From an uncultured delta proteobacterium (lineage in GTDB: Bacteria > Desulfobacterota > BSN033 > UBA1163), in contig CAVPSJ010000012.1 of NCBI GenBank assembly GCA_963708295.1, positions 208,355 to 272,354 of the forward strand: a stretch of DNA of 64,000 nucleotides. Direction: 5' to 3'. Every line of letters starts with the position of its first letter. Positions within the stretch are counted from its first letter, which is position 1. The notes under the pieces are model-generated. The model did not search any database. It saw only the letters and a program-made list of their open reading frames with translations, and was not told where the DNA came from. The position numbers and the translations under genes are program-made. This document shows positions 1 through 64,000 of this stretch, one piece after another.

Positions 1-369
1 AGGCTTGAAATCCCACTTCTTCGAACGGTCCAGGGCCGGCCTCTCCGCACCGCGGACGATGTAGTCGCCGAAGTCCCTTGCGAGCGCATCCAGCGGCCTC
101 TGAACACCGTCATAAATCGACCGGATCAGCCCGGGGCCGAGTTCGACGCTCAGCGGTTCTCCGGTTCGCGCCACGGGCTGACCGGGTCCGATGCCCTCGG
201 TCTCTTCGTAGACCTGGATGGAATAATCATTCCCCTTGATTTCGATGATCTCACCGAAGAGATTCGCCTCGCCGACACGGACCATTTCGTACATGCGCGC
301 GCCGGTAAGGCCACGCGCCACGACGAGAGGCCCCGAAACCTTTACGACTTCACCTTGATTTCCGTTCAT
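1..369 (-). CDS. atpA: V/A-type ATP synthase subunit A, N-terminal part (runs off the window start)
   Basis: Manual translation from ATG at 369: [21 protein letters not shown]...[15 protein letters not shown]...[21 protein letters not shown]; directly follows subunit F. Confidence 0.95.
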   Translation of the reverse strand, partial: [123 protein letters not shown]

Positions 370-391
370 ATCATTATCCTTATCCCCTTCT

Positions 392-640
392 CTAGCAGTT
401 TGCTGAAAGAGTCATTTTTCGCAGGCTGCTCAAAAATGCCCGGATGCCAGGCCCCAAAATCCTTCGTAGGGGCAATTCATGAATTGCCCCTACACATACG
501 CTGCAACAAGCCTTCCCCGTGCTTGACACGAGAAGGATGAGGGGTCCGTTGCGACGAATAAGGAGCAACTCCTGGCACGCCGCCGAGACGGTGAGGCGGC
601 CGGGAACGCCGCAGATGGGCGTCTTTCAGCAGCCTGCTAG
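392..640. mobile_element. MITE-like element with 19-bp terminal inverted repeats
   Basis: CTAGCAGTTTGCTGAAAGA (392-410) and TCTTTCAGCAGCCTGCTAG (622-640) are inverted with 2 mismatches; CTAG at both ends, right one overlaps the subunit F stop codon. Confidence 0.7.
466..493. repeat. GTAG-type REP-like perfect palindrome
   Basis: GTAGGGGCAATTCATGAATTGCCCCTAC, 28-bp perfect palindrome. Confidence 0.75.
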
Positions 641-957
641 TCTTTACCCAGAAGATCTATCCCCAGGGAGCGTTCAACGGATTTTCGCATCTCCTGGAAG
701 CTTACATGTTTGCTTCCCTCATGGGTCGGGATGATGGTCAGTACTGCGGAGGACCTCCCCCGAAACTCCTCAATGGCTTTCGGAGCATCCTTGGCCATGC
801 TTTCCGTGACGAGCACCAAACCGATCTCCGGATCACGGGACAGGGTGTTCAACTCATGCATCAGCTTTTCGCTGTCATCGATGGGAACGATCTCGAACCC
901 CACCCCCTTGAACCCGAGGATAAGATGTTTTTCACCGACCGCCACGGCCTTAGACAT
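637..957 (-). CDS. V/A-type ATP synthase subunit F
   Basis: 106 aa, AVAVGEKHLILGFKGVG...VERSLGIDL pattern; operon position. Confidence 0.9.
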   Translation of the reverse strand: MSKAVAVGEKHLILGFKGVGFEIVPIDDSEKLMHELNTLSRDPEIGLVLVTESMAKDAPKAIEEFRGRSSAVLTIIPTHEGSKHVSFQEMRKSVERSLGIDLLGKD

Positions 958-1937
958 AGCCCTCCCTCAATCTCTGCCTGAGCAGGGTCTGATCGATGCG
1001 ATTGAGCCTGCCGTTCACAACGAGCTTCATGTTTTGGATCTCCGCCTGAAGCCCGACGAGAAACGCAAAGACACGTTCCGGTCCGGCGGTTTGCATTTTT
1101 CCATCGCGGGCGATTTTGGTGAGATGGTTGGTCACTTTGAGCTCGAAGCCTGAGATCTGTTCATCCTCGGGCAGTCTCAAGCGATTCCGAGAGGATATCC
1201 CCGACTTCTCCTCCCACCACAGACGGCCAGTTCTCGGTATTGGGCATGCCGGAGAGTTCGGTGACGACAGGGGTAAAATCACCAAGCGGAAGCAGGTATT
1301 GCTGGTAACGACGGAGCGACTGCTGCTGCCTCAGCGCCCGCCAGAGGATGATGACGATGTATGAAAGCACCCGGTCGTGAATATACGCGCTGACGAGCTC
1401 CGACTTCAGTTGATGCGCGATCGAAAGCAGATTTCTTAAATACGCGCCGTCGAGAAGGATCTCCAGGATCGCCGGATCGATCTCGCCGGACTCCCCGGTA
1501 ATCCCTGTCTCCGATTCTCGCAAAGAGGCGGGGAGGTCCGCTTGATCGCCTTGACGGATCGTGATGAGCTTTTCCTGGGAGAGCAATCCGAAATGGAAAG
1601 GAAAATCCGAAGATCCCGTCAGCGCACTCTTCAGATTCAGGTAATCGCCCTGCAGAAGAAAAAGGTCAGCGGGAAGGCTGGATGGGGAATCTCCCTTCAG
1701 AGAGAGCGCCATCTCGTAGAAACATCGGTCACAAATGTCGCTGAAATCGTCCCACACCGTTCCCGGCGTAAGGTAATCCCTCAGGAAGGTGTCCTGCAAA
1801 TGCTGGATCAGGTCGCCCAGATGTTCCTGGGCAATGAGATTCAGAAAGAACTCCCGAGGCAGGAGTTTCCCTTCCAGGACGCTGATCCTTCCGGAGACGA
1901 ACCCCCAGCGCATGTTGTTTTTTATCCTCGGAACCAT
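950..1937 (-). CDS. V/A-type ATP synthase subunit C (AC39-like), frameshifted near 1170
   Basis: ORFs 1161-1937 (GFVSGRISVLEGKLL) and 950-1285 (GPERVFAFLVGLQAEIQNMKLVVNG...LRQRLRE) join into one subunit C. Confidence 0.85.
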
Positions 1938-1943
1938 ACCCTA

Positions 1944-2533
1944 TTATCCCGGAAACAGCTCTGATGCAATGGCAGGGAGCATGTCATGCTCGATGTCCTG
2001 AAGCATCGTATCCAGTGTCTGATCCACTTCGAAGTCGGCGCTCACGAAGATGAAACCGCCACGTTCCGGTAGCGGAGTCATTCCGATCAAGGGTGATTTT
2101 TGCATCGCCACGACCTTCGTTCAGTTCAGAAAGGATCTTCTCGAAAAGGTCCTTCTCATCCGGGTGGACCCGGATCTTGCCCTCGTAGCTTCCCGCTGCC
2201 TTCTCAATCAGCCGCCCCATGACCTTGGCGTACTTCTCCGGAGGCCAGGCCAGGATCTCATGCTTGGCCCTTTCAAAGAGGGACTTCAGGAGGATGTTTC
2301 TCTTGTCGAGGATCTGCTTGCCGGCTGCTCCCTTGGAGCTGGATCAGCTTTCGGCTGTACTCATCTTCGATGGCCTGTATTCTGAATTTCCAGAGCCGTT
2401 CAAACTCCTGTTCCGCCACCTCTTTTTGTGACTTCAGGAAATCGCCATTCTTCTTTTTTGCACTATCGATGATGCGCGTCGCTTCCGCTTTGGCCTCCGA
2501 CAGGACCGCCTGACGGATCTTTTCTAATCCCAT
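1944..2533 (-). CDS. V/A-type ATP synthase subunit E, frameshifted
   Basis: MGLEKIRQAVLSEAKAEATRII N-terminus; KIRVHPDE and GGFIF/FEVDQTLD segments in shifting frames. Confidence 0.85.
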
Positions 2534-2550
2534 GATCTTCTCCCCCTCCC

Positions 2551-3066
2551 TTATTTAGGCAGGAATTGAAGCATAACCGGCTGGGTCAGGAAAACGATGA
2601 AGAGGATGGTCGCAAGCAGTGCCACGACCGCATACGTTTCAACGAATGCCGGGAAAAGGACCGCCTTACCGGCAGCCTCCGGTCTGCGGGCCAGGAGCGA
2701 AATACCCGCAGCAGAGGCCTCTCCCTGATAGATCGCAGAGATAAACTGGGCAAGACCATCTCCAAGCCCGATAAAGAAGAGCGCAATGCCTGTGCCGAGG
2801 GATATCTTCAGCGGGCCGCCGCCGATGAGCCCTGTCTGGGTCATCATGAGAATCGCTGCGATAAATCCGTAGAACCCCTGTGTGCCGGGGAGCGCAATCA
2901 TCACCAGCATTCGGCCGAAGAGTTCCGGCTTCTCCCGCATCACGCCGGCAGCCTGGTGAGCGGCGATGGCAATACCCCAGGCAGAGCCGGAACCGGCCAA
3001 ACCAAAGGCCAGGCCCGCACCAGCAAAGCAAAGACCGCGTCCTATCTCGATCGATTCAGGTATCAT
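2551..3066 (-). CDS. V/A-type ATP synthase subunit K (4-TM proteolipid), Na+-type motif
   Basis: LPGTQGFYG, SAIYQG and VETYA motifs as in Enterococcus NtpK. Confidence 0.93.
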   Translation of the reverse strand: MIPESIEIGRGLCFAGAGLAFGLAGSGSAWGIAIAAHQAAGVMREKPELFGRMLVMIALPGTQGFYGFIAAILMMTQTGLIGGGPLKISLGTGIALFFIGLGDGLAQFISAIYQGEASAAGISLLARRPEAAGKAVLFPAFVETYAVVALLATILFIVFLTQPVMLQFLPK

Positions 3067-3133
3067 TTCTCCTCCTCCGTAGTTTCTTGGAATAGGGACC
3101 GGACCTGTCGTCTCCCATCCCGATCCGGTGCCC

Positions 3134-5253
3134 CTATTTCCCCTTGAACAAACTCGGCTCTCCGGACCTTTTCACGATGCACGCAGGTGAATCAAAGCCA
3201 AGCGGCTGGAAAGGACGGGAACCCCCCTCATAAAACCGGCCAAAGAATTCAACGAAGATGAGCCTCATGGAGTGCACAAATGCCCCAAGGACACTGATGC
3301 AGAAATTAAACAGATGACCGACCACGAGCACGATCAGAAAGAGGATGAACCCGACGTAGGGTACCTCCCTGAGCATGCCTGCCATGAGGTTGAAGGTCAT
3401 GGCCACGATGGAAGTCGTCAGACCGAGTGCCAGCAGACGGCAATAGGAAAGCGTATCGCCGATGAAAGCCGTGATGCCGTAGCTGCCCATGATGCCGTAG
3501 AGACTCACCAGGCCACCTGCCAACTTCCCGAATGGGCTTTTGAAGTCCCTGCCCTGAGTCAGCACGAGGCCAATGGCGCCGACGATAAAAAGCCAAAATC
3601 CCGTATTGAAAAGGGCGGCAGGGATATCGGTGAATATTTTCCCGACCATCATCAAGAGACCGGTCAGGGTGACAATCCAGCAGACCCCGTCAGAGAATGC
3701 CCCCAGAAAGTCTCTATTTCTGAGGGCGCCGTACATCTTGAGGATAATCCCGTAGAACTGGTTGCAGATTCCGATACCGAGTGCACAGAGAAGGGCAACG
3801 ATGGTCTTGTCGATGGGATCGATCACCACGAACATCTCCTGCAGACGCAGGAGAAAGTTGTCCTTCCCGAGGTAGTCAGGCTTGTAAAGATCACCGAACC
3901 ACGAACCCGTGAGGGCGCCGAAGAGGATGCTGCTGATCCCTCCGTAGAGGAGGATACGTGAGAAGTTATTCAATCCTTGGTACGGTTTTGTCTTTGCCGC
4001 AAGATAGGCCCCCAAGGCTGTGAGCATGATCCCGTAGCACACGTCGCTGAAGCAGATACCGAAGAACAGGTAAAAGTTGACCTGCAGGAAGGGGGTGGGA
4101 TCGAACGACTTGTACGGCGGAAGACCAAACATCTCCACGAGGAGTTGGATGGGCCTGAAGAGGTTCGGCACGGTGATACTCACCGGCACATCATCATCCG
4201 GACCGGGATCCTGGATCGTGACCTCGGAGTCCGGGAATTCCTGCCTCATGGTGGCGAGAAATCTCTCCGCATCCTTTTTGCGGATGTACCCGCCGATCAC
4301 GTGGACCCACTTGCCCTGGACCCCCTTGGTGGAAGCGAGCTGGGTGTTCTTCATGTTCTGCCAGTAGGCCCTCAGAATGAGTAGAGAGCGCCGGCCTTCG
4401 CCGGCTCGATGACCTTGGGCGAGAGATTTCACTTTCTCGGCCACGTCATCCACTTTCTGTTTGTACTCGGCTAAATCAGACCGCAGTTCATCGATCCGTT
4501 CGGAGATCTTTCTCGGAAAGCTTGGGGAGCTGAATTTCATCGAATCCGATCGATGCCAGGTCCTTGCGGACGCCCTCACTGTCTTCCGCAAGAAAGGCAA
4601 TCACCATGCGCACCCGCTCTTCCTCCCCTTTCGATGAGGGGCTTCCGCTCTGGGAGGGCCTGGTGACTCGTTTCCGGCTCACTCCGGGTTTGATTTCCTC
4701 CCATGCGGCTCGGTTCCATGGCTCCGTGCCCTCGTTGAGAAGGGTGAGATTCTTTCGGGGCAGGTTCCCAAACACAAGGCGTGTCTTCACGGGGCGAGTG
4801 GAAGTCAGCCATGTTAAAGGGTAGATCGCTCAAGGGATCGAGTTCCTTCAGCTCGTTTTCGATTTCGCTCGATCACCCGTTCGGCTGACCGGTACCTCTC
4901 ATCCAGTTCACCCGCATCCCTGAACGTCTGTTCAAGGTCGAACTTGTCTATGACGGACTGGATCTCCTGCGGCGAGGTGACGAGCGGGACGGGCGCCAAT
5001 CCTTGGACGAAACTCTGCTTCTCAGGAGAAAGGAGGTTCATGAGGTTCAGGATGAAGTCGATCTGGTGAAGTTTTTCATCCACCTCTTCCGTGCTCGTAT
5101 CGCAGCGTTCGGAGAGAGGGCTCCCCTGACTCCTGGATGTCCTTGAGGTCGGTCACCTCCATGACCCCAAGACGATTGATTGTCTTCATCAGCCTGTCTG
5201 TTGGAATTTCTCGGACTGATCAGGGTCACCTTTTTAATGGGTTCAATCGCCAT
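3134..5253 (-). CDS. V/A-type ATP synthase subunit I (a), several frameshifts in the 5' half
   Basis: MAIEPIKKVTLI start; FGLPPYKSFDPTP, GDTLSYCRLLALGL and HSMRLIFVEFF motifs. Confidence 0.93.
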
Positions 5254-5256
5254 AGG

Positions 5257-5570
5257 TTATAGCTCGCTGAATTTCGTGACAATCTTGGTCAATCTGCTCT
5301 TTTAACGTGCTGCCTGCAATCTGATCGATGGCATTCAAAGCCTGGGCAAGATCCTTCTCCGCTTCGGCAACGGAGCGCTGATGCTTCTCCTCCATCTCTT
5401 TCTGAAAGGCTGAAGATTTTCTGTTCCGTTTCTTCAGCCAGTTTCCGGCGGTATGCCTCAGCCTCTGCGATGGCGGATTTCTCCAACTCTTTTGCCTCGG
5501 CACGGGCCTGTGCCACAATCGCATCGGCTTCCTTTTCCAAAGACACAATATCTTCAACCAGAGTAGCCAT
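5257..5570 (-). CDS. V/A-type ATP synthase subunit H/G (peripheral stalk), frameshifted
   Basis: Coiled-coil MATLVEDIVSLEKEADAIVAQARAEAK; first gene of the operon. Confidence 0.75.
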
Positions 5571-5747
5571 CCGGTCACCCTTCCTAAACCGTCAGCACAA
5601 CCCATCCTTCAGCATCTTCCAGTGGATTTCAGAACGATACTTGAACCACTCCGTGCAGTCTGCCAATTCTTTATTCGGCAAGAGGCTTTCGCACACAAAC
5701 TAAGGCGCTCATATTACATAAAATGACTTAAAAATCAAATCCTTTTC

Positions 5748-6399
5748 CTATTTAATTTTCTGGATGTCTTTTTCTTTTCCAATCACGACTAAGACATCGC
5801 TGTCCTTGATCGTAAAGTCCGCACGGGGAACCATGGTCAATCGTTCCGGCAGCATCTCCCTCACGGCAATGACCTCAATATGGTATTTGCTTCTCAGGTG
5901 GAGCTCTCCGATCGTCTTTCCCATAAAACTTGGGGGAGGCGCTATCTCACAAATGGTGTAATCATCCGAAAGAGGAATATAATCAAGGACATTGGGGGAG
6001 ATCAGGCTTCTGGCCACTTTGTCTGCCATCTCCCTCTCAGGAATGATCACCTCTGTCGCTCCCACCTTTTCCAAGACATGCTTGTGGTCTTCATTGGGCG
6101 CCTTCACAATGATATGTCTTCACTTTCATCTCTTTAAGATGGAGGGTAATGAGCGTACTGGCAGCCAGGTCCTCGCCAAAAGAAATGATGACCACATCGT
6201 CCGGCTGGATGCCGATCGATTCGATCACCTCTTTGTCTGTGCCGTCGGCAAGAATGGCCTTCGTGGAGAAATCTCTGATTTTCTGAATGACCTCTTTATT
6301 CTTGTCAATGGCAATCACTTCAAACCCATTTTCGTAAAGATCTTTTGCGATATTAAATCCGAAGATCCCCAACCCGATCACCACCACTCGTTTCATCAA
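5748..6399 (-). CDS. ktrA: Ktr/Trk K+ uptake RCK subunit (KtrA/TrkA), frameshifted near 6110
   Basis: VVIGLGIFG Rossmann motif plus RCK_C (GKTIGELHLRSKYHIEVIAV). Confidence 0.9.
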
Positions 6400-6429
6400 A
6401 CTCCCTCCATCTTCACCCGAAGCAGTTGT

Positions 6430-6505
6430 TATCTTCTGCCTATTGCCTTCTGCCTTATGTTTTTTGCCTTTTGCCTACTCCTCGCCCACTGCCTACTGCT
6501 ACTTT
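6430..6505. repeat. Degenerate heptamer tandem array (TGCCTWY-like)
   Basis: ctgcctattgccttctgcctta...ttgccttttgcctact...ctgcctactgctact. Confidence 0.6.
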
Positions 6506-7926
6506 TATCCCACCATGACCCCTTCCTCGGCGTAAGTCAACGTTCTTCGTCCGGTGTCTCGGGAGAGCGAGAAAGCGAGCGTCAGGGGCCCTACCCTTCC
6601 CACAAACATCATTAAAATGAGCGCATATTTCTGAAGATCATTCAGCTTCGGAGTGACCCCCATCGAAAGCCCCACCGTCCCGAAGGCCGAAACCGTATCA
6701 AAAAGGTATTCCACGAAATGGTGACGGCTCTCCAGCGGCGGAAGTTTTCCTCCTCCGGCGATCAGGAGAACAGAGGTAATGATAGCGATCGAAAAAGCGG
6801 ACGCGAAAATGATCGAAATGGATCGGCTGACGATCTCCCTGGGAATGGTCCGGTTGAAGATATTCAAATCGAGATTTCCCTTCAGCCGGTTCCACATGAG
6901 CATGACCAGAAGAGCGGCGCTGGTCGTCTTAACACCCCCACCCGTTGAACCTGGAGAGGCTCCGATGAACATGAGGACCATCATCAGGAGGATGGTCGCA
7001 TTGGTCAGTAGTCCTATATCTACGGTATTGAATCCTGCTGTCCGGGGCGTGACCGACTGGAAGAAGGAAGTTAGGATTTTGGTCAGGACCGGAGCGTCTT
7101 TAATGATATGGTTTCTTTCAAACAGATAAAATAAGAGGGCACCAGAGAGAATGAGGAGGGTGGTACTGATAAGCACGATTTTTGAATGGACAGAAAGCTT
7201 TTTTTGTGTCCCTTTGAACCAGGAAAGCACTTCGTACTGGACGATAAAACCGATCCCTCCGTGAACGATCAAGCCCATGACGGTCAGATTGACGATGAGA
7301 TCTCCCTGATACCCCATCAGGTTGTCGGAAAAGAGAGAGTACCCGCAGTTATTGAAAGCGGAAATCGCATTATAGACGGCATGATAAAGGGCTATCCCGG
7401 TGGGAAAATCCATGGAAAACCGGATGAAGAGAAAGAGGGTTCCGAGGGCTTCCGTGACGAACGTAAACCAGAGGACCATCTTGGCAATCACGATGAAATC
7501 CGTTCGAGGGGTGTGGAGAAAGGTTGATTGAACAATCTCTCTTCCCTTGAAAGAAATTCCTCGACCCATTAAGACGAAGAAAACCGTGGAGAAGGTGATG
7601 ATACCCAGCCCACCGATTTGAAAAAGGAAGATCGTGATCACCTGACCCCATAGGCTTAGGTCTTTTCCGATGTCGATGACGACGAGGCCCGTTACGCAGA
7701 CGGCAGAGGTAGACGAGAAGAGAGCATCCACAAAACGGAGAGGCTCCTTTGAGGCTGAAAAAGGAAAACAAAGGAGAATTCCTCCTGTCAGGATCACCGC
7801 GGCAAAACTGAGGACAAAGATCCTGGTCGGGGAAAGGTATCTCGAAAAGAAGTTTTTAACTCGGATGCGAATCTCTATCGGCATGGATATTATTAGGAAC
7901 CTTCCAATTTTAAACAAATTGACCAC
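6505..7926 (-). CDS. ktrB: Ktr/Trk K+ uptake membrane subunit (KtrB/TrkH)
   Basis: SAVCVTGL, SAFNNCGY, PRTAGF, SAFGTVGLS pore-loop glycine motifs; GASPGSTGGGVK. Confidence 0.93.
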   Translation of the reverse strand: MVNLFKIGRFLIISMPIEIRIRVKNFFSRYLSPTRIFVLSFAAVILTGGILLCFPFSASKEPLRFVDALFSSTSAVCVTGLVVIDIGKDLSLWGQVITIFLFQIGGLGIITFSTVFFVLMGRGISFKGREIVQSTFLHTPRTDFIVIAKMVLWFTFVTEALGTLFLFIRFSMDFPTGIALYHAVYNAISAFNNCGYSLFSDNLMGYQGDLIVNLTVMGLIVHGGIGFIVQYEVLSWFKGTQKKLSVHSKIVLISTTLLILSGALLFYLFERNHIIKDAPVLTKILTSFFQSVTPRTAGFNTVDIGLLTNATILLMMVLMFIGASPGSTGGGVKTTSAALLVMLMWNRLKGNLDLNIFNRTIPREIVSRSISIIFASAFSIAIITSVLLIAGGGKLPPLESRHHFVEYLFDTVSAFGTVGLSMGVTPKLNDLQKYALILMMFVGRVGPLTLAFSLSRDTGRRTLTYAEEGVMVG

Positions 7927-7959
7927 CCCATATTACATGAAATTTTACAAAAATCAACC

Positions 7960-8112
7960 CGTTCGGCTCACCCGCTCGACTCGCGGGTCTGTCCCTCGAC
8001 TTCGTTCGGGAAACGGCCTAAGGGGGATGAGCCGTTCAATAGACTCAAGGCCATGAGCCTGTCGAAAGGCTTGTCGATGGAAGCAGGGGTTTGGTACCGT
8101 CGAACGTATCGA
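7960..8112. repeat. Degenerate REP-like cluster (CCTCGACTTCGTTCGG / GAGCCTGTCGAA type)
   Basis: Several short TCGA-centred hairpin units in a non-coding gap. Confidence 0.45.
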
Positions 8113-8152
8113 ACTCCACGCTCTTGCGGGTGTCGCACCTCACATTTCACAT

Positions 8153-8183
8153 AAAAAAGGCAGGAACATCCTTCCTCCTGCCT
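8153..8183 (-). terminator. Intrinsic terminator closing the small-protein array
   Basis: Minus strand AGGCAGGAGGAAGGATGTTCCTGCCT followed by a T-run. Confidence 0.7.
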
Positions 8184-8296
8184 CGTTCTTCAACAGCGGA
8201 TTGTTGGTTTCTCTTATTGAAAACTGCCAACTTCTTGGAATTGCCGGATACAGCTTCGCCCCTGCGTCGAAAGGGGAACGGGGTCGACATTGGGTC

Positions 8297-8401
8297 TTAG
8301 GGTCTCAAAAAAAATACAAACCCTATCACCAATGCGACCGCTATCGCAATGACTACCACCCAGACCCAAATTGAAGCACCAGCTTCTTTCTTTTCTTCCA
8401 T
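8297..8401 (-). CDS. Small single-TM protein (34 aa)
   Basis: SD GGAGGTG; MEEKKEAGASIWVWVVVIAIAVALVIGFVFFLRP*. Confidence 0.65.
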   Translation of the reverse strand: MEEKKEAGASIWVWVVVIAIAVALVIGFVFFLRP

Positions 8402-8505
8402 CTCCGTCACCTCCTTCAAAAAATGAGGATCGTGCCATGTCAGGAGTAGGCTGACCTTCCATTCTTACAACGGATGAACGATCTGGGGCACCTCAAGACC
8501 ATCGA

Positions 8506-8757
8506 TTAATAATTCTCCAGGTTTCTTAATAAGGTTTTCAGCTTATCGGGGATAGAGTTCTCCTTGGGGTTAGTCTCTCCAATCTCCCCTTCAGTAATTT
8601 GAACCGGCATGATTAATTTATTATCCTTTGTAAGAAATTGAACCTTATAGTTTCTATATTTGTAATCAATCACTTTACACTTAATACATCCATTTAAATG
8701 CATGATTGCCCAATCCAATATTTCTTGAGCCTCTCTTATCTTTTCACCCTCGTCCAT
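8506..8757 (-). CDS. Hypothetical soluble protein (83 aa)
   Basis: SD GAGGAGG upstream; intact ORF. Confidence 0.65.
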   Translation of the reverse strand: MDEGEKIREAQEILDWAIMHLNGCIKCKVIDYKYRNYKVQFLTKDNKLIMPVQITEGEIGETNPKENSIPDKLKTLLRNLENY

Positions 8758-9021
8758 ATTAACGCCTCCTCTTTTGCAACTCCATTGTCCTCCCTGCCTA
8801 TAACTCCATATGAATCTTTTTTTCTTTCCTTTCAGTTATAAAACCGAAGATAGCGGATCAAGGTGGCTATGCCCAAGGTTATGACCGAAACAATCGCCCC
8901 GGGCTAGTATTGGTTCATGAATGACATAGGCGGTCGTAAGTAATTGGCAAAACCGAAGATTGTTCAGGAGTCATTACAAAGGAATCGACCCTACTCATCT
9001 TGTTTCATACTGTTCTCTCTA

Positions 9022-9213
9022 TTAAGATTGACTCTGAGTTGACGGGCCCTTATCCATTGTTTTTCCGAAGTGTGCCAATGCCCAAATCATCCCCACACCC
9101 GACATAATCACAAGCGCAAATATAATGGTGGGGTGCACGGGCAGGTGCCTAATCACCGTCCATGCTACGAAATTGCCAATGATCGGCCCAGCCACAGCTA
9201 ACACTTGTTTCAT
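9022..9213 (-). CDS. Small two-TM protein (63 aa)
   Basis: SD GGAGGG; MKQVLAVAGPIIGNFVAW...MIWALAHF; paralog at 10057-10365. Confidence 0.75.
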   Translation of the reverse strand: MKQVLAVAGPIIGNFVAWTVIRHLPVHPTIIFALVIMSGVGMIWALAHFGKTMDKGPSTQSQS

Positions 9214-9435
9214 CTTTCCCTCCTTCCATAAGTTGACTCACAAAGTCTTGGTTCTTAAAAAAACAAGATTCCATTGCCATAGATGAAACACCCTTCCAGC
9301 GGTGTCGTGATCACTCCGATAGATGCAGGCACCCCTATCCAGAGTGCGTCACCTTCTGGTAAAGCATAAAGGTAAGGAATAGAGAATTTCCGCTCCAGAT
9401 AATTGCATCAAGGGTTTTCTTGCCTTTTTCAGATC

Positions 9436-9519
9436 CTACAACTTCTTCACCGCACGCCCCATGAAGAAAATAACCCCTATCATGATGAGTGCTGCCACTA
9501 TAATCCCTAGCGTAAACAT
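9436..9519 (-). CDS. Small single-TM protein (27 aa)
   Basis: SD GGGAGG; MFTLGIIVAALIMIGVIFFMGRAVKKL*. Confidence 0.65.
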   Translation of the reverse strand: MFTLGIIVAALIMIGVIFFMGRAVKKL

Positions 9520-9598
9520 AAGACCTCCCTGTTTCGTGCACTAGATTTCATGGTGTCAAAAATATGCCACACCCTATATCCTTTTCGCATTCACTCGT

Positions 9599-10033
9599 TT
9601 ACTTCACGGAGAACACCTTCGAAGTCCCGCGGTATTTAGATCTCAACTGGGAAAAAACCCGTACCTTACAATGTTTCGAATCCACCTTAGGAACATTCCA
9701 AATATACTTCCCAGAATTGGGCACATTTTCCCCAACGTTCTGCCACGACTTCCCCCCATCTTTTGAGAACTCAACGGTCACCATCGCCCCAAATTCGGAT
9801 TCCGCCGGTTCCGATTTCCAGAGGACCTCATACGAATCTTCTGCTTTGACGACATCATTTGCCTTTGGACTCAGAATCATGACCCCTTTATCTGGCTTAG
9901 CGGTTAGAATGCTGACCACGAAAATGATTGCAACGATAGCAATCAAGACCAGCATGAATCCCCCCATCGTCAAAAAAGTATAGAATTTGCTCCAAAATCC
10001 CCGCTTCATTTCTTTCGGCTCCGCTGCTGCCAT
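9599..10033 (-). CDS. Membrane-anchored protein with Ig-like extracytoplasmic domain
   Basis: N-terminal TM, then LSPK...YEVLWKS...VEFSKDGGKSWQ...NSGKYIWNVP beta-sandwich pattern. Confidence 0.75.
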   Translation of the reverse strand: MAAAEPKEMKRGFWSKFYTFLTMGGFMLVLIAIVAIIFVVSILTAKPDKGVMILSPKANDVVKAEDSYEVLWKSEPAESEFGAMVTVEFSKDGGKSWQNVGENVPNSGKYIWNVPKVDSKHCKVRVFSQLRSKYRGTSKVFSVK

Positions 10034-10056
10034 TATTTCCTCCTTCCTGGATGAGT

Positions 10057-10365
10057 TTAATTGGCTCTTGTTAAGTATCCTTCAAAAAGAATGAATTCAG
10101 GATTCTGGTCAAAGGCTTCCTGTCCTGTTACAGCGATACTCCCTCTGTTGAGCTTCTGTCTAGTAAAGGATTTTGGCAAAATTGGCTCTAAGTTTGACGG
10201 GTTCTTATTCGTTCTTGCAAAATGTGACAATGCCCAAATCATTAACAATCCTCATGTGATTACCAGCGCAAAGATGATGAGAGAGTGCACAGGCAACAGA
10301 GTGATCAACGCCCATGCAACAAAATTGCCTACGACTGGCACAGCGACACTTAAGAATTGTCTCAT
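10057..10365 (-). pseudogene. Paralog of the 63-aa two-TM protein with an in-frame TGA at codon 38
   Basis: SD GGAAGGGGG; MRQFLSVAVPVVGNFVAWALITLLPVHSLIIFALVIT*GLLMIWALSHF; TGA at 10252-10254. Confidence 0.7.
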
Positions 10366-10423
10366 CGTTTCCCCCTTCCATCAGTTGATTCAAAAAAAAG
10401 AAAGATTTCGCGGCCGTCTTGCA

Positions 10424-10524
10424 CTCCAATAAAAAAGCCGCTACCCGAAGTTCTATCTTCGGATAGCGGCCCGACTATCCAGTGCTTTAACCTCCAGAAA
10501 TAACAAAACGTATTTCTGGACCCC
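10424..10524 (-). ncRNA. Riboswitch-like aptamer plus intrinsic terminator, copy 2 (probable DUF1646/Na+-I class)
   Basis: GGGT-[CCAGAAATA..TATTTCTGG]-AGGTTAAAGC-[ACT GGAT AGT]-CGGGCC overlapping terminator GCCGCTATCCGAAG..CTTCGGGTAGCGGC-TTTTTT; class recalled, not searched. Confidence 0.65.
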
Positions 10525-10591
10525 TGTCATATCCTTTAACAAAATGACTTACTCAAAGATGTCTTATCTTTTTTTCTTATGCTACAACCAC

Positions 10592-10691
10592 CTCCAATAA
10601 AAAAGCCGCTACCCGAAGTTTTATCTTCGGATAGCGGCCCGACTATCCAGCCTCTTAACCTCCAGAAATATTTGATATACTTCTGGACCCA
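10592..10691 (-). ncRNA. Riboswitch-like aptamer plus intrinsic terminator, copy 1 (probable DUF1646/Na+-I class)
   Basis: Near-identical to 10424-10524 at 168-bp offset; changes fall in loops/linker or keep pairing as G-U. Confidence 0.65.
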
Positions 10692-10884
10692 AAAAGAACC
10701 CTACGTTCGATATGATGGATACGATGTAGTTATCAAACTATTCCATGAATGTCAAGGATTTTTTCTTACCCGATCGCCTCGATCGAAGAAATGATCCTCC
10801 AAAGAAAGGCTTGTCTTTTTCTGAGAAAATTATATGATGATTTCTATCAACAAACCTCGTCGAGGGAATAAAAAATCAATCGGT

Positions 10885-12731
10885 ATGATTCGATCGCTTC
10901 GCAAAAAAATCTTCATTGGATACGGCATCGCCCTGGCTTTGATGGTTGTGGTCTTTGTTTGGGCCCTGGTCCATCTGCTCGACCTCGGTGAAGCGAGCGA
11001 TGCTATTTTGAGAGAAAACTATAAAAGCATTCTTGCCGCTGAAAATATGGTCTATGCCATCGAGCGACAGGACAGTGCAACCCTGCTTCTCTTTCTAGGG
11101 TACGAGGAGCAAGGCAGGAGACAGTTCCGCGAGAATGAGAGCCTCTTTTTCCAATGGTTGGCCCGGGCAAAGGATAATATTACCGTCGAAGGGGAGGAAA
11201 GAATTGTCAGCACCATTGAAAAAGAATACTCGACCTATCTGCAGCATATCTCCGGACTTCCACCTGTCTCCAAGTCCAATCTGCAGAAAAGTGCAGCCTT
11301 TTATCACGAAACCATACTCCCCTCGTTTATTTCTGTCCGGGATGCATGTATTCGTCTCCGTGAGATCAACCAGGAAACGATGTTTAAGGCCAGCGAACGG
11401 GCTCGCCACGTCGCAAAGAGAGCGATCTGGTCGATGGTCATTATCGGCAGCGCGGCCGTGGGGATCGGACTGGGATTCAGCCTTCTGCTTTCAAATCTTC
11501 TCGTCAAACCGGTTCGGCGCATGATGGAAGCGACGCAAAAGATTTCCGAGGGAAATTATGACGTGGAAATTTCAGTCGCATCCTCTGACGAATTGGGCGA
11601 TTTGACATCCGACTTTAATCAAGATGGCCAAAAAGTTGAAAGCCTATCACGACCTGAATATCGATCAAATCTTGGCAGAGAAACGAAAGAGCGATGCGAT
11701 TATTCGAAGTATCGATGACGGAATTGTCGTTGTCGACAAGGAACTCAAGGTGACCGGGATCAATCCAACAGCGGCAAGAGCACTTAGCATTGAACCGGAT
11801 CAGGTACAGAACAAGCATTTTCTTGAGGTGGTCAAGAATGAAATGTTGTTCAATTATGTGAAGCAGTCCGTTGAAACGGGCCAGCCTCCTTCCATCGAAG
11901 AGAGGAAGACGATTTTCACGATCGAAGAGGGAGAGAAACAACGGCACTACCAATTTTCGATTACACCGGTGCATGGGAAGCCCGGGTCTTTGTTGGGGGT
12001 TGTCTTGCTTTTGCGTGATGTGACCCGCCTGACGGAATTGGACCGTCTCAAAAGCGAATTTGTCATGATGGCTTCGCATGAATTGCGAACCCCTTTAACG
12101 AGCATCGGCATGAGCATCAAGCTCCTTCTCGAAAAAACCATGGAGAAACTCGACGGGAAAGAGCAGCAGCTTCTTTTGGCCGCTCATGAGGACCTGCAAA
12201 GGCTTAAAAACCTTGTGAACAACTTATTGGATCTTTCGAAAATTGAAGCAGGAAAGATGGCGATGGAGTTTGAAAACATTTCTGTTGATAGCCTCTGCCA
12301 GAACGCAATGGGTGTTTTAAAGAACCAAATCGATGCAAAAGGAGTCAACGTGACTTTGGATTTACACCCCCATCTCCCCAACGTCAAAGCAGATGCCAAT
12401 AAGATCATCTGGGTGTTGACCAACCTGATCTCCAACGCCCTGCGTTACACTGACAGCGGAGGACAGATTCGCCTTTCTGCCGAGCGGATCGGCCCCTACA
12501 TTCATGTCTCAGTCAGTCGACAACGGGCCAGGGATTCCGTTTGAAGTTCAATCCAAGATCTTTGACAAATTTGTTCAGATCAAAAGCGACAAGGCCCTTG
12601 GAGGAAGTGGTCTCGGATTAACCATCTGCAAAGAGATTATTCGTGCTCATGGCGGTACGATATGGGTAGATTCAACCCCGGGAGAAGGAAGTACCTTTAC
12701 CTTCACGCTCCCGATCGTAGAAAAATCCTAA
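10885..12731 (+). CDS. Sensor histidine kinase (periplasmic 4-helix sensor, HAMP, PAS, HisKA, HATPase), frameshifted
   Basis: ILRENYKS sensor; ASHELRTPL H-box; NLISNA, DNGPG and GSGLGL boxes across ORFs 10834-11718, 11624-12544, 12504-12731. Confidence 0.9.
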
Positions 12732-12743
12732 AAGAGGTGCTCC

Positions 12744-13437
12744 ATGATAAACAAATCCATTTTGATCGTAGATGATGAAAAAAATATTCGCCTGACTCTT
12801 TCACAAGCCCTGGAGACCTTGGGTGCAGAGATCGATACGGCAGCAAATGGAGAAGAGGCCTTAACAAAGCTCAAAGAGAAGGAAGTTTGGTTTGATCCTT
12901 TTGGATATCCGAATGCCGGGAATGGATGGGATGGAAGTTCTTCGTCGAGTTCGCGAGATCCGGCCCGATATCCGTGTCATCATGATCACGGCCTACGGGA
13001 CGGTTGAATCGGCAGTCGAAGCGATGAAACTGGGTGCGGTAGACTTCCTCCAGAAACCATTCGATCCTGAAGAGATTCGGGAATTAGTATCACGGGTGAT
13101 GGACAGAGAAAAGCTCGATGAGCATAAACTCGCAGATTATGCATCTCACCTCGAACTTGCAAAGAAATGCATCGGAGATCGTCATTTCGATGCAGCCCTC
13201 GAACATGTGCGCAAGGCTGTCTTTATCGATCCCGGACGACCGGAAGCCTTTAATCTTCTGGGTGCTCTGATGGAGATCCAAGGGGACAGAGCCGAAGCCC
13301 AGAAGAACTACCGGGCGGCCCTTTCGCTTGATCCCTCCTATGAACCCGCCATCCAGAACCTCCATCGATCAACCACCGGAAAATGGAGACAGGCAGGAGG
13401 AATTCTTCTCGAGGAGCCTAAAAAGGAAGAAAAATAG
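12744..13437 (+). CDS. Response regulator: receiver plus TPR, no DNA-binding domain; frameshifted
   Basis: ILIVDDE, LLDIRMPGMDG, FLQKPFD; C-terminal TPR (PEAFNLLGAL...YRAALSLDPSY). Confidence 0.88.
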
Positions 13438-13442
13438 ATGGT

Positions 13443-15494
13443 TTATTTGACAGACCATATTTTGACCCATCTTGCCGCAGCAAGGGCCGAGAGATTGGAT
13501 ACCACTCCCAAAAGACGGCGTTGATCAAGCAGAAGATTCTTAAAATCGTACTCAATGCCGATCACTCCGATAATCTCCTCAAGCGATTTCATGGGTATGA
13601 AAAAGACTCTAATGTCTGGCAGCGTTTGGGTACCCGCACCCGCAGGTTCGCCGTGGGCGTACGTCCACTCCGCAACCGCCATCTCGTTAGTCGTGAGATC
13701 AATTTCAGGGTTGACTTCGAGCCCAAACCTGCAGCCTCCCGTCTTGGCCGCTGAAAAGGACAAAAGAGCGGTGCATCCACGATCTTCGAGAGATACTTGA
13801 TCGCAATATGGCTGATGTGATCAAGAACCGTCGTACGAAAAAGTGTTAAAACATTTTTCCATTCGCTTGAATTCTGAACAAGCCCCCCGACGAATTGTTC
13901 AACGGGGGGAAGCATCAAAAATTCTTTGCTCATCTCTTCGATGAGGGTAATCCGCCTGATACGAAGTTGCAGAAGAAGGTTTTGCCGTTTCGTTATTTTG
14001 ACAAGTTGTCCGATGATGATCGAGGTGAGGAAAAAGACCATGACATTGATGATGTCATGGGGATGATGCATGCTGAAGCTATATCTTGGTTCGGTAAAGA
14101 AAAAATCGAAGGTAAGCAGGCTGATGATGGAGGAAAACAAGGAAGGCCCGGTGCCGAAAAGGAGGGCACTGGCAATCGTTGCGATCAGATAGATATAAAC
14201 CAGGGATATGGGATTGATAAAATTCTGAAGGAAAAAGTTCAACAAGGTAACACCGACGACCATAAGAACAGTGAGCAAGTAATCCTTGGGATCGAGCACA
14301 AGTTGTCTGGGAGTGGGTCTTGCCTCTATCTCTCTTTTTTCAACGGTTGGCGTGATGAGATGGAGCTCAAATTCGCTCGGGGTGTGCAGAAGGCGTGACG
14401 CGGGCGAGCCTTTCCAGAATCCCAATAGCATGGAATGGAGGGGCTTACCGATCACGATATGGTTAATATTATACTCACGGGCAAAACGAAGGATCTCACT
14501 CGCTACGTCTGTTCCGGAAAGAGTCACAATTTTTGCCCCCAATTCCTCGGCAAGATTCAATGCCTCAGCGATATAAGCCTTATCTTTATCCGACATCTCT
14601 TTCAGGGCGGGTGTAGAGACATAGGCAGCATACCATTCCGCATGGGCATCTTTGGCGATGCTGTATCCTTTGCGGAGAAGCTGTTTTGCATACGGACTTG
14701 GCGCAATACATACCATCAATCTTTCGCCCGCCGGCCAGGGGCCGGAAATCGCCTTCGCCCTCATATAGTTCAAAAGTTCAGTGTCCATTTTGCGAGCGGC
14801 GTGGGTGAGCGTCAGCTCGCGGAGGGCGACGAGATTGCCTCGCTGGAAAAAGTTCTGCATCGCCCGTTCCGCCTGCCTGGGAATGTATACTTTTCCTTCT
14901 TTCAGCCGCTCAAAGAGTTCTTCCAGGGGGATATCGATGACCTGAACTTCGTCTGCCCGATCCAGAAAAGTATCGGGCAATGTCTCTTGCATACGTATCC
15001 CCGTGATCTTTTCGACGACGTCGTTGAGGCTTTCAAAGTGCTGGACGTTCATCGTTGTATAAACATCAATGCCGCTGTCGAGCAATTCTTCAACATCCCG
15101 ATATCGTTTGGGATGGCGGCTCCCGGGGCATTGGTGTGTGCAAGTTCATCGACCAGGACCACGGCAGGCCGCCGCGATAGAATGGCGTCGAGGTCCAATT
15201 CTTCAAGGACGATCCCTTGATATTCCACACGCCGTCGTGGAATCATTTCCAGATCTTTGAGTAATGCCTCCGTTTCAGAGCGGCCATGCGTCTCTACAAT
15301 GCCCACCACCACGTCTTCGCCGCGCTTCTTCAAGACATGAGCTTCATTGAGCATGGTATAGGTCTTTCCGACGCCGGGCGCATAGCCCAGAAATATCTTT
15401 AACCTTCCCCTTTTTTCTTCCTCGCGCTGAACTTCCTTTAAGAGGGCGTCCGGATCCGGTCGTGAATGGATCTTTAAGCTGTATTAACTTTCAT
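13443..15494 (-). CDS. kdpD: KdpD-like sensor (KdpD N-domain, Usp, DUF4118 TM, partial GAF) lacking the kinase core; frameshifted
   Basis: RGRLKIFLGYAPGVGKTY, VDELAHTN, TTMNVQHFESLND, FDFFFTEPRYSF; no H-box or HATPase before the stop; start approximate. Confidence 0.88.
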
Positions 15495-15649
15495 CTCTTA
15501 GGACTGCCCCCATGGGTTTCGATTGCGCATTTCAAACGATTCCACCATAGCTGCCGGGTTACTCTCCAACCACCCCACCGCTCTCCCGCGGGGGTCATAA
15601 GCACGAACTTCACTCTCTCTGCCTTTCAGAGAGGAGTTTTCTTAATTCC

Positions 15650-15687
15650 TCTCCCTTCAAGGGGGAGGTTGGGAGGGGGATGGGGTT
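15650..15687. repeat. REP-like hairpin flanking the DUF559 gene
   Basis: CTCCCTTCAAGGGGGAGGTTGGGAGGGGGATGGGG; inverted copy at 16153-16192 and further copies at 46538-46626. Confidence 0.7.
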
Positions 15688-15920
15688 GCAGCTCCTGAAC
15701 TAATATCCAAATCTTCTCTTTTACCGACTCCATCTCATGAAGAACCTCATTGTTCCATAATCTGAGAACGCGAAAACCAGCCGCCTGCAGTTTTTGTGTG
15801 CGATTTTCGTCATATGATACCTGCTCTCCATGTTGTCCCCCATCTACCTCAATTACCAGCTTGTTTTCCAGGCACACAAAATCGAGGATGTAGTCACCAA
15901 ATGCATGTTGACGGCGAAAT

Positions 15921-16022
15921 TGAAGCTCCCCGCACACAAGGCGGGGGCTTCCGGTAAGGTATTATCATTCATATTGTGCTCCTTCATTCCGCCTGCTCGG
16001 CGGGCCTTCGGGACACGCTCCG
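15921..16022 (-). mobile_element. Non-autonomous IS200/IS605-type palindromic element (PATE-like), copy 1
   Basis: Similar to 39951-40053; minus strand follows TTGAC and ends GAAGCCCCCGCC..GCGGGGAGCTTCA; no target duplication. Confidence 0.75.
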
Positions 16023-16152
16023 GTCAAACCACAAACTTGACGACCTCGCAGAAGTTGCGACAAAGCCTGTTCCGCGTCAGACATATTGTTACGCAACGCC
16101 CGTTGCAGTTTGGCCAACCGTATCTTTTTGTTTGTCTGGCCAATCACAATCT

Positions 16153-16192
16153 ACCCCATCCCCTCCCCACCCCTCTCCTTGAAGGAGAGGGA
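16153..16192. repeat. REP-like hairpin flanking the DUF559 gene (inverted copy)
   Basis: ACCCCATCCCTCCCCACCCTCTCCTTGAAGGAGAGGGA. Confidence 0.65.
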
Positions 16193-16271
16193 ACATTAAG
16201 TTAGCGCTTATGCCCGTCGAGGGGAAAAGAGGACCATTGGAGCTCATTTTACAGAAATTGTGCTTTTAAGT

Positions 16272-16857
16272 CTATTTGCTCTTCCTTGATGCCTCATCCA
16301 GTGCCAGGTTCAATTCGAGAACGTTGACCCGTGGCTCACCCAAGACGCCGAATTGTCTTCCCTCGGTGTGTTCTTGTACAAGTTGTTTCACTTTGTCTTC
16401 GCTCATTCGGCGTTCGCGGGCAACCCGTGGAATCTGAAAATCAGCCGCTGCCGGGCTGATGTGCGGGTCAAGTCCGGATCCGGAAGAAGTGATGAGGTCG
16501 ATCGGGATCTCTACGTTGGGATTTTCAGTGCGCAATTGTTTTGAACGCTCTCTCACCTGCTCCTCAAAAAGCTGCTTACTTGTCGGCCCGAGATTCGTGC
16601 CGCCCGAAGCGGTCGCATCGTAACCGGAACCGGCTGCAGAAGGCCGCGAGTGGAAATACCCTGGACCTTTGAAAGGTTGCCCAATCAAACGAGATCCGAT
16701 CACCTTCCCTTCTCTCTCAATAAGACTCCCACGAGCTTTTTCCTTAAAGAGTAACGTCTGATAACCCGGTCATAACGAACGGGTAAATGATTCCCACAAG
16801 CACTGTGAGTACTATTGTTAATGCAACAGCCGGGTAGATTTGCTTCGACAAATTCAT
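16272..16857 (-). CDS. kdpC: K+-transporting ATPase subunit C, frameshifted near 16750
   Basis: [43 protein letters not shown]. Confidence 0.95.
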
Positions 16858-16870
16858 TTGATTTCCCCCA

Positions 16871-19008
16871 TCACACCAACCCAACAAGGTAACAATGACA
16901 TCGATCATCTTAATTCCTACGAAGGGAATCACAATGCCGCCAAATCCGTAGAGGAGCAGGTTGCGCCTGAGCACCACCGCCGCCCCCAAGGGGCGATATT
17001 TGATCCCCCGTAAAGCCAGAGGAATCAGTGCAACAATGATCAGCGCGTTGAAAATCACCGCTGACAAAATGGCCGACTCCGGTGTGGCTAACTGCATGAT
17101 GTTAAGCGCAGAAAGAGGCCCGCTCTTTGCGCCAATCGCCATGTATAATGTTGAAAACATGGCCGGGATGATGGCAAAGTATTTAGACACATCATTGGCA
17201 ATGGAAAACGTCGTAAGCGCACCACGTGTCATCAGAAGTTGCTTGCCAATCTCAACGATCTCGATGAGCTTTGTGGGATTCGAATCGAGATCGACCATGT
17301 TCCCAGCCTCTTTAGCCGCCATCGTCCCGGTGTTCATCGCCACGCCAACATCCGCCTGAGCAAGAGCCGGAGCATCATTCGTACCATCGCCGGTCATCGC
17401 CACAAGCTTCCCCTGAGCCTGTTCGCGACGGATGAGATCCATTTTGTCTTGCGGCTTTCGCCTCTGCGAGAAAATCATCTACTCCCGCTTCACCGGCAAT
17501 GGCTGCTGCGGTCAAAGGATTATCCCCTGTAATCATGACGGTTTTAATCCCCATTTTTCTCAGTTGCACGAACCGCTCTCGCATCCCTCCCTTTACAATG
17601 TCCTTCAGGTGGATCACGCCGAGCATGCGATTCCGATCGCCAACAACCAGGGGTGTCCCACCGGACTTCGAGATGCGTCCAATAATTTCTCTCAGCTCAG
17701 GCGGCTCAGTTCCTCCTTGAGAACTAACGAATGAGATTATCGCATCAGGGGCACCCTTCCGGATCGAGCGCCCCCCGATGTCAACTCCCGACATCCGGGT
17801 GTGCGCGCTGAAGGGGATGAACTGCGCCTCTGTGGACGACAGCTCCCGTCCTCGCAGTCCATACTTTGTCTTTGCCAGAACCACGATCGAGCGGCCTTCC
17901 GGGGTTTCGTCCGACAAACTCGACAGCTGGGTTGCGTCTGCCATTTCCTTCTCTGTCACTCCAGGAAGCGGAATGAATTCAGTGGCCTGCCGGTTGCCAA
18001 GGGTAATCGTGCCCGTCTTATCCAGAAGCAAGGTGTTTACATCGCCCGCGGCCTCAACTGACCGGCCTGACATGGCGAGCACATTGTGTTGAATCAGTCG
18101 ATCCATCCCTGCGATGCCGATGGCCGAAAGCAGCCCTCCAATCGTGGTCGGGATCAAGCAAACGAGCAATGCCACCAGCACCGTAATCGAAGGCGGCAAA
18201 GCCCGTACAAAACTACCCGCCGCATTTGAGGCTCGAACGCTGTAAATGGCATACGGCAGCAGTGTTGCGACTGCCAGGACAAAAATGATCGTGAGCCCGG
18301 CCAGCAATATATTGAGTGCGATCTCGTTCGGCGTCTTTTGCCGTTCTGCACCCTCCACCAGTGCGATCATACGATCCAGGAAGGTGTCCCCGGGATTCGA
18401 TCGGATCCGCACCTTGATCCAATCTGAAATCACTGTTGTTCCGCCCGTGACTGCCGAGCGGTCTCCCCCTGCTTCGCGAATGACAGGCGCACTTTCGCCG
18501 GTGATGGCCGATTCATCTACCGATGCAACACCCTCAATGACGTCTCCATCCCCCGGGATTACTTCTCCAGCTCGGACCAGCACAACATCGCCCTTTCGTA
18601 GGTTCGTCGCAGGGACGCGTTCGGTCTTAACCTGTTCTACCCCCTTACCGATATCCCCCCCAATATTCCCAATAATGAGGTTGGCCAGGGTTTCAGTCTT
18701 CGCTTTGCGAAGCGTATCAGCCTGCGCCTTTCCACGACCTTCGGCCATAGCTTCCGCAAAATTGGCAAAAAGCACGGTGAACCAGAGCCACAAGCGTTAC
18801 CTGTATCGTGAAAAGCAAGGTGGCCAGTATTGCCGATAGCAATATCCCGAAAAATGAGTAACGTCGTGAGCACGCTGCCTATCTCAACGACGAACATCAC
18901 CGGATTGCGCGCAACCTGCCGCGGGTCCAACTTCCTGATCGCATCCTTAATGGCCCGCTTCACGATGGGCGGGTCGAAAAGAGGTCTCTTCTGTGTTTTT
19001 CTTGCCAT
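16871..19008 (-). CDS. kdpB: K+-transporting ATPase subunit B, frameshifted
   Basis: [21 protein letters not shown] phosphorylation motif, [14 protein letters not shown]. Confidence 0.97.
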
Positions 19009-19172
19009 ATCGTTCTCGTATCTTTAGGCGTCTCCTTCAATCTGCAATTCATCTCCCCATTCAGAGGAACACTCCAACCTAAATCCAGATGAAAAAATTA
19101 ACCCCAAACTCAGTGCGGAATACAAGGCGTGTAAGTCATCACGGAGCTATAGATCTAGTTCTGAATTAGGGT

Positions 19173-20964
19173 TCAAAACATCATTCCCAGCTCCATCAAA
19201 AAATGTTCTACGATCGGGCCAAGGGAAAGCATCGGGAAAAAAGTGAGCGCGCCAACGATCAGTATGACACCGATCAGCAACACCACAAACAGGGGTGTAT
19301 GAACTGGGAACGTGCCCGCTGAAGGGGGAACGATCTTTTTGGTCGCCAGATTGCCCGCAATGGCCATCATCGGAATGATCATCAGAAATCGCCCGACCAG
19401 CATTGCGAGTCCTATCGTGATGTTATACCAGAGGGTGTTTGCATTGAGCCCTGCAAAAGCCGACCCATTATTGCCTGTGCCCGAGACGAAGGCGTAAACG
19501 ATTTCCGAGAGCCCATGAGGTCCAGCGTTGTTCACTTTCGATGCCCCGTAGCCCGCAACGCTTGACCAGGCAGAAAAACCGAGAATCGAAAATGCAAAGA
19601 CAAGCACGTAGAGCATGGCCATCTTGACATCTTTCGCTTCGATCTTTTTGCCCAGGTACTCTGGAGTCCGTCCGACCATCAACCCCGCAATAAAGACCGT
19701 TAGCACAATCATCACCAACATTCCGTACATTCCCGCGCCCACACCGCCAAAAATAATCTCGCCAAGCATGATGTTCAGGAGCGGTATCATCCCACCCAAC
19801 GGGGTAAATGAATCGTGCATCGAGTTTACCGCACCGCACGAGGCGTCGGTCGTGATGGTTGCAAAAAGCGCTGAATTCACGATGCCGAAGCGAACCTCTT
19901 TCCCTTCCATGTTGCCACCGGCCTGCTGTCCGCCATCCGCTTCGCTTGCCGCTTGCGTCACTCCGTGTTGGTTAAAAATCGGATTGCCGCGGGCTTCGAA
20001 GTAATAGGCGGTGAAAAAACCCGCCAGGAAAAGGATCGCCATGGCAGAAAAGACTGCCCAGCCATGCTTCTGATTGCCGGTCATCCGGCCAAGCGTATAC
20101 GTTAAACCCGATGAAATGGCGAAGATGGCGATCAGCTCCAAGAAATTCGAAAACGGTGTCGGGTTCTCAAAGGGGTGGGCTGAGTTGGCATTGAAGAAAC
20201 CGCCACCATTCGTCCCTAATTCCTTGATGATCTCTTGTGATGCAACAGGGCCTTGAGCGATGGTCTGAACCGTCACGGTTTCAACAGTCTTTTGGCCACG
20301 ATCATCTGTCTTTTCCACTTGCTGCGGCTCGACGAGTGTGGCTTTGTGTGTACGGGCTGAAGTTCTGGACCACTCCTTGAGAGACCAGCAGAAGTGCCCC
20401 GATAATACAAAACGGAAGCAACACATAAAGCGTTGTGCGGGTGAGATCAACCCAGAAATTACCAAGGGTCTTTGCTTCACGCCGTGCAATGCCCCGAATG
20501 AAAGCGATTGCAAGCACAATTCCGGTGGCTGCGGAAACGAAATTATGGAAGGCCAGCCCTGCCATTTGAACCAGGTAGCTCATCGTGGATTCACCCGAGT
20601 AGGCCTGCCAATTCGTATTGGTAGTGAAACTCGAGGCCGTGTTGAACGCCAGATCCGGCGCCACGCCAGAGAACCCTTGGGGATTGAGCGGCAGATAGTA
20701 TTGAAGCCGTTGAAGCCCATAAAGGACAAGCAAGCCTACCAGGCTGAACATCAGCATGGCCGCAGTATAAGTTGTCCAGTGTTGCTCCTCGTGCTCATCG
20801 ATGCGGCATATGCGATAAATCAATCGCTCTAAAGGACCGAGCACCCTACCCAGGAACGTCTTTTCTCCAGAAAATATCCTGGTCATGTAGATCCCAAGCG
20901 GCTTGGTCAGGGCAAGCAAAACCAGAAAGTAAATCCCGAGCTGCAAAAATCCGTTAAGGGTCAT
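19173..20964 (-). CDS. kdpA: K+-transporting ATPase subunit A, frameshifted near 20340
   Basis: [48 protein letters not shown]. Confidence 0.97.
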
Positions 20965-20989
20965 CTTGTGTTCCCTCCAGGGGACTGAT

Positions 20990-21079
20990 TCAAAACTTCT
21001 CAGGTCTGAGCAGGGCATATGTCAGATAGACAAGCAGCCCAAGACCAATGATCCCGCTGATGATATATTCCCAATTCAC
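20990..21079 (-). CDS. kdpF: KdpF small subunit (29 aa)
   Basis: GTG start; MNWEYIISGIIGLGLLVYLTYALLRPEKF*, with the typical YL..ALL.PEKF end. Confidence 0.9.
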   Translation of the reverse strand: MNWEYIISGIIGLGLLVYLTYALLRPEKF

Positions 21080-21092
21080 GTTCTACCCCCTG

Positions 21093-21176
21093 TCACAATC
21101 GATCACAGACGCGGACATACCAGAATGACAATCCAAAAAAAACCAAAACCAATACGAAAAAAATGAGGTCAAACAT
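21093..21176 (-). CDS. kdp-associated hydrophobic peptide (27 aa)
   Basis: MFDLIFFVLVLVFFGLSFWYVRVCDRL*, directly upstream of kdpF. Confidence 0.75.
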   Translation of the reverse strand: MFDLIFFVLVLVFFGLSFWYVRVCDRL

Positions 21177-21225
21177 TTCAATACCCTCTCAATTATTGAA
21201 ACTCGATTGATTGGTCTCCTGAAAT

Positions 21226-22103
21226 CTAAAAACTGTAAAGAAACCTCAACCAAGTTTGAAAGCCCTTGGGTCCGTTTTCCGACATGATATCTGGAACAAA
21301 TCGAAAATGGACGGCCCATTTTTCAGTGCCATAGGTGATGCTGGGGCCAATCGAAAAGAATTTTCTTTTGCTATCATCGACCCTTGTTCCGTCGACTTTT
21401 GTATCTCTGACATCCTCCCAATAGTCCGCGTAGACCCCAGCCCTCCATTTATCGGTGATTCCATACCCAAGAATTCCTTCTATCTCAAGGGAGTCCCCCG
21501 CCCGAATATCCAGACGAGGTTCTTTGAATCGCTGAAAATAGTTGATGTTCATGTCGTAACTAACCTTACCTTTCCAGAGAAGTTGGGCAAAGGACAATTG
21601 GTGTTCGAAGATACCAATAATGAAGTCCTAAGTTAGGTCCTCCTTGAAGGGCACGGCCTTCAGACCAATTTCCTGTTGGCATACTGACGACTTCCCAGAA
21701 AGAGAGGAAGGTTCCCGTCTGATTGTTCTCGTATAAGATAAATCCCTGGACTGACGGTGATATCACCAAGCCCGCTGCTTCTCTCTTTTTCGCCCAGGCT
21801 ATTCCTTGAACTGACTGTTCCAAAAGGGATGGAGGCATTGACAGAGAATGTTCTATCCCAGAGTTTGAAGTAATAGGCTGGTTTTAATGTTCCTACGTTG
21901 TAGGAAAGATCCAGATCTGAGACCTTTTTGCCGGTGTGATCGGTCAATCGGCCTGCAGTATAATTGTTGTAATACAGGTACCCGTAGAACCCGGGAGGAT
22001 TCGCCACGTTGTCCTGAAAGTCGAGTACGGTCGCCTGAACCGGAAACACAAAGCAAAAGACCAAAAAAATCATTATTGAGTAAATCCATTCTTCTCTTTT
22101 CAT
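21226..22103 (-). CDS. Putative outer-membrane beta-barrel (Phenol_MetA_deg/SphA-like), frameshifted
   Basis: Signal peptide, PPGFYGYLY, SSGLGDITVSP, PTG.W, C-terminal WLRFLYSF. Confidence 0.75.
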
Positions 22104-22281
22104 TCTTCTCTCTTGAAAAATGTTTCGTTTGATCCGACCATAAGATTCGCAGATACCTGGATAGGGCTATTTATGAAGCCTCGTCCGGTCGCACTCCGCT
22201 GTACCTGTCGTGCTTATCTCGGGAGCATCAGGTCCTTTCACCTTTACCTTCCTGTCAATGAAATATAGCCGTCTTAAATAC

Positions 22282-22311
22282 ATTATATGCTTCCGTTCTC
22301 AGTCGGGTCAA
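22282..22311 (-). promoter_or_regulatory. Putative sigma70 promoter for the beta-barrel/kdp operon
   Basis: TTGACC-N18-TATAAT on the minus strand. Confidence 0.5.
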
Positions 22312-22391
22312 CTTTTCGACTCACCATCAATACTTCAGACTCTGAATTCTTGTTTTCCCCCATCACCCTATTTTTCTCGTGTAGTCCCGAA

Positions 22392-22930
22392 TCATTCCCA
22401 TCCCCTTTTTACCACATACACCTCAATCCAGGGTTCTTTATTGTATGCACTGTTTACGATTCCATAAACGGTAATCAAGATCATTTACACCTAAGTGATA
22501 AGCACCTTGCTCCTTAGCTTCCTTTTTACTTATGAATAAATGATCAAACAGAGGCTCCTCTATTTCTTTCCCACTCTGGGCGATGAATCCAACGTAGTAG
22601 GTGGAAAGAAATTTGGGACCATTCGTGTCATTCAGGAATTTATTTTCAAAACCGCCAAACCTGCAATGTAATTTTATTTGCTGCCCCACAAAATCATTGG
22701 GTGATGCCTTCAATTTCCTCGCCAGGACAAGAAGCTCCCCCTTCATTTCAGGCTTTGAGGTTACTGCGGGTTTCGTCTGACTTTCAAACGATGCTATCTT
22801 CTCCTTCAAGACCCTGTTTTCTTCTTGAAGCTTAGCAAGGTCTTTATTCTCTTTGGCACATCCGTATACAAGGCTCATAGCCAATATTAGGGCAATGACT
22901 GCAGTAAGAAGGGTCACAGCTCGCCCACGT
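22392..22930 (-). CDS. Hypothetical lipoprotein (coiled coil plus OB-fold-like part), frameshifted; start uncertain
   Basis: Hydrophobic stretch with VYGC lipobox-like motif; continues as ITVYGIVNSAYNKEPWIEV in a shifted frame. Confidence 0.55.
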
Positions 22931-22979
22931 GCCGGAAAGCCGGTGTAGCGGGTCCAGCGCTTCTTTACATTAGTTCCGA

Positions 22980-23050
22980 AGTCGTCATCCCCGAGAAAGC
23001 GGGGATCCAGCCCAAGAATACTGGATTCCGCGTCAAGCCCGGAACGACAT
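22980..23050. repeat. GTCAT..ATGAC-type REP-like hairpin pair
   Basis: GTCATCCCCGAGAAAGCGGGGATCCAG...CTGGATTCCGCGTCAAGCCCGGAACGAC; related units at 24890-24990 and 47894-47970. Confidence 0.6.
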
Positions 23051-23110
23051 TTAAAGTAACGGGACTTTTGACGCAGTGCGCTAGCCAGCGGTTTCTTAAG
23101 CTTAAACACA

Positions 23111-24815
23111 TCAGGACAATTTTGAAGGGCTGAATTCATTGGCCGCCTCCCAATCAAAAATCACCTTCATCGCTTCTTGAGGAGTCCGGACGGACCTAAG
23201 ACTCTGAAGAAGATGCCTGTTTTGACCTGCCCGGCTGGCAAGACCTAAAATCTGAATTTGAGTATCAGGAGTCCGGGCCGGGGAAAGAATCAGAAAGACA
23301 AGTTCAATAGGTTTTTCCGTGGATATATCGGAGACCCCTTGTTTTGTTAAACCAATGGCAATGACTGGAGTGGTCAGGCCATCGGACCGAACATGAGGAA
23401 AAGCCACCCCTTCGTTGAAAAAGGTCGAGCCCTGTTCCTCCCTCTTCATGATGGACTTGAATAATGCCTCAACATCTTCTATCCCGTCACCTTTCCCGAT
23501 CGCCTCCGCCAATGTTCGAAGAACAATTTCTTTTCGGACAGGTTGATCCCAGATGACAACACGTCGAGGCGTCAACAGTCGACTCAGCCTCAGCCGATCC
23601 GGGGCCTGAGCCGCAGTTTGAGAAGGCGTGATGGTGGGGGCTCTTTCCTCTGAAACCTCCAAAGAAGGCCTCCAGGTGAGGGGTTTTTCTTCACGGGTGT
23701 CGAGTACGATGACGGTAACCCCCTCGGCATTCTCAACAAGATTCCTAACAATATCTTTATTCTTTCCAAACCTCTTATAGAATGGTTTCGGGGTTGATCT
23801 TCCAATGACGATATGACCCACACGATATTCCTTCGCAAACCTGAGGAGAGTATCCGCAACATCCTCTCCTTTGTAAGTGAAAACCATTGCGCCCAGTTGT
23901 TTGGCCAGAGTCAACGTATTAGAGATGAAACGTTGGGTTTGGGCATCGATGACTGTAGCTTCCTCGGAAGGAGTTTGAACATAGACAGCATACCAGTTCC
24001 GGTTGAGCTTCCCTGCCAGGCGCGAAGCATAGCGTAACAGGTTCTCACTGTTTGGGCCCCGCGAACTCAGGCAGACCATCACCTGGTCCGGAGTGGTCCT
24101 ATTCTCTTCCTCAGAATCTTCACGCCTTCTTAAATCGATCTGTGAAGCAAGTTCACGGAGAGTGAGCTCACGAAGCTTCTCCAAATTCGAGATCTTAAAG
24201 AAATTGATTAAAGCCGTCTCGATCCGTTCCTTTGGATAAATTTTGCCTTCTGTCAGACGTTTCTGTAGATCTTCCGTGCTCACGTCCACATCAACGATCT
24301 GGTCCGCCTCAGCAAGAACGGAATCAGGAAGACGCTCTCGCACCTTCACCCCGACCGCGTTCTCAACAGTGTTGTAAAGGCTCTCGAGATGCTGAACGTT
24401 CATCGTAGTGATGACATGTATGCCTGCTGCAAGAATGTCCTGGACATCCTGGTATCTTTTCGGGTTCCGACTCCCCGGAACATTCGTATGGGCAAGTTCG
24501 TCAATGAGAGCGACCTGGGGTTTGGGGGCTAAGATTGCATCCATGTCCATTTCTTCCACAGTCACACCGTGATACTCCTGCTGGCGTCTTGGGATAGCTT
24601 TCAGTCCCTCGGCAAGTTTTGCGATATCGGCACGGCCATGCGTTTCGAGTAGCCCGATCACCACGTCTATCCCTTCGTCCTTAATTCGATGACCTTCCTG
24701 AAGCATCTGATAAGTTTTCCCTACCCCTGCGCAGTAGCCGAGGTAAACTTTCAGCCTTCCGCGCTGACTGCGGCGGATCATCCTGAGAAAAGTATTAGCC
24801 TTGATCTTCAGCCAT
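23111..24815 (-). CDS. Cytoplasmic KdpD N-domain + Usp + PTS EIIA (Ntr/fructose-type) fusion
   Basis: RGRLKVYLGYCAGVGKTY, DELAHTN, Usp domain, then REEQGSTFFNEGVAFPHVR EIIA motif; no TM or kinase; 5' end has an indel. Confidence 0.9.
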
Positions 24816-25031
24816 GGCTACCCAATGATCTCAATTGTAATCCCCCTCCTTCAGACAGGAGGGGCATTAAATTATTTACTGACCAGTTTGTCATTCCGGG
24901 TCGTGACCCGCAAATCCAGTAAATTTCCCTTGGATCCCCCTGTTTCTAAGGGGGCTATACCCCGTACTTTGGCACCGGGAGGAAATGACGCTGATTGTCG
25001 CCATTGATGTCGCTGTGTATATCTCAAATCA

Positions 25032-26882
25032 TCATTGAAAGATTCTCTCCTCCTTCGAAATCCGGTCAGCTCTTCTGAGAGTAAAGGTGAAGGTGGATCC
25101 CTTTTCCCTCACTGCTTTCGACGCCGACCGTTCCGCCATGAGCCTCCACAATCTCCTTAACGATGGCAAGGCCAAGCCCTGCTCCTGTTTCTGTTCCCTG
25201 TTCAGGGACACGGAAGAATTGCTCAAAGATCCTTGGGAGATACTTACCGGGAATACCCCGACCGGTATCTGAGATGAAGAACTGAACCCGTTCTTCATCA
25301 GCCTTCGCAGAAAAGGCGATTTTGCCTCCAGGAGGCGTGTACTTGAGCGCATTCGAGAGCAGGTTGGAGATGACATGGTTCATCCGGGCCAGGTCGGCCC
25401 AAACTTCAGGCAAATCACCCGGCAGCTCAACGCTCAAAGTCACTCCCTGGTCCTGGGCAGCCCTCTGAAAGGGCTCCAAGGCTTCTGAAACCATTGAATG
25501 AGGAGAGACAGACCGAAATTCCATCGGAACCCTCCCGGATTCGATCCGACTGATATCCAGGAGGTTATTGAGGATGCCGTGCAGCCGGTCGCTGTCCTCT
25601 CTGGCTGCTACCAGAAGCTCTGCCTGTTTCTCAGTGAGCGTTCCTACCTTCTCTTCCAGCAGCAGGTGGATCGCCATGCGAATGGAGGTAAGGGGAGTTT
25701 TCAGTTGATGGGAGACGGTTGAGATGACTCCCCTTTTCATCTCGTCCTGCTGTCGGAGCTGTGTGACATCCTGAAGCACAAGGATGACCCCGGTGGGCTG
25801 CCTGTCATCGTCTAAGATAGGGATTGCCTCAGGGCGATAATATCGCTCCTCTCCTCTCACAAACTGTTGAATCACTCTTTGCTGCTCCTTTTGCTGCACG
25901 CCACGGCCCTTGCTGAGAGCGTCGTTGTACAGATCAACCATCCATCCAAAAGGCGAAGCAAAAACGGAGGCGTTGGGCCTTAGCCCAAAGATGTCTCTGG
26001 CCATCTCCGTTGCCACTTCCACCTTCCCTTCAAGGTCGATCACCGCAACGGCATCGAGGAGGCTGTCGAATGCCCGCTGGGTTGCGCGTTGAATCCGAAC
26101 GAGTTTGGCCTGATCGGACCGGCGAAATTCCCGAAGGCTTGCCGTCATTGCATTGAAGGCTTCGGAAAGGTGTCCCACTTCATCCCGGGATTCGCTCTGC
26201 ACGACAAGGTCAAGATTTCCCCGCTTGATCTCATCTGCTGATTGAATAAGGTGATTGATCGGACGAAGAATCCACCTGCCGGTGAAGAAAATAAATCCGA
26301 CGGCGACAATCGATACCGAACAATAAGAAGAATATACATCTGATTTCGAGCTGCGGCTGCGCTATTTCGGGCCAGATCGTTTGCATCACTCATATTCTGT
26401 TGATTCATCCGGAGGATTTCGCTTGCCGTGTCCTTGATCTGTAGGAATAACGGGAAAAGGTCCGTAAAATAGGCGTTGCGCCTGAGGGTAATCGGTGTCT
26501 TCGAATCCTCTACCCTCTTAAGTATTGTTTTGTATTGGCTAAAAAGATCCTGAAGATGAGATGCCCTTTCCCCTTCTCCGGGAAGCGTGATGTTATTCAA
26601 CTCAACTCCAAGTGCCATCTCAAAAGCCAGTTCGTTCTTGCGGATGAGTTCGTCCCCTTTCTGGGTATATCCCAGAAGTTCAAAAAGTATTCCGCTGTCC
26701 ATCCGCTCCAGGGCTTCTTTCATTTGTTGACATGCAATGACACTCCGGTAGTTCTCACGGAGAATCACATCGATCGATTCTCCCAGTTTGGTCAGATGGA
26801 CGATGCTTTGGATGCCTATGATTAAGATGATGAGCAACAATCCACCGAACCCAAGAGACAATTTCTGCCGAAGCCCCAGCAT
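25032..26882 (-). CDS. Sensor histidine kinase (KinB-like layout), paralog of 10885-12731; frameshifted
   Basis: ILRENYRS sensor, HAMP, VSHQLKTPL H-box, NLLSNA, DTGRG, GAGLGL. Confidence 0.9.
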
Positions 26883-26911
26883 ATGTTTCACTCCTTTCGT
26901 CCAATCTATAT

Positions 26912-26928
26912 AGCAAACTCCATGCCTT
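26912..26928 (-). promoter_or_regulatory. sigma54 (-24/-12) promoter
   Basis: AAGGCATGGAGTTTGCT: GG-N10-GC, 30 bp upstream of the kinase ATG. Confidence 0.7.
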
Positions 26929-27060
26929 AAAGATCTCCACATGACATTCCATCTATTTGAAGCGCGTCCGAACCCATTACCCGAATAATAACGGACGGTT
27001 TCCTTATTCTCTTCGTTCGGTGTTATTGGTGCTGTTTGAAACTATTTTTCGACAGTGGGG

Positions 27061-27104
27061 TTGCAAGTTGCAAGAAAGCAAAAAAAGAAGCTTGAAAGTT
27101 GCAA
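27061..27104. promoter_or_regulatory. Tandem putative enhancer (UAS) sites for a sigma54 activator
   Basis: TTGCAAGTTGCAA (27061-27073) and TTGAAAGTTGCAA (27092-27104), 31 bp apart. Confidence 0.55.
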
Positions 27105-27543
27105 GTCATGAGAAAGGGGATTAGCGATTACAGGCCTTCAAAGGAGAATGAAAAGGGGATTGCTCATGCAGAACGTACCCAGATATTTTCAAACGTAATG
27201 AAGGTTCTATCACCGGTAATTAGGTATTGATATCAAGAGATGAGCAGAACCACGGGGATTATAGAGGATCAGTTATACTCCACGGCAAAGGATCCTAATG
27301 AATTCTTGGTTTCACGTCTACACTATTGATACTCATGAGCGAACCTTCGGCGCAATGCAGAATGGCCAAAGGTGAAGATCAAATATACCAAGACACCAAA
27401 TTAGTCAACCCCTGACCCCATCTTCCAGGATGTTTTACCTCAAAGATAGAGATAGCCACTTAACCTTTTGGTCTACCTGAAAAGTGTGTGTTACGATTCA
27501 AAAGAAGTTTTGTTCCCAAAGATCGATCGCCTGGAGGAATGGA

Positions 27544-28515
27544 ATGCGTTACAGCTATTCAGAAGTTTGGATTCTTGTCTCCACAATCCATTGGGTTATC
27601 CCCCTTATCCTCATCGTGTGGACATGGCGGAAGAATTACACCGGTTGGATGAGCTGGATCATGCAGGTAGTGCTTCTCGCTTCTTACACAGCGTTTGTCT
27701 TTCTCATGGGGACCTGGATGTTCGCCAGTTTCTATGTCCGGTATATGATCGTGGCCTTTTCGATAGCCGCGGCAATCCGATCGTTATTAAAGATAAGACG
27801 TTTGCAGTCCCCCGTTCAACCCCGTTTTTGGACTTGGATCGGCTACGGAGCGAAGCTACTCGTTTCAATCATACTGGCCTATCTCATGGTGGGCGCCGTT
27901 CGGTCCCATTTCTACGATGAAGAACCGGTGAGCCTCTCATTTCCCTTTAGGAACGGTGTCTATGCGGTATTCGAGGGGGGGAATGGCAGGGCAAGTTCCC
28001 TCATGAACTATCATTACGGCTCATCCATGCACAAGGGTGCCAGTGTAAACCGTTCGATGAAATACGCCGTCGATGTGACGAAGCTCAGCATGTGGGGAAA
28101 CGATGCGAATGGAATACTCCCGAGGGATAACGCGAAATATGCCATTTTCAATGAGGTCCTCTACAGCCCCTGTGATGGCGAGATCTTTGATGTGGTCGAC
28201 AAATGGGACGACAATGTGCCGTTTGGCGACAAGGCTCCCTACAACGATGGGAACCATGTCGTCATCAAGACAAGTAACTTCTATGTATTGATGGGCCATT
28301 TGCAGAAGGGGAGCATAACGGTCAAAGTGGGGGACCGGGTCAAGCAGGGACAACCCATCGCCAAAGCCGGCAATTCCGGATGGACACTCCAACCGCATAC
28401 GCACATTCAGGCCATGAAGCTATCGCCAGGTTCGTTTTGGGCAGCAGAAGGTCTTCCGATTTATTTTGACGGAAAGAATGCGGTGAAGAATACTCTTTTC
28501 TTTAAGTCAAAATGA
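27544..28515 (+). CDS. Membrane-anchored M23-family peptidase-like protein
   Basis: Four N-terminal TMs; HY...YAVD, SPCDGEI, GNHVVI, GHLQKGSI, GNSGWTLQPHTHIQ. Confidence 0.85.
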   Translation: MRYSYSEVWILVSTIHWVIPLILIVWTWRKNYTGWMSWIMQVVLLASYTAFVFLMGTWMFASFYVRYMIVAFSIAAAIRSLLKIRRLQSPVQPRFWTWIGYGAKLLVSIILAYLMVGAVRSHFYDEEPVSLSFPFRNGVYAVFEGGNGRASSLMNYHYGSSMHKGASVNRSMKYAVDVTKLSMWGNDANGILPRDNAKYAIFNEVLYSPCDGEIFDVVDKWDDNVPFGDKAPYNDGNHVVIKTSNFYVLMGHLQKGSITVKVGDRVKQGQPIAKAGNSGWTLQPHTHIQAMKLSPGSFWAAEGLPIYFDGKNAVKNTLFFKSK

Positions 28516-28596
28516 GGACCGAGCAGAAGTTTGAAAAAATGTGGACCCCTTCCTGACCGCATTCCAAAATTTTGGAAAAAGGTGTATATTGAGTGA

Positions 28597-28750
28597 ACTC
28601 CGTTAGAAAGCCTTCTGATTTCTAACGGGAAGCTCACACGGGGTCTTAATCCTGATGTCCGCCCCGTTTAGAGATAAGTCTCTAACGAGGTCCGCTGAAA
28701 ATGGAATGGTTTTCATCCTCGTCCAAAACCGCGGGGTTTTCCAACGGGGT
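28597..28750. mobile_element. MITE family with ACCCCGTTAGAA / TTCTAACGGGGT termini, copy with nested mini-palindrome
   Basis: Shares internal sequence with 61465-61587; extra CCCCGTTAGAGATAAGTCTCTAACGAGG inside. Confidence 0.7.
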
Positions 28751-28777
28751 AAGTGGAACGAAACTTAAAACGGAGGT

Positions 28778-29221
28778 ATGGATATGGCATTTTTGGAATG
28801 GGATCCGAGGTTCAGCGTAAGGATCGCTGAAATTGATCAACAACACAAAAAATTGATTGGTCTGATCAATCGCCTGCATGAATCCATGCGACAGGCCGGC
28901 GACCGGGATGCGTTGGAAACTGCGATACAAGAATTGAATGCCCAGGCGACCGTGATCAACGAAATGGTTGAATACTCATCGTATCACTTTTCCACTGAGG
29001 AGAAGTACATGCGCCAGTACGTGTATCCTGATTATGAAAAACATAAGAAGGAACACGAATACTTCAGTAACAAAGTCCGAACATTGAAAAGTGATTTCGA
29101 TGGCGGGCAAGCCATCCTATCCAGCCAAATCATGGAATTTCTCAAAAAATGGTTAAGCGAGCACATACTCGGTATGGACAAGAAATACGAGCCCTTCTTT
29201 CAAATGAAAGGGCTAAAATAA
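28778..29221 (+). CDS. Bacteriohemerythrin
   Basis: W...FSV..AEIDQQH, HFSTEE, HKKEH, WLSEHILGMD. Confidence 0.93.
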   Translation: MDMAFLEWDPRFSVRIAEIDQQHKKLIGLINRLHESMRQAGDRDALETAIQELNAQATVINEMVEYSSYHFSTEEKYMRQYVYPDYEKHKKEHEYFSNKVRTLKSDFDGGQAILSSQIMEFLKKWLSEHILGMDKKYEPFFQMKGLK

Positions 29222-29257
29222 ACATCACCCAGACCTTCGACCATCATGGCAAGACTG

Positions 29258-29286
29258 TAGACGACACCGAAATTCTTTGGTATAAT
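29258..29286 (+). promoter_or_regulatory. Putative sigma70 promoter
   Basis: TAGACG-N17-TATAAT with extended TG. Confidence 0.5.
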
Positions 29287-29403
29287 GAAATCTAAACAAA
29301 CAACAAGCTTTTGTTGCAAGCAGGCTGCAATGCCTTAGGCTTTATAGAACTCAGACGAGGGATCATTTGATTAAGAAGGTTGGTTAGGCATGAAGGAGGA
29401 TGG

Positions 29404-29520
29404 ATGCAAAAGAGACCAGCAAAAACGAAAAGAATAGTTAAGGCCCTCGCGAAACGGAGTACTATTGGAAAAGCGCGAATCAGAAGGGCAGTGAGGATCG
29501 TACTAAAAAAAGCAGCATAG
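29404..29520 (+). CDS. Small, highly basic peptide (38 aa)
   Basis: SD GGAGG; MQKRPAKTKRIVKALAKRSTIGKARIRRAVRIVLKKAA*. Confidence 0.5.
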   Translation: MQKRPAKTKRIVKALAKRSTIGKARIRRAVRIVLKKAA

Positions 29521-29535
29521 AAGTTAGGCAAGATT

Positions 29536-30153
29536 ATGCCTGCACGTTATGAAGACAATGTTTTCATAAATTGCCCCTTTGATGATGAATACAAACCCAT
29601 ATTTGACGCTGTGATCTTCGCGGTCCACGATGCCGGTTTTATAGCAAGATGTGCTCTTGAAATCAGTGACGCAGCTCAAAATCGATTTGAGAAGATCGTC
29701 GATACCATTTCCGAATGTAAATATGGTATCCATGACATCTCGCGAACCGAACTTGACCCTGTAAATTCCCTTCCTCGATTTAACATGCCCCTTGAGCTCG
29801 GGATTTTCCTTGGATGCAATAAATTTGGTGGTGCGAAGGATCGCATGAAAATGTGCATGATCCTGGATAAAGAACCATACAGGTATCAAAAGTTTATCTC
29901 TGATATAGCCGGTCAGGACATATTTGCCCATGGCCATGATCCCAAGAAAGCTATTGAAAAAGTTAGAAATTGGCTCCGGATCGCTTCCAGACGTAACAAC
30001 ATACCTGGCGGCGCCAAGATCTATGAACGTTACACTCGATTTGAGAAAGACCTTCCGGATATATGCAGAGTATTAAATATCCAGATCGAAGAACTAACGT
30101 TCGTGGATTTCACTCACGTCATAACTGAATGGCTCAAGGTTCATGCGATTTAA
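29536..30153 (+). CDS. Hypothetical protein with nucleoside deoxyribosyltransferase/TIR-like fold
   Basis: VFINCPFD...IHDISR...PRFNMPLELG pattern. Confidence 0.75.
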   Translation: MPARYEDNVFINCPFDDEYKPIFDAVIFAVHDAGFIARCALEISDAAQNRFEKIVDTISECKYGIHDISRTELDPVNSLPRFNMPLELGIFLGCNKFGGAKDRMKMCMILDKEPYRYQKFISDIAGQDIFAHGHDPKKAIEKVRNWLRIASRRNNIPGGAKIYERYTRFEKDLPDICRVLNIQIEELTFVDFTHVITEWLKVHAI

Positions 30154-30177
30154 GCAGGCGGACGCAGGGTCGTTTTT

Positions 30178-30246
30178 GTGCCTCGTGTAGCTCGTTTAGA
30201 TGTGCCACGAGTTTTGCATCGCGTGATCGCGCGGGGTCTGGAAAAA
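30178..30246 (+). pseudogene. N-terminal remnant of a REP-associated tyrosine (Y1) transposase
   Basis: MPRVARLDVPRVLHRVIARGLE resembles the MPRxARLDxPGxLHHVxxRG start. Confidence 0.6.
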
Positions 30247-30256
30247 GGAGGATATC

Positions 30257-31231
30257 ATGAAGCGTTCAATGTTTGCTCTGGGTTTGTTGTTATTCGTGTA
30301 CGGTATTGGCTTGGGGGCGACAACCACCCTGGCCCAGCCTTATCCCAATCGTCCCATTCAACTGGTCGTCCCTCTGCCTCCGGGCGCGCAAGGAGATGTA
30401 AGCGCAAGGATCCTGTCCGATGAAATGGCAAAGATTCTTGGCACGCAGATCATTGTGGTGAACAAACCAGGCGCAGCATTGACCCTGGGAACGGATGCCG
30501 TTGTTCGAAGCAAAAAGGATGGCTATACGATCGTCTATACGAGTTCCGGAGCCCTTGTTTATGCCCGGGTGATCAATCCCGAGACGGTTCCCTACAATCC
30601 TAGCAAAGACCTGGAGCCTCTTGGGGTGCACTTATTCTATCCTTTGACCGTAACCGTTCAGGAGAGTTCCCCCTGGAAGACCTTGCCGGAGCTGGTTGAC
30701 TATGCCAAGAAGAATCCCGGAAAACTCCGTGTGAGTACGACGGGTGTCGGCAGTACAGACCATTTCAACGTAGGAATCATTCAGTCCGTGACGGGTGCCC
30801 AATTCACTCACGTCCCATTCAAAGGAGGCGAATCCGTTGTCGCAGCCTTGCTGGGGGGGCATGTGGAAATCACCTTTGATACCCTGAGCAAGGTCCTCCC
30901 TCACGTCGAGGCTGGAAAGCTGAGAATTCTTGTGATCTCCAAAAAGAGAGCTGAGTTTCCCAACATCCCTACCCTGACTGAATTAGGCTACAAGCAGGGG
31001 ATGATCTCAGCATGGTTTGGATTCTATGCCCCGGCTGGAATCCCAGAGGAAGTTAAGAACACACTCGTGTCAGCCATTGAGAAAGCCATCAATCATCCTG
31101 AATTAAAGGCTAAAACCGAGAAATTAGGTTTCATTGTGGATTACAAGTCTCCGGCCGAATCGAGGAAGCTCGCGGAGGAAGACTACGAGAGGGCCCTGGT
31201 GATAGCTGAGAAGTTAGGGCTACGCAAATAA
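30257..31231 (+). CDS. Tripartite tricarboxylate transporter substrate-binding protein (Bug/TctC)
   Basis: YPNRPIQLVVP.PPG, NKPGA, DGYT, HVPFKGG, PTLTELG. Confidence 0.93.
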   Translation: MKRSMFALGLLLFVYGIGLGATTTLAQPYPNRPIQLVVPLPPGAQGDVSARILSDEMAKILGTQIIVVNKPGAALTLGTDAVVRSKKDGYTIVYTSSGALVYARVINPETVPYNPSKDLEPLGVHLFYPLTVTVQESSPWKTLPELVDYAKKNPGKLRVSTTGVGSTDHFNVGIIQSVTGAQFTHVPFKGGESVVAALLGGHVEITFDTLSKVLPHVEAGKLRILVISKKRAEFPNIPTLTELGYKQGMISAWFGFYAPAGIPEEVKNTLVSAIEKAINHPELKAKTEKLGFIVDYKSPAESRKLAEEDYERALVIAEKLGLRK

Positions 31232-31259
31232 TTAGACCCATGACGTAATTTCGATCGAC

Positions 31260-31425
31260 TCAAACAATAAGAATTGAGACCTCAGACATTAGATTGCAGA
31301 ATGAAACCTAGGCTTAAGGCTGAGAAATTCTAAATCTGAACTTAAGCCTAAGCCTGCATGCAGTGCTTGTCTGGTGTCTGACGTCCGTAGTCCGACGTCT
31401 GATATCTAAAGTCCAGTGTCTGAAC
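31260..31425. repeat. Degenerate short-unit arrays (CTAAGC; GTCTGAC-like heptamers)
   Basis: gtctggtgtctgacgtccgtagtccgacgtctgatatctaaagtccagtgtctga. Confidence 0.55.
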
Positions 31426-31453
31426 TCCTGGGAGCAAGAAAAGGACAGAAGAA

Positions 31454-33413
31454 GTGATCACGCTAATGAACACGAAAGTAATTTATGCTCTTATCGCAGT
31501 TGTCCTGGTGGTCGCAATCTTCTTGGTCTATAAAAAACAAGCCGGGCAGGCAAGAGTTTCCGAGTTTGGCAAATATCAGGGTTATTCCGCAAAGATTTAC
31601 GACGGCTCCAAGCGCGTTTCCGACTACTTGACGCTCTCAGACGGAACGAAATTGGCCTACGACCTCATTCTCCCGACTCAAAAAGACGTTCCGGCCAGAA
31701 GCGCATTACCCGTCCTCTTTTTATACACCCCCTATCTTCGTACGTTCATTATTTTCGACGAAAACGGAAAGAACATCATTTCCGGCCTGTATCGACTGAA
31801 ATGGTATGAAAAGGCTTATCTCCGGGTTCGATACTGGGTTTACGACAGAGGAAATCTAATGGATCCTCTGTTCAGGAAGAAATGGCTTGGAAATATGGTG
31901 AAGTATGGCTATGCCGTGGTTGTCGTGGAACGACCCGGAACGGGCGCATCGTTTGGGAAGCTGAACCCCTCCTTTGAGGTCGTGGCGAGAGAGACCGATG
32001 AGATCCTGAATTGGATCGCAGCCCAGAAATGGTGTGACGGCAACATCGGGATGTATGGCGAATCATGGCAGGGGCAAATCCAGTTCGCCGCTGCCAGCAC
32101 CGGCAACCCGCACCTGAAAGCGATCTTCCCGGCTGCTACCTGGATGGATAACTACAGTGCGATTATGTACTCCGGGCGGTATCTACAATAAAGCCTTTGG
32201 CGAACTTCTTCACCTGGTCACAGAAATTTTTGAGCTCCAATGTCATAACACCCGTAGATCACGATAAGGATGGGACCCTACTGGCCCAGGCGCGTGCAGA
32301 GCGCGAGCAGCGGACAGTTGCGGAAAAAATTGCAGAAGTCTTCCAGGAAGATTCCCGTTCCGAGACAGCCTCAGTCCGGATGGGAATAAAGTCTGGATAG
32401 AGACGATGGCGCTTTATCCCTTTATCGACCGGATCAACCGGTCCGGCATCCCTATTTATATGACGACCGGCTGGTATGACCTCTGCACGCGGGATAATTT
32501 CCTTTTGTATGCCAACCTTACCGTGCCCAAACGTCTGGTCGTCCGCCCCTTGGATCACGAACAGGTTGATGAAAACCAGTTTGACCTCGACTATGCGGCG
32601 GAAGCCCATCGCTGGTTCGATTACTGGCTCAAGGGGATCAAGAACGGCATCATGGACGAACCGCCCATCCACTACTATCTGATGGGCGCGGACAAGAAAA
32701 ATGCATGGAAGGTCACGGATGCATGGCCCCCGAAAAACCAGGAAACTGATACGCTATTACTTCGGGCCGGGAGTAACCGGCGGAACCACCTCCATCAATA
32801 ATGGCACCCTTAGTCCTTCGCCGCCCACAGCCCATCGAGGGCATCCGATACTTACACGGTAGACTATACCACGACCAGCAGCAATCACTCCCGCTGGACG
32901 GCCGTCAATTGGACCCACGATTATCCCAATATGCGTTCCAACGACGCCAAAGCCCTGACCTACACCACTCCGCCGTTGGAGAAAGCCGTCCAGGTCATCG
33001 GACATCCGGTCATGCATGTCTGGTTAAGGAGCGATGCCTCAGATCTGGATATGTTCGCTTACCTGGAAGAGGTTGATGGTAGCGGAAATTCGACGTACAT
33101 CACAGAAGGGAATCTCAGGGCTTCCCATCGATCCCTGGACCAAGCCCCCTACGATAATCTCGGACTGCCTTACCACCATCATTTCAAAAGCGAGTTGGAG
33201 CCGATCCCGGCAGGCCAGCCTGTCGAACTGGTGTTTGACCTCCTGCCGACCGCTTACCTTTTTCGCGAGGGCAATCGTATCCGTATCACGATTACCTTCG
33301 CCGATGCCGACAACTTCGAGACGCCGGTTCTGAACCCGACGCCGAAGCTCCATTTGCTGAGAGACAGGAATCACCCGTCTTCGATCCAACTACCAATTGT
33401 CCAATCACAATGA
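31454..33413 (+). CDS. CocE/NonD (S15) family hydrolase, several frameshifts
   Basis: DGTKLAYD, YTPY, GMYGESWQG nucleophile elbow, GWYD, C-terminal LRASHR/FREGNRIRITI. Confidence 0.88.
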
Positions 33414-33854
33414 AGGAGAAAAAGACATTTGGAGCCCAAACCCATGTCCTCTTGATCCCATTCGTTAGAATTCAGAAGTACCCCAAAATCTCCTCTCCCC
33501 TCGGAGACTGTGTCGCAATGGAACTTCTGAGGGGAGAGGCAGTCGGGTTTCAAAGCTTTAGAACGCGGGTCTTTTAGGTATGGGGAACCATCGTTGGCTC
33601 AAAACCGAATGTCTTCATAGGGTTTGCGACCCTGAATCCAAACGGTTAAAGGTTCCGCCCTAAATCTTTTTCACCCGACCACCTCTCCCCTTTTCCGAAA
33701 AGGCGTATATTCATATTATGACGTAGTCTCTCGCGGGAGAGGACAAGGGAGAGGGAAATTGATTCTTAGGATGATTAGGAGTGCACTCACAAAGCTCAGA
33801 TCAATCAAAAACGGTACACCTTTAATTCTCAAATCACACTTATTCTCTGGCTCC

Positions 33855-33883
33855 TTGACTCAATATCCATATTCCCCTAAACT
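33855..33883 (+). promoter_or_regulatory. Putative sigma70 promoter of uppP
   Basis: TTGACT-N17-TAAACT. Confidence 0.55.
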
Positions 33884-33922
33884 ATTACTAAGAGGGAGGA
33901 ACCAAGAAGAGGGAGGAGACCT

Positions 33923-34714
33923 TTGACGATTTTACAGGCAGTCATACTTGGGTTGGCTCAGGGCCTGGGAGAGTTCTTGCCCATATCGAGTTCAGCACAT
34001 CTGGTCTTGATTCCCTGGCTTCTCAGGTGGACGGATCCGGGACTTACCTTCGATGTCGCCCTGCATGTCGGTACGCTTGTTGCGGTGGTCCTCTATTTCT
34101 GGAGAGACTGGTGCCAACTCATCATAAAAGGTTTCACAGATATCCGAAGCGTAAAAGGTCGATTGTTTTGGTATTTGGTTGCCGCGAGTGTGCCAGGAGC
34201 GATGGTTGGATTCCTGTTAGAAAAAAAAGCCGAAACCATATTCAGATCCCCTATTCTAATCGCCATCATGTTGATAGTGATGGGCATCCTTCTTTACTGG
34301 GCAGATCGTCGAAGCTCTAAGAAGACTGAGATAAACCATATCACTTTTGGAACCAGTCTATTCATTGGGATTTCACAAGCGCTGGCAATCATTCCGGGAG
34401 TTTCCCGTTCGGGTATCACGATGACCACAGGACTTCTGATGGGGCTCAACAGAGATGGAGCAGCCCGGTTTTCATTCTTACTGTCAACTCCGATCATCTT
34501 CGGGGCCGCCATGGTTAAACTGCCGGGCGTTATTTCAAATTCATCTGCGATCACTGTAGACTTTACGATAGGGATGGCGGTCTCGTGTATGACTGGCATA
34601 GCCAGTATTGGCTTCTTGCTTCGATATGTTCAGACTAAGGATTTCTTACCATTCGTCTGGTATCGATTTATATTAGGCGCTGTGGTGATTATGATTACGC
34701 TGGTCCGCTTGTAA
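33923..34714 (+). CDS. uppP: Undecaprenyl-diphosphatase
   Basis: QGLGEFLPISSSAHL, PGVSRSGIT, ARFSFLL. Confidence 0.95.
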   Translation: MTILQAVILGLAQGLGEFLPISSSAHLVLIPWLLRWTDPGLTFDVALHVGTLVAVVLYFWRDWCQLIIKGFTDIRSVKGRLFWYLVAASVPGAMVGFLLEKKAETIFRSPILIAIMLIVMGILLYWADRRSSKKTEINHITFGTSLFIGISQALAIIPGVSRSGITMTTGLLMGLNRDGAARFSFLLSTPIIFGAAMVKLPGVISNSSAITVDFTIGMAVSCMTGIASIGFLLRYVQTKDFLPFVWYRFILGAVVIMITLVRL

Positions 34715-34761
34715 GCACTGCGAGGCGGCCGGCAGATCGCCGAAAAAGGAATGAGCTTTCA

Positions 34762-36115
34762 TCAAATCCCGTATTTCTTCCTGCGGCGCCATAGGGTCGC
34801 CTGATCTATGCCGAGTATATCTGCGGTCTCTTGAAGCGATTTTGTCGTAGCCAACACTCGCCTTATATGTTCCTCTTCGATTTTCTCCAAGGACACCCGA
34901 TCTCCGAGTCTTGCGCCGAAATCACTTGGCAGGAGGCTTTCCGGAAGGCACTCCATGCCAACACGATCGGTCTGGCAGAGAATGGCCGCCCGTTCAACAA
35001 CGTTTCGCAGTTCTCTGAGGTTTCCCGGCCAGTGGTATTGTTTGAGGGCTTGAAGCGCCTCCGGAGTAAAACCGAGAAAGAGATGATGCCTGGCCTGGCC
35101 AAAAAAAGTCAATAACTCTCTCAGCAAGGATCGTCACATCCTCCGCGCGCTCACGCAAAGGGGGAATTTCGATCTGGATTACATTGAGCCGATAAAAGAG
35201 GTCTTCACGAAACTGACCTTCCTTGACTGCTTTATCGAGGTCTCTGTTGGTGCCGGCGATGATGCGGACGTCCGCTTTTCGTGTCGTGTAATCTCCCACC
35301 CTTTCATACTCTCTGTCCTGAAGAAAGCGCAGAAGTTTTGGCTGCAGATTTGCCGGTAAATCGCCGATCTCATCCAGCAAAAGGGTCCCGCCTTCACAGG
35401 TTGCGATGCGTCCGGGATTATCCCGCACAGCACCTGTGAACGCCCCTTTTACATGGCCAAACAATTCACTCTCCAAAAGTTCGGCGGAAAAAGCAGGACA
35501 CGAAACGATACAAATCGGTTTGTTGGCTCGATGGCTCCAGTGATGGATGGCGCGGGCCAGAACCGTTTTACCGGTTCCGCTTTCTCCACGCAAAAGAAGG
35601 GTGGCGTCCGTGGAAGCGACCTGGCGTGAAAGGTTAATCACTCGCTGCATGGCAGCGCTTGTGGTCGAAAAATCCGCCTCGGGGTTTAACCGACCCAAGT
35701 CCTCCTGCAGGGAAGCAACTCTCTGTTCCAATGTCCGCATCTCAAACACCTTGTGGACGGCGAGTCTCACTTGAGCAGGTGTAAAAGGTTTCGGAATATA
35801 GTCAGTTGCCCCGCGCCGCATGGCCTCCACGGCTGTGTCGATGGAAGCGTAGGCGGTTATGATGATAATTTTGAGCCAAGGGGTTTGGGCCAGCAGGGAT
35901 GGGATGAGGTCAAGTCCGTCGGCGGTTCCAAGCCGAAGATCCACAAAAGCCAGGTCGAAAGACCTCCTGGAAGCCTCATGCACCGCGTCCTCGAAATTGC
36001 TGACGGCAACTGCGTGATGACCTTCTGTCTCCAGACAGACGGTAAGCGTTTTCCGTATGTTGAGCTCATCGTCAACGACGAGAATGTTTAACGGATTGCC
36101 CGTCATGTCTATCAT
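34762..36115 (-). CDS. sigma54-dependent response regulator (NtrC/AlgB-like), frameshifted near 35120
   Basis: Receiver, GESGTGKT, ESELFGHVKGAFTGA, WPGNLREL, Fis-type HTH. Confidence 0.93.
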
Positions 36116-36275
36116 CGGTATCCTCATCTTGAGAGTACCAGATCGTTCAAGAGAGTTCAATGCGGACAGGTCCGCCAGGAGAATGGAGCGACACCCGGAA
36201 GGGGTTGGGAAGGAGTATGTCTCCTCTTAAGCGTTTTGGGACCTCCTCAAGACCAGAAAGGTGGAAGGAAGCCGA

Positions 36276-36929
36276 TCACAGCAGCTTCCGGAGGGCTTGT
36301 TCACTCGTTCGCTTGACGAGGGCGAGGACCTTGTCTTCCGGCTGAAATTCCGTCTCCCCGTGGGGAATGATGATCTCTTCTCCCCGGATGACGGCGATGA
36401 AAATTGATGCGGGGGGCATAGATAGATCCTTAATTTTTTTCTTCACAATATGGGAAGAACGGGAGAGTTCCACTTCAACTATTTCCACATCTCCTTCTTT
36501 CAATGTGAGCAAGGGAATCATCATATCTCCGGCGTTGACCTGTTCCTGAATAACGGCATTGATGATCTTCGTTGCGCTCACAGAGGCATCCACTCCAAGG
36601 CCAGCAAAAAGCTCTTCGTTCCGGGGATTGTTAACTCGGGCGATGGTTCGAGGACGGAGAAACATTACTTTGGCAATCTGACAGATCACAAGGTTGTCTT
36701 CGTCATTGCCCGTCGTTGCTACAACCACATCCGCCCGGTTGGCCCCTGCCTCTTTTAAAACTTCGACCGTTGAACCATTTCCTTGCATGATCGCATCGTG
36801 AAACTCCAAAGAAAGGAGTTCTACCTTGGAACGGTCTTCCTCGATCAGCATCACCTCATGCCCTCCGGCCATCAACAAACTTCCGAGATGATATCCGACC
36901 TTTCCAGCGCCCACAATAATGATGTACAT
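36276..36929 (-). CDS. TrkA-family RCK_N + RCK_C protein
   Basis: IIIVGAGKVG, GNDEDNL, IARVNNPRN, RCK_C. Confidence 0.92.
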   Translation of the reverse strand: MYIIIVGAGKVGYHLGSLLMAGGHEVMLIEEDRSKVELLSLEFHDAIMQGNGSTVEVLKEAGANRADVVVATTGNDEDNLVICQIAKVMFLRPRTIARVNNPRNEELFAGLGVDASVSATKIINAVIQEQVNAGDMMIPLLTLKEGDVEIVEVELSRSSHIVKKKIKDLSMPPASIFIAVIRGEEIIIPHGETEFQPEDKVLALVKRTSEQALRKLL

Positions 36930-36940
36930 GACTTCCCCCA

Positions 36941-37342
36941 TTATCTTTCTTGGATCGTTTGTAATAAATCTTTGATAACCAGGTCGGTGGGACAGACCGT
37001 CTCCACGCCCAGCTCCTTGTAGAGTCCTGCCAGAATGGAGTCGTGAACCACGGCAACTACCCTTTCTAACTTGAAATTTCGTTTCACTCTCTGGACAATC
37101 ATCAGATTAACATTATCCTTATCCGTCATAGCGAAAAGGATATCGGCCTCTTCTTGCAGCGTTGGACGCACATACTCTTCCACCAAACCATTGCCCACGA
37201 TCCGCCTACCAGAAAATTTTTCGGAGAGCCTCCGAAAGGCCTGCTGATTTCTGTCGAGAACCACCACCTGATGTCCTGCCTCATCTAAACGGTTCGCCAG
37301 AACCGATCCTACTCTGCCACAACCGATAATCATCACCTTCAT
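36941..37342 (-). CDS. TrkA_N-only (RCK_N) protein
   Basis: MKVMIIGCGRVG, DNVNL, VCPT. Confidence 0.9.
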   Translation of the reverse strand: MKVMIIGCGRVGSVLANRLDEAGHQVVVLDRNQQAFRRLSEKFSGRRIVGNGLVEEYVRPTLQEEADILFAMTDKDNVNLMIVQRVKRNFKLERVVAVVHDSILAGLYKELGVETVCPTDLVIKDLLQTIQER

Positions 37343-37361
37343 CCAACTCCTCCCATTCTGT

Positions 37362-37926
37362 CTACCCAGAGAGTTTGTCCACAATCACTTCACAGGGAGC
37401 TCGACGCAGAACCAGATCAGAATTACGACCCAAGATATCCTGGGCCATCGTGACCTGCGATCGAATTCCCATCACGATCAAATCAGCCTCCCAGTCTTTG
37501 GCCGCCCGGATGATCTCTTCCCCTGCAACCCGTGCCTCGTCTGACCTCCCCTTTTCCCTGAAGTCCTCTCAGGCTGACAATCTCCTCGCCCCGCTTGATG
37601 ACATCCTCTGCCTTAGCCTCTGCCTCAGGCATGGGTGCTTCCAAGGGGAGTGTCCTGGGAACTTCGATCACAGTCACAAGATAGATCTCTGCCTTCTGTT
37701 CTTCCCCCAGTCGACATGCCAGTTCAATTCCCCGCTCGGAATAAAGAGTCCCTGAAGTGGGAACCAAAATCTTCTTGATCGCCCCTACGGCCCTTCTGGC
37801 CTTGGCTGCCGCTTGGGGGATGGCTCTGGGAACATGGAACATCCACCAGAGCAAAATCCCCATGGAGGCTGCAAAGACAAAAGCCAGTAAAGCGCCTAAA
37901 AAGCTGATCTGGATTTCAGATCCCAT
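37362..37926 (-). CDS. Membrane-anchored universal stress protein, frameshifted near 37540
   Basis: N-terminal TM, KILVPTSG, then ADLIVMG...LGRNSDLVLRRAPCEV in the shifted frame. Confidence 0.85.
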
Positions 37927-38146
37927 CTCCCCTGCCTCTCTGCTGAAAGTAACTCCAGATCATCCTGACTCGAAATAGACTGTAAAGCAAAAGGGCAATG
38001 CCGAAAATCAAGGATGGAATGGCCCACCTCACGAAAATGGTTTGCCATAAGATATAAGAACCTAAAACGACCATGAGGCCGGTTGTGACAATTTGAAAAT
38101 AGTCCCGCCACCCTGCTCGCTCAGGTAGTTCCGGTGTTTTTCTCAA
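37916..38146 (-). CDS. Small two-TM hypothetical protein
   Basis: Two hydrophobic helices; overlaps both neighbours; start uncertain. Confidence 0.65.
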   Translation of the reverse strand: MRKTPELPERAGWRDYFQIVTTGLMVVLGSYILWQTIFVRWAIPSLIFGIALLLYSLFRVRMIWSYFQQRGRGDGI

Positions 38147-39722
38147 CTGCCTTCCCCTTCTCCCGTTTATCTCTCTCCGCCAGAGCGATGTTATACTGTT
38201 CGAGCAGGTCAAATTCCTCTGCCGAGGTCAATATCATTTTCTGTTCTTGTTCCCAGTTATGTTTCACGCTTCCCAACAACGGCAAGCCCTTCTTCTTACG
38301 GAACCAGAAATAGTAAATCAAACAGGCCAGAACCCATCCCGGGCCTGCAATCCGCCCGATCTCATGGGTCAGAATCACCTCAAAAAGAATAAAACTGACT
38401 CCGATCATCCCGATAAAACCAAGAATGGGAAGATCCACTGTCTTTCCCTTATGGTTCCACTTGATATTGAGAGGCATCTTGTAGGGCCTCGGGGAGTAGG
38501 GATCAGAAAAGCGAAGCTTGATCATTGAGATGAAGACGAGAAGATACCCACTCGCTGCCCCAAAGGCATACATATTCCCCAGCGTGTCCATGGCGCTGGG
38601 TGTGAGAAAGGCAAGAATCGCTTCAAGCATTCCGATCAGGGAGAAAAATACAATGGTGCGAACTGGAGTTCGATATTTCGGATGGACTTTGTCAAACCAG
38701 GGAGTGATCAGATGGAGTTCGCTCATCGAATAAGTAAGACGGGACGCACCCATAACGCCGGTGTTAGAGGAGATCAGCAGGATCGTCGCCCCAGAATGGC
38801 TGCAAAGGGGCCGGCCAATACACCAAAAATAGGAATCGCATGAGCGAGCTTGGCTACCGGATCTCCCTGCGGAAATTCCTGCCATGGCAGGATGCCGAGG
38901 CCCATCGTAGAAAAGGCCATGGCAAAGATGAAGACGGTAAAGATCAAGGTGATTGAAGTTCGAGGGATGATCGTCGCCGGCCTTCTGGTCTCCTGGGCCG
39001 CCTGGGATATCGATTCCAGCCCGACAAACGAGATGATGGCCAAGGAGGACCCATACATGAATTCCTTCAAGCTTGGAAATTGGGTCTTCCATTGGAAGAC
39101 GAAAAGCTCGGGTTTCCATGCCAGGAGAAAACCGAGGATGATGATCGATGATTCGGTGATGATATCGATCGCACCGATGATTTCATTGAAGAGGGAGGAC
39201 TCCCGGACTCCCCGGATGTTGAGCCAGATCAGAAAGCCAATGAGGATGATGGTCTCGGCCGCCCAGACAGGATTCACTTTCTTGAAGATCCAAAGATCTA
39301 TCGCAAAATATTCTGGAGGGACGCCCAAGAACATAGGGCATAAAAAAGTTCATATAACCCGCCGAGGCCGTGGCAAAAAGGGCGATGTCAATGGTATAGT
39401 CTAACAGAAGAGCCACTCCTGCGGCATAGCCCCAGAAATCTCCTAGCCCCCTGAGGGCATAGTAATGTCCTCCTCCCGCAACTGGGTACGTCGAAGCCAT
39501 CTCCGTATACGAAAGTCCGATCATGATATAGATGAGACCGGCCACGAAGAAGGCAAGACTCGCCCCGCCATGGGCAGCCCCCATGACCAGACCCAGGGCA
39601 GCATAGATGTCCGCCCCGACATCCGCATACCCCCACATGTAGGAGCCCCAGACGGTCACGTCTCTGCGGAGTTCGATTTTCTCAACGGGACAGGATGCTG
39701 GTATCGCTGATTCTTTCTCCAT
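38121..39722 (-). CDS. APC-family permease (probable K+ or amino-acid transporter), two frameshifts
   Basis: ELRR, VGADIY, YPVAGG.Y, FVGLESI, SRLTYSM, HPKYRTP. Confidence 0.9.
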
Positions 39723-39729
39723 GTCTTTT

Positions 39730-39773
39730 CAAAAAAAAAGCCAGGAGGAGATCCCCTAGCTTAGATCTCTTCC
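39730..39773 (-). terminator. Riboswitch-associated intrinsic terminator
   Basis: GGAAGAGATCT-AAGCTAG-GGGATCTCCTCC followed by a T9 tract just before the permease ATG. Confidence 0.7.
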
Positions 39774-39774
39774 C

Positions 39775-39886
39775 TTAGTCGCCTGCGGAGTTAGCTGACG
39801 GGTTAGGATTAAGGGATATCCTTTCCAGGCTTTCTGGAATTCACCCCGAAAAAACGGTTCCCCCGCTTGTCTCAATTCGGCCTTTT
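39775..39886 (-). ncRNA. c-di-AMP (ydaO-yuaA) riboswitch
   Basis: GCCGAAT..AGCGGGGGAACC..GGGGTGAAT..AACCCGTCAGCTAACTCCGCAGGC consensus blocks in order. Confidence 0.92.
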
Positions 39887-39891
39887 CTTAT

Positions 39892-39920
39892 ATTAAATAA
39901 AAAACCTCTCCTCCTGTCAA
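39892..39920 (-). promoter_or_regulatory. sigma70 promoter of the riboswitch leader
   Basis: TTGACA-N17-TTTAAT immediately upstream of the aptamer. Confidence 0.75.
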
Positions 39921-39950
39921 TAAAAAAAGAGAACGCAAATCCTGAGTCTA

Positions 39951-40053
39951 TGAAGCTCCCCGCCCACAGGGCGGGGCTTCCCGGAAAGGAAGTTTCGTTC
40001 ATATTGTGCCCCTTGACCCCGCCTACAAGGCGGGACTTGCGGGGCACGTTCCG
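39951..40053 (-). mobile_element. Non-autonomous IS200/IS605-type palindromic element, copy 2
   Basis: Similar to 15921-16022; follows TTGAC (overlapping the upstream TGA stop) and ends GCGGGGAGCTTCA. Confidence 0.75.
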
Positions 40054-40054
40054 G

Positions 40055-41563
40055 TCAAAAGATATCCGCGGAGAAGATGTAAATCTCTGTATCTTTTTCC
40101 TTCCATGCAGCCGAAGGAAGACCGGCCTTTTGGCAGGTATGCTCGAGAAATGTCTGGCGATCCCATCCATATTCCGTTGCCACTTGAGGTAAAAGAAGAC
40201 CCGAAAGCCATCCTTTCTTGATGTAGATTCCGTGTGTCCCCACCTGAATCTCATTGACATCCTTAATCCTTTGAAGGGGGGTTAAAACGGATATTTCGAT
40301 ATCCAGCTCCGGCAATTCCTTTTCTTTTACGGGACTGAACCGAGGGTCACGAAAAGCGGCTGCTTCGGCCATCTCCTGAATGGTATTGTGCAGCGGCCCG
40401 TGCCCTTCGATATATCCAATGCAACCCCTCAGTTGCCCTCTTTTTTGAAGAGTCACAAAGGCCCCCCGATTCTCCTTAAGAATCGGGGATTCGATCTTAA
40501 ATTCAGGGACGGGCTTTCCTTTCGCCTTATTCTCAATCACCGTTTTGGCAATATGATGGAGGGTTTTCTTCTCCCCCTCGTTCAAACCTAAATCCACGCC
40601 TACTTTCTTGTCTTCTTTCATCTTTTCATTCTCCCCAGCTGCCTTATAAAAAACGGCAGCCCCATATCCCACCACGCGACTTCGATCCCCGGTCACGTCC
40701 CCGGAATTGAGGTACTTGAGTACCTGGCCTTTGTTAGCTCCTAAAGCCTTGGCCGCCAACATAATCGTGACCACCGGGCCTCCTCCGCATGCCTCAACAC
40801 GGTTACTCTTCAGGTCACGATTCAACCCTTCAACGTCAAACCGCTCGACATATTTTAAGAAATTGCGATCCAGTTCAACCGCTATCTTATAAGTGTAAAA
40901 ATGTGACAGATCGGTGCTTGCAACCAGCAAAACCTTCTTCCCTCTTACAGTCTCCGCAATCGCGGAAGCCAAATACTGACAGGTTTCCCACCCCCAGTCG
41001 GGCTCCATGGCGATAGGAACAAGTTTGAATGACTTGAGAGCGGTTTGGAGGAATGGGATTTGGAGTTCGAGAGAGTTTTCCTGGGCATGTGCCTCCGGAA
41101 TGAAACGAATCTCTTTCCGCTTTTCCATCATTTTTTTCGAAAGCTCAGCATCCACGGGGACGACCCCTAAAGGTGTTCGGAATCCTCCCTGCGCCCAGAG
41201 GGATGCACCCTTAAAAGCAAACCGATGGCTGGGCCCGACCACGACAACAGCGTCGAAGGCCATTCCCTCCACCAGTTTATAGGCATAAGCTGCCACTTGG
41301 CCTGAGTACACATATCCTGCGTGGGGTGAGACCAGAGCGATGACCCGGCCCTCCACCCTCTCTTTCTTCGCATTCTCAAGATAACGCTTCACATCCCGAG
41401 AAAGAATCTCCGGGTTTCCGGGATACCAAGATCCTGCCAAAGCAGGCTCCCTGATCTCTTTTATTCCCATCTCCTTCCCTCCCTTCGTGATCTGGGCCAT
41501 GGCTATTGCCCCACCGAGGAGAAAAAAACTAATGAAGAAAATGAGGGAAATACACCTTCTCAC
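40055..41563 (-). CDS. AmmeMemoRadiSam protein B (MEMO1) and protein A (AMMECR1) fusion
   Basis: AGSWYP, PHAGYVYSG, STDLSH, VVGY; then GAFVTL..LRGCIG, LLLPQVATE. Confidence 0.93.
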   Translation of the reverse strand: MRRCISLIFFISFFLLGGAIAMAQITKGGKEMGIKEIREPALAGSWYPGNPEILSRDVKRYLENAKKERVEGRVIALVSPHAGYVYSGQVAAYAYKLVEGMAFDAVVVVGPSHRFAFKGASLWAQGGFRTPLGVVPVDAELSKKMMEKRKEIRFIPEAHAQENSLELQIPFLQTALKSFKLVPIAMEPDWGWETCQYLASAIAETVRGKKVLLVASTDLSHFYTYKIAVELDRNFLKYVERFDVEGLNRDLKSNRVEACGGGPVVTIMLAAKALGANKGQVLKYLNSGDVTGDRSRVVGYGAAVFYKAAGENEKMKEDKKVGVDLGLNEGEKKTLHHIAKTVIENKAKGKPVPEFKIESPILKENRGAFVTLQKRGQLRGCIGYIEGHGPLHNTIQEMAEAAAFRDPRFSPVKEKELPELDIEISVLTPLQRIKDVNEIQVGTHGIYIKKGWLSGLLLPQVATEYGWDRQTFLEHTCQKAGLPSAAWKEKDTEIYIFSADIF

Positions 41564-41574
41564 GATTCCTCACC

Positions 41575-42021
41575 CTATCCTTGTCTGCTATCCAATAAAA
41601 GCGTGACCGGTCCGTCGTTGACGAGATGAACCTCCATCTTGGCTTGAAATTCACCGGTCTCAACAGAAACGTCCTGTCCTCTTAATTTGAAAATGAATTG
41701 TTCATAGAGAGGCTTCGCAGCGGTCGGTTCTTCTGCTTCCGTGAAAGAAGGCCTTCTCCCTCTCCGGCAATCGCCGTAGAGGGTGAACTGGGATACAACC
41801 AAAATCTGTCCGCCTATTTCTTTCAACGATAGATTGAATTTTCCGGAGGCATCTTCGAAGATTCTCAGTCCAGGTATCTTTGAGGTTAAAAAAGAGAGAT
41901 CGCTCTCACCGTCTCCCTTCCCTACACCGAGGAACACCAGAAGGCCCTTTCCAATCTTCCCAGAGACCTGGCCATCCACGCTGACCTGGGCAGACTTAAC
42001 CCTCTGAATGACAGCCCTCAT
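41575..42021 (-). CDS. dtd: D-aminoacyl-tRNA deacylase
   Basis: [20 protein letters not shown]. Confidence 0.96.
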
Positions 42022-42024
42022 AAA

Positions 42025-42190
42025 AACCTAAAATTCGAAATCCGAATATCGGGCGAAGCGTCAGTCTCGGACTAATCTGAAATAAATCCAAAGTTTCATA
42101 TGACTAAATATGAATCCATTATCTTATACTTGCAATTTAGCAATTTGAAATTGTTTCGAATTTCGGATTTCGTGCTTCGGGTTTCTTTTC
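42025..42190. repeat. Inverted heptamer array (AATTCGA/TCGAATT-like)
   Basis: aaattcgaaatccgaatatcg ... tttcgaatttcggatttcgtgcttcg; related array at 59270-59432. Confidence 0.6.
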
Positions 42191-42193
42191 AAA

Positions 42194-44290
42194 TCAGTCT
42201 TCCTTCTCTTTATCCTTCTTGGCCTGGGCAATCACTTTCTCGGCCATTTGGGCCGGAACTTCTTCGTAATGGGAAAATTCCATAGTGAAGGTCCCCCGCC
42301 CCCCTGTTTTGGAATTAAGATCGGGCGCATATTTCAGCATTTCTGACATGGGAACATTGGCTTCGATCATCTGATAATTTCCTTTGGCATCGACTCTCAA
42401 AACCCTCCCCCGGCGGCTGTTGAGATCGCCGATCACATCGCCGATCGTCTCATCCGGCGCCGTCACCACGACCTTCATGATCGGTTCGAGAAGCACCGGA
42501 TTGGCATCCTGGACCCCTTTTTTAAAGGCCATGATGGCCGCAAGCTTGAAAGCCATTTCCGAGGAATCGACCTCGTGAGATTTTCCATCGTAAAATCGGA
42601 CCTTCACGTCCACCACAGGAAAGCCCGCCAGCACGCCACTTTGCATGGCTTCAACGATTCCCTTTTCAACTGCCGGAACAAAATTTCTTGGGACATTCAT
42701 CCCGGTAAGGGCATTTTCAAATTCGAAACCCGAACCCCGCGGAAGAGCCGAAACATCGAAATGCACTTCAGCAAACTGCCCCCGGCCTCCGGTCTGTTTC
42801 TTATGACGATAGATCACGCCATTCTTTGCCCCCCGGATCGTCTCCTTGTAGGGAACCTTCGGAACACTGAGGTTGACCTCTACTCCGAACTTTCTCTTCA
42901 ATTTTTCAACGATGACCTCGACATGGGTCTGCCCGACACCGGAGAGGATGATCTCGCCCGTCTGTTCATCCCGGCCCAGCATCATCGTCGGATCCTCTTC
43001 GTGAATACGTGCCAAAGAGGCAGTGATCTTATCCTCATCTCCCTTGCTCTTCGGAGTCAGCGCGTAGGAAACCACCGGAAGGGGCAACTTGGTCTCTTCG
43101 AAGATAATGGGCTTTTTCTCATCGGAGAAAGTGTCCCCTGTGGTCGTCTCCTTTAACTTGGCGACCGCCACGATATCCCCCACGCCGGCGAAGCCTACCG
43201 GTTTCTGCTTTTTTCCTTCCAGCAGGAAAATCTGGGCGATTCTCTCCCTCACATCCTTTTTGGAATTGTAGAGGTTGGAATCCGCATTCGCGGCCCCGGA
43301 ATAGACCCTGAAGAGGTTCAGTTTCCCCGCGAAGGGGTCGGCGATCGTTTTAAACACAAACGCAGAGAAAGGCGCTTCTTCTTTCGGTTCACGAGTTTCG
43401 GGTTCTCCCGTCCTGGGATTCTTTCCTTGAACCGGACCCCTCTCCAGAGGAGAGGGAAAACACGAAATTGCCAGATCCAGGAGCGGTTGAATCCCCATAT
43501 TTCGGACGGAGGATCCGCAGACAGCAGGAACCAACCTTCTTTCCATCGTCCCTTTACGAAGACAGCGAACGACCTCCTCAACGGAAACTTCACCGGATTC
43601 CAGATATTTTTCCATCAACTGATCATCCATCTCCACGGCAGTTTCGACCAGTTTTTCCCGGGCTCGCTCTACCTCCTCCTTCATGTCCTGTGGAACATCT
43701 TTGAGCTCGAACTGACCGCTTCCATCTTCCCTGTAAAAATAGGCTTTCCTTTGAATCAAGTCCACAATCCCCTTGAAACTTCCGTCTCCTCCGATAGGAA
43801 GCTGAATAGCAACGGCTGGCTGAGAAGGGAACGCCTTCTTCGCCTCTTCAACCACCTTGAGGAAGTTCGCCCGTTCCGTGTCCATTTTACTGACATAGAG
43901 AATCCGGGGTACCTGAAAGTCATTGGCGTATCCCCATACGGTTTCCGTCTGGACCTTGACGCCTGAATTTCCACTCACCACGATGACCGCTCCATCCACC
44001 ACCCTCATGGAGGCTCTTGCCTCCGCGATGAAATTCGCGTACCCAGGCGTATCGATGACGTGAAAAGAATATTTATTCCACTCAAAATGAGAGAGAGAGG
44101 CGCTAATGCTAATTTTCCGATTAACTTCCTCCGGTTCAAAATCCATTAAAGAAGAGCCATCGTCGACTCGACCCAGGCGGGTATTCTCTCCCGTATCAAA
44201 GAGAATGGCCTCGACCAGGGAAGTTTTTCCTTCCCCCCCGTGGCCAAAAGTTCCTATGTTGCGAATGGCGGTGGGCTCAGCTCGTTTCAT
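42194..44290 (-). CDS. fusA: Elongation factor G paralog (EF-G2-like)
   Basis: GHGGEGKT, DTPG, KKQTGGRGQF, HEVDSS; switch I is RKISI rather than RGITI; outside an str operon. Confidence 0.93.
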   Translation of the reverse strand: MKRAEPTAIRNIGTFGHGGEGKTSLVEAILFDTGENTRLGRVDDGSSLMDFEPEEVNRKISISASLSHFEWNKYSFHVIDTPGYANFIAEARASMRVVDGAVIVVSGNSGVKVQTETVWGYANDFQVPRILYVSKMDTERANFLKVVEEAKKAFPSQPAVAIQLPIGGDGSFKGIVDLIQRKAYFYREDGSGQFELKDVPQDMKEEVERAREKLVETAVEMDDQLMEKYLESGEVSVEEVVRCLRKGTMERRLVPAVCGSSVRNMGIQPLLDLAISCFPSPLERGPVQGKNPRTGEPETREPKEEAPFSAFVFKTIADPFAGKLNLFRVYSGAANADSNLYNSKKDVRERIAQIFLLEGKKQKPVGFAGVGDIVAVAKLKETTTGDTFSDEKKPIIFEETKLPLPVVSYALTPKSKGDEDKITASLARIHEEDPTMMLGRDEQTGEIILSGVGQTHVEVIVEKLKRKFGVEVNLSVPKVPYKETIRGAKNGVIYRHKKQTGGRGQFAEVHFDVSALPRGSGFEFENALTGMNVPRNFVPAVEKGIVEAMQSGVLAGFPVVDVKVRFYDGKSHEVDSSEMAFKLAAIMAFKKGVQDANPVLLEPIMKVVVTAPDETIGDVIGDLNSRRGRVLRVDAKGNYQMIEANVPMSEMLKYAPDLNSKTGGRGTFTMEFSHYEEVPAQMAEKVIAQAKKDKEKED

Positions 44291-44371
44291 CTTTTCTCCT
44301 TTCGACGATTCATCCTATCTATAAGACTAATGGTATAAATTACCTTTTTTCCCCGTCAAAAGTCAACCCTT

Positions 44372-44840
44372 CCGGCGTCTTTGCCCGCCCCCGGTTTTCC
44401 TTTGTCCGGGACCGGGGTAGATCCCCTCCGAGGCTTCATAAGGCCCTCGTTAAGGGTAACCGGATCAAGGCCGTCGTGACATGGATGCCCTCTCTCCCAC
44501 TTCAAACTGAGGCAGCCAAACTCTGAAGCGGCTGACCGATGAAGCCTCTTCAGGGACCCACCCCGATCCCGGGCGAAAATGAACCGACTCCTGAAGAAGG
44601 GCTCTCCTGTCGATCAAGACATCGAGGGGCAGGACACAGAGGGGCGGCTTGGAGAAGCTTTAGGGCGGCCACCTTTTAAGCAATTTCGGGAAAGAGTCCC
44701 AGCCCCTAATAAAGCCCTGATTCTTGGTACCGGCGAGGTTCTCCGCAACATCTGAAGATAGCCGCATCTTAAAGGTTCGGGCCGTATTGTGCCGCCTCTT
44801 CGGTCCAGAGAAGAAAAAGCTGGGGGAGGACAAGATTCGG
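44372..44840. other. ORF-free, highly self-complementary region (candidate structured RNA or decayed foldback element)
   Basis: Ends pair with each other; internal long helix 44401-44439 with 44539-44578; several smaller hairpins. Confidence 0.4.
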
Positions 44841-44893
44841 CGTCTTTTATGGTCTTGCGAGGGAGGCTGACTTTCTTTTATATTTATGAGGTT

Positions 44894-45811
44894 ATGAAAG
44901 AAAAAGGAAAAGAATTCAAAAAGAGAATCAAGGATTATTTCATCGCCACCCGCCCCTGGTCTTTCATCATGTCTCTGATCTCAGTCTCGACAGGAACCCT
45001 CATCGCCGCAGAAGACGGTCCCATTCTTTGGGGATGGTTTTTCCTGGTCTGTATCGGAATCGTCTGTTTTCATGCGACTGCAAATATTTGCAACGATTAC
45101 TTTGATACCCGTTACCGGGTGGACCAGCCCGATTCCCCTACGGCCCGCTACCGTCCACAGCCGATTCTGACGGGCATGTTCACTCCCTCCCAACTCCTGA
45201 CCGAAGCGATCCTTCTCGCCGGAATAACCATTCTGATCGGTTTGATCCTTTCCTTCGGGCGTTCTCTCCTTGTTTTTTGGATTGGATTGATTGGCTTTTT
45301 GGCCTGCGTATTTTATACGGCCGGACCGGTCAAATTGAAGTATAAGGCCTGCGGCGAACTTTTTGTCTTCCTCATGTGGGGACCTCTGATGTTCGCAGGG
45401 GCCTATGCGGTTCAACGGCAAGTTTTTTCCATGAAGGCTGTCTGCATCTCTATCCCTTTCGGAATTCTCGTCGGGCTGGTTCTTCTGGCAAATAACATCC
45501 GGGACATTGCTTATGACTCCCGCCAGGGCATTCAAACGATCGGAATCCTCCTGGGCACCCGGAGGGGCCTCTTCCTCTATGCCGGCCTTATCCTATCTGC
45601 CTATCTTTATGTGGTCGGAATAATAGCCGCCGGGATCCTGGGTCTCTGGGGACTGTTGGTCCTTCTCTCCCTTCCCAAAGCCATTTATCTTTTGAAGAGT
45701 TTTATGGAAAGGATGCCGGAAGCCGCTGACGCCATCACCGCTCAACTGAATACCGTTTTCGGCCTACTCCTGATTCTTGCCCTGGTCCTGAATAGAATGG
45801 TGCCTTTGTGA
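44894..45811 (+). CDS. UbiA-family prenyltransferase (MenA-like)
   Basis: ATRPWS, NDYFD...VD, YTAGP, ANNIRDIAYD. Confidence 0.88.
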   Translation: MKEKGKEFKKRIKDYFIATRPWSFIMSLISVSTGTLIAAEDGPILWGWFFLVCIGIVCFHATANICNDYFDTRYRVDQPDSPTARYRPQPILTGMFTPSQLLTEAILLAGITILIGLILSFGRSLLVFWIGLIGFLACVFYTAGPVKLKYKACGELFVFLMWGPLMFAGAYAVQRQVFSMKAVCISIPFGILVGLVLLANNIRDIAYDSRQGIQTIGILLGTRRGLFLYAGLILSAYLYVVGIIAAGILGLWGLLVLLSLPKAIYLLKSFMERMPEAADAITAQLNTVFGLLLILALVLNRMVPL

Positions 45812-46398
45812 TCTGGGGAGCCGTCGTCTTAGCGTCTATGTGCTGGGCGATCACCTTTGGGTGGTCGGGCGGAAATTTTTGGGTAAAGATCGGCCTTTCG
45901 GTGGCAGCCGTCTCTCTTTATTCTCTATTCTGGAAGAAGCCAAACCTATCCTTTCACCTCCGCTCCTTCCTTTGGGGGCTTTTTTCTGCAGGGGTCCTTT
46001 ACTTCATTTTTCTCCTGGGAAACAAAATTGCCCCCGCCATCCTTCCCGGAGCAAAAACCCAGGTGGGAGGAATTTATTCTTTGGGAGCGGGATCCAATAG
46101 GGTTCTCATCTTTCTACTTCTGTTCTTCATCACGGGCCCGGGAGAAGAGATTTTCTGGCGCGGATTTCTCCAGGATCGTCTGATGGAGAGATGGGGGAAC
46201 CTCAGAGGGTCTCTGATGACCACTGCTCTCTACGCGGGAGTCCATGTCTTCTCCTGGAACCTGATGCTCATTCTGGCTGCTCTTGTCGCCGGCGCCTTTT
46301 GGGGCTTTTTGTATCTCTGGAAAAGAAACCTGCTGGTTCAAATCACTTCACATTCTTTCTGGAGCGCTGTGATCTTCGCCGTAGCGCCGGTTCAATGA
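45808..46398 (+). CDS. CPBP (Abi/CAAX) intramembrane metalloprotease
   Basis: EEIFWRG, YAGVH, SHSFW. Confidence 0.9.
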   Translation: MIWGAVVLASMCWAITFGWSGGNFWVKIGLSVAAVSLYSLFWKKPNLSFHLRSFLWGLFSAGVLYFIFLLGNKIAPAILPGAKTQVGGIYSLGAGSNRVLIFLLLFFITGPGEEIFWRGFLQDRLMERWGNLRGSLMTTALYAGVHVFSWNLMLILAALVAGAFWGFLYLWKRNLLVQITSHSFWSAVIFAVAPVQ

Positions 46399-46445
46399 GA
46401 GAAAAGAATGAATGCGAGGGTGACGCTGGCTTGTGTCGGCGATTG

Positions 46446-46660
46446 AACCCGTTAGAAATTCCATCGAGGTGTTAAACCCCGCCGAAGTTATTAATGAGGC
46501 ATAATTAAGGAGACATAATTATACTGCTCCGGAAAATCCCCATCCCCCTCCTAACCTCCCCCTTGAAGGGGGAGGAATACAACAATTTCCCTCCCCTTCA
46601 GGGGGAGGGGAAGGGTGGCGGTGGGCTTATTCAGATGTCTATTCAATTATGGGCCGACTA
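46446..46660. mobile_element. Nested MITE/REP cluster
   Basis: CCCGTTAGAA fragment; imperfect IR CATAATT.A..AGACAT / ATGTCT..T.AATTATG enclosing two CCCCTTGAAGGGGG hairpins. Confidence 0.55.
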
Positions 46661-46737
46661 ATATTTAGAATGTTATCCCGCTACAGCGGGGTCGCAAAAG
46701 TGGTCCGTTATTTCCATCGGGGGAAGGGGGGTCCGCC

Positions 46738-47871
46738 ATGATCCGTCCTGTCTTTTTCTCGGATCTGAAGGTTGATTCTGGGAAAACGCTGCTTGACAAA
46801 TTGGACATCCTTTTGGATCGTGCTGATCTGAAGGGAAAGATCAAGGAAAAGGATCTGGTCGCGATCAAGCTCCATTTTGGGGAGAAAGGAAATACGGCCT
46901 ACGTTCGTCCCATCTTTTTGAGGAGGGTGGTCGATCGAGTCAAGCAATTGAAGGGGAAGCCTTTCCTGACGGACACCAACACCCTCTATACGGGAGCTCG
47001 AAGCGAGGCGGTTTCCCATTTAAACACAGCCGTCGAAAACGGGTTTGCAGAATCTGTCGTCAATGCTCCACTCCTGATCGCCGATGGCCTGAGAGGCAAT
47101 AGTGCGGTAAAGGTCCGCATTGACAAACCCATTTTCAAAACAGTTTCCGTCGCCCATGGAATCTACATGTCAGACGCCCTCATCACCGTCACCCATTTCA
47201 AGGGCCATGAACTGTCCGGGTTTGGAGGAGCCTTGAAGAATCTTGGAATGGGATGCGCCAGCCGTGAAGGAAAGTTGAGCCAGCATTCAGCGATCTCGCC
47301 CAAGGTCAAGGGGAAGGCCTGCAAGGGCTGCGAAACCTGTCTCCGTTGGTGCGCACAGGAAGCGATTTCTATGCTTTCACTGAAATCGGGAGTCGAAGCG
47401 AAACGGGGCCATGCCTTTATTAATCCCAAGAAATGCGTCGGTTGTGGAGAGTGCATCCTCAGCTGTCGCTCGGGAGCGATTGAAGTTCAATGGAATGAGA
47501 GCATTCCTATCTTTCAAAAGAAGATGGTGGAGCATGCCTACGGAGTCGTCCAGAAGAAAAAGGGAAAGGTCCTCTATCTCAACTTTCTCACACAGGTCTC
47601 CCCTGCCTGTGATTGTTACGGATATTCCGATGCCCCTCTTGTCGGCGACGTGGGATTTCTTTCTTCTGAGGACCCGGTGGCGATCGATCAGGCATCCGTC
47701 GATCTGGTCAATGGAGAAGCCGGAAACCGATCCTCCAAGCTGCAGAGGAACTGGAATCCCGGAGAGGACAAGTTCAGGGCTGTTTACCCGGAGGTGGATT
47801 GGAGCATTCAACTGACCTATGCGGAAGAGATCGGGATGGGAACTAGGAAGTATGAGTTGATTAAGATTTAA
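46738..47871 (+). CDS. DUF362 protein with 2x[4Fe-4S] ferredoxin insert
   Basis: IKLHFGE, HFKGH, KNLGMG, two CxxCxxCxxxC motifs, DPVAID. Confidence 0.92.
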   Translation: MIRPVFFSDLKVDSGKTLLDKLDILLDRADLKGKIKEKDLVAIKLHFGEKGNTAYVRPIFLRRVVDRVKQLKGKPFLTDTNTLYTGARSEAVSHLNTAVENGFAESVVNAPLLIADGLRGNSAVKVRIDKPIFKTVSVAHGIYMSDALITVTHFKGHELSGFGGALKNLGMGCASREGKLSQHSAISPKVKGKACKGCETCLRWCAQEAISMLSLKSGVEAKRGHAFINPKKCVGCGECILSCRSGAIEVQWNESIPIFQKKMVEHAYGVVQKKKGKVLYLNFLTQVSPACDCYGYSDAPLVGDVGFLSSEDPVAIDQASVDLVNGEAGNRSSKLQRNWNPGEDKFRAVYPEVDWSIQLTYAEEIGMGTRKYELIKI

Positions 47872-47992
47872 TACAAACGCAATTAATTTATTGTCATTCC
47901 CAACTCCGAGATTCCGAAACAAGTTCGGAATGACACACTTTCTCTTGTCATGCTGAACTCGTTTCAGCATCTCATCTAATGCGTTTGTACTA
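47869..47992. mobile_element. MITE-like element with REP-like interior
   Basis: TAATACAAACGCAATTA / TAATGCGTTTGTACTA termini; starts at the upstream TAA stop. Confidence 0.6.
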
Positions 47993-48000
47993 GGTACACG

Positions 48001-48565
48001 CTAGCGATTGCGAACGCCCATGGCCTCAGCCTGCGGGCACATGTACTTTGCGTTACAATGAAGGCACGCGATTCTGGGGAAGATGATGAAAAAACGGAAG
48101 AGAAGCAGAACGACCTCGGCAAGAAAGATAATTAACAGGACAACAGAGAAATTCACAATCAATGCAGGAATGATCGCCACGACGGGAATGATGAGCGAGG
48201 CCAGATACAAGTTATTCGAACAGAATAGACCTTGAGCCCTCCTTGGAAAATCTTTCAGGTCCCCTTCCTTCGCAATCTTCTTTGAAAGGATATTCAAGCC
48301 CGATACACAAAGCCAGTCCTTGGCCCGGTAGTAAACGCAGTTTGGGCAAACAACCAGAGGCATCACCACGTACATCTCAACGAAGGAGAAAATGACATAC
48401 AGTCCTCCGAAGGTGTAGCCAACCCATGTCGAGAAATTATACCCAAGGGCTATCCCGATTCCGCCCAACAGAAAATGGAGGATGGTGCTGCCGTTGTAGA
48501 TCAACACACTCGACCATGGATATCTTGAATAGAGTTTGGCTTTTGTGTCTTTCTCCGATTGCCAT
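48001..48565 (-). CDS. Hypothetical 4-TM protein with Cys motifs; start uncertain
   Basis: CPNCVYY, CVSG and CLHC...CP between TM pairs. Confidence 0.7.
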
Positions 48566-48596
48566 TTTCTCGCCTGTTGCAGTCCTCCCGCTTATT

Positions 48597-48750
48597 AATC
48601 AGCCCATAATTATGCGGACACCAAAGATTAAATCCCTCGTTGCCTCCTTTTACTAAGGAGAATTACCCCTCTTTGGCAAAGAGGGGCGAGGGGAGATTTT
48701 CTGAAGTATATCTCTTCTTCTGGACTCCTTAGTAAATCATGGGCGTTGTT
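48597..48750. mobile_element. Nested MITE-like element
   Basis: Perfect IR TTACTAAGGAG (48650) / CTCCTTAGTAA (48725) around CCCCTCTTTGGCAAAGAGGGG; outer GCCCAT.ATT / AAT.ATGGGC. Confidence 0.55.
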
Positions 48751-48772
48751 GAGGGTCCGTTGAATTTGTTTT

Positions 48773-49267
48773 CTAGCCAGCCCCTTGATCCTTCTTCTGA
48801 TTAAATAGAGTTCGCAGTTTCTCCACCCTTTTCCTGTTTACACCCAGGTCCGAATACCCTACCCTTGATCCCGAGCGCACATGAACCATGCCAGCCGTGG
48901 AGACCATTCTGAACTCCACGTCATCGACGAATCGAAACACCTTGCTGGTGAAGGTAGCCCAGAGATAACCCTCGTGTTCTTCTTGAACCTCCCCTCCCAT
49001 CTCTCGAATCGTTTCTTTGAGATCTCCCCACGCCTTTTCCGGCGGGCCTTTGAAGGTCAAGGGTTCAACCCGCGAGGGTGGGCTATCGCTTTCACTGGAC
49101 ACACAGTTTGGGCTACTTGGACATGGTCTCAGTCTTCCATCAACCAACTGCGCCCTCGGCGGGCTTGAAGCGCACGACAAAATGGTTGAGAATGCGGCCG
49201 AGATGACAAACAAGGCGATCAGTGAAGAAATAAGCGTATTCATAAAGACCTTATAAGGGTTAGCCAA
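48773..49267 (-). CDS. DUF1499 family protein
   Basis: CPSSPNCVSS, FRFVDDVEF, SRVGYSDLGVNRKRVE. Confidence 0.92.
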   Translation of the reverse strand: MANPYKVFMNTLISSLIALFVISAAFSTILSCASSPPRAQLVDGRLRPCPSSPNCVSSESDSPPSRVEPLTFKGPPEKAWGDLKETIREMGGEVQEEHEGYLWATFTSKVFRFVDDVEFRMVSTAGMVHVRSGSRVGYSDLGVNRKRVEKLRTLFNQKKDQGAG

Positions 49268-49795
49268 TCAAATAAATTTTGGAGGAAGATGCTCAGCGCC
49301 TACGAAATCAAGAGCATCTTTTATTGTCTGAAGACCCTGGGTTACCATCATTTTTGATATCCCATGAGCGAGCCATTTATCATTTTGGTCAAAAGCGGTA
49401 GCTTCCGCTAAACAAATCGTTTTCCCGATCTTGATGCTGCGACCTTTGATGATCAACTTACCCGCATTCGCCGGGGCAAGGTAATCGACCTTGAGATCGA
49501 GAGAGATGAGTCCGACATTTTCATCCAGCTCACAATAGACCGCCCAATAGGCAGCCGTGTCGATCGCTGAGGCATAGACCCCGCCGTGAAGTCCGCCAAA
49601 TGGGTTCAGGTGCTCATTTCCGATGTCGAGCTCAACCAGAGAATAACCCTTGCCTAATTCTTTAACCGGCATGGAGAGGTGCCGAAAATACGGACCCCGG
49701 TTGATCGTATCAATCACCATTTGGACATGTTTGGGATTAAGTTCCGCCATCATGATTCCTCTTGCTATTTGAGAGAACCAGTCCAGAAACCTCAA
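49268..49795 (-). CDS. PaaI-family thioesterase
   Basis: HLNPFGGLHGGVYASAIDTA. Confidence 0.92.
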   Translation of the reverse strand: MRFLDWFSQIARGIMMAELNPKHVQMVIDTINRGPYFRHLSMPVKELGKGYSLVELDIGNEHLNPFGGLHGGVYASAIDTAAYWAVYCELDENVGLISLDLKVDYLAPANAGKLIIKGRSIKIGKTICLAEATAFDQNDKWLAHGISKMMVTQGLQTIKDALDFVGAEHLPPKFI

Positions 49796-49814
49796 GGGGA
49801 GGTTTTGAGGAGAC

Positions 49815-50552
49815 CTAATATTTCACTTCTTTTAGAAATAGTCCCTGGGCGGGGGCCGTGGGGCCCGCCTCTTTTCTGTCTTTGGAATTTAAGATCTTTC
49901 GAATATCCGCCGCTTTCCTCTTGCCTTTTCCGACCTCGACCAATGTTCCGATGATGGACCTCACCATCTGTTTCAAAAAACCATTGGCTTCGATCTCAAA
50001 ACGGATGAGGCCGTCTCGCCCCCTCTTCCACTCCGCCCGGGTTACCTTTCGAACGGTTGTACGGGTGGGGGAGCCCACCGTACGAAATGCCGAAAAGTCA
50101 TGTTCTCCAATCAGACTCTGGGTCGCTTTCTTCATCTCTGTCAAGTTTAGTTTTTGGGGGATATGCCATACATACCCGCGGTGAAAGGCGGAGCGAAGAT
50201 TTCGGTTGAGAATTCGATACTCGTAGATTTTGCCTTTTGAATGCTTTCGGGCATGAAAATCTTCATCTACCTCTTCCACCCTTTGGATCACAATATCATG
50301 TGGGAGGAGACTGTTCAGTGCCCTCTGGATCGTAGGGATATCCATCGGACTCTGGGTCTTGAAGTGAGCCACCTGGCCTAAGGCATGAACTCCTGAATCC
50401 GTTCTTCCGGACCCGAACAATCGGACGGGTTTCCCTGTGAGAACCCCCAATTTTTCTTCGAGGATCCCCTGGATAGTCGGACCCTTGGGCTGAACCTGCC
50501 ACCCCTGATAATTTGTTCCGTCGTACTCGATGAGAAGCTTTATGTTACGCAC
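49815..50552 (-). CDS. truA: tRNA pseudouridine(38-40) synthase
   Basis: YDGTNYQGWQ, GRTDSGVHA, FLKQMVR, TAPAQGL. Confidence 0.97.
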   Translation of the reverse strand: MRNIKLLIEYDGTNYQGWQVQPKGPTIQGILEEKLGVLTGKPVRLFGSGRTDSGVHALGQVAHFKTQSPMDIPTIQRALNSLLPHDIVIQRVEEVDEDFHARKHSKGKIYEYRILNRNLRSAFHRGYVWHIPQKLNLTEMKKATQSLIGEHDFSAFRTVGSPTRTTVRKVTRAEWKRGRDGLIRFEIEANGFLKQMVRSIIGTLVEVGKGKRKAADIRKILNSKDRKEAGPTAPAQGLFLKEVKY

Positions 50553-50564
50553 CGTCCTGAAACC

Positions 50565-50700
50565 TAAGTAACCAGTGATCAGTTACCGGTAATCAGTCAT
50601 CAGTAATCGGTAAACCGACACCGAACTGTAATGGCTGATAGCTGATCACTGATTACTGGTCACTGATCACTCTCTTCAGTCAGCTGCTTTGTGACTACTG
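50565..50700. repeat. Inverted heptamer array (CAGTRAT / ATYACTG)
   Basis: cagtgatcagttaccggtaatcagtcatcagtaatc ... ctgatcactgattactggtcactgatcact. Confidence 0.7.
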
Positions 50701-50708
50701 CTAGCCGC

Positions 50709-51836
50709 CTACTGCCTTCTGCCTACTAACTTCAACGCCCATCCGGGTTTGTTCGAAATGGCTCCTTCCGGGCAAACTTCGAGGCAACACAAACAGCGGA
50801 TACATTGTCCGTAATCGAAAACCAGGTTCTCTCCCTTCCTGGCCAATGCCTTGGGAGGACAGATCTCCGTGCATCGATCACAACTCTTGCATGCGTTCTC
50901 ATCCATCACCGGTTTGGAAGTCAAAGCGTTCTTCAAGGCCCTGCTCAAAAATCCCGGAAGGTTCCAATTTGGCTGAGAGAGGGCCGGAAATTGGAAGCTG
51001 GAAATCCTAAGATCTTCTACCTTTTCCCCCAAGACATCGATCGGATCTTTTCCCATTCCCTGTTCAAGCGCCACTCGATTCGTCAACAAAGAGTCTCTTG
51101 AAATCCCCAGGAGGTCACATACGATCTGATCCAAGCTCAAGGAATCGTCACTGGTCAAAATCAACCCGATGGGAATCGGGCGGCCGCTGTTCGGTCCGTT
51201 CCCTTCCATTCCCACAACCCCATCCAGCAGGGTAAGGGAAGGTCGGATGACATCATAGATATCCACCAGTATTCTTGCAAAAGTCTCCTGGTCTTTGCCT
51301 GCCTTGAGATGCCAGAGGGGTTTTTTAGGTCCGGGGATGCACCCGAAGAGGTTCTTCACCCCCAGGGTGAGAAGCGTCAGGCTGTGGGTTTTTAATTTCG
51401 GAAGGTTGATGATGACATCCGCTTCTAAAACGACCCGGTCAATTTCCAACTGTTTAAATGTTTTTCCTCCTCCCCCCGGAGGGAGGACAGGTTTGTTAAA
51501 TTCCACAAGAGGGCACTTCATCGCATCGGTCACCGCTTTGATGCCGGCTTTCTCGGCGGTCCAGGTCAAACTTCCGACCGCAGGGCTATCTCCAACGGAG
51601 GGAACCCCACCCGCTTCGCGAACGATCTGGATCATCCCCCTCAGGATCGAGGGATGGGTGGTTACCGCCTTTTCAGGACTCTTTCCGAAGAGGAGGTTGG
51701 GTTTGAGAAGGACACGACTGCCCTTCTTTACAAAAGTCTGAATCCCTCCGATCAGGTCGATACTCTGCCGAAGTGCGCTTAAAACATTGCCTTCATCATA
51801 ATTTCCACACTTCACAATGGAAACAGAAGATTTCAT
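50709..51836 (-). CDS. DUF362 protein with C-terminal ferredoxin
   Basis: VLLKPNL, TTHP, NLPKLKTH, GMEGNGP, two Cys clusters. Confidence 0.92.
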   Translation of the reverse strand: MKSSVSIVKCGNYDEGNVLSALRQSIDLIGGIQTFVKKGSRVLLKPNLLFGKSPEKAVTTHPSILRGMIQIVREAGGVPSVGDSPAVGSLTWTAEKAGIKAVTDAMKCPLVEFNKPVLPPGGGGKTFKQLEIDRVVLEADVIINLPKLKTHSLTLLTLGVKNLFGCIPGPKKPLWHLKAGKDQETFARILVDIYDVIRPSLTLLDGVVGMEGNGPNSGRPIPIGLILTSDDSLSLDQIVCDLLGISRDSLLTNRVALEQGMGKDPIDVLGEKVEDLRISSFQFPALSQPNWNLPGFLSRALKNALTSKPVMDENACKSCDRCTEICPPKALARKGENLVFDYGQCIRCLCCLEVCPEGAISNKPGWALKLVGRRQ

Positions 51837-52307
51837 CTATCCCAGATTCTCTTTGCCGGTGATTTCCTTGACTAAAATCTCAATCACCGCTGTTTTTTCA
51901 AGGATCTCTTCGGACTTCTCTCCAAGGTTTCCTTCCGGCTGGTACTTCTCCGCCATCCTGTCGAGAACCCTGACCTTTTTATCCCGACCCTCCACGAAAG
52001 CAGCTTTCCCTTTGATGAGGATACTTCGATAATAATAGCTGGCTTGACAGGCGGAGGCGCTCGCGACCGCATAGGCAACAGGCTCGTCTACCTCAAAACA
52101 GACGGGGCTTCCCCTTTGTATATCTTCCATTTTTTCTCCCTTGGCCGAAGAGTGAAGATAGATTCTTCCATCCAGGTAGAGAAAATTGACAGGCTTGATG
52201 ACGGGAAAACCCTTCTGATTAACCGTGGCGATCCTTCCTACGGGGGAACGTTCCAACATGGCAATCATCGTCTCTCTGTTCTTTAGTTCTCTCTCCGGGT
52301 GCCGCAT
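51837..52307 (-). CDS. Pyridoxamine 5'-phosphate oxidase-like flavin-binding protein (NimA-like)
   Basis: IYLHSSAKGEK, VCFEVD, YYRSILIKG, ITGK. Confidence 0.88.
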   Translation of the reverse strand: MRHPERELKNRETMIAMLERSPVGRIATVNQKGFPVIKPVNFLYLDGRIYLHSSAKGEKMEDIQRGSPVCFEVDEPVAYAVASASACQASYYYRSILIKGKAAFVEGRDKKVRVLDRMAEKYQPEGNLGEKSEEILEKTAVIEILVKEITGKENLG

Positions 52308-52437
52308 CGTTCATCCTCCCAAACTCGCATAGGGCATAGCGCAGAGCGCATGGCGTTGAAATCCATCACGTCCTGTTCTTTTCCGCAATTCATTTTCACC
52401 ATATTCTCTTCTTTATTCCGAAATCCGCCTTCTGCAA

Positions 52438-53163
52438 TCACATGCCCCTGATTACCCCTTGCCGGAATATCGGCACAAGAGGGGTCATGTCAATTTGAGC
52501 GCAATAAGCAAGGTCCTCCTCAAAGCTGCGATGAATCAACTCTTTTCCGTGATGGGAAAGGTGAAAAGCCTCTACCAGATTGTCTTTGAACCTCTGAAAC
52601 AGGATCTGAGCACAATAGGAGGCATCGGTCAAAACAACCTCTTCTTTCTCTCTTCTTAAGATCAGGTCAATCAACATTCCTCCGCAGAGGGTATCCTCGA
52701 GAGAAAAATTTCCCTGATCTCCCGAAGGGAAGATGAAGAGGTCTCTCTCCGATTCAACACATCTCCGGGCAACGGCCCCGATATTGAGAAAACTTCCTGC
52801 CAAAATTTCTCTTCCGGAAGAAACCGCATGGAAAGCCTTTGTCCCGTTGGTGGTTGTCAGGATGATTTTTTTCCCTTCCACTCTCTCTGCAACGTATTCC
52901 CTCGGAGAGTTCCCCAAATCAAACCCCGGAATCTCCTTGCTCTCCCTTTCTCCTCCTAACAGGACAAACCCCCGCGGAAAGGCTTTCGCCATTCGAAAAG
53001 CCTCCTCTACGGTGGCCAGAGGAATGATCTCTGAGGCTCCTTGAGACATGGCCTGGACCGTGACAGAAGTTGCTCTGAGGACGTCAATGACGACAACCAC
53101 TCGATCAGAAAGAAGATTCGGATTGGGAGGAGATGGCAAGAATTGAATATCGATGCGCATCAA
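52438..53163 (-). CDS. comB: 2-phosphosulfolactate phosphatase family protein
   Basis: VVIDVLRATS, GGER, FDLGNSP, TTTNGT, FSLEDTLCGG. Confidence 0.92.
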   Translation of the reverse strand: MMRIDIQFLPSPPNPNLLSDRVVVVIDVLRATSVTVQAMSQGASEIIPLATVEEAFRMAKAFPRGFVLLGGERESKEIPGFDLGNSPREYVAERVEGKKIILTTTNGTKAFHAVSSGREILAGSFLNIGAVARRCVESERDLFIFPSGDQGNFSLEDTLCGGMLIDLILRREKEEVVLTDASYCAQILFQRFKDNLVEAFHLSHHGKELIHRSFEEDLAYCAQIDMTPLVPIFRQGVIRGM

Positions 53164-53341
53164 TAAAAATTATCACACCTCTGAGCCTAATTCAAGGACT
53201 GCCCGCTACCCCGGATGGATCATCAACTTTTTGGCGGGAGAGGTTGCAATTTGGAATGGGAGATGTTATTTTGGAATTTGGGTCGGGTAAAACAGAATTC
53301 GGATGTCCTGAAATTCTTTATTCAGACAGGAAGGCGATCGA

Positions 53342-53848
53342 ATGAGGGTATTTTGCGCAGCAGTTACTTCGTTGTTTCTGCTGTTTTTTTTCGCTTCCTC
53401 TCTCTGGGCAGTGGTCGACGAATATACCCCTCCTCCGATGACCGAGGGCCTGTACCCCTGCAGCAACTGTCATGCCTCGATGGAGGTCAATCGGAAGAAG
53501 CGGGAGTTGAAGGAAGAGCATACCGATATCAAACTCCATCACGCCGAAACGATGCGGTGGTGCCTCGACTGCCATGACGCAGGAAATAGAGATAAGCTGA
53601 GGTTGTTCAACGGCGAGCTGATAAAATTCACCGAGAGTTATCGGCTCTGCGGCGAATGTCATGGGCCTCAATACAGAGATTGGAGAGCGGGTATTCATGG
53701 GAAAAGAACGGGATACTTTACGGGCTCCGGGAAAAGAACCTACTTCCTCTGTGCCCATTGCCATGACCCCCATGAGCCAAAATTTAAACCATTAAAGCCC
53801 GAGCCTCCACCGCATCATCCGAAAGAAGATCACGATGCAAGATCGTAA
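53342..53848 (+). CDS. Periplasmic tetraheme cytochrome c
   Basis: Signal peptide; CSNCH, CLDCH, CGECH, CAHCH. Confidence 0.9.
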   Translation: MRVFCAAVTSLFLLFFFASSLWAVVDEYTPPPMTEGLYPCSNCHASMEVNRKKRELKEEHTDIKLHHAETMRWCLDCHDAGNRDKLRLFNGELIKFTESYRLCGECHGPQYRDWRAGIHGKRTGYFTGSGKRTYFLCAHCHDPHEPKFKPLKPEPPPHHPKEDHDARS

Positions 53849-54749
53849 GAATAGACATTATACGCGAAGAGAGTTTCTCCGCAATCTTTCCCTGACCGCT
53901 GCGGCAGGTGCTTCTCTCCCCCTGCTCTCCTCTTGCTCCAAGGAAGAAACCGAGGATTTCCTGCAGAAACATTTTCGGGAAATGACACCTGAAGATAAGA
54001 AACGGGTCATCGCGAAGCTGGAAGAGAGATACTCGCAGAAATATGGAAGAAAATTCCAGATCAGCACCCAAGCGGCCGTTCCTGATACTTTTTGGGCATA
54101 CGGCCTGGAGCTTTCCCGATGCATTGGGTGCCGAAGATGCGTCTACGCCTGTGTGAAAGAGAATAACCAGTCCCGCCATGATCCTCAACTTCAGTGGATC
54201 AGGGTTCTCAGACTCAAGAGAGGAAACCTGATCAACCTTGAAAACTCTGAACATTACTATAACCCTGACCTGGTTCCGGAAAAAGGATTCATCTATCTTC
54301 CCGTTCAGTGCCAGCAGTGTCAGGAACCTCCCTGTGTGAAGGTATGTCCTGTCCATGCCACCTGGCAAGAACCGGATGGTATCGTCGTGGTCGATTACAA
54401 CTGGTGCATCGGTTGCAGGTACTGCATTGCAGCCTGCCCCTATAAGGGGAGAGTCTTCAACTGGGCCGAGCCAAACATTCCAAAAGAGGAGATCAATCCC
54501 TCTGTTCACTATCTTGGAAACCGACCCAGAATGAAGTGCGCCGTGGAAAAATGCACCTTTTGTATCCAGCGGGTGAGAAATGGAAGATATCCTGCCTGTG
54601 TGGAAGCCTGTCCCACAGGAACGAGGAAATTTGGCAATCTTCTCGATCCAAACAGCGAAATGCGTTATATCATCGACCGAAAGCGGGTCTTCCGGCTCAA
54701 GGAAGATTTAGGTACAGAACCGAAGTTTTATTACTTCTTTGAATCATAG
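53835..54749 (+). CDS. Tat-exported 4Fe-4S protein (NrfC/DsrO-like)
   Basis: TRREFL; four Cys clusters; LGTEPK. Confidence 0.92.
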   Translation: MQDRKNRHYTRREFLRNLSLTAAAGASLPLLSSCSKEETEDFLQKHFREMTPEDKKRVIAKLEERYSQKYGRKFQISTQAAVPDTFWAYGLELSRCIGCRRCVYACVKENNQSRHDPQLQWIRVLRLKRGNLINLENSEHYYNPDLVPEKGFIYLPVQCQQCQEPPCVKVCPVHATWQEPDGIVVVDYNWCIGCRYCIAACPYKGRVFNWAEPNIPKEEINPSVHYLGNRPRMKCAVEKCTFCIQRVRNGRYPACVEACPTGTRKFGNLLDPNSEMRYIIDRKRVFRLKEDLGTEPKFYYFFES

Positions 54750-54757
54750 AAAGGCAT

Positions 54758-56062
54758 ATGGAAAAGTTTCGGGAAACGTTGCATGAGACATGGCATTTTT
54801 ACAGGAGGACCCTGACCCTTGTGGCCAAGGGGAACAAGTTGTACTATGCCTGGTGTTTCTCCCTCATGGCAATTATCGTCGTGGGCTTCGTATTCTATTT
54901 GAAGCAGCACGATGTCGGGTTAATCGCAACAAACATGAATGACCAGGTTTCCTGGGGTCTCTACATTGCCAATTTCACTTATCTGGTCGGGGCTGCGGCA
55001 GCTGCGGTTCTGCTGGTCATTCCTTCCTATGTCTACCATTTCAAACCGATCAAAGAGATCGTCGTCCTCGGGGAACTCTTCGCCGCGTCCTCCATCGTGA
55101 TGGCCATCCTCTTTGTGATGGTGGACCTCGGGAGGCTCGACCGGTTCTGGCACATGATTCCCTTTATTGGATTGATGAACTTTCCCCAATCGCTTTTGGC
55201 CTGGGATGTCCTTGCTCTCAATGGTTATTTATTCCTGAATCTTCTTATCCCGATCTATCTTTTAGTCAAATTCTACTACCGGAAAGAACCCAACTGGAAA
55301 TTCATCCTTCCATTCATCTTACTCTCTATCCCAATGGCGGTCGCTATTCACACCGTCACCGCCTTCCTGTATAATGGCCTTCCTGCCCGTCCCTTCTGGA
55401 ATGCCTCGATCCTTGCTCCGAGGTTTCTGGCCAGCGCCTTCTGTTCAGGGCCTGCCATCATCATCATCATTTTTCAGATCATCCGAAAGGTATCCACCTC
55501 CAGAATAGAGATCGAGGATGAGGCCCTTTTCAAGATTTCGGAGCTGATCGCCTATGCCATGTTTCTCAACCTTTTCCTTCTCTCTGCTGAGATATTTAAG
55601 GAGTATTATTCTCAAACGGTCCATATTGCATCCTTTAAATACCTGTTTGAAGGTCTCCATGGCCACAAGCAGCTTGTGCCCTGGATATGGGCGGCGATGA
55701 CGATGAATGTCATCGCATTCTTCATCTTTCTGATCCCTCAAACCCGGAAACGGTTAACCACCCTCAACTTAGGCTGTTTGCTCGTGATCATAGGAGTCTG
55801 GATTGAAAAAGGGCCTGGTTTTGTCATCCCCGGATTCGTCCCGGATCCTCTGGGCGAGATCTTCGAATATATTCCTAATTTCTTAGAGCTCATGGTCTCC
55901 TTCGGCATCTGGGCAACGGGGCTCCTCATCTTCACCCTTTTGATGAAGGTGGCCATTCCTATTGAGACAGGAGAATTCAGCCACGTCAGTTATGTTGAAC
56001 GAAGCTTCAGGAGAGAAGAAGAAAATCAGGCCTGGAAACAAGGTTCTTTCAGAAAGTTTTAG
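54758..56062 (+). CDS. NrfD/PsrC-family membrane protein (DsrP-like)
   Basis: VSWGLYIANFTY, DLGRLDR, HTVTAFL, APRFLASA. Confidence 0.92.
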   Translation: MEKFRETLHETWHFYRRTLTLVAKGNKLYYAWCFSLMAIIVVGFVFYLKQHDVGLIATNMNDQVSWGLYIANFTYLVGAAAAAVLLVIPSYVYHFKPIKEIVVLGELFAASSIVMAILFVMVDLGRLDRFWHMIPFIGLMNFPQSLLAWDVLALNGYLFLNLLIPIYLLVKFYYRKEPNWKFILPFILLSIPMAVAIHTVTAFLYNGLPARPFWNASILAPRFLASAFCSGPAIIIIIFQIIRKVSTSRIEIEDEALFKISELIAYAMFLNLFLLSAEIFKEYYSQTVHIASFKYLFEGLHGHKQLVPWIWAAMTMNVIAFFIFLIPQTRKRLTTLNLGCLLVIIGVWIEKGPGFVIPGFVPDPLGEIFEYIPNFLELMVSFGIWATGLLIFTLLMKVAIPIETGEFSHVSYVERSFRREEENQAWKQGSFRKF

Positions 56063-56244
56063 ATTCATCTCCAAAAATACAGTATTTTCTTCCGAAAAAT
56101 ACTTATTTCATTGTATTTACTCTGCAAGACCCATTCCCGTAAGATAATTACATCTGACAAAGAGTGACGTTTATCATCCATGTGGAATCTACAGGAATCG
56201 GGTGATTCTCCGGATAGACCGATGTTCACCGAAGGGTTCATAGC

Positions 56245-56741
56245 ATGAAATTTTTCCTCCTTGGATTGGCGGCCGGGTTTCTTTTGCTCTTCCTTATCGT
56301 CAGTTTTGGTTTTGGCTCCAAGACCGAGCAACCGATCTCATTCAACCATAAGAAGCATCTCGAACAAGGGTTCGGAGTGTGACTGCCTGTCACCGGTTCT
56401 TCAAAACCCAAACCTTCTCCGGAATACCCGACCTAGCCACCTGCCTTGAATGCCATAAAGAACCCGTTACCCAATCCTCCGAAGAAGAAAAGATCAGACA
56501 ATTTCAAAAAAAGGGACAAGAAATTCCTTGGAGACGGATTTATGGACAACCGGACCATGTCTTCTTTTCTCATCGCCGTCATGCCGTCTTAGGGAAGATA
56601 CCCTGTGCGACTTGCCATGGAGATATTGGACAGAGCGAAAGACCCCCTACGAAGCCATGGGTGAAGATGACCATGAATTGGTGTATGGATTGCCATACGA
56701 AGAACAAAGTGACGAATGACTGTTTGGCGTGCCATGTCTAA
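56245..56741 (+). CDS. Membrane-anchored pentaheme cytochrome c (QrcA/ActA-like), frameshifted near 56375
   Basis: QPISFNHKKH; CLECH, FSHRRH, CATCH, MNWCMDCH, CLACH; first motif (C)TACH broken by indels. Confidence 0.88.
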
Positions 56742-56870
56742 AAATGGAATACTGAAATAATGCAGAAGAGTTCGGAGTAACGGGTTACAAACTGAATCAA
56801 TCGATGACGGATTCTTCTATAACTCCGATCACTCCAGTACTCCAGCTATATCACTCCATTACTCCAATTG
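56742..56870. repeat. Inverted octamer array (TGGARTAM / ACTCCA)
   Basis: atggaatactgaaataatg..ggagtaacgg ... actccgatcactccagtactccag..cactccattactcca. Confidence 0.6.
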
Positions 56871-56880
56871 GGATCATACG

Positions 56881-59265
56881 ATGAAAATTAACCGAAGAGA
56901 TTTTTTGAAGATGGGTGGAGGGGCAGGCGTTGCCATTGCCCTGGGAGGTGGTTTTTGGAAGTGGTCTCAATTCCCTGCGGGTGAGGAAACCAATTTCCCG
57001 GGGATTGAAAAGTGGGTTCCCACGATCTGCGGCCAATGCACAGGCGGGTGTGGAATCTTAGTGAGGGTGATTGACGGATGGGCGGTCAATATCGCTGGAA
57101 ACCCTCTTCACCCGGTGAATCGGGGAACTCTTTGTCCCAAAGGAATTGCAGGCCTTCAAGGTCTTTACGATCCAGACCGCATCCGATCTCCTCTGAAAAG
57201 GGTCGGCAAAAGAGGGGAAGGTCGTTGGAAACCCATCTCCTGGGATGAAGCCCTCCAAGCGGTCACCGACTCTTTAAAGGAACTTCGACGAAATGGAGAG
57301 CCTCACCGGCTTGCTGTTTTGGGAGGCAAATACAGAGGGTTGATGAGATCCCTCTGGGAGCGTTTTCTGGAGGCTTTTGGTTCACCCAACTATATTGATC
57401 ATCAGTTCGAGTGGGAAGGGACACCGAATGAAGGACTCCTCCTCACCCAGGGAATTTACTCGACGCCGGCTTACGATTTAGAAAATGTGCAATATCTCCT
57501 CTCTTTTGGTTCGGAACTTCTCGAATCCTATTGGTCCCCTGTCCAAGCTCTGAGGGCTTATGGCCATTTCAGGAGAGGAAAGCCCGGACAGCGAGGAAAG
57601 CTGGTTCAAATCGATCCGCGCCTTTCTGTCACCGGGATCAAAGCGGATGAGTGGATTCCCATCCAACCTGGCGCAGAGGGAATCCTTGCTCTCGGCATTG
57701 CGCACATGATCATTAAAGAAGGCCTGTACAAAAAAGACTTTGTTTCCAGTCATACCTTTGGATTTGAAAGCTGGACCGACGAAAAGGGAAAGGAACACCT
57801 CGGCTTTAAAGAACTCGTGCTCTCTGAGTATGAACCGAATGTGGTCTCCCAAAAGACGGGGGTCCCCGTTGATACCATTATTCGTTTGGCCCGGGAATTT
57901 TCAACAAATCAACCTTCCCTTGCGATGGGTTATCGAGATCGCCCCTTCCACCAGATGGCCGTCTCTGTATTGAATGGGTTGGCGGGAAGTATCGATTCGA
58001 TCGGGGGAGTTTTGATTCCTCGAAGCATTCCTTATCAAACCCTTCCTCCTTTTAAAACGGACGCCCTTGCACAAAAAGGCATGGATCAAGAAAGGATTGA
58101 CGGAGGAAAGGGACTTCAGAAGGCAATGCATCAGCCTTACCTTTTCGCCAAAAATGTGCTCTCGGGAAAACCCTATAAACCAAAGGTTCTTTTTCTTTAC
58201 TATAGCAACCCTCTCTTTTCCAATCCCAAACCGGATCTGTTTGCAAAGGCATTTGCAGAGATTCCTTTCATTGTCAGTTTTTCTCCATATATGGACGACA
58301 GTACTCAATTTGCAGACCTTATTCTTCCAGACCATACCCCCTTGGAGCGGTGGCAGGACGATCCTCTTTTCTTAAACAACGGTTTTCCCGTTCTTGGAAT
58401 TCGTCAACCCGTCATTGGACCTCTCTATCAGACCAAGGCCACGGGAGACGTCCTTCTCACCCTTGCGAAATCTTTGGGAGGAGAATTCAGAAATGCCCTT
58501 CCCTGGAACGATTTTAAAGAGGTGATGATCTACGGTCTGAAAGGCATCTTTGAGGCCAAACGAGGAGATGTCTTCGGCCCCCAATTTGATGAGGCTTGGA
58601 TCCGTCTCCTTCAAAAAGGGGGATGGTCGGCCCCCTCCTTCAAAACCTTTGAAGAGTTCTGGAAATTAGTTCAGGAGAAGGGGGGATGGTGGGATCCTCT
58701 TTATGATTTTGGAGAGTGGGACCGTGTCTTTCAAACCCCTTCCAAGAAATTTCAATTCTATGCTCAGGAATTAAAACGCATGCCCTTTTCTCTCCTCTCA
58801 AAAACGGGTGGGGATTCGAACCTTCTTCCTCATTGGGAAGAGCCGAAGAAGGGGAGTGATGAAAAAGCCTATCCTTTTCAACTTCATATTTTTAAAACGA
58901 TGACCTTAACAGGAAGCAGAAATGCGAATCAACCCTGGCTCTCAGAGAGCATGGGTCCCCATCTCTTCGAAAGATGGGAAACATGGGTGGAGATGAACCC
59001 CCATACCGCAAAGGAACTCGGGATCTCAGACAAGGATTGGGTCTGGGTAGAATCGGATTATGGGAAAATTAAAGTGAAGGCGAGATTGTATCAAGGGGCA
59101 GCCCCCCATGTTGTGAACATCCCTTTTGGGATGGGTCACACTTCCGGAGGTCGCTGGACCCAAGGGTTGGGGGCAAACCCTTATCAACTTCTGGGGGATG
59201 ATTTGGATCCATTAACCGGCAATCCGATTGGCCGATCTGTCCGAGTCAAGATTTATAAAGCATAG
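56881..59265 (+). CDS. Tat-exported molybdopterin oxidoreductase-family subunit (QrcB/PsrA-like)
   Basis: NRRDFLK; CGQCTGGC...LCPKG; YDPDRIRSPLKR; ADLILP; C-terminal molydop-binding domain. Confidence 0.92.
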   Translation: MKINRRDFLKMGGGAGVAIALGGGFWKWSQFPAGEETNFPGIEKWVPTICGQCTGGCGILVRVIDGWAVNIAGNPLHPVNRGTLCPKGIAGLQGLYDPDRIRSPLKRVGKRGEGRWKPISWDEALQAVTDSLKELRRNGEPHRLAVLGGKYRGLMRSLWERFLEAFGSPNYIDHQFEWEGTPNEGLLLTQGIYSTPAYDLENVQYLLSFGSELLESYWSPVQALRAYGHFRRGKPGQRGKLVQIDPRLSVTGIKADEWIPIQPGAEGILALGIAHMIIKEGLYKKDFVSSHTFGFESWTDEKGKEHLGFKELVLSEYEPNVVSQKTGVPVDTIIRLAREFSTNQPSLAMGYRDRPFHQMAVSVLNGLAGSIDSIGGVLIPRSIPYQTLPPFKTDALAQKGMDQERIDGGKGLQKAMHQPYLFAKNVLSGKPYKPKVLFLYYSNPLFSNPKPDLFAKAFAEIPFIVSFSPYMDDSTQFADLILPDHTPLERWQDDPLFLNNGFPVLGIRQPVIGPLYQTKATGDVLLTLAKSLGGEFRNALPWNDFKEVMIYGLKGIFEAKRGDVFGPQFDEAWIRLLQKGGWSAPSFKTFEEFWKLVQEKGGWWDPLYDFGEWDRVFQTPSKKFQFYAQELKRMPFSLLSKTGGDSNLLPHWEEPKKGSDEKAYPFQLHIFKTMTLTGSRNANQPWLSESMGPHLFERWETWVEMNPHTAKELGISDKDWVWVESDYGKIKVKARLYQGAAPHVVNIPFGMGHTSGGRWTQGLGANPYQLLGDDLDPLTGNPIGRSVRVKIYKA

Positions 59266-59269
59266 ATTA

Positions 59270-59432
59270 AACAATGAAATTTCAAATCCGAATCTCAAAA
59301 TCCGAAACAAATCCAAAATTCAAATGTTCAAATACCAGTAATGTTTTGGATTTTACATTTGGGCATTGAGATTTCTTTGAATTTGCCTGCCTGCGCAAAC
59401 GTCGGCAGGCAGGGATTTCGTGCTTCGAAATT
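59270..59432. repeat. Inverted heptamer array with nested CCTGCCTG..CAGGCAGG palindrome
   Basis: aaatccgaatctcaaaatccgaaacaaatccaaaattcaaat ... gatttcgtgcttcgaaatt; same family as 42025-42190. Confidence 0.6.
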
Positions 59433-59446
59433 GAGGAGGTGACTCA

Positions 59447-60130
59447 ATGCATCGTTGGGGGATGGTCATCGATTTAGATAAATGTTCTGGATGTCAGGCC
59501 TGTGTCGTTGCCTGCCATGCAGAAAACAATGTGGGGATCATCGGACCCGAAGAATCAGCGAAAGGTCGCACGATCAGCTGGATAGAATTGATCCCTTATT
59601 TCGAGGGGGAATATCCTCATATCAAGGCCAGACTGCTTCCCAGGCCTTGTATGCATTGCGATCACCCTCCTTGTACCAAGGTGTGCCCCGTCAACGCCAC
59701 TTACAAAAACGAAGAAGGGTTAGTGGCACAGATCAATCATCGATGCATTGGTTGCCGATACTGTACAACGGCATGTCCTTATACCGTTAAGTATTTCAAT
59801 TGGTACGCCCCTCAATGGCCAAAAGAGATGAAGGGATCTCTCAATCGAGACGTCTCGATTCGGACAAAAGGGGTCGTTGAAAAATGCAGTTTCTGCAGTC
59901 ATCGTCTTCTCAAAGCAAGAGAGAAAGTGAAAGCAGAGGGGAGAGATCTTCTACCGGAGGACTACATTCCGGCCTGCGTCCAAGCCTGCCCAAGCGGGGC
60001 GATGTATTTCGGCGACCTGAATGATCCCTTCAGTGCCGTATCCAGCCTCTCCAGGGAGAGAAGAGCCTTCCGGTTAATGGAGGATTTAGGAACAGAGCCG
60101 AAGGTTTATTATCTTTCAGAAGGAATGTGA
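59447..60130 (+). CDS. 4Fe-4S protein (QrcC/NrfC-like)
   Basis: WGMVIDLDKCSGCQAC, CMHCDHPPC, CIGCRYC, EKCSFC. Confidence 0.93.
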   Translation: MHRWGMVIDLDKCSGCQACVVACHAENNVGIIGPEESAKGRTISWIELIPYFEGEYPHIKARLLPRPCMHCDHPPCTKVCPVNATYKNEEGLVAQINHRCIGCRYCTTACPYTVKYFNWYAPQWPKEMKGSLNRDVSIRTKGVVEKCSFCSHRLLKAREKVKAEGRDLLPEDYIPACVQACPSGAMYFGDLNDPFSAVSSLSRERRAFRLMEDLGTEPKVYYLSEGM

Positions 60131-61464
60131 TGAACGAAAATCACTTGAATGTGAAGGAAGACGCGATTCTATTCGATCCCATTAGGAAAACGGGAAAGCC
60201 CTTTTATATCACCCTCTCTATCCTCGGGGTCGTCATCCTCTGGGGGGTATGGGCCTACCTTTACCAATACCGTAACGGACTGGGGGTCACGGGCTTGGCG
60301 AGGCCGATCTTCTGGGGGGTTTACATCACCAATTTCGTCTTCTTTATCGGCATTAGCCATGCAGGGACACTCATCTCAGCGATCCTTCGTCTTGCTAAAG
60401 CAGAATGGCGAAGGTCGATCACCCGTTCCGCAGAGGTCATTACCGTCCTCGTCCTCTTCTTTGGTGTAGGAAACATATTGATGGATTTGGGAAGACCAGA
60501 CAGAATGTTGAACATCATCCAATTTGCTCAATTTCAATCGCCTCTTCTCTGGGATGTCTCGAGCATCACTGTTTATCTCACTGCGAGTACCATCTACCTT
60601 TACCTTCCCTTGATCCCAGACATTGCTCTCCTCAGGGATTACAGTGGAAAATGGAATTGGTTTTACCGGATCTTGGCTCTGGGTTGGAGGGGAACAGAAA
60701 AACAGCATCACTTACTGGAAAAAGGAATCTCTTTTATGGCCATTCTTGTGATTCCGGTGGCCATCTCTGTTCATACCGTGGTTTCCTTTGTCTTTGCCAT
60801 GACCATCCAGCCCATGTGGCATAGCGCTATCTTTGGCCCCTATTTCGTCGCAGGAGCCATCTTCTCTGGAATTGCTGCCCTTATTGTGGCAATGAATGTG
60901 ATCCGCAAGGTCTACCATTTGGAAGACTATTTGAGACCTATCCATTTCAACAATCTCGGGATTCTTCTCCTGGTGATGACCCTCTTATGGTTTTACTTTA
61001 CCTTCACCGAGTATCTCACTACTTTCTATGGAGGGGAGCCCCTTCACATGACCATTTTCTGGTCGAAATTTACGGGAAATTTTGCCCCTTACTTCTGGGG
61101 AATGTTCCTCTTCTGCTTTGTCATCCCCTTGCCTCTTCTCAGCTTCAAGAAAACACGAACTCCGAAGGGCACTTTAATCGCTTCGATTTCTGTGGTCATC
61201 GGGATGTGGTTAGAGAGGTTTGTCATCGTGGTTCCTACCTTAACCAATCCAAGGGTTCCCAATGAAGCGGTCATTTACTCTCCCACCTGGATCGAATGGT
61301 CCATCTTTGCAAGCTGCATTTCTTTTTTCATTCTCCTTTACATGATCTTCACGAAATTCTTTCCCATTGTCTCGATCTGGGAAATAAGAGAAGGCAGGGA
61401 AAAATCGATGGCCGAAGTTCAAGAACGAATCAAAACCTACCTCCCTGGAATTGGGATCGAATAA
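60127..61464 (+). CDS. NrfD-family membrane protein (ActC/QrcD-like)
   Basis: WGVYITNFVFFIGISHAGTLISAIL, DLGRPDR, SPLLWD, SVHTVVS. Confidence 0.93.
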   Translation: MMNENHLNVKEDAILFDPIRKTGKPFYITLSILGVVILWGVWAYLYQYRNGLGVTGLARPIFWGVYITNFVFFIGISHAGTLISAILRLAKAEWRRSITRSAEVITVLVLFFGVGNILMDLGRPDRMLNIIQFAQFQSPLLWDVSSITVYLTASTIYLYLPLIPDIALLRDYSGKWNWFYRILALGWRGTEKQHHLLEKGISFMAILVIPVAISVHTVVSFVFAMTIQPMWHSAIFGPYFVAGAIFSGIAALIVAMNVIRKVYHLEDYLRPIHFNNLGILLLVMTLLWFYFTFTEYLTTFYGGEPLHMTIFWSKFTGNFAPYFWGMFLFCFVIPLPLLSFKKTRTPKGTLIASISVVIGMWLERFVIVVPTLTNPRVPNEAVIYSPTWIEWSIFASCISFFILLYMIFTKFFPIVSIWEIREGREKSMAEVQERIKTYLPGIGIE

Positions 61465-61587
61465 ACCCCGTTAGAAAGTCTTCTGCTTTCTAGCGGGAAG
61501 GCTCACACAGGGGCATTAAACACCGTGTTCGCTGAAAAAGGAATAGTTTTCATCCCCGCTGCAAACAGCAAGGCGTTCTAACGGGGT
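61465..61587. mobile_element. MITE with ACCCCGTTAGAA / TTCTAACGGGGT termini
   Basis: Perfect 12-bp terminal IR directly after the TAA stop; homologous to 28597-28750. Confidence 0.75.
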
Positions 61588-61599
61588 AGACATCAGCGC

Positions 61600-61725
61600 A
61601 AAATGGCCGATGATCAATGAACAACGATCAATAACCAATGGAAAAAGAAAACGATTGGCTATATGAGCGATGCCGAAGAGGGTTTTCATTGCTCATTGCT
61701 AATTGACCATTGAACATTTTGCAAT
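61600..61725. repeat. Inverted heptamer array (CAATRAN / CATTGMN)
   Basis: caatgaacaacgatcaataaccaatg ... cattgctcattgctaattgaccattgaacatt. Confidence 0.6.
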
Positions 61726-61747
61726 AATCTTTTCATCGGAGATCCTT

Positions 61748-62926
61748 ATGACCAAGAAAGCCACTATGATCGCTGGAGCCATTTCCCTCCTCATCGCTAC
61801 GTCTCTCATTGCCCAGTCTCTTCCTGAGGATCCAGCAAAAGGAAGCCGTCTGTTTGCGAATAAAGGGTGCGCTCGATGCCATGCCCTCAAGGGGGAAGGA
61901 GGGAAGATCGGACCCGACTTCGGCAGAGTAGACCTTGGGAATACCCCATTAGAGATGGTCGCCAAACTTTGGAACCATATCCCCTCCATGAATGTAGGAA
62001 TGGAGAGGGTCAAAATGATCAAACCCAATCTGACCGGACAGGAATTCACCGAAATCTCTGCCTATCTTTACTTTCTCAAATTTTTTGATGAACCTGGCGA
62101 TGCGACGCGAGGAAGATCTATCTTTCATGAAAAAGGGTGCGGCACCTGTCATCTTCTCTCCGGTAAAGGGAAGGAAGGCGAACCGGGTCTGGATCAGTTT
62201 CCACAAAATATTAGTCCGGTCTTCTTGGCCCAGTCGATCTGGAATCACGGCCCGGTCATGATTGCCCGCATGGTCTCCCTCGGGGTGAAGTGGCCGACCT
62301 TTGAGGGAACGGAGATGATGGATCTTCTGGAATATATCAAATTGAATGCGAAAGGGGGAAAAGAGACCGCCTTTATTACACCGGGAAGCCCGAGAGAAGG
62401 CAAACGAGTTTTTTCAGCGAAGGGTTGTATCAAATGCCATGCCATCCGGGGCGAAGGCGGAAAGGAAGCTGTGGACTTAGGGAAAAGAGCGAAAACTTTT
62501 TATAAAAGCCTTACCCAGATTGCTTCCAGCATGTGGAATAAGGGGCCTACTGTTTTAGCCAAGATGGGCCAGACCCAATTGGGAATTCCGAAATTCACTC
62601 CGAAGGAAATGGCGGATCTCATAGCCTATCTCTATTTCCTCCATTTCATTGATGAGCCAGGAAATCCGGTCAATGGGAAAAGGGTCTTTTCAGAGTTCGG
62701 GTGTTCCAAATGCCATGGGCTCGACGGGAAACCAGGCGGAATGATGACCCTCAGTCTCTCCAAGTACCAAAAAGCGGATAGTTCCATGGAGATCGTCGCG
62801 GGGGCCTGGAACCACAGCGCAGGGATTGAGAAGGCCATGGTTGAGAAGGGGGTCCCCTGGCCTCGGTTTAAGAAAGGAGAGTTAGCGGATCTGCTCGAAT
62901 TCATCCGCACCTCCAAACAGAAATAG
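61748..62926 (+). CDS. Cytochrome c with four tandem monoheme domains
   Basis: Signal peptide; CARCH, CGTCH, CIKCH, CSKCH, each followed by WN(H/K) and DL..Y/F segments. Confidence 0.9.
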   Translation: MTKKATMIAGAISLLIATSLIAQSLPEDPAKGSRLFANKGCARCHALKGEGGKIGPDFGRVDLGNTPLEMVAKLWNHIPSMNVGMERVKMIKPNLTGQEFTEISAYLYFLKFFDEPGDATRGRSIFHEKGCGTCHLLSGKGKEGEPGLDQFPQNISPVFLAQSIWNHGPVMIARMVSLGVKWPTFEGTEMMDLLEYIKLNAKGGKETAFITPGSPREGKRVFSAKGCIKCHAIRGEGGKEAVDLGKRAKTFYKSLTQIASSMWNKGPTVLAKMGQTQLGIPKFTPKEMADLIAYLYFLHFIDEPGNPVNGKRVFSEFGCSKCHGLDGKPGGMMTLSLSKYQKADSSMEIVAGAWNHSAGIEKAMVEKGVPWPRFKKGELADLLEFIRTSKQK

Positions 62927-62940
62927 AAAGGGATTGAGAG

Positions 62941-64000
62941 ATGAAGCGGTGGATCATTGGGTTTTTAGTCAGCTTGTTCTTTTTCTCTGGAAGCATCCTT
63001 GCTTTTGGGCAAACGACGGGAGCCGATAAAAAGGGGGACTATCTCCTCCCGGGGGATATGAAAGAGGGATGGAAGGTTTTCACGAAGAAGAAATGTAGCA
63101 CCTGTCATGCCATCTGGGGAGAAGGCGGAAAGGAAGGTCCGGACCTCGGATCCCTTCCAGGATCTTATGTCAGCCAATCCCAGTTAGCAGCCTTGATGTG
63201 GAACCATTGGCCGGAAATGTGGGGGAAGATGATGGCCAGAAAGATTCCTCTCCAGAAAATGGACAAGCAAGAGATGGCAGACCTTTTTGCATTTCTCTAT
63301 TTCATCCGGTACATGGATGAACCAGGAAATCCTCAGAATGGAAAGAGGTTGATGGAGACCAAGCATTGCGGCGAATGCCATGCGGTCGGAAAAGAGGGGG
63401 GCAAGGGCGATCTCAGCCGTTGGGGCATGTATACGAATCCCATTTTATGGGCTCAGATGATGTGGAATCATTCCCCTCAAATGGAACAGGAAATGAGAAA
63501 GAAGGGACTCCCCTGGGTCGAGTTCAAAGGGAATGAAATGGTCGACCTGATTGCCTATATTCGAAGCCTCAGTTCAAAGATGGAAAAGGCTTACCTCTCT
63601 CCTGGAGATCTCCAGTCCGGAAAAAAGTTATTCTCTCAAAAGGGATGTGCTCGATGTCATTCCCCTCGAAGCGAGGTTGACTTATCAAAGAAAAAAGATT
63701 TTCCGAGGACATTGGCTCAGCTGGCCGGAATGATGTGGAACCATTCGTATCAAATGTGGAAGGGGATGGAGGAAAAAGGCATAGGACGTCCAACCGTTTC
63801 TCCTCAAGAGATGGCCGATCTTGTTGCCTATCTTTTTTCAACACAATATTTTGATGAACCCGGCAACCCTGAAGAGGGGAAAAAGGTTTTTGTTAAGAAA
63901 CAGTGCAACCTCTGCCATGCCAAGGGCACCCCTATGGCAAACCTGACTGCCCTGAAAGGGCAGATCTCTCCTATCCTGATGGCCCAGACCATGTGGAATC
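62941..64000 (+). CDS. Paralogous tandem-repeat cytochrome c (runs off the window end)
   Basis: Manual translation MKRWIIGFLV...; CSTCH, CGECH, CARCH, CNLCH, each followed by MWN(H). Confidence 0.88.
   Translation, partial: MKRWIIGFLVSLFFFSGSILAFGQTTGADKKGDYLLPGDMKEGWKVFTKKKCSTCHAIWGEGGKEGPDLGSLPGSYVSQSQLAALMWNHWPEMWGKMMARKIPLQKMDKQEMADLFAFLYFIRYMDEPGNPQNGKRLMETKHCGECHAVGKEGGKGDLSRWGMYTNPILWAQMMWNHSPQMEQEMRKKGLPWVEFKGNEMVDLIAYIRSLSSKMEKAYLSPGDLQSGKKLFSQKGCARCHSPRSEVDLSKKKDFPRTLAQLAGMMWNHSYQMWKGMEEKGIGRPTVSPQEMADLVAYLFSTQYFDEPGNPEEGKKVFVKKQCNLCHAKGTPMANLTALKGQISPILMAQTMWN

What the first reader, a model, noticed from the sequence alone, without database searches (positions are those of the whole stretch)
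10424..10691. Tandem riboswitch-like units, each with its own terminator (probable Na+-I/DUF1646 class)
Seen: two ~100-nt near-identical minus-strand units 168 bp apart, each GGGT-hairpin-AGGTTAA-small hairpin-GTCGGGCC. The final GCC also starts a strong intrinsic terminator. Differences fall in loops or the linker, or keep pairing as G-U, which suggests selection on RNA structure. Knowledge, recalled rather than searched: this layout resembles the DUF1646 motif, validated as a Na+-sensing riboswitch. Inference: aptamer folding would block each terminator (ON switch), and two in series would sharpen the response. The neighbouring Na+-type V-ATPase, Ktr and Kdp genes fit an ion-sensing role.
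Basis: partly seen in the sequence, partly recalled or inferred. Interest (0 to 1): 0.8.

Follow-up and report, generated by a model that had tools for sequence, protein, structure and literature searches.

The report
Tandem nhaA-I cation riboswitch pair
Two copies in a row of a known ion-sensing RNA switch (the nhaA-I lithium/sodium class, not the DUF1646 sodium class), each with its own transcription stop signal, sit in front of a set of tiny membrane-protein genes; the arrangement is real but of a kind already described.

Summary
Two minus-strand units (aptamers 10690-10629 and 10523-10461) each match Rfam nhaA-I (RF03057; 50.2 and 53.3 bits, cut-off 37). Each is followed by a 16-bp intrinsic terminator whose 5' arm reuses the loop and 3' strand of aptamer helix P2, so the two folds exclude each other. 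There is no DUF1646/Na+-I (RF03071) match at the locus even at E<=10, and none in the genome.

The units belong to the terminator-coupled nhaA-I variants that White et al. 2022 found in Deltaproteobacteria upstream of hypothetical genes and named Na+-II. That paper also noted tandem Li+-I arrays. Both window units carry U, not the C of the validated Na+-II RNA, at the tested specificity position. The ligand (Na+ most likely, Li+ or broader possible) is therefore open.

Covariation across 69 related units supports P1, P2 and the terminator. Doublets or triplets make up 12 of 61 regulatory regions surveyed, and one doublet is conserved across genera. The regulated genes are small membrane and hypothetical proteins, not the neighbouring Ktr, V-ATPase or Kdp genes.

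Verdict: a genuine pseudo-cooperative ON switch, and a new member of a known kind.

The parts
10750..10755 (-). Perfect TTGACA hexamer, a possible -35 about 60 nt upstream of unit 1 (tentative)
   Evidence: Read directly. What follows at 17 nt is only a weak TG-extended -10-like TAACTA. The consensus scan reported no minus-strand promoter, so the promoter is not established.
10629..10690 (-). Unit 1 aptamer: GGGU, P1 (10686-10677 with 10671-10662), AGGUUAA linker, P2 (10648-10642 with 10635-10629) with loop CGGGCC
   Evidence: cmscan RF03057, 50.2 bits against a cut-off of 37, model positions 1-55 of 55. P1 and P2 covary across 69 related units.
10597..10640 (-). Unit 1 intrinsic terminator: a 16-bp stem (10640-10603) plus T-tract. 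Its 5' arm is the GGGCC of the P2 loop, the whole P2 3' strand and GAAG.
   Evidence: Terminator scan. It is part of the MFE fold. The terminator fold is 14.1 kcal/mol more stable than the fold with P2 enforced. The stem covaries.
10524..10596 (-). A+T-rich spacer between the units, with no plausible ORF and no promoter-like site found
10461..10523 (-). Unit 2 aptamer with the same architecture: P2 10480-10474 with 10467-10461, loop CGGGCC 10473-10468
   Evidence: cmscan RF03057, 53.3 bits, model positions 1-55 of 55.
10429..10472 (-). Unit 2 intrinsic terminator (16-bp stem 10472-10435 plus T-tract)
   Evidence: The terminator fold is 16.1 kcal/mol more stable than the fold with P2 enforced.
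10252..10365 (-). First downstream ORF: a 37-aa membrane peptide ending at TGA. It is a nonsense-interrupted paralog of the 63-aa ORF at 9213-9022. The same frame runs on to 10057 through a remnant of about 45 aa of another riboswitch-associated family.
   Evidence: One search reports '1 TGA inside the match'. The 5 of the 13 homologs whose sequences I fetched have Ser at that codon. BLAST links the tail to the 101-aa protein behind the doublet in L030.
9599..10033 (-). 144-aa membrane-anchored protein with a weak Kre9_KNH Ig-like match. Its homologs sit directly behind single riboswitches in relatives.
   Evidence: Pfam E 3.2e-4, below the curated cut-off. Homologs lie behind riboswitches in L007, L017 and L029.
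9436..9519 (-). Possible 27-aa transmembrane ORF with a GGGAGG Shine-Dalgarno sequence
   Evidence: Read directly; not tested further.
9022..9213 (-). 63-aa two-helix membrane protein of a rare, unnamed family, with a leader homologous to that of the first ORF
   Evidence: 13 homologs among 5.8 billion clusters, none with a Pfam domain. Found in 3 of 61 related genomes.
8506..8757 (-). 83-aa hypothetical protein. Its homologs sit directly behind riboswitches in L010 and L011.
   Evidence: No Pfam or NCBIfam family.
8297..8419 (-). 40-aa single-pass membrane peptide. Its homologs sit behind riboswitches in L013, L015, L028 and the L019 doublet.
8150..8184 (-). Terminator-like hairpin that probably ends the riboswitch-controlled operon before ktrB
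   Evidence: 10 pairs, 5 GC, T-run.

Best explanation
The locus is a doublet of complete transcriptional ON riboswitches of the nhaA-I motif, in the terminator-coupled form described for Deltaproteobacteria ('Na+-II'-like). Each aptamer has a P1 hairpin, an AGGUU linker and a P2 hairpin with a CGGGCC loop.

Inferred mechanism: when the aptamer binds a monovalent cation during transcription, P2 is held shut. Its 3' strand and loop are then unavailable, so the 16-bp terminator that needs them cannot form and RNA polymerase reads on. Without ligand, the much more stable terminator wins. Because two such units lie in series in one leader, a transcript must pass both. Output is therefore roughly the product of two read-through probabilities, which lowers leak and gives a steeper, more switch-like response (pseudo-cooperativity).

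The controlled genes are an operon of small membrane and hypothetical proteins (10365 to about 8297), not the adjacent Ktr, V-ATPase or Kdp genes. The physiological ligand is most likely Na+ (about 55%). Li+ or a broader alkali/ammonium response cannot be excluded, because both units carry U at the position whose C-to-U change broadened the specificity of the validated Na+-II RNA.

Shown here: motif membership, structure covariation, mutually exclusive folds, recurrence of arrays. Inferred: ligand, co-transcription of both units, dose-response sharpening.
For: Class:
- Both units match RF03057 over the full model at 50-53 bits against a cut-off of 37.

Structure (alignment A2, 69 distinct terminator-bearing units from this genome, relatives and named MAG records):
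- P1+P2: 97.3% of cells paired against 93.4+/-0.3 in shuffles (0 of 500 reach it). 8 of 16 pairs change on both sides (1 of 500). Slid controls pair only 38-54%.
- Terminator: 91.1% paired against 87.5+/-0.4. 7 of 14 pairs change on both sides (4 of 500).

Switch logic:
- The terminator 5' arm is the P2 loop plus the P2 3' strand.
- The terminator fold is 14.1 and 16.1 kcal/mol more stable than the fold with P2 enforced. Read-through therefore needs ligand-stabilised, co-transcriptional aptamer folding.

Precedent (PMC9646797, section 8 and supplement passages):
- The D. propionicus terminator-coupled variant has the same GGGGUCCAGAAA...UUUCUGGAGGUU P1 and the same P2/terminator overlap.
- It activated transcription with Na+.
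- Its M2 (AGG to AAA) and M3 (loop GG to UU) mutants were dead. Both window units keep those nucleotides.

Series arrangement:
- No ORF and no promoter-like site lie between the units.

Recurrence of arrays:
- 6 doublets among 38 regulatory regions in 61 related genomes searched with the Rfam model.
- 12 arrays (10 doublets, 2 triplets) among 61 regions once pattern-scan loci are added.
- The window units are nearer to units in other genomes (94.7% and 88.5%) than to each other (86.5%). The genome's second doublet matches the doublet of another genus position for position (95.8%). The arrays are therefore maintained, not fresh duplicates.

Ligand:
- U and C states precede the same gene families: wHTH 6 U and 1 C; periplasmic binding protein 1 U and 5 C; 57-aa membrane protein arrays UCC and CCC.
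- Three U-type units precede a glucosyl-3-phosphoglycerate-synthase-like gene (NF040724, E 2.3e-109, below the curated cut-off). From my own knowledge, this is a compatible-solute enzyme family, which fits a salt signal.
- The reviews state that same-ligand tandems narrow the response range (passages).
Against: - No ligand was tested. Both units have U at the 'C54' position. In the published C54U mutant (M4, whose sequence state AGUCGGGCC equals ours) the response broadened to Li+, Na+ and NH4+. Na+ selectivity cannot be assumed.
- No promoter was found by the scan, and no transcript data exist, so co-transcription of the two units is inferred.
- The terminators are predictions.
- The first ORF behind the doublet carries an in-frame TGA. 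Many genes in the window are split. The locus could be decaying, or the assembly may carry errors.
- The covariation alignment was assembled from sequences chosen by conserved motifs. The pattern scan fixed UCUGGAGGUU and the P2 loop. The sequences are also related, so the shuffle counts overstate independence.
Confidence: 0.78

Rival explanations
1. The units are classical Li+-I riboswitches. Both aptamers sense Li+ selectively and switch on a lithium-detoxification response.
For: The Rfam family they match is the validated Li+-I motif (PMC9646797 abstract). They carry the U that most nhaA-I RNAs have at position 54.
Against: No nhaA or other cation exporter lies directly downstream. The paper says most Li+-I RNAs appear to act on the ribosome-binding site, while terminator-bearing ones occur only in Deltaproteobacteria before unknown genes and suggest a different ligand. 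The first P1 pair is C-G in 66 of 69 units and U-G in 3, as in the Na+-responsive D. propionicus RNA. It is G-C in the Rfam consensus and in the three classical constructs printed in the supplement. Caveat: the pattern scan fixed the 3' G for 33 of these 69 units. The 36 units from Rfam-found loci show C or U opposite G as well.
Confidence: 0.15
2. The units are broad monovalent-cation (ionic strength or ammonium) sensors. The U-type terminator variants respond to several ions (Na+, Li+, NH4+), like the engineered M4 mutant.
For: M4 (C54U) has the same AGUCGGGCC state as both units. It responded to Li+, Na+ and NH4+. U is the majority state: 59 of 77 terminator-type units.
Against: M4 is one engineered point mutant in another sequence background. 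Natural U-type RNAs may have compensating differences. U and C states precede the same gene families, which suggests one shared physiological signal.
Confidence: 0.15
3. The units are Na+-I (DUF1646) riboswitches.
For: The two motifs look alike. The paper itself calls the consensus models similar (section 5).
Against: RF03071 has no match at E<=10 at the locus and none in the 91%-complete genome. RF03057 matches the full model in both units.
Confidence: 0.02
4. This is a duplicated terminator or repeat element without ligand sensing.
For: The terminator hairpins dominate the minimum-energy folds.
Against: Both units give full-length covariance-model hits. All nucleotides whose mutation killed the validated RNA are conserved. 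Compensatory changes occur in P1 and P2, which a bare terminator does not need. 43 matches over the cut-off in 19 of 61 related genomes lie in 5' leaders.
Confidence: 0.03
5. The two units are not in series. Unit 2 has its own promoter in the 73-nt spacer, and unit 1 only yields a short terminated RNA, or acts as an sRNA.
For: No promoter has been mapped anywhere in the leader. The spacer is A+T-rich.
Against: The scan found no minus-strand promoter-like site in 8000-11000. Spacers in other arrays are as short as 113-135 nt from start to start. Published tandem Li+-I arrays are read as pseudo-cooperative.
Confidence: 0.08

Closest known systems
Na+-II riboswitch (terminator-coupled nhaA-I variant) of Desulfobulbus propionicus, White et al. 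2022, Sci Rep 12:19145 (PMC9646797)
   Same: The aptamer architecture matches, and the P1 is nearly the same (GGGUCCAGAAA...UUUCUGGAGGUU). The terminator reuses the P2 3' strand in the same way. It lies upstream of hypothetical genes. The lineage is of deltaproteobacterial type (named relatives are Thermodesulfobacteriota, Syntrophaceae and similar MAGs).
   Different: The window units have U, not C, at position 54. They occur as a doublet. The linker is AGGUUAA rather than AGGUUUU.
Tandem Li+-I arrangements: 6 doublets and 1 triplet (Sherlock et al. 2022, RNA Biol 19:1059, PMC9481103); also 'several instances' and a triple array with terminators before nhaD (White et al. 2022, concluding remarks)
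   Same: Same motif, several complete units in series, each with its own expression platform, read as pseudo-cooperative.
   Different: Those cases came from environmental sequences and were said to precede cation-transport and osmotic-stress genes. This one is in a binned genome and precedes small membrane and hypothetical proteins. The ligand specificity of the published arrays was also left undetermined. I could not see their sequences; the supplements of PMC9481103 were not opened.
Na+-I riboswitch (DUF1646 motif, RF03071), White et al. 2022, Nat Chem Biol (PMC9337991; listing and start of abstract only)
   Same: Similar two-hairpin layout, an ON switch for a monovalent cation, often with a terminator.
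   Different: A different covariance model. No match here.
Same-ligand tandem riboswitches such as the TPP doublet of Bacillus anthracis (Welz and Breaker 2007, known to me only through its citation)
   Same: Two full riboswitches in one leader, giving a more digital response.
   Different: A different ligand class, and OFF switches rather than ON switches (the OFF/ON point is recalled, not checked).

Membership tests
nhaA-I motif (Rfam RF03057; Li+-I riboswitch aptamer) | Covariance-model score at or above the gathering cut-off over the full model | tested here: met
   53.3 and 50.2 bits against 37, model positions 1-55 of 55.
nhaA-I motif (Rfam RF03057; Li+-I riboswitch aptamer) | Conserved GGGU, AGGUU and GUCGGGCCGC with helices P1 and P2 | tested here: met
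   All are present in both units. P1 and P2 covary across 69 units.
nhaA-I motif (Rfam RF03057; Li+-I riboswitch aptamer) | Typical association with nhaA or another cation-transporter gene directly downstream | tested here: not met
   The downstream ORFs are small membrane and hypothetical proteins. TrkH lies beyond a terminator-like site.
nhaA-I motif (Rfam RF03057; Li+-I riboswitch aptamer) | Selective Li+ binding and activation | not testable with these tools
   Needs in-line probing or transcription assays.
Na+-II riboswitch (White et al. 2022) | nhaA-I-like aptamer joined to an intrinsic terminator that competes with P2 | tested here: met
   Same layout as the published template.
Na+-II riboswitch (White et al. 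2022) | C at position 54 (the nucleotide before the CGGGCC loop) | tested here: not met
   Both units read AGUCGGGCC, which equals mutant M4. The wild type is AGCCGGGCC.
Na+-II riboswitch (White et al. 2022) | Deltaproteobacterial host, upstream of genes of unknown function | tested here: inconclusive
   The gene association is met. Near-identical elements occur mostly in records titled delta proteobacterium, Thermodesulfobacteriota or Syntrophaceae, but also Nitrospirae/Nitrospirota, Nitrospinae and Desantisbacteria.
Na+-II riboswitch (White et al. 2022) | Na+-selective activation of transcription read-through | not testable with these tools
Na+-I riboswitch (DUF1646 motif, RF03071) | Covariance-model match | tested here: not met
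   No match at E<=10 in 10300-10850. 0 matches in the own genome.
Pseudo-cooperative tandem riboswitch (same ligand, several expression platforms) | Two or more complete aptamer-plus-platform units on one strand in one leader, with no gene between | tested here: met
Pseudo-cooperative tandem riboswitch (same ligand, several expression platforms) | Both units on one transcript, with a steeper dose-response than a single unit | not testable with these tools
   No RNA data are available for this stretch. It needs transcription assays with single and double constructs.

The most novel reading that the evidence does not exclude
The U-type, terminator-coupled nhaA-I variants may be a specificity group of their own. 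They are the majority form here: 59 of 77 units. They would be neither Li+-selective like classical Li+-I nor identical to the C54 Na+-II RNA. In Syntrophia-like anaerobes they would drive, often as doublets or triplets, a previously unrecognised salt/ion-stress regulon. That regulon would comprise micro-membrane proteins, a small wHTH regulator and a GpgS-like compatible-solute enzyme. Mixed arrays such as UCC (L215) would then be two-input devices. Arrays made of C-type units (L169, L179) would also show that Na+-II does occur in tandem, contrary to its listing among classes never seen in tandem (PMC9481103, Table 3 passage).
Probability: 0.2. Interest if true: 0.55.

Novelty: new member of a known kind. 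Interest (0 to 1): 0.3.

Why it matters
The finding adds a clean, genome-anchored example of a tandem alkali-cation riboswitch, and it corrects the class assignment. It also shows that most terminator-coupled nhaA-I variants in this lineage carry the nucleotide state that, in the only published mutant, loosened ion selectivity. The Li+-I / Na+-II boundary is therefore not settled by sequence. The regulated set of tiny membrane proteins of unknown function, together with a GpgS-like enzyme and a wHTH regulator in relatives, gives candidates for salt-stress functions in uncultured syntrophic anaerobes. None of this overturns current understanding.

Tried and rejected
The tighter pattern gave 56 loci. 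I dropped 3 of them (L182, L207, L213) as chance matches lacking P1 and a terminator.
- One unit (the same sequence in L018 and L163) has a degenerate T-run and was left out of alignment A2.
- Two further Rfam-found units (L023, L039) escaped my regex, so that tally holds 75 of 77 units.
- Rfam at E<=10 over 7900-10300 found no decayed riboswitch before the internal genes.
- The look-up of sequencing runs listed no RNA holder.
- Read laying on four DNA runs gave only fragmentary contigs. No listed piece spans both units, so nothing can be said from them about the doublet or the TGA.
- The search of earlier findings returned nothing for this place.
- Pfam and NCBIfam gave no family for the 63-aa, 83-aa, 101-aa and 78-aa proteins.
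- My guess that the truncated ORF behind the L169 doublet is NhaD-like found no Pfam support on its 119 residues.
- The promoter scan found no minus-strand site. The TTGACA at 10755-10750 is my own reading and is weak evidence.
- Selenocysteine at the in-frame TGA was considered and set aside. All 5 homologs fetched have Ser there, and no SECIS search was made.

Full report
**What is there.**
The minus strand of 10424-10691 holds two units. They align at 89% identity over 112 columns. By my reading of that alignment they differ at 13 positions:
- 8 in the apical part or loop of the first hairpin (one turns A-U into G.U),
- 4 in the linker,
- 1 in the terminator loop.

None of the differences touches GGGU, AGGUU, the second hairpin, its CGGGCC loop, the terminator stem or the T-tract. 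A whole-window Rfam scan at gathering thresholds returned three matches:
- a c-di-AMP riboswitch far away (39765-39892, minus strand),
- nhaA-I (RF03057) at 10523-10461, 53.3 bits, E 1.1e-7,
- nhaA-I at 10690-10629, 50.2 bits, E 6.1e-7.

Both nhaA-I matches cover model positions 1-55 of 55, against a cut-off of 37 bits. A permissive scan of 10300-10850 (E<=10) listed 8 matches. Only the two nhaA-I hits exceed their cut-off, and RF03071 (DUF1646, the Na+-I aptamer) is not among them. RF03071 also has no match anywhere in the 4.95-Mb, 91%-complete genome.

**Anatomy and switch logic.**
Unit 1 reads: GGGU; P1 10686-10677 with 10671-10662; AGGUUAA plus linker; P2 GGAUAGU (10648-10642), loop CGGGCC, GCUAUCC (10635-10629). 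Unit 2 is the same, with P2 at 10480-10474 and 10467-10461.

The terminator scan found 16-pair stems with 9 G-C pairs and a T-run at 10640-10603 and 10472-10435. The region held 6 terminator-like sites against 2.6+/-1.7 in shuffles. The 5' arm of each terminator is the GGGCC of the P2 loop, the entire 3' strand of P2 and GAAG. P2 and the terminator therefore cannot coexist.

The minimum-energy folds contain P1 and the terminator (z -6.8 and -6.9; 0 of 200 shuffles as stable). Forcing P2 costs 14.1 and 16.1 kcal/mol. Read-through therefore requires that the aptamer folds first and is held by ligand while the polymerase passes. That is an ON switch under kinetic control. This step is inference, but it is the mechanism demonstrated for the closest published relative.

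**What is known.**
I read the following of White et al. 2022 (PMC9646797): abstract and outline, passages, sections 5, 8 and 13 in full, and supplement passages.
- nhaA-I RNAs are Li+-I riboswitches, mostly before nhaA and mostly thought to act on the ribosome-binding site.
- 'Rare variants' carry an intrinsic terminator. They were found only in Deltaproteobacteria and lie before genes of unknown function.
- The tested variant, from Desulfobulbus propionicus, was activated by Na+ and only weakly by Li+. These variants were named Na+-II.
- A single C54U change broadened the response to Li+, Na+ and NH4+.

The printed templates show that C54 is the nucleotide before the CGGGCC loop: wild type AGCCGGGCC, M4 AGUCGGGCC. 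Both window units read AGUCGGGCC, which is the M4 state.

The window units do share other features with the D. propionicus RNA. These are the P1 sequence (GGGUCCAGAAA...UUUCUGGAGGUU), the C-G first pair of P1, and the terminator design. The Rfam consensus and the three classical Li+-I constructs in the supplement have G-C at that first pair.

The same paper's concluding remarks mention 'several instances' of tandem Li+-I riboswitches in environmental sequence, and a triple array with terminators before nhaD, with ligand specificity undetermined. Sherlock et al. 2022 (PMC9481103, passages only) count 6 doublets and 1 triplet of Li+-I as pseudo-cooperative systems. They list Na+-II among classes not seen in tandem. 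The literature searches were 'nhaA-I'+'riboswitch'+'lithium' (2 papers), 'nhaA-I' (7 papers) and 'Na+-II'+'riboswitch' (3 papers). From their titles and the abstract openings shown in the listings, none is a later experimental study of such arrays.

**Relatives.**
The own genome has six RF03057 matches:
- the window doublet,
- a second doublet on contig 13, 219 nt apart,
- two near-identical single units on contigs 5 and 8.

All six have terminators and U at the C54 position. Among 61 genomes (own plus 60 relatives), 19 have matches. Without the own genome, that is 17 of 36 in the same family, 1 of 1 in one other family of the phylum, and 0 of 23 in the other 12 families. In all there are 44 matches, 43 of them over the cut-off. 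Six pairs lie within 250 nt on one strand: G000 twice, and G003, G020, G034 and G050 once each. That makes 6 doublets among 38 regulatory regions.

A tight pattern scan of 185,579 species genomes gave 56 loci, of which I dropped 3 as chance matches. The record titles are mostly delta proteobacterium, Thermodesulfobacteriota, Syntrophaceae, Syntrophorhabdus or Desulfobacterales MAGs. A few are Nitrospirae/Nitrospirota, Nitrospinae and Desantisbacteria, a slightly wider range than the paper reports.

After removing identical sequences I had 69 units with a terminator: 51 U and 18 C. Eight more Rfam-found units that my first regex missed are all U. The total is 59 U and 18 C of 77. Grouping 75 of these gave 61 regulatory regions with 12 arrays: nine UU, one CC, one CCC and one UCC.

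**Covariation.**
The analysis used the MAFFT alignment of the 69 units (A2).
- Aptamer helices: 97.3% standard pairs against 93.4+/-0.3 in column shuffles (0 of 500). 8 of 16 pairs change on both sides (1 of 500). Only 38-54% pair when the partner is slid by 1-3 columns.
- Terminator: 91.1% against 87.5+/-0.4 (0 of 500). 7 of 14 pairs change on both sides (4 of 500).

Caveats:
- The sequences are related.
- They were selected through conserved motifs.
- The pattern scan fixed part of the 3' strand of P1.

The counts therefore support the structures but are not probabilities.

**Are the doublets maintained?**
Unit 1 is 94.7% identical to a single unit in another genus (L027). Unit 2 is 88.5% identical to L009. 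The two window units are only 86.5% identical to each other. The contig-13 doublet matches the doublet of genome G034 position for position (95.8% first to first). On these short sequences the differences are a handful of bases. Even so, they argue against a fresh local duplication and for retention of both units.

**What is regulated.**
The following lie behind the doublet:
- A 37-aa membrane ORF (10365-10252) that ends at a TGA. The 5 of its 13 database homologs that I fetched have Ser at that codon. The frame then runs into a remnant of about 45 aa of a 101-aa family that follows the doublet in L030.
- A 144-aa membrane-anchored protein with a weak Ig-like match.
- A possible 27-aa peptide.
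- The intact 63-aa paralog (9213-9022).
- An 83-aa protein.
- A 40-aa membrane peptide.
- A terminator-like site at 8184-8157.

None of these has a Pfam or NCBIfam family above its cut-off. In relatives, the 144-aa, 83-aa and 40-aa families each sit directly behind a riboswitch of their own. Here they appear gathered into one operon under the doublet.

Other recurring first genes in relatives:
- a wHTH protein of about 108 aa (7 regions),
- a periplasmic binding protein (6 regions),
- a lysine-rich single-pass peptide (4 regions, 3 of them doublets),
- a 402-aa glucosyl-3-phosphoglycerate-synthase-like protein (3 regions; NF040724 E 2.3e-109 but below its curated cut-off; PDB GpgS chains at E 2.4e-6).

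They lie outside the predicted transcription unit.

**Ligand.**
Points for Na+:
- The validated terminator-type relative senses Na+.
- The shared P1 base and terminator platform.
- The lineage.
- The gene set of unknown function.
- U and C states precede the same gene families: wHTH 6 U and 1 C, binding protein 1 U and 5 C, 57-aa membrane protein arrays UCC and CCC. This suggests one physiological signal.
- The GpgS-like association fits salt stress. That compatible-solute role is from my own knowledge, not from a call.

Point against certainty: the U state is exactly the one that loosened selectivity in vitro.

I put Na+ at about 55%, a broad alkali/ammonium response at about 15% and Li+ at about 15%.

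**Verdict.**
This is a genuine, well-supported tandem ON riboswitch of the nhaA-I motif in its terminator-coupled form. The kind of arrangement is in print, so the locus is a new member of a known kind. The modest new points are:
- the predominance of the U state,
- C-type and mixed arrays in public genomes,
- conservation of a doublet across genera,
- the small-protein regulon.

Noticed in passing
window 39765-39892 (-): A full-length c-di-AMP riboswitch (RF00379, 100 bits) lies upstream of an amino-acid-permease-like gene that is split into two ORFs (39186-39722 and 38124-39119).
   Followed up: partly
window 1164-7926, 13592-24781, 36279-37384: The window is a cation-homeostasis island. It holds V-type ATPase subunits, TrkH with TrkA, KdpD-like, KdpC, KdpB-like and KdpA genes, and a second TrkA pair. 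From memory only, the V-ATPase proteolipid (2551-3066) shows a PGTQG...ET pattern like Na+-binding rotor subunits. This was not tested.
   Followed up: partly
window 5748-6399, 10834-12731, 16747-20519, 38124-39722: Many genes are split or truncated: ktrA in two ORFs, a HAMP-PAS histidine kinase in three, kdpA covering only profile positions 197-548, kdpB fragments, and the permease. Either the assembly carries indel errors or the island is decaying. This tempers any reading of the TGA in the first riboswitch-controlled ORF.
   Followed up: no
window 10252-10254 (-) and 10057-10251: There is an in-frame TGA where the 5 of 13 homologs that I fetched have Ser. Downstream in the same frame lies a remnant of about 45 aa of the 101-aa 'ILFEGYLTKTN' family, which follows another doublet (L030). 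This points to a past rearrangement that placed a copy of the leader plus the small gene behind the riboswitches.
   Followed up: partly
G000 contig 5:99460-99520 and contig 8:163137-163197 (L005, L006): Two near-identical single riboswitch units with identical flanks each precede a 108-aa wHTH gene next to transposase-like ORFs. This may be a duplicated or mobile segment, or bin redundancy (contamination estimate 5.6%).
   Followed up: no
relatives, e.g. L010, L019, L027, L029, L030, L040: A motif like TTYCAAAAAAGAGRTTT precedes many aptamers. A look-alike, AAATYCAAAAAGNCTCGGA, follows many terminators. It could be partial copies of the repeated module or an operator, for instance for the riboswitch-controlled wHTH protein. 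It is absent from the window's own leader.
   Followed up: no
L215:345-770 (+), L179:666-1081 (-), L169:553-751 (-): These are triplet arrays (UCC and CCC) before 57-aa membrane-protein genes, and a CC doublet whose aptamers closely resemble the validated D. propionicus Na+-II RNA. C-type (Na+-II-signature) units therefore do occur in tandem in public genomes.
   Followed up: partly
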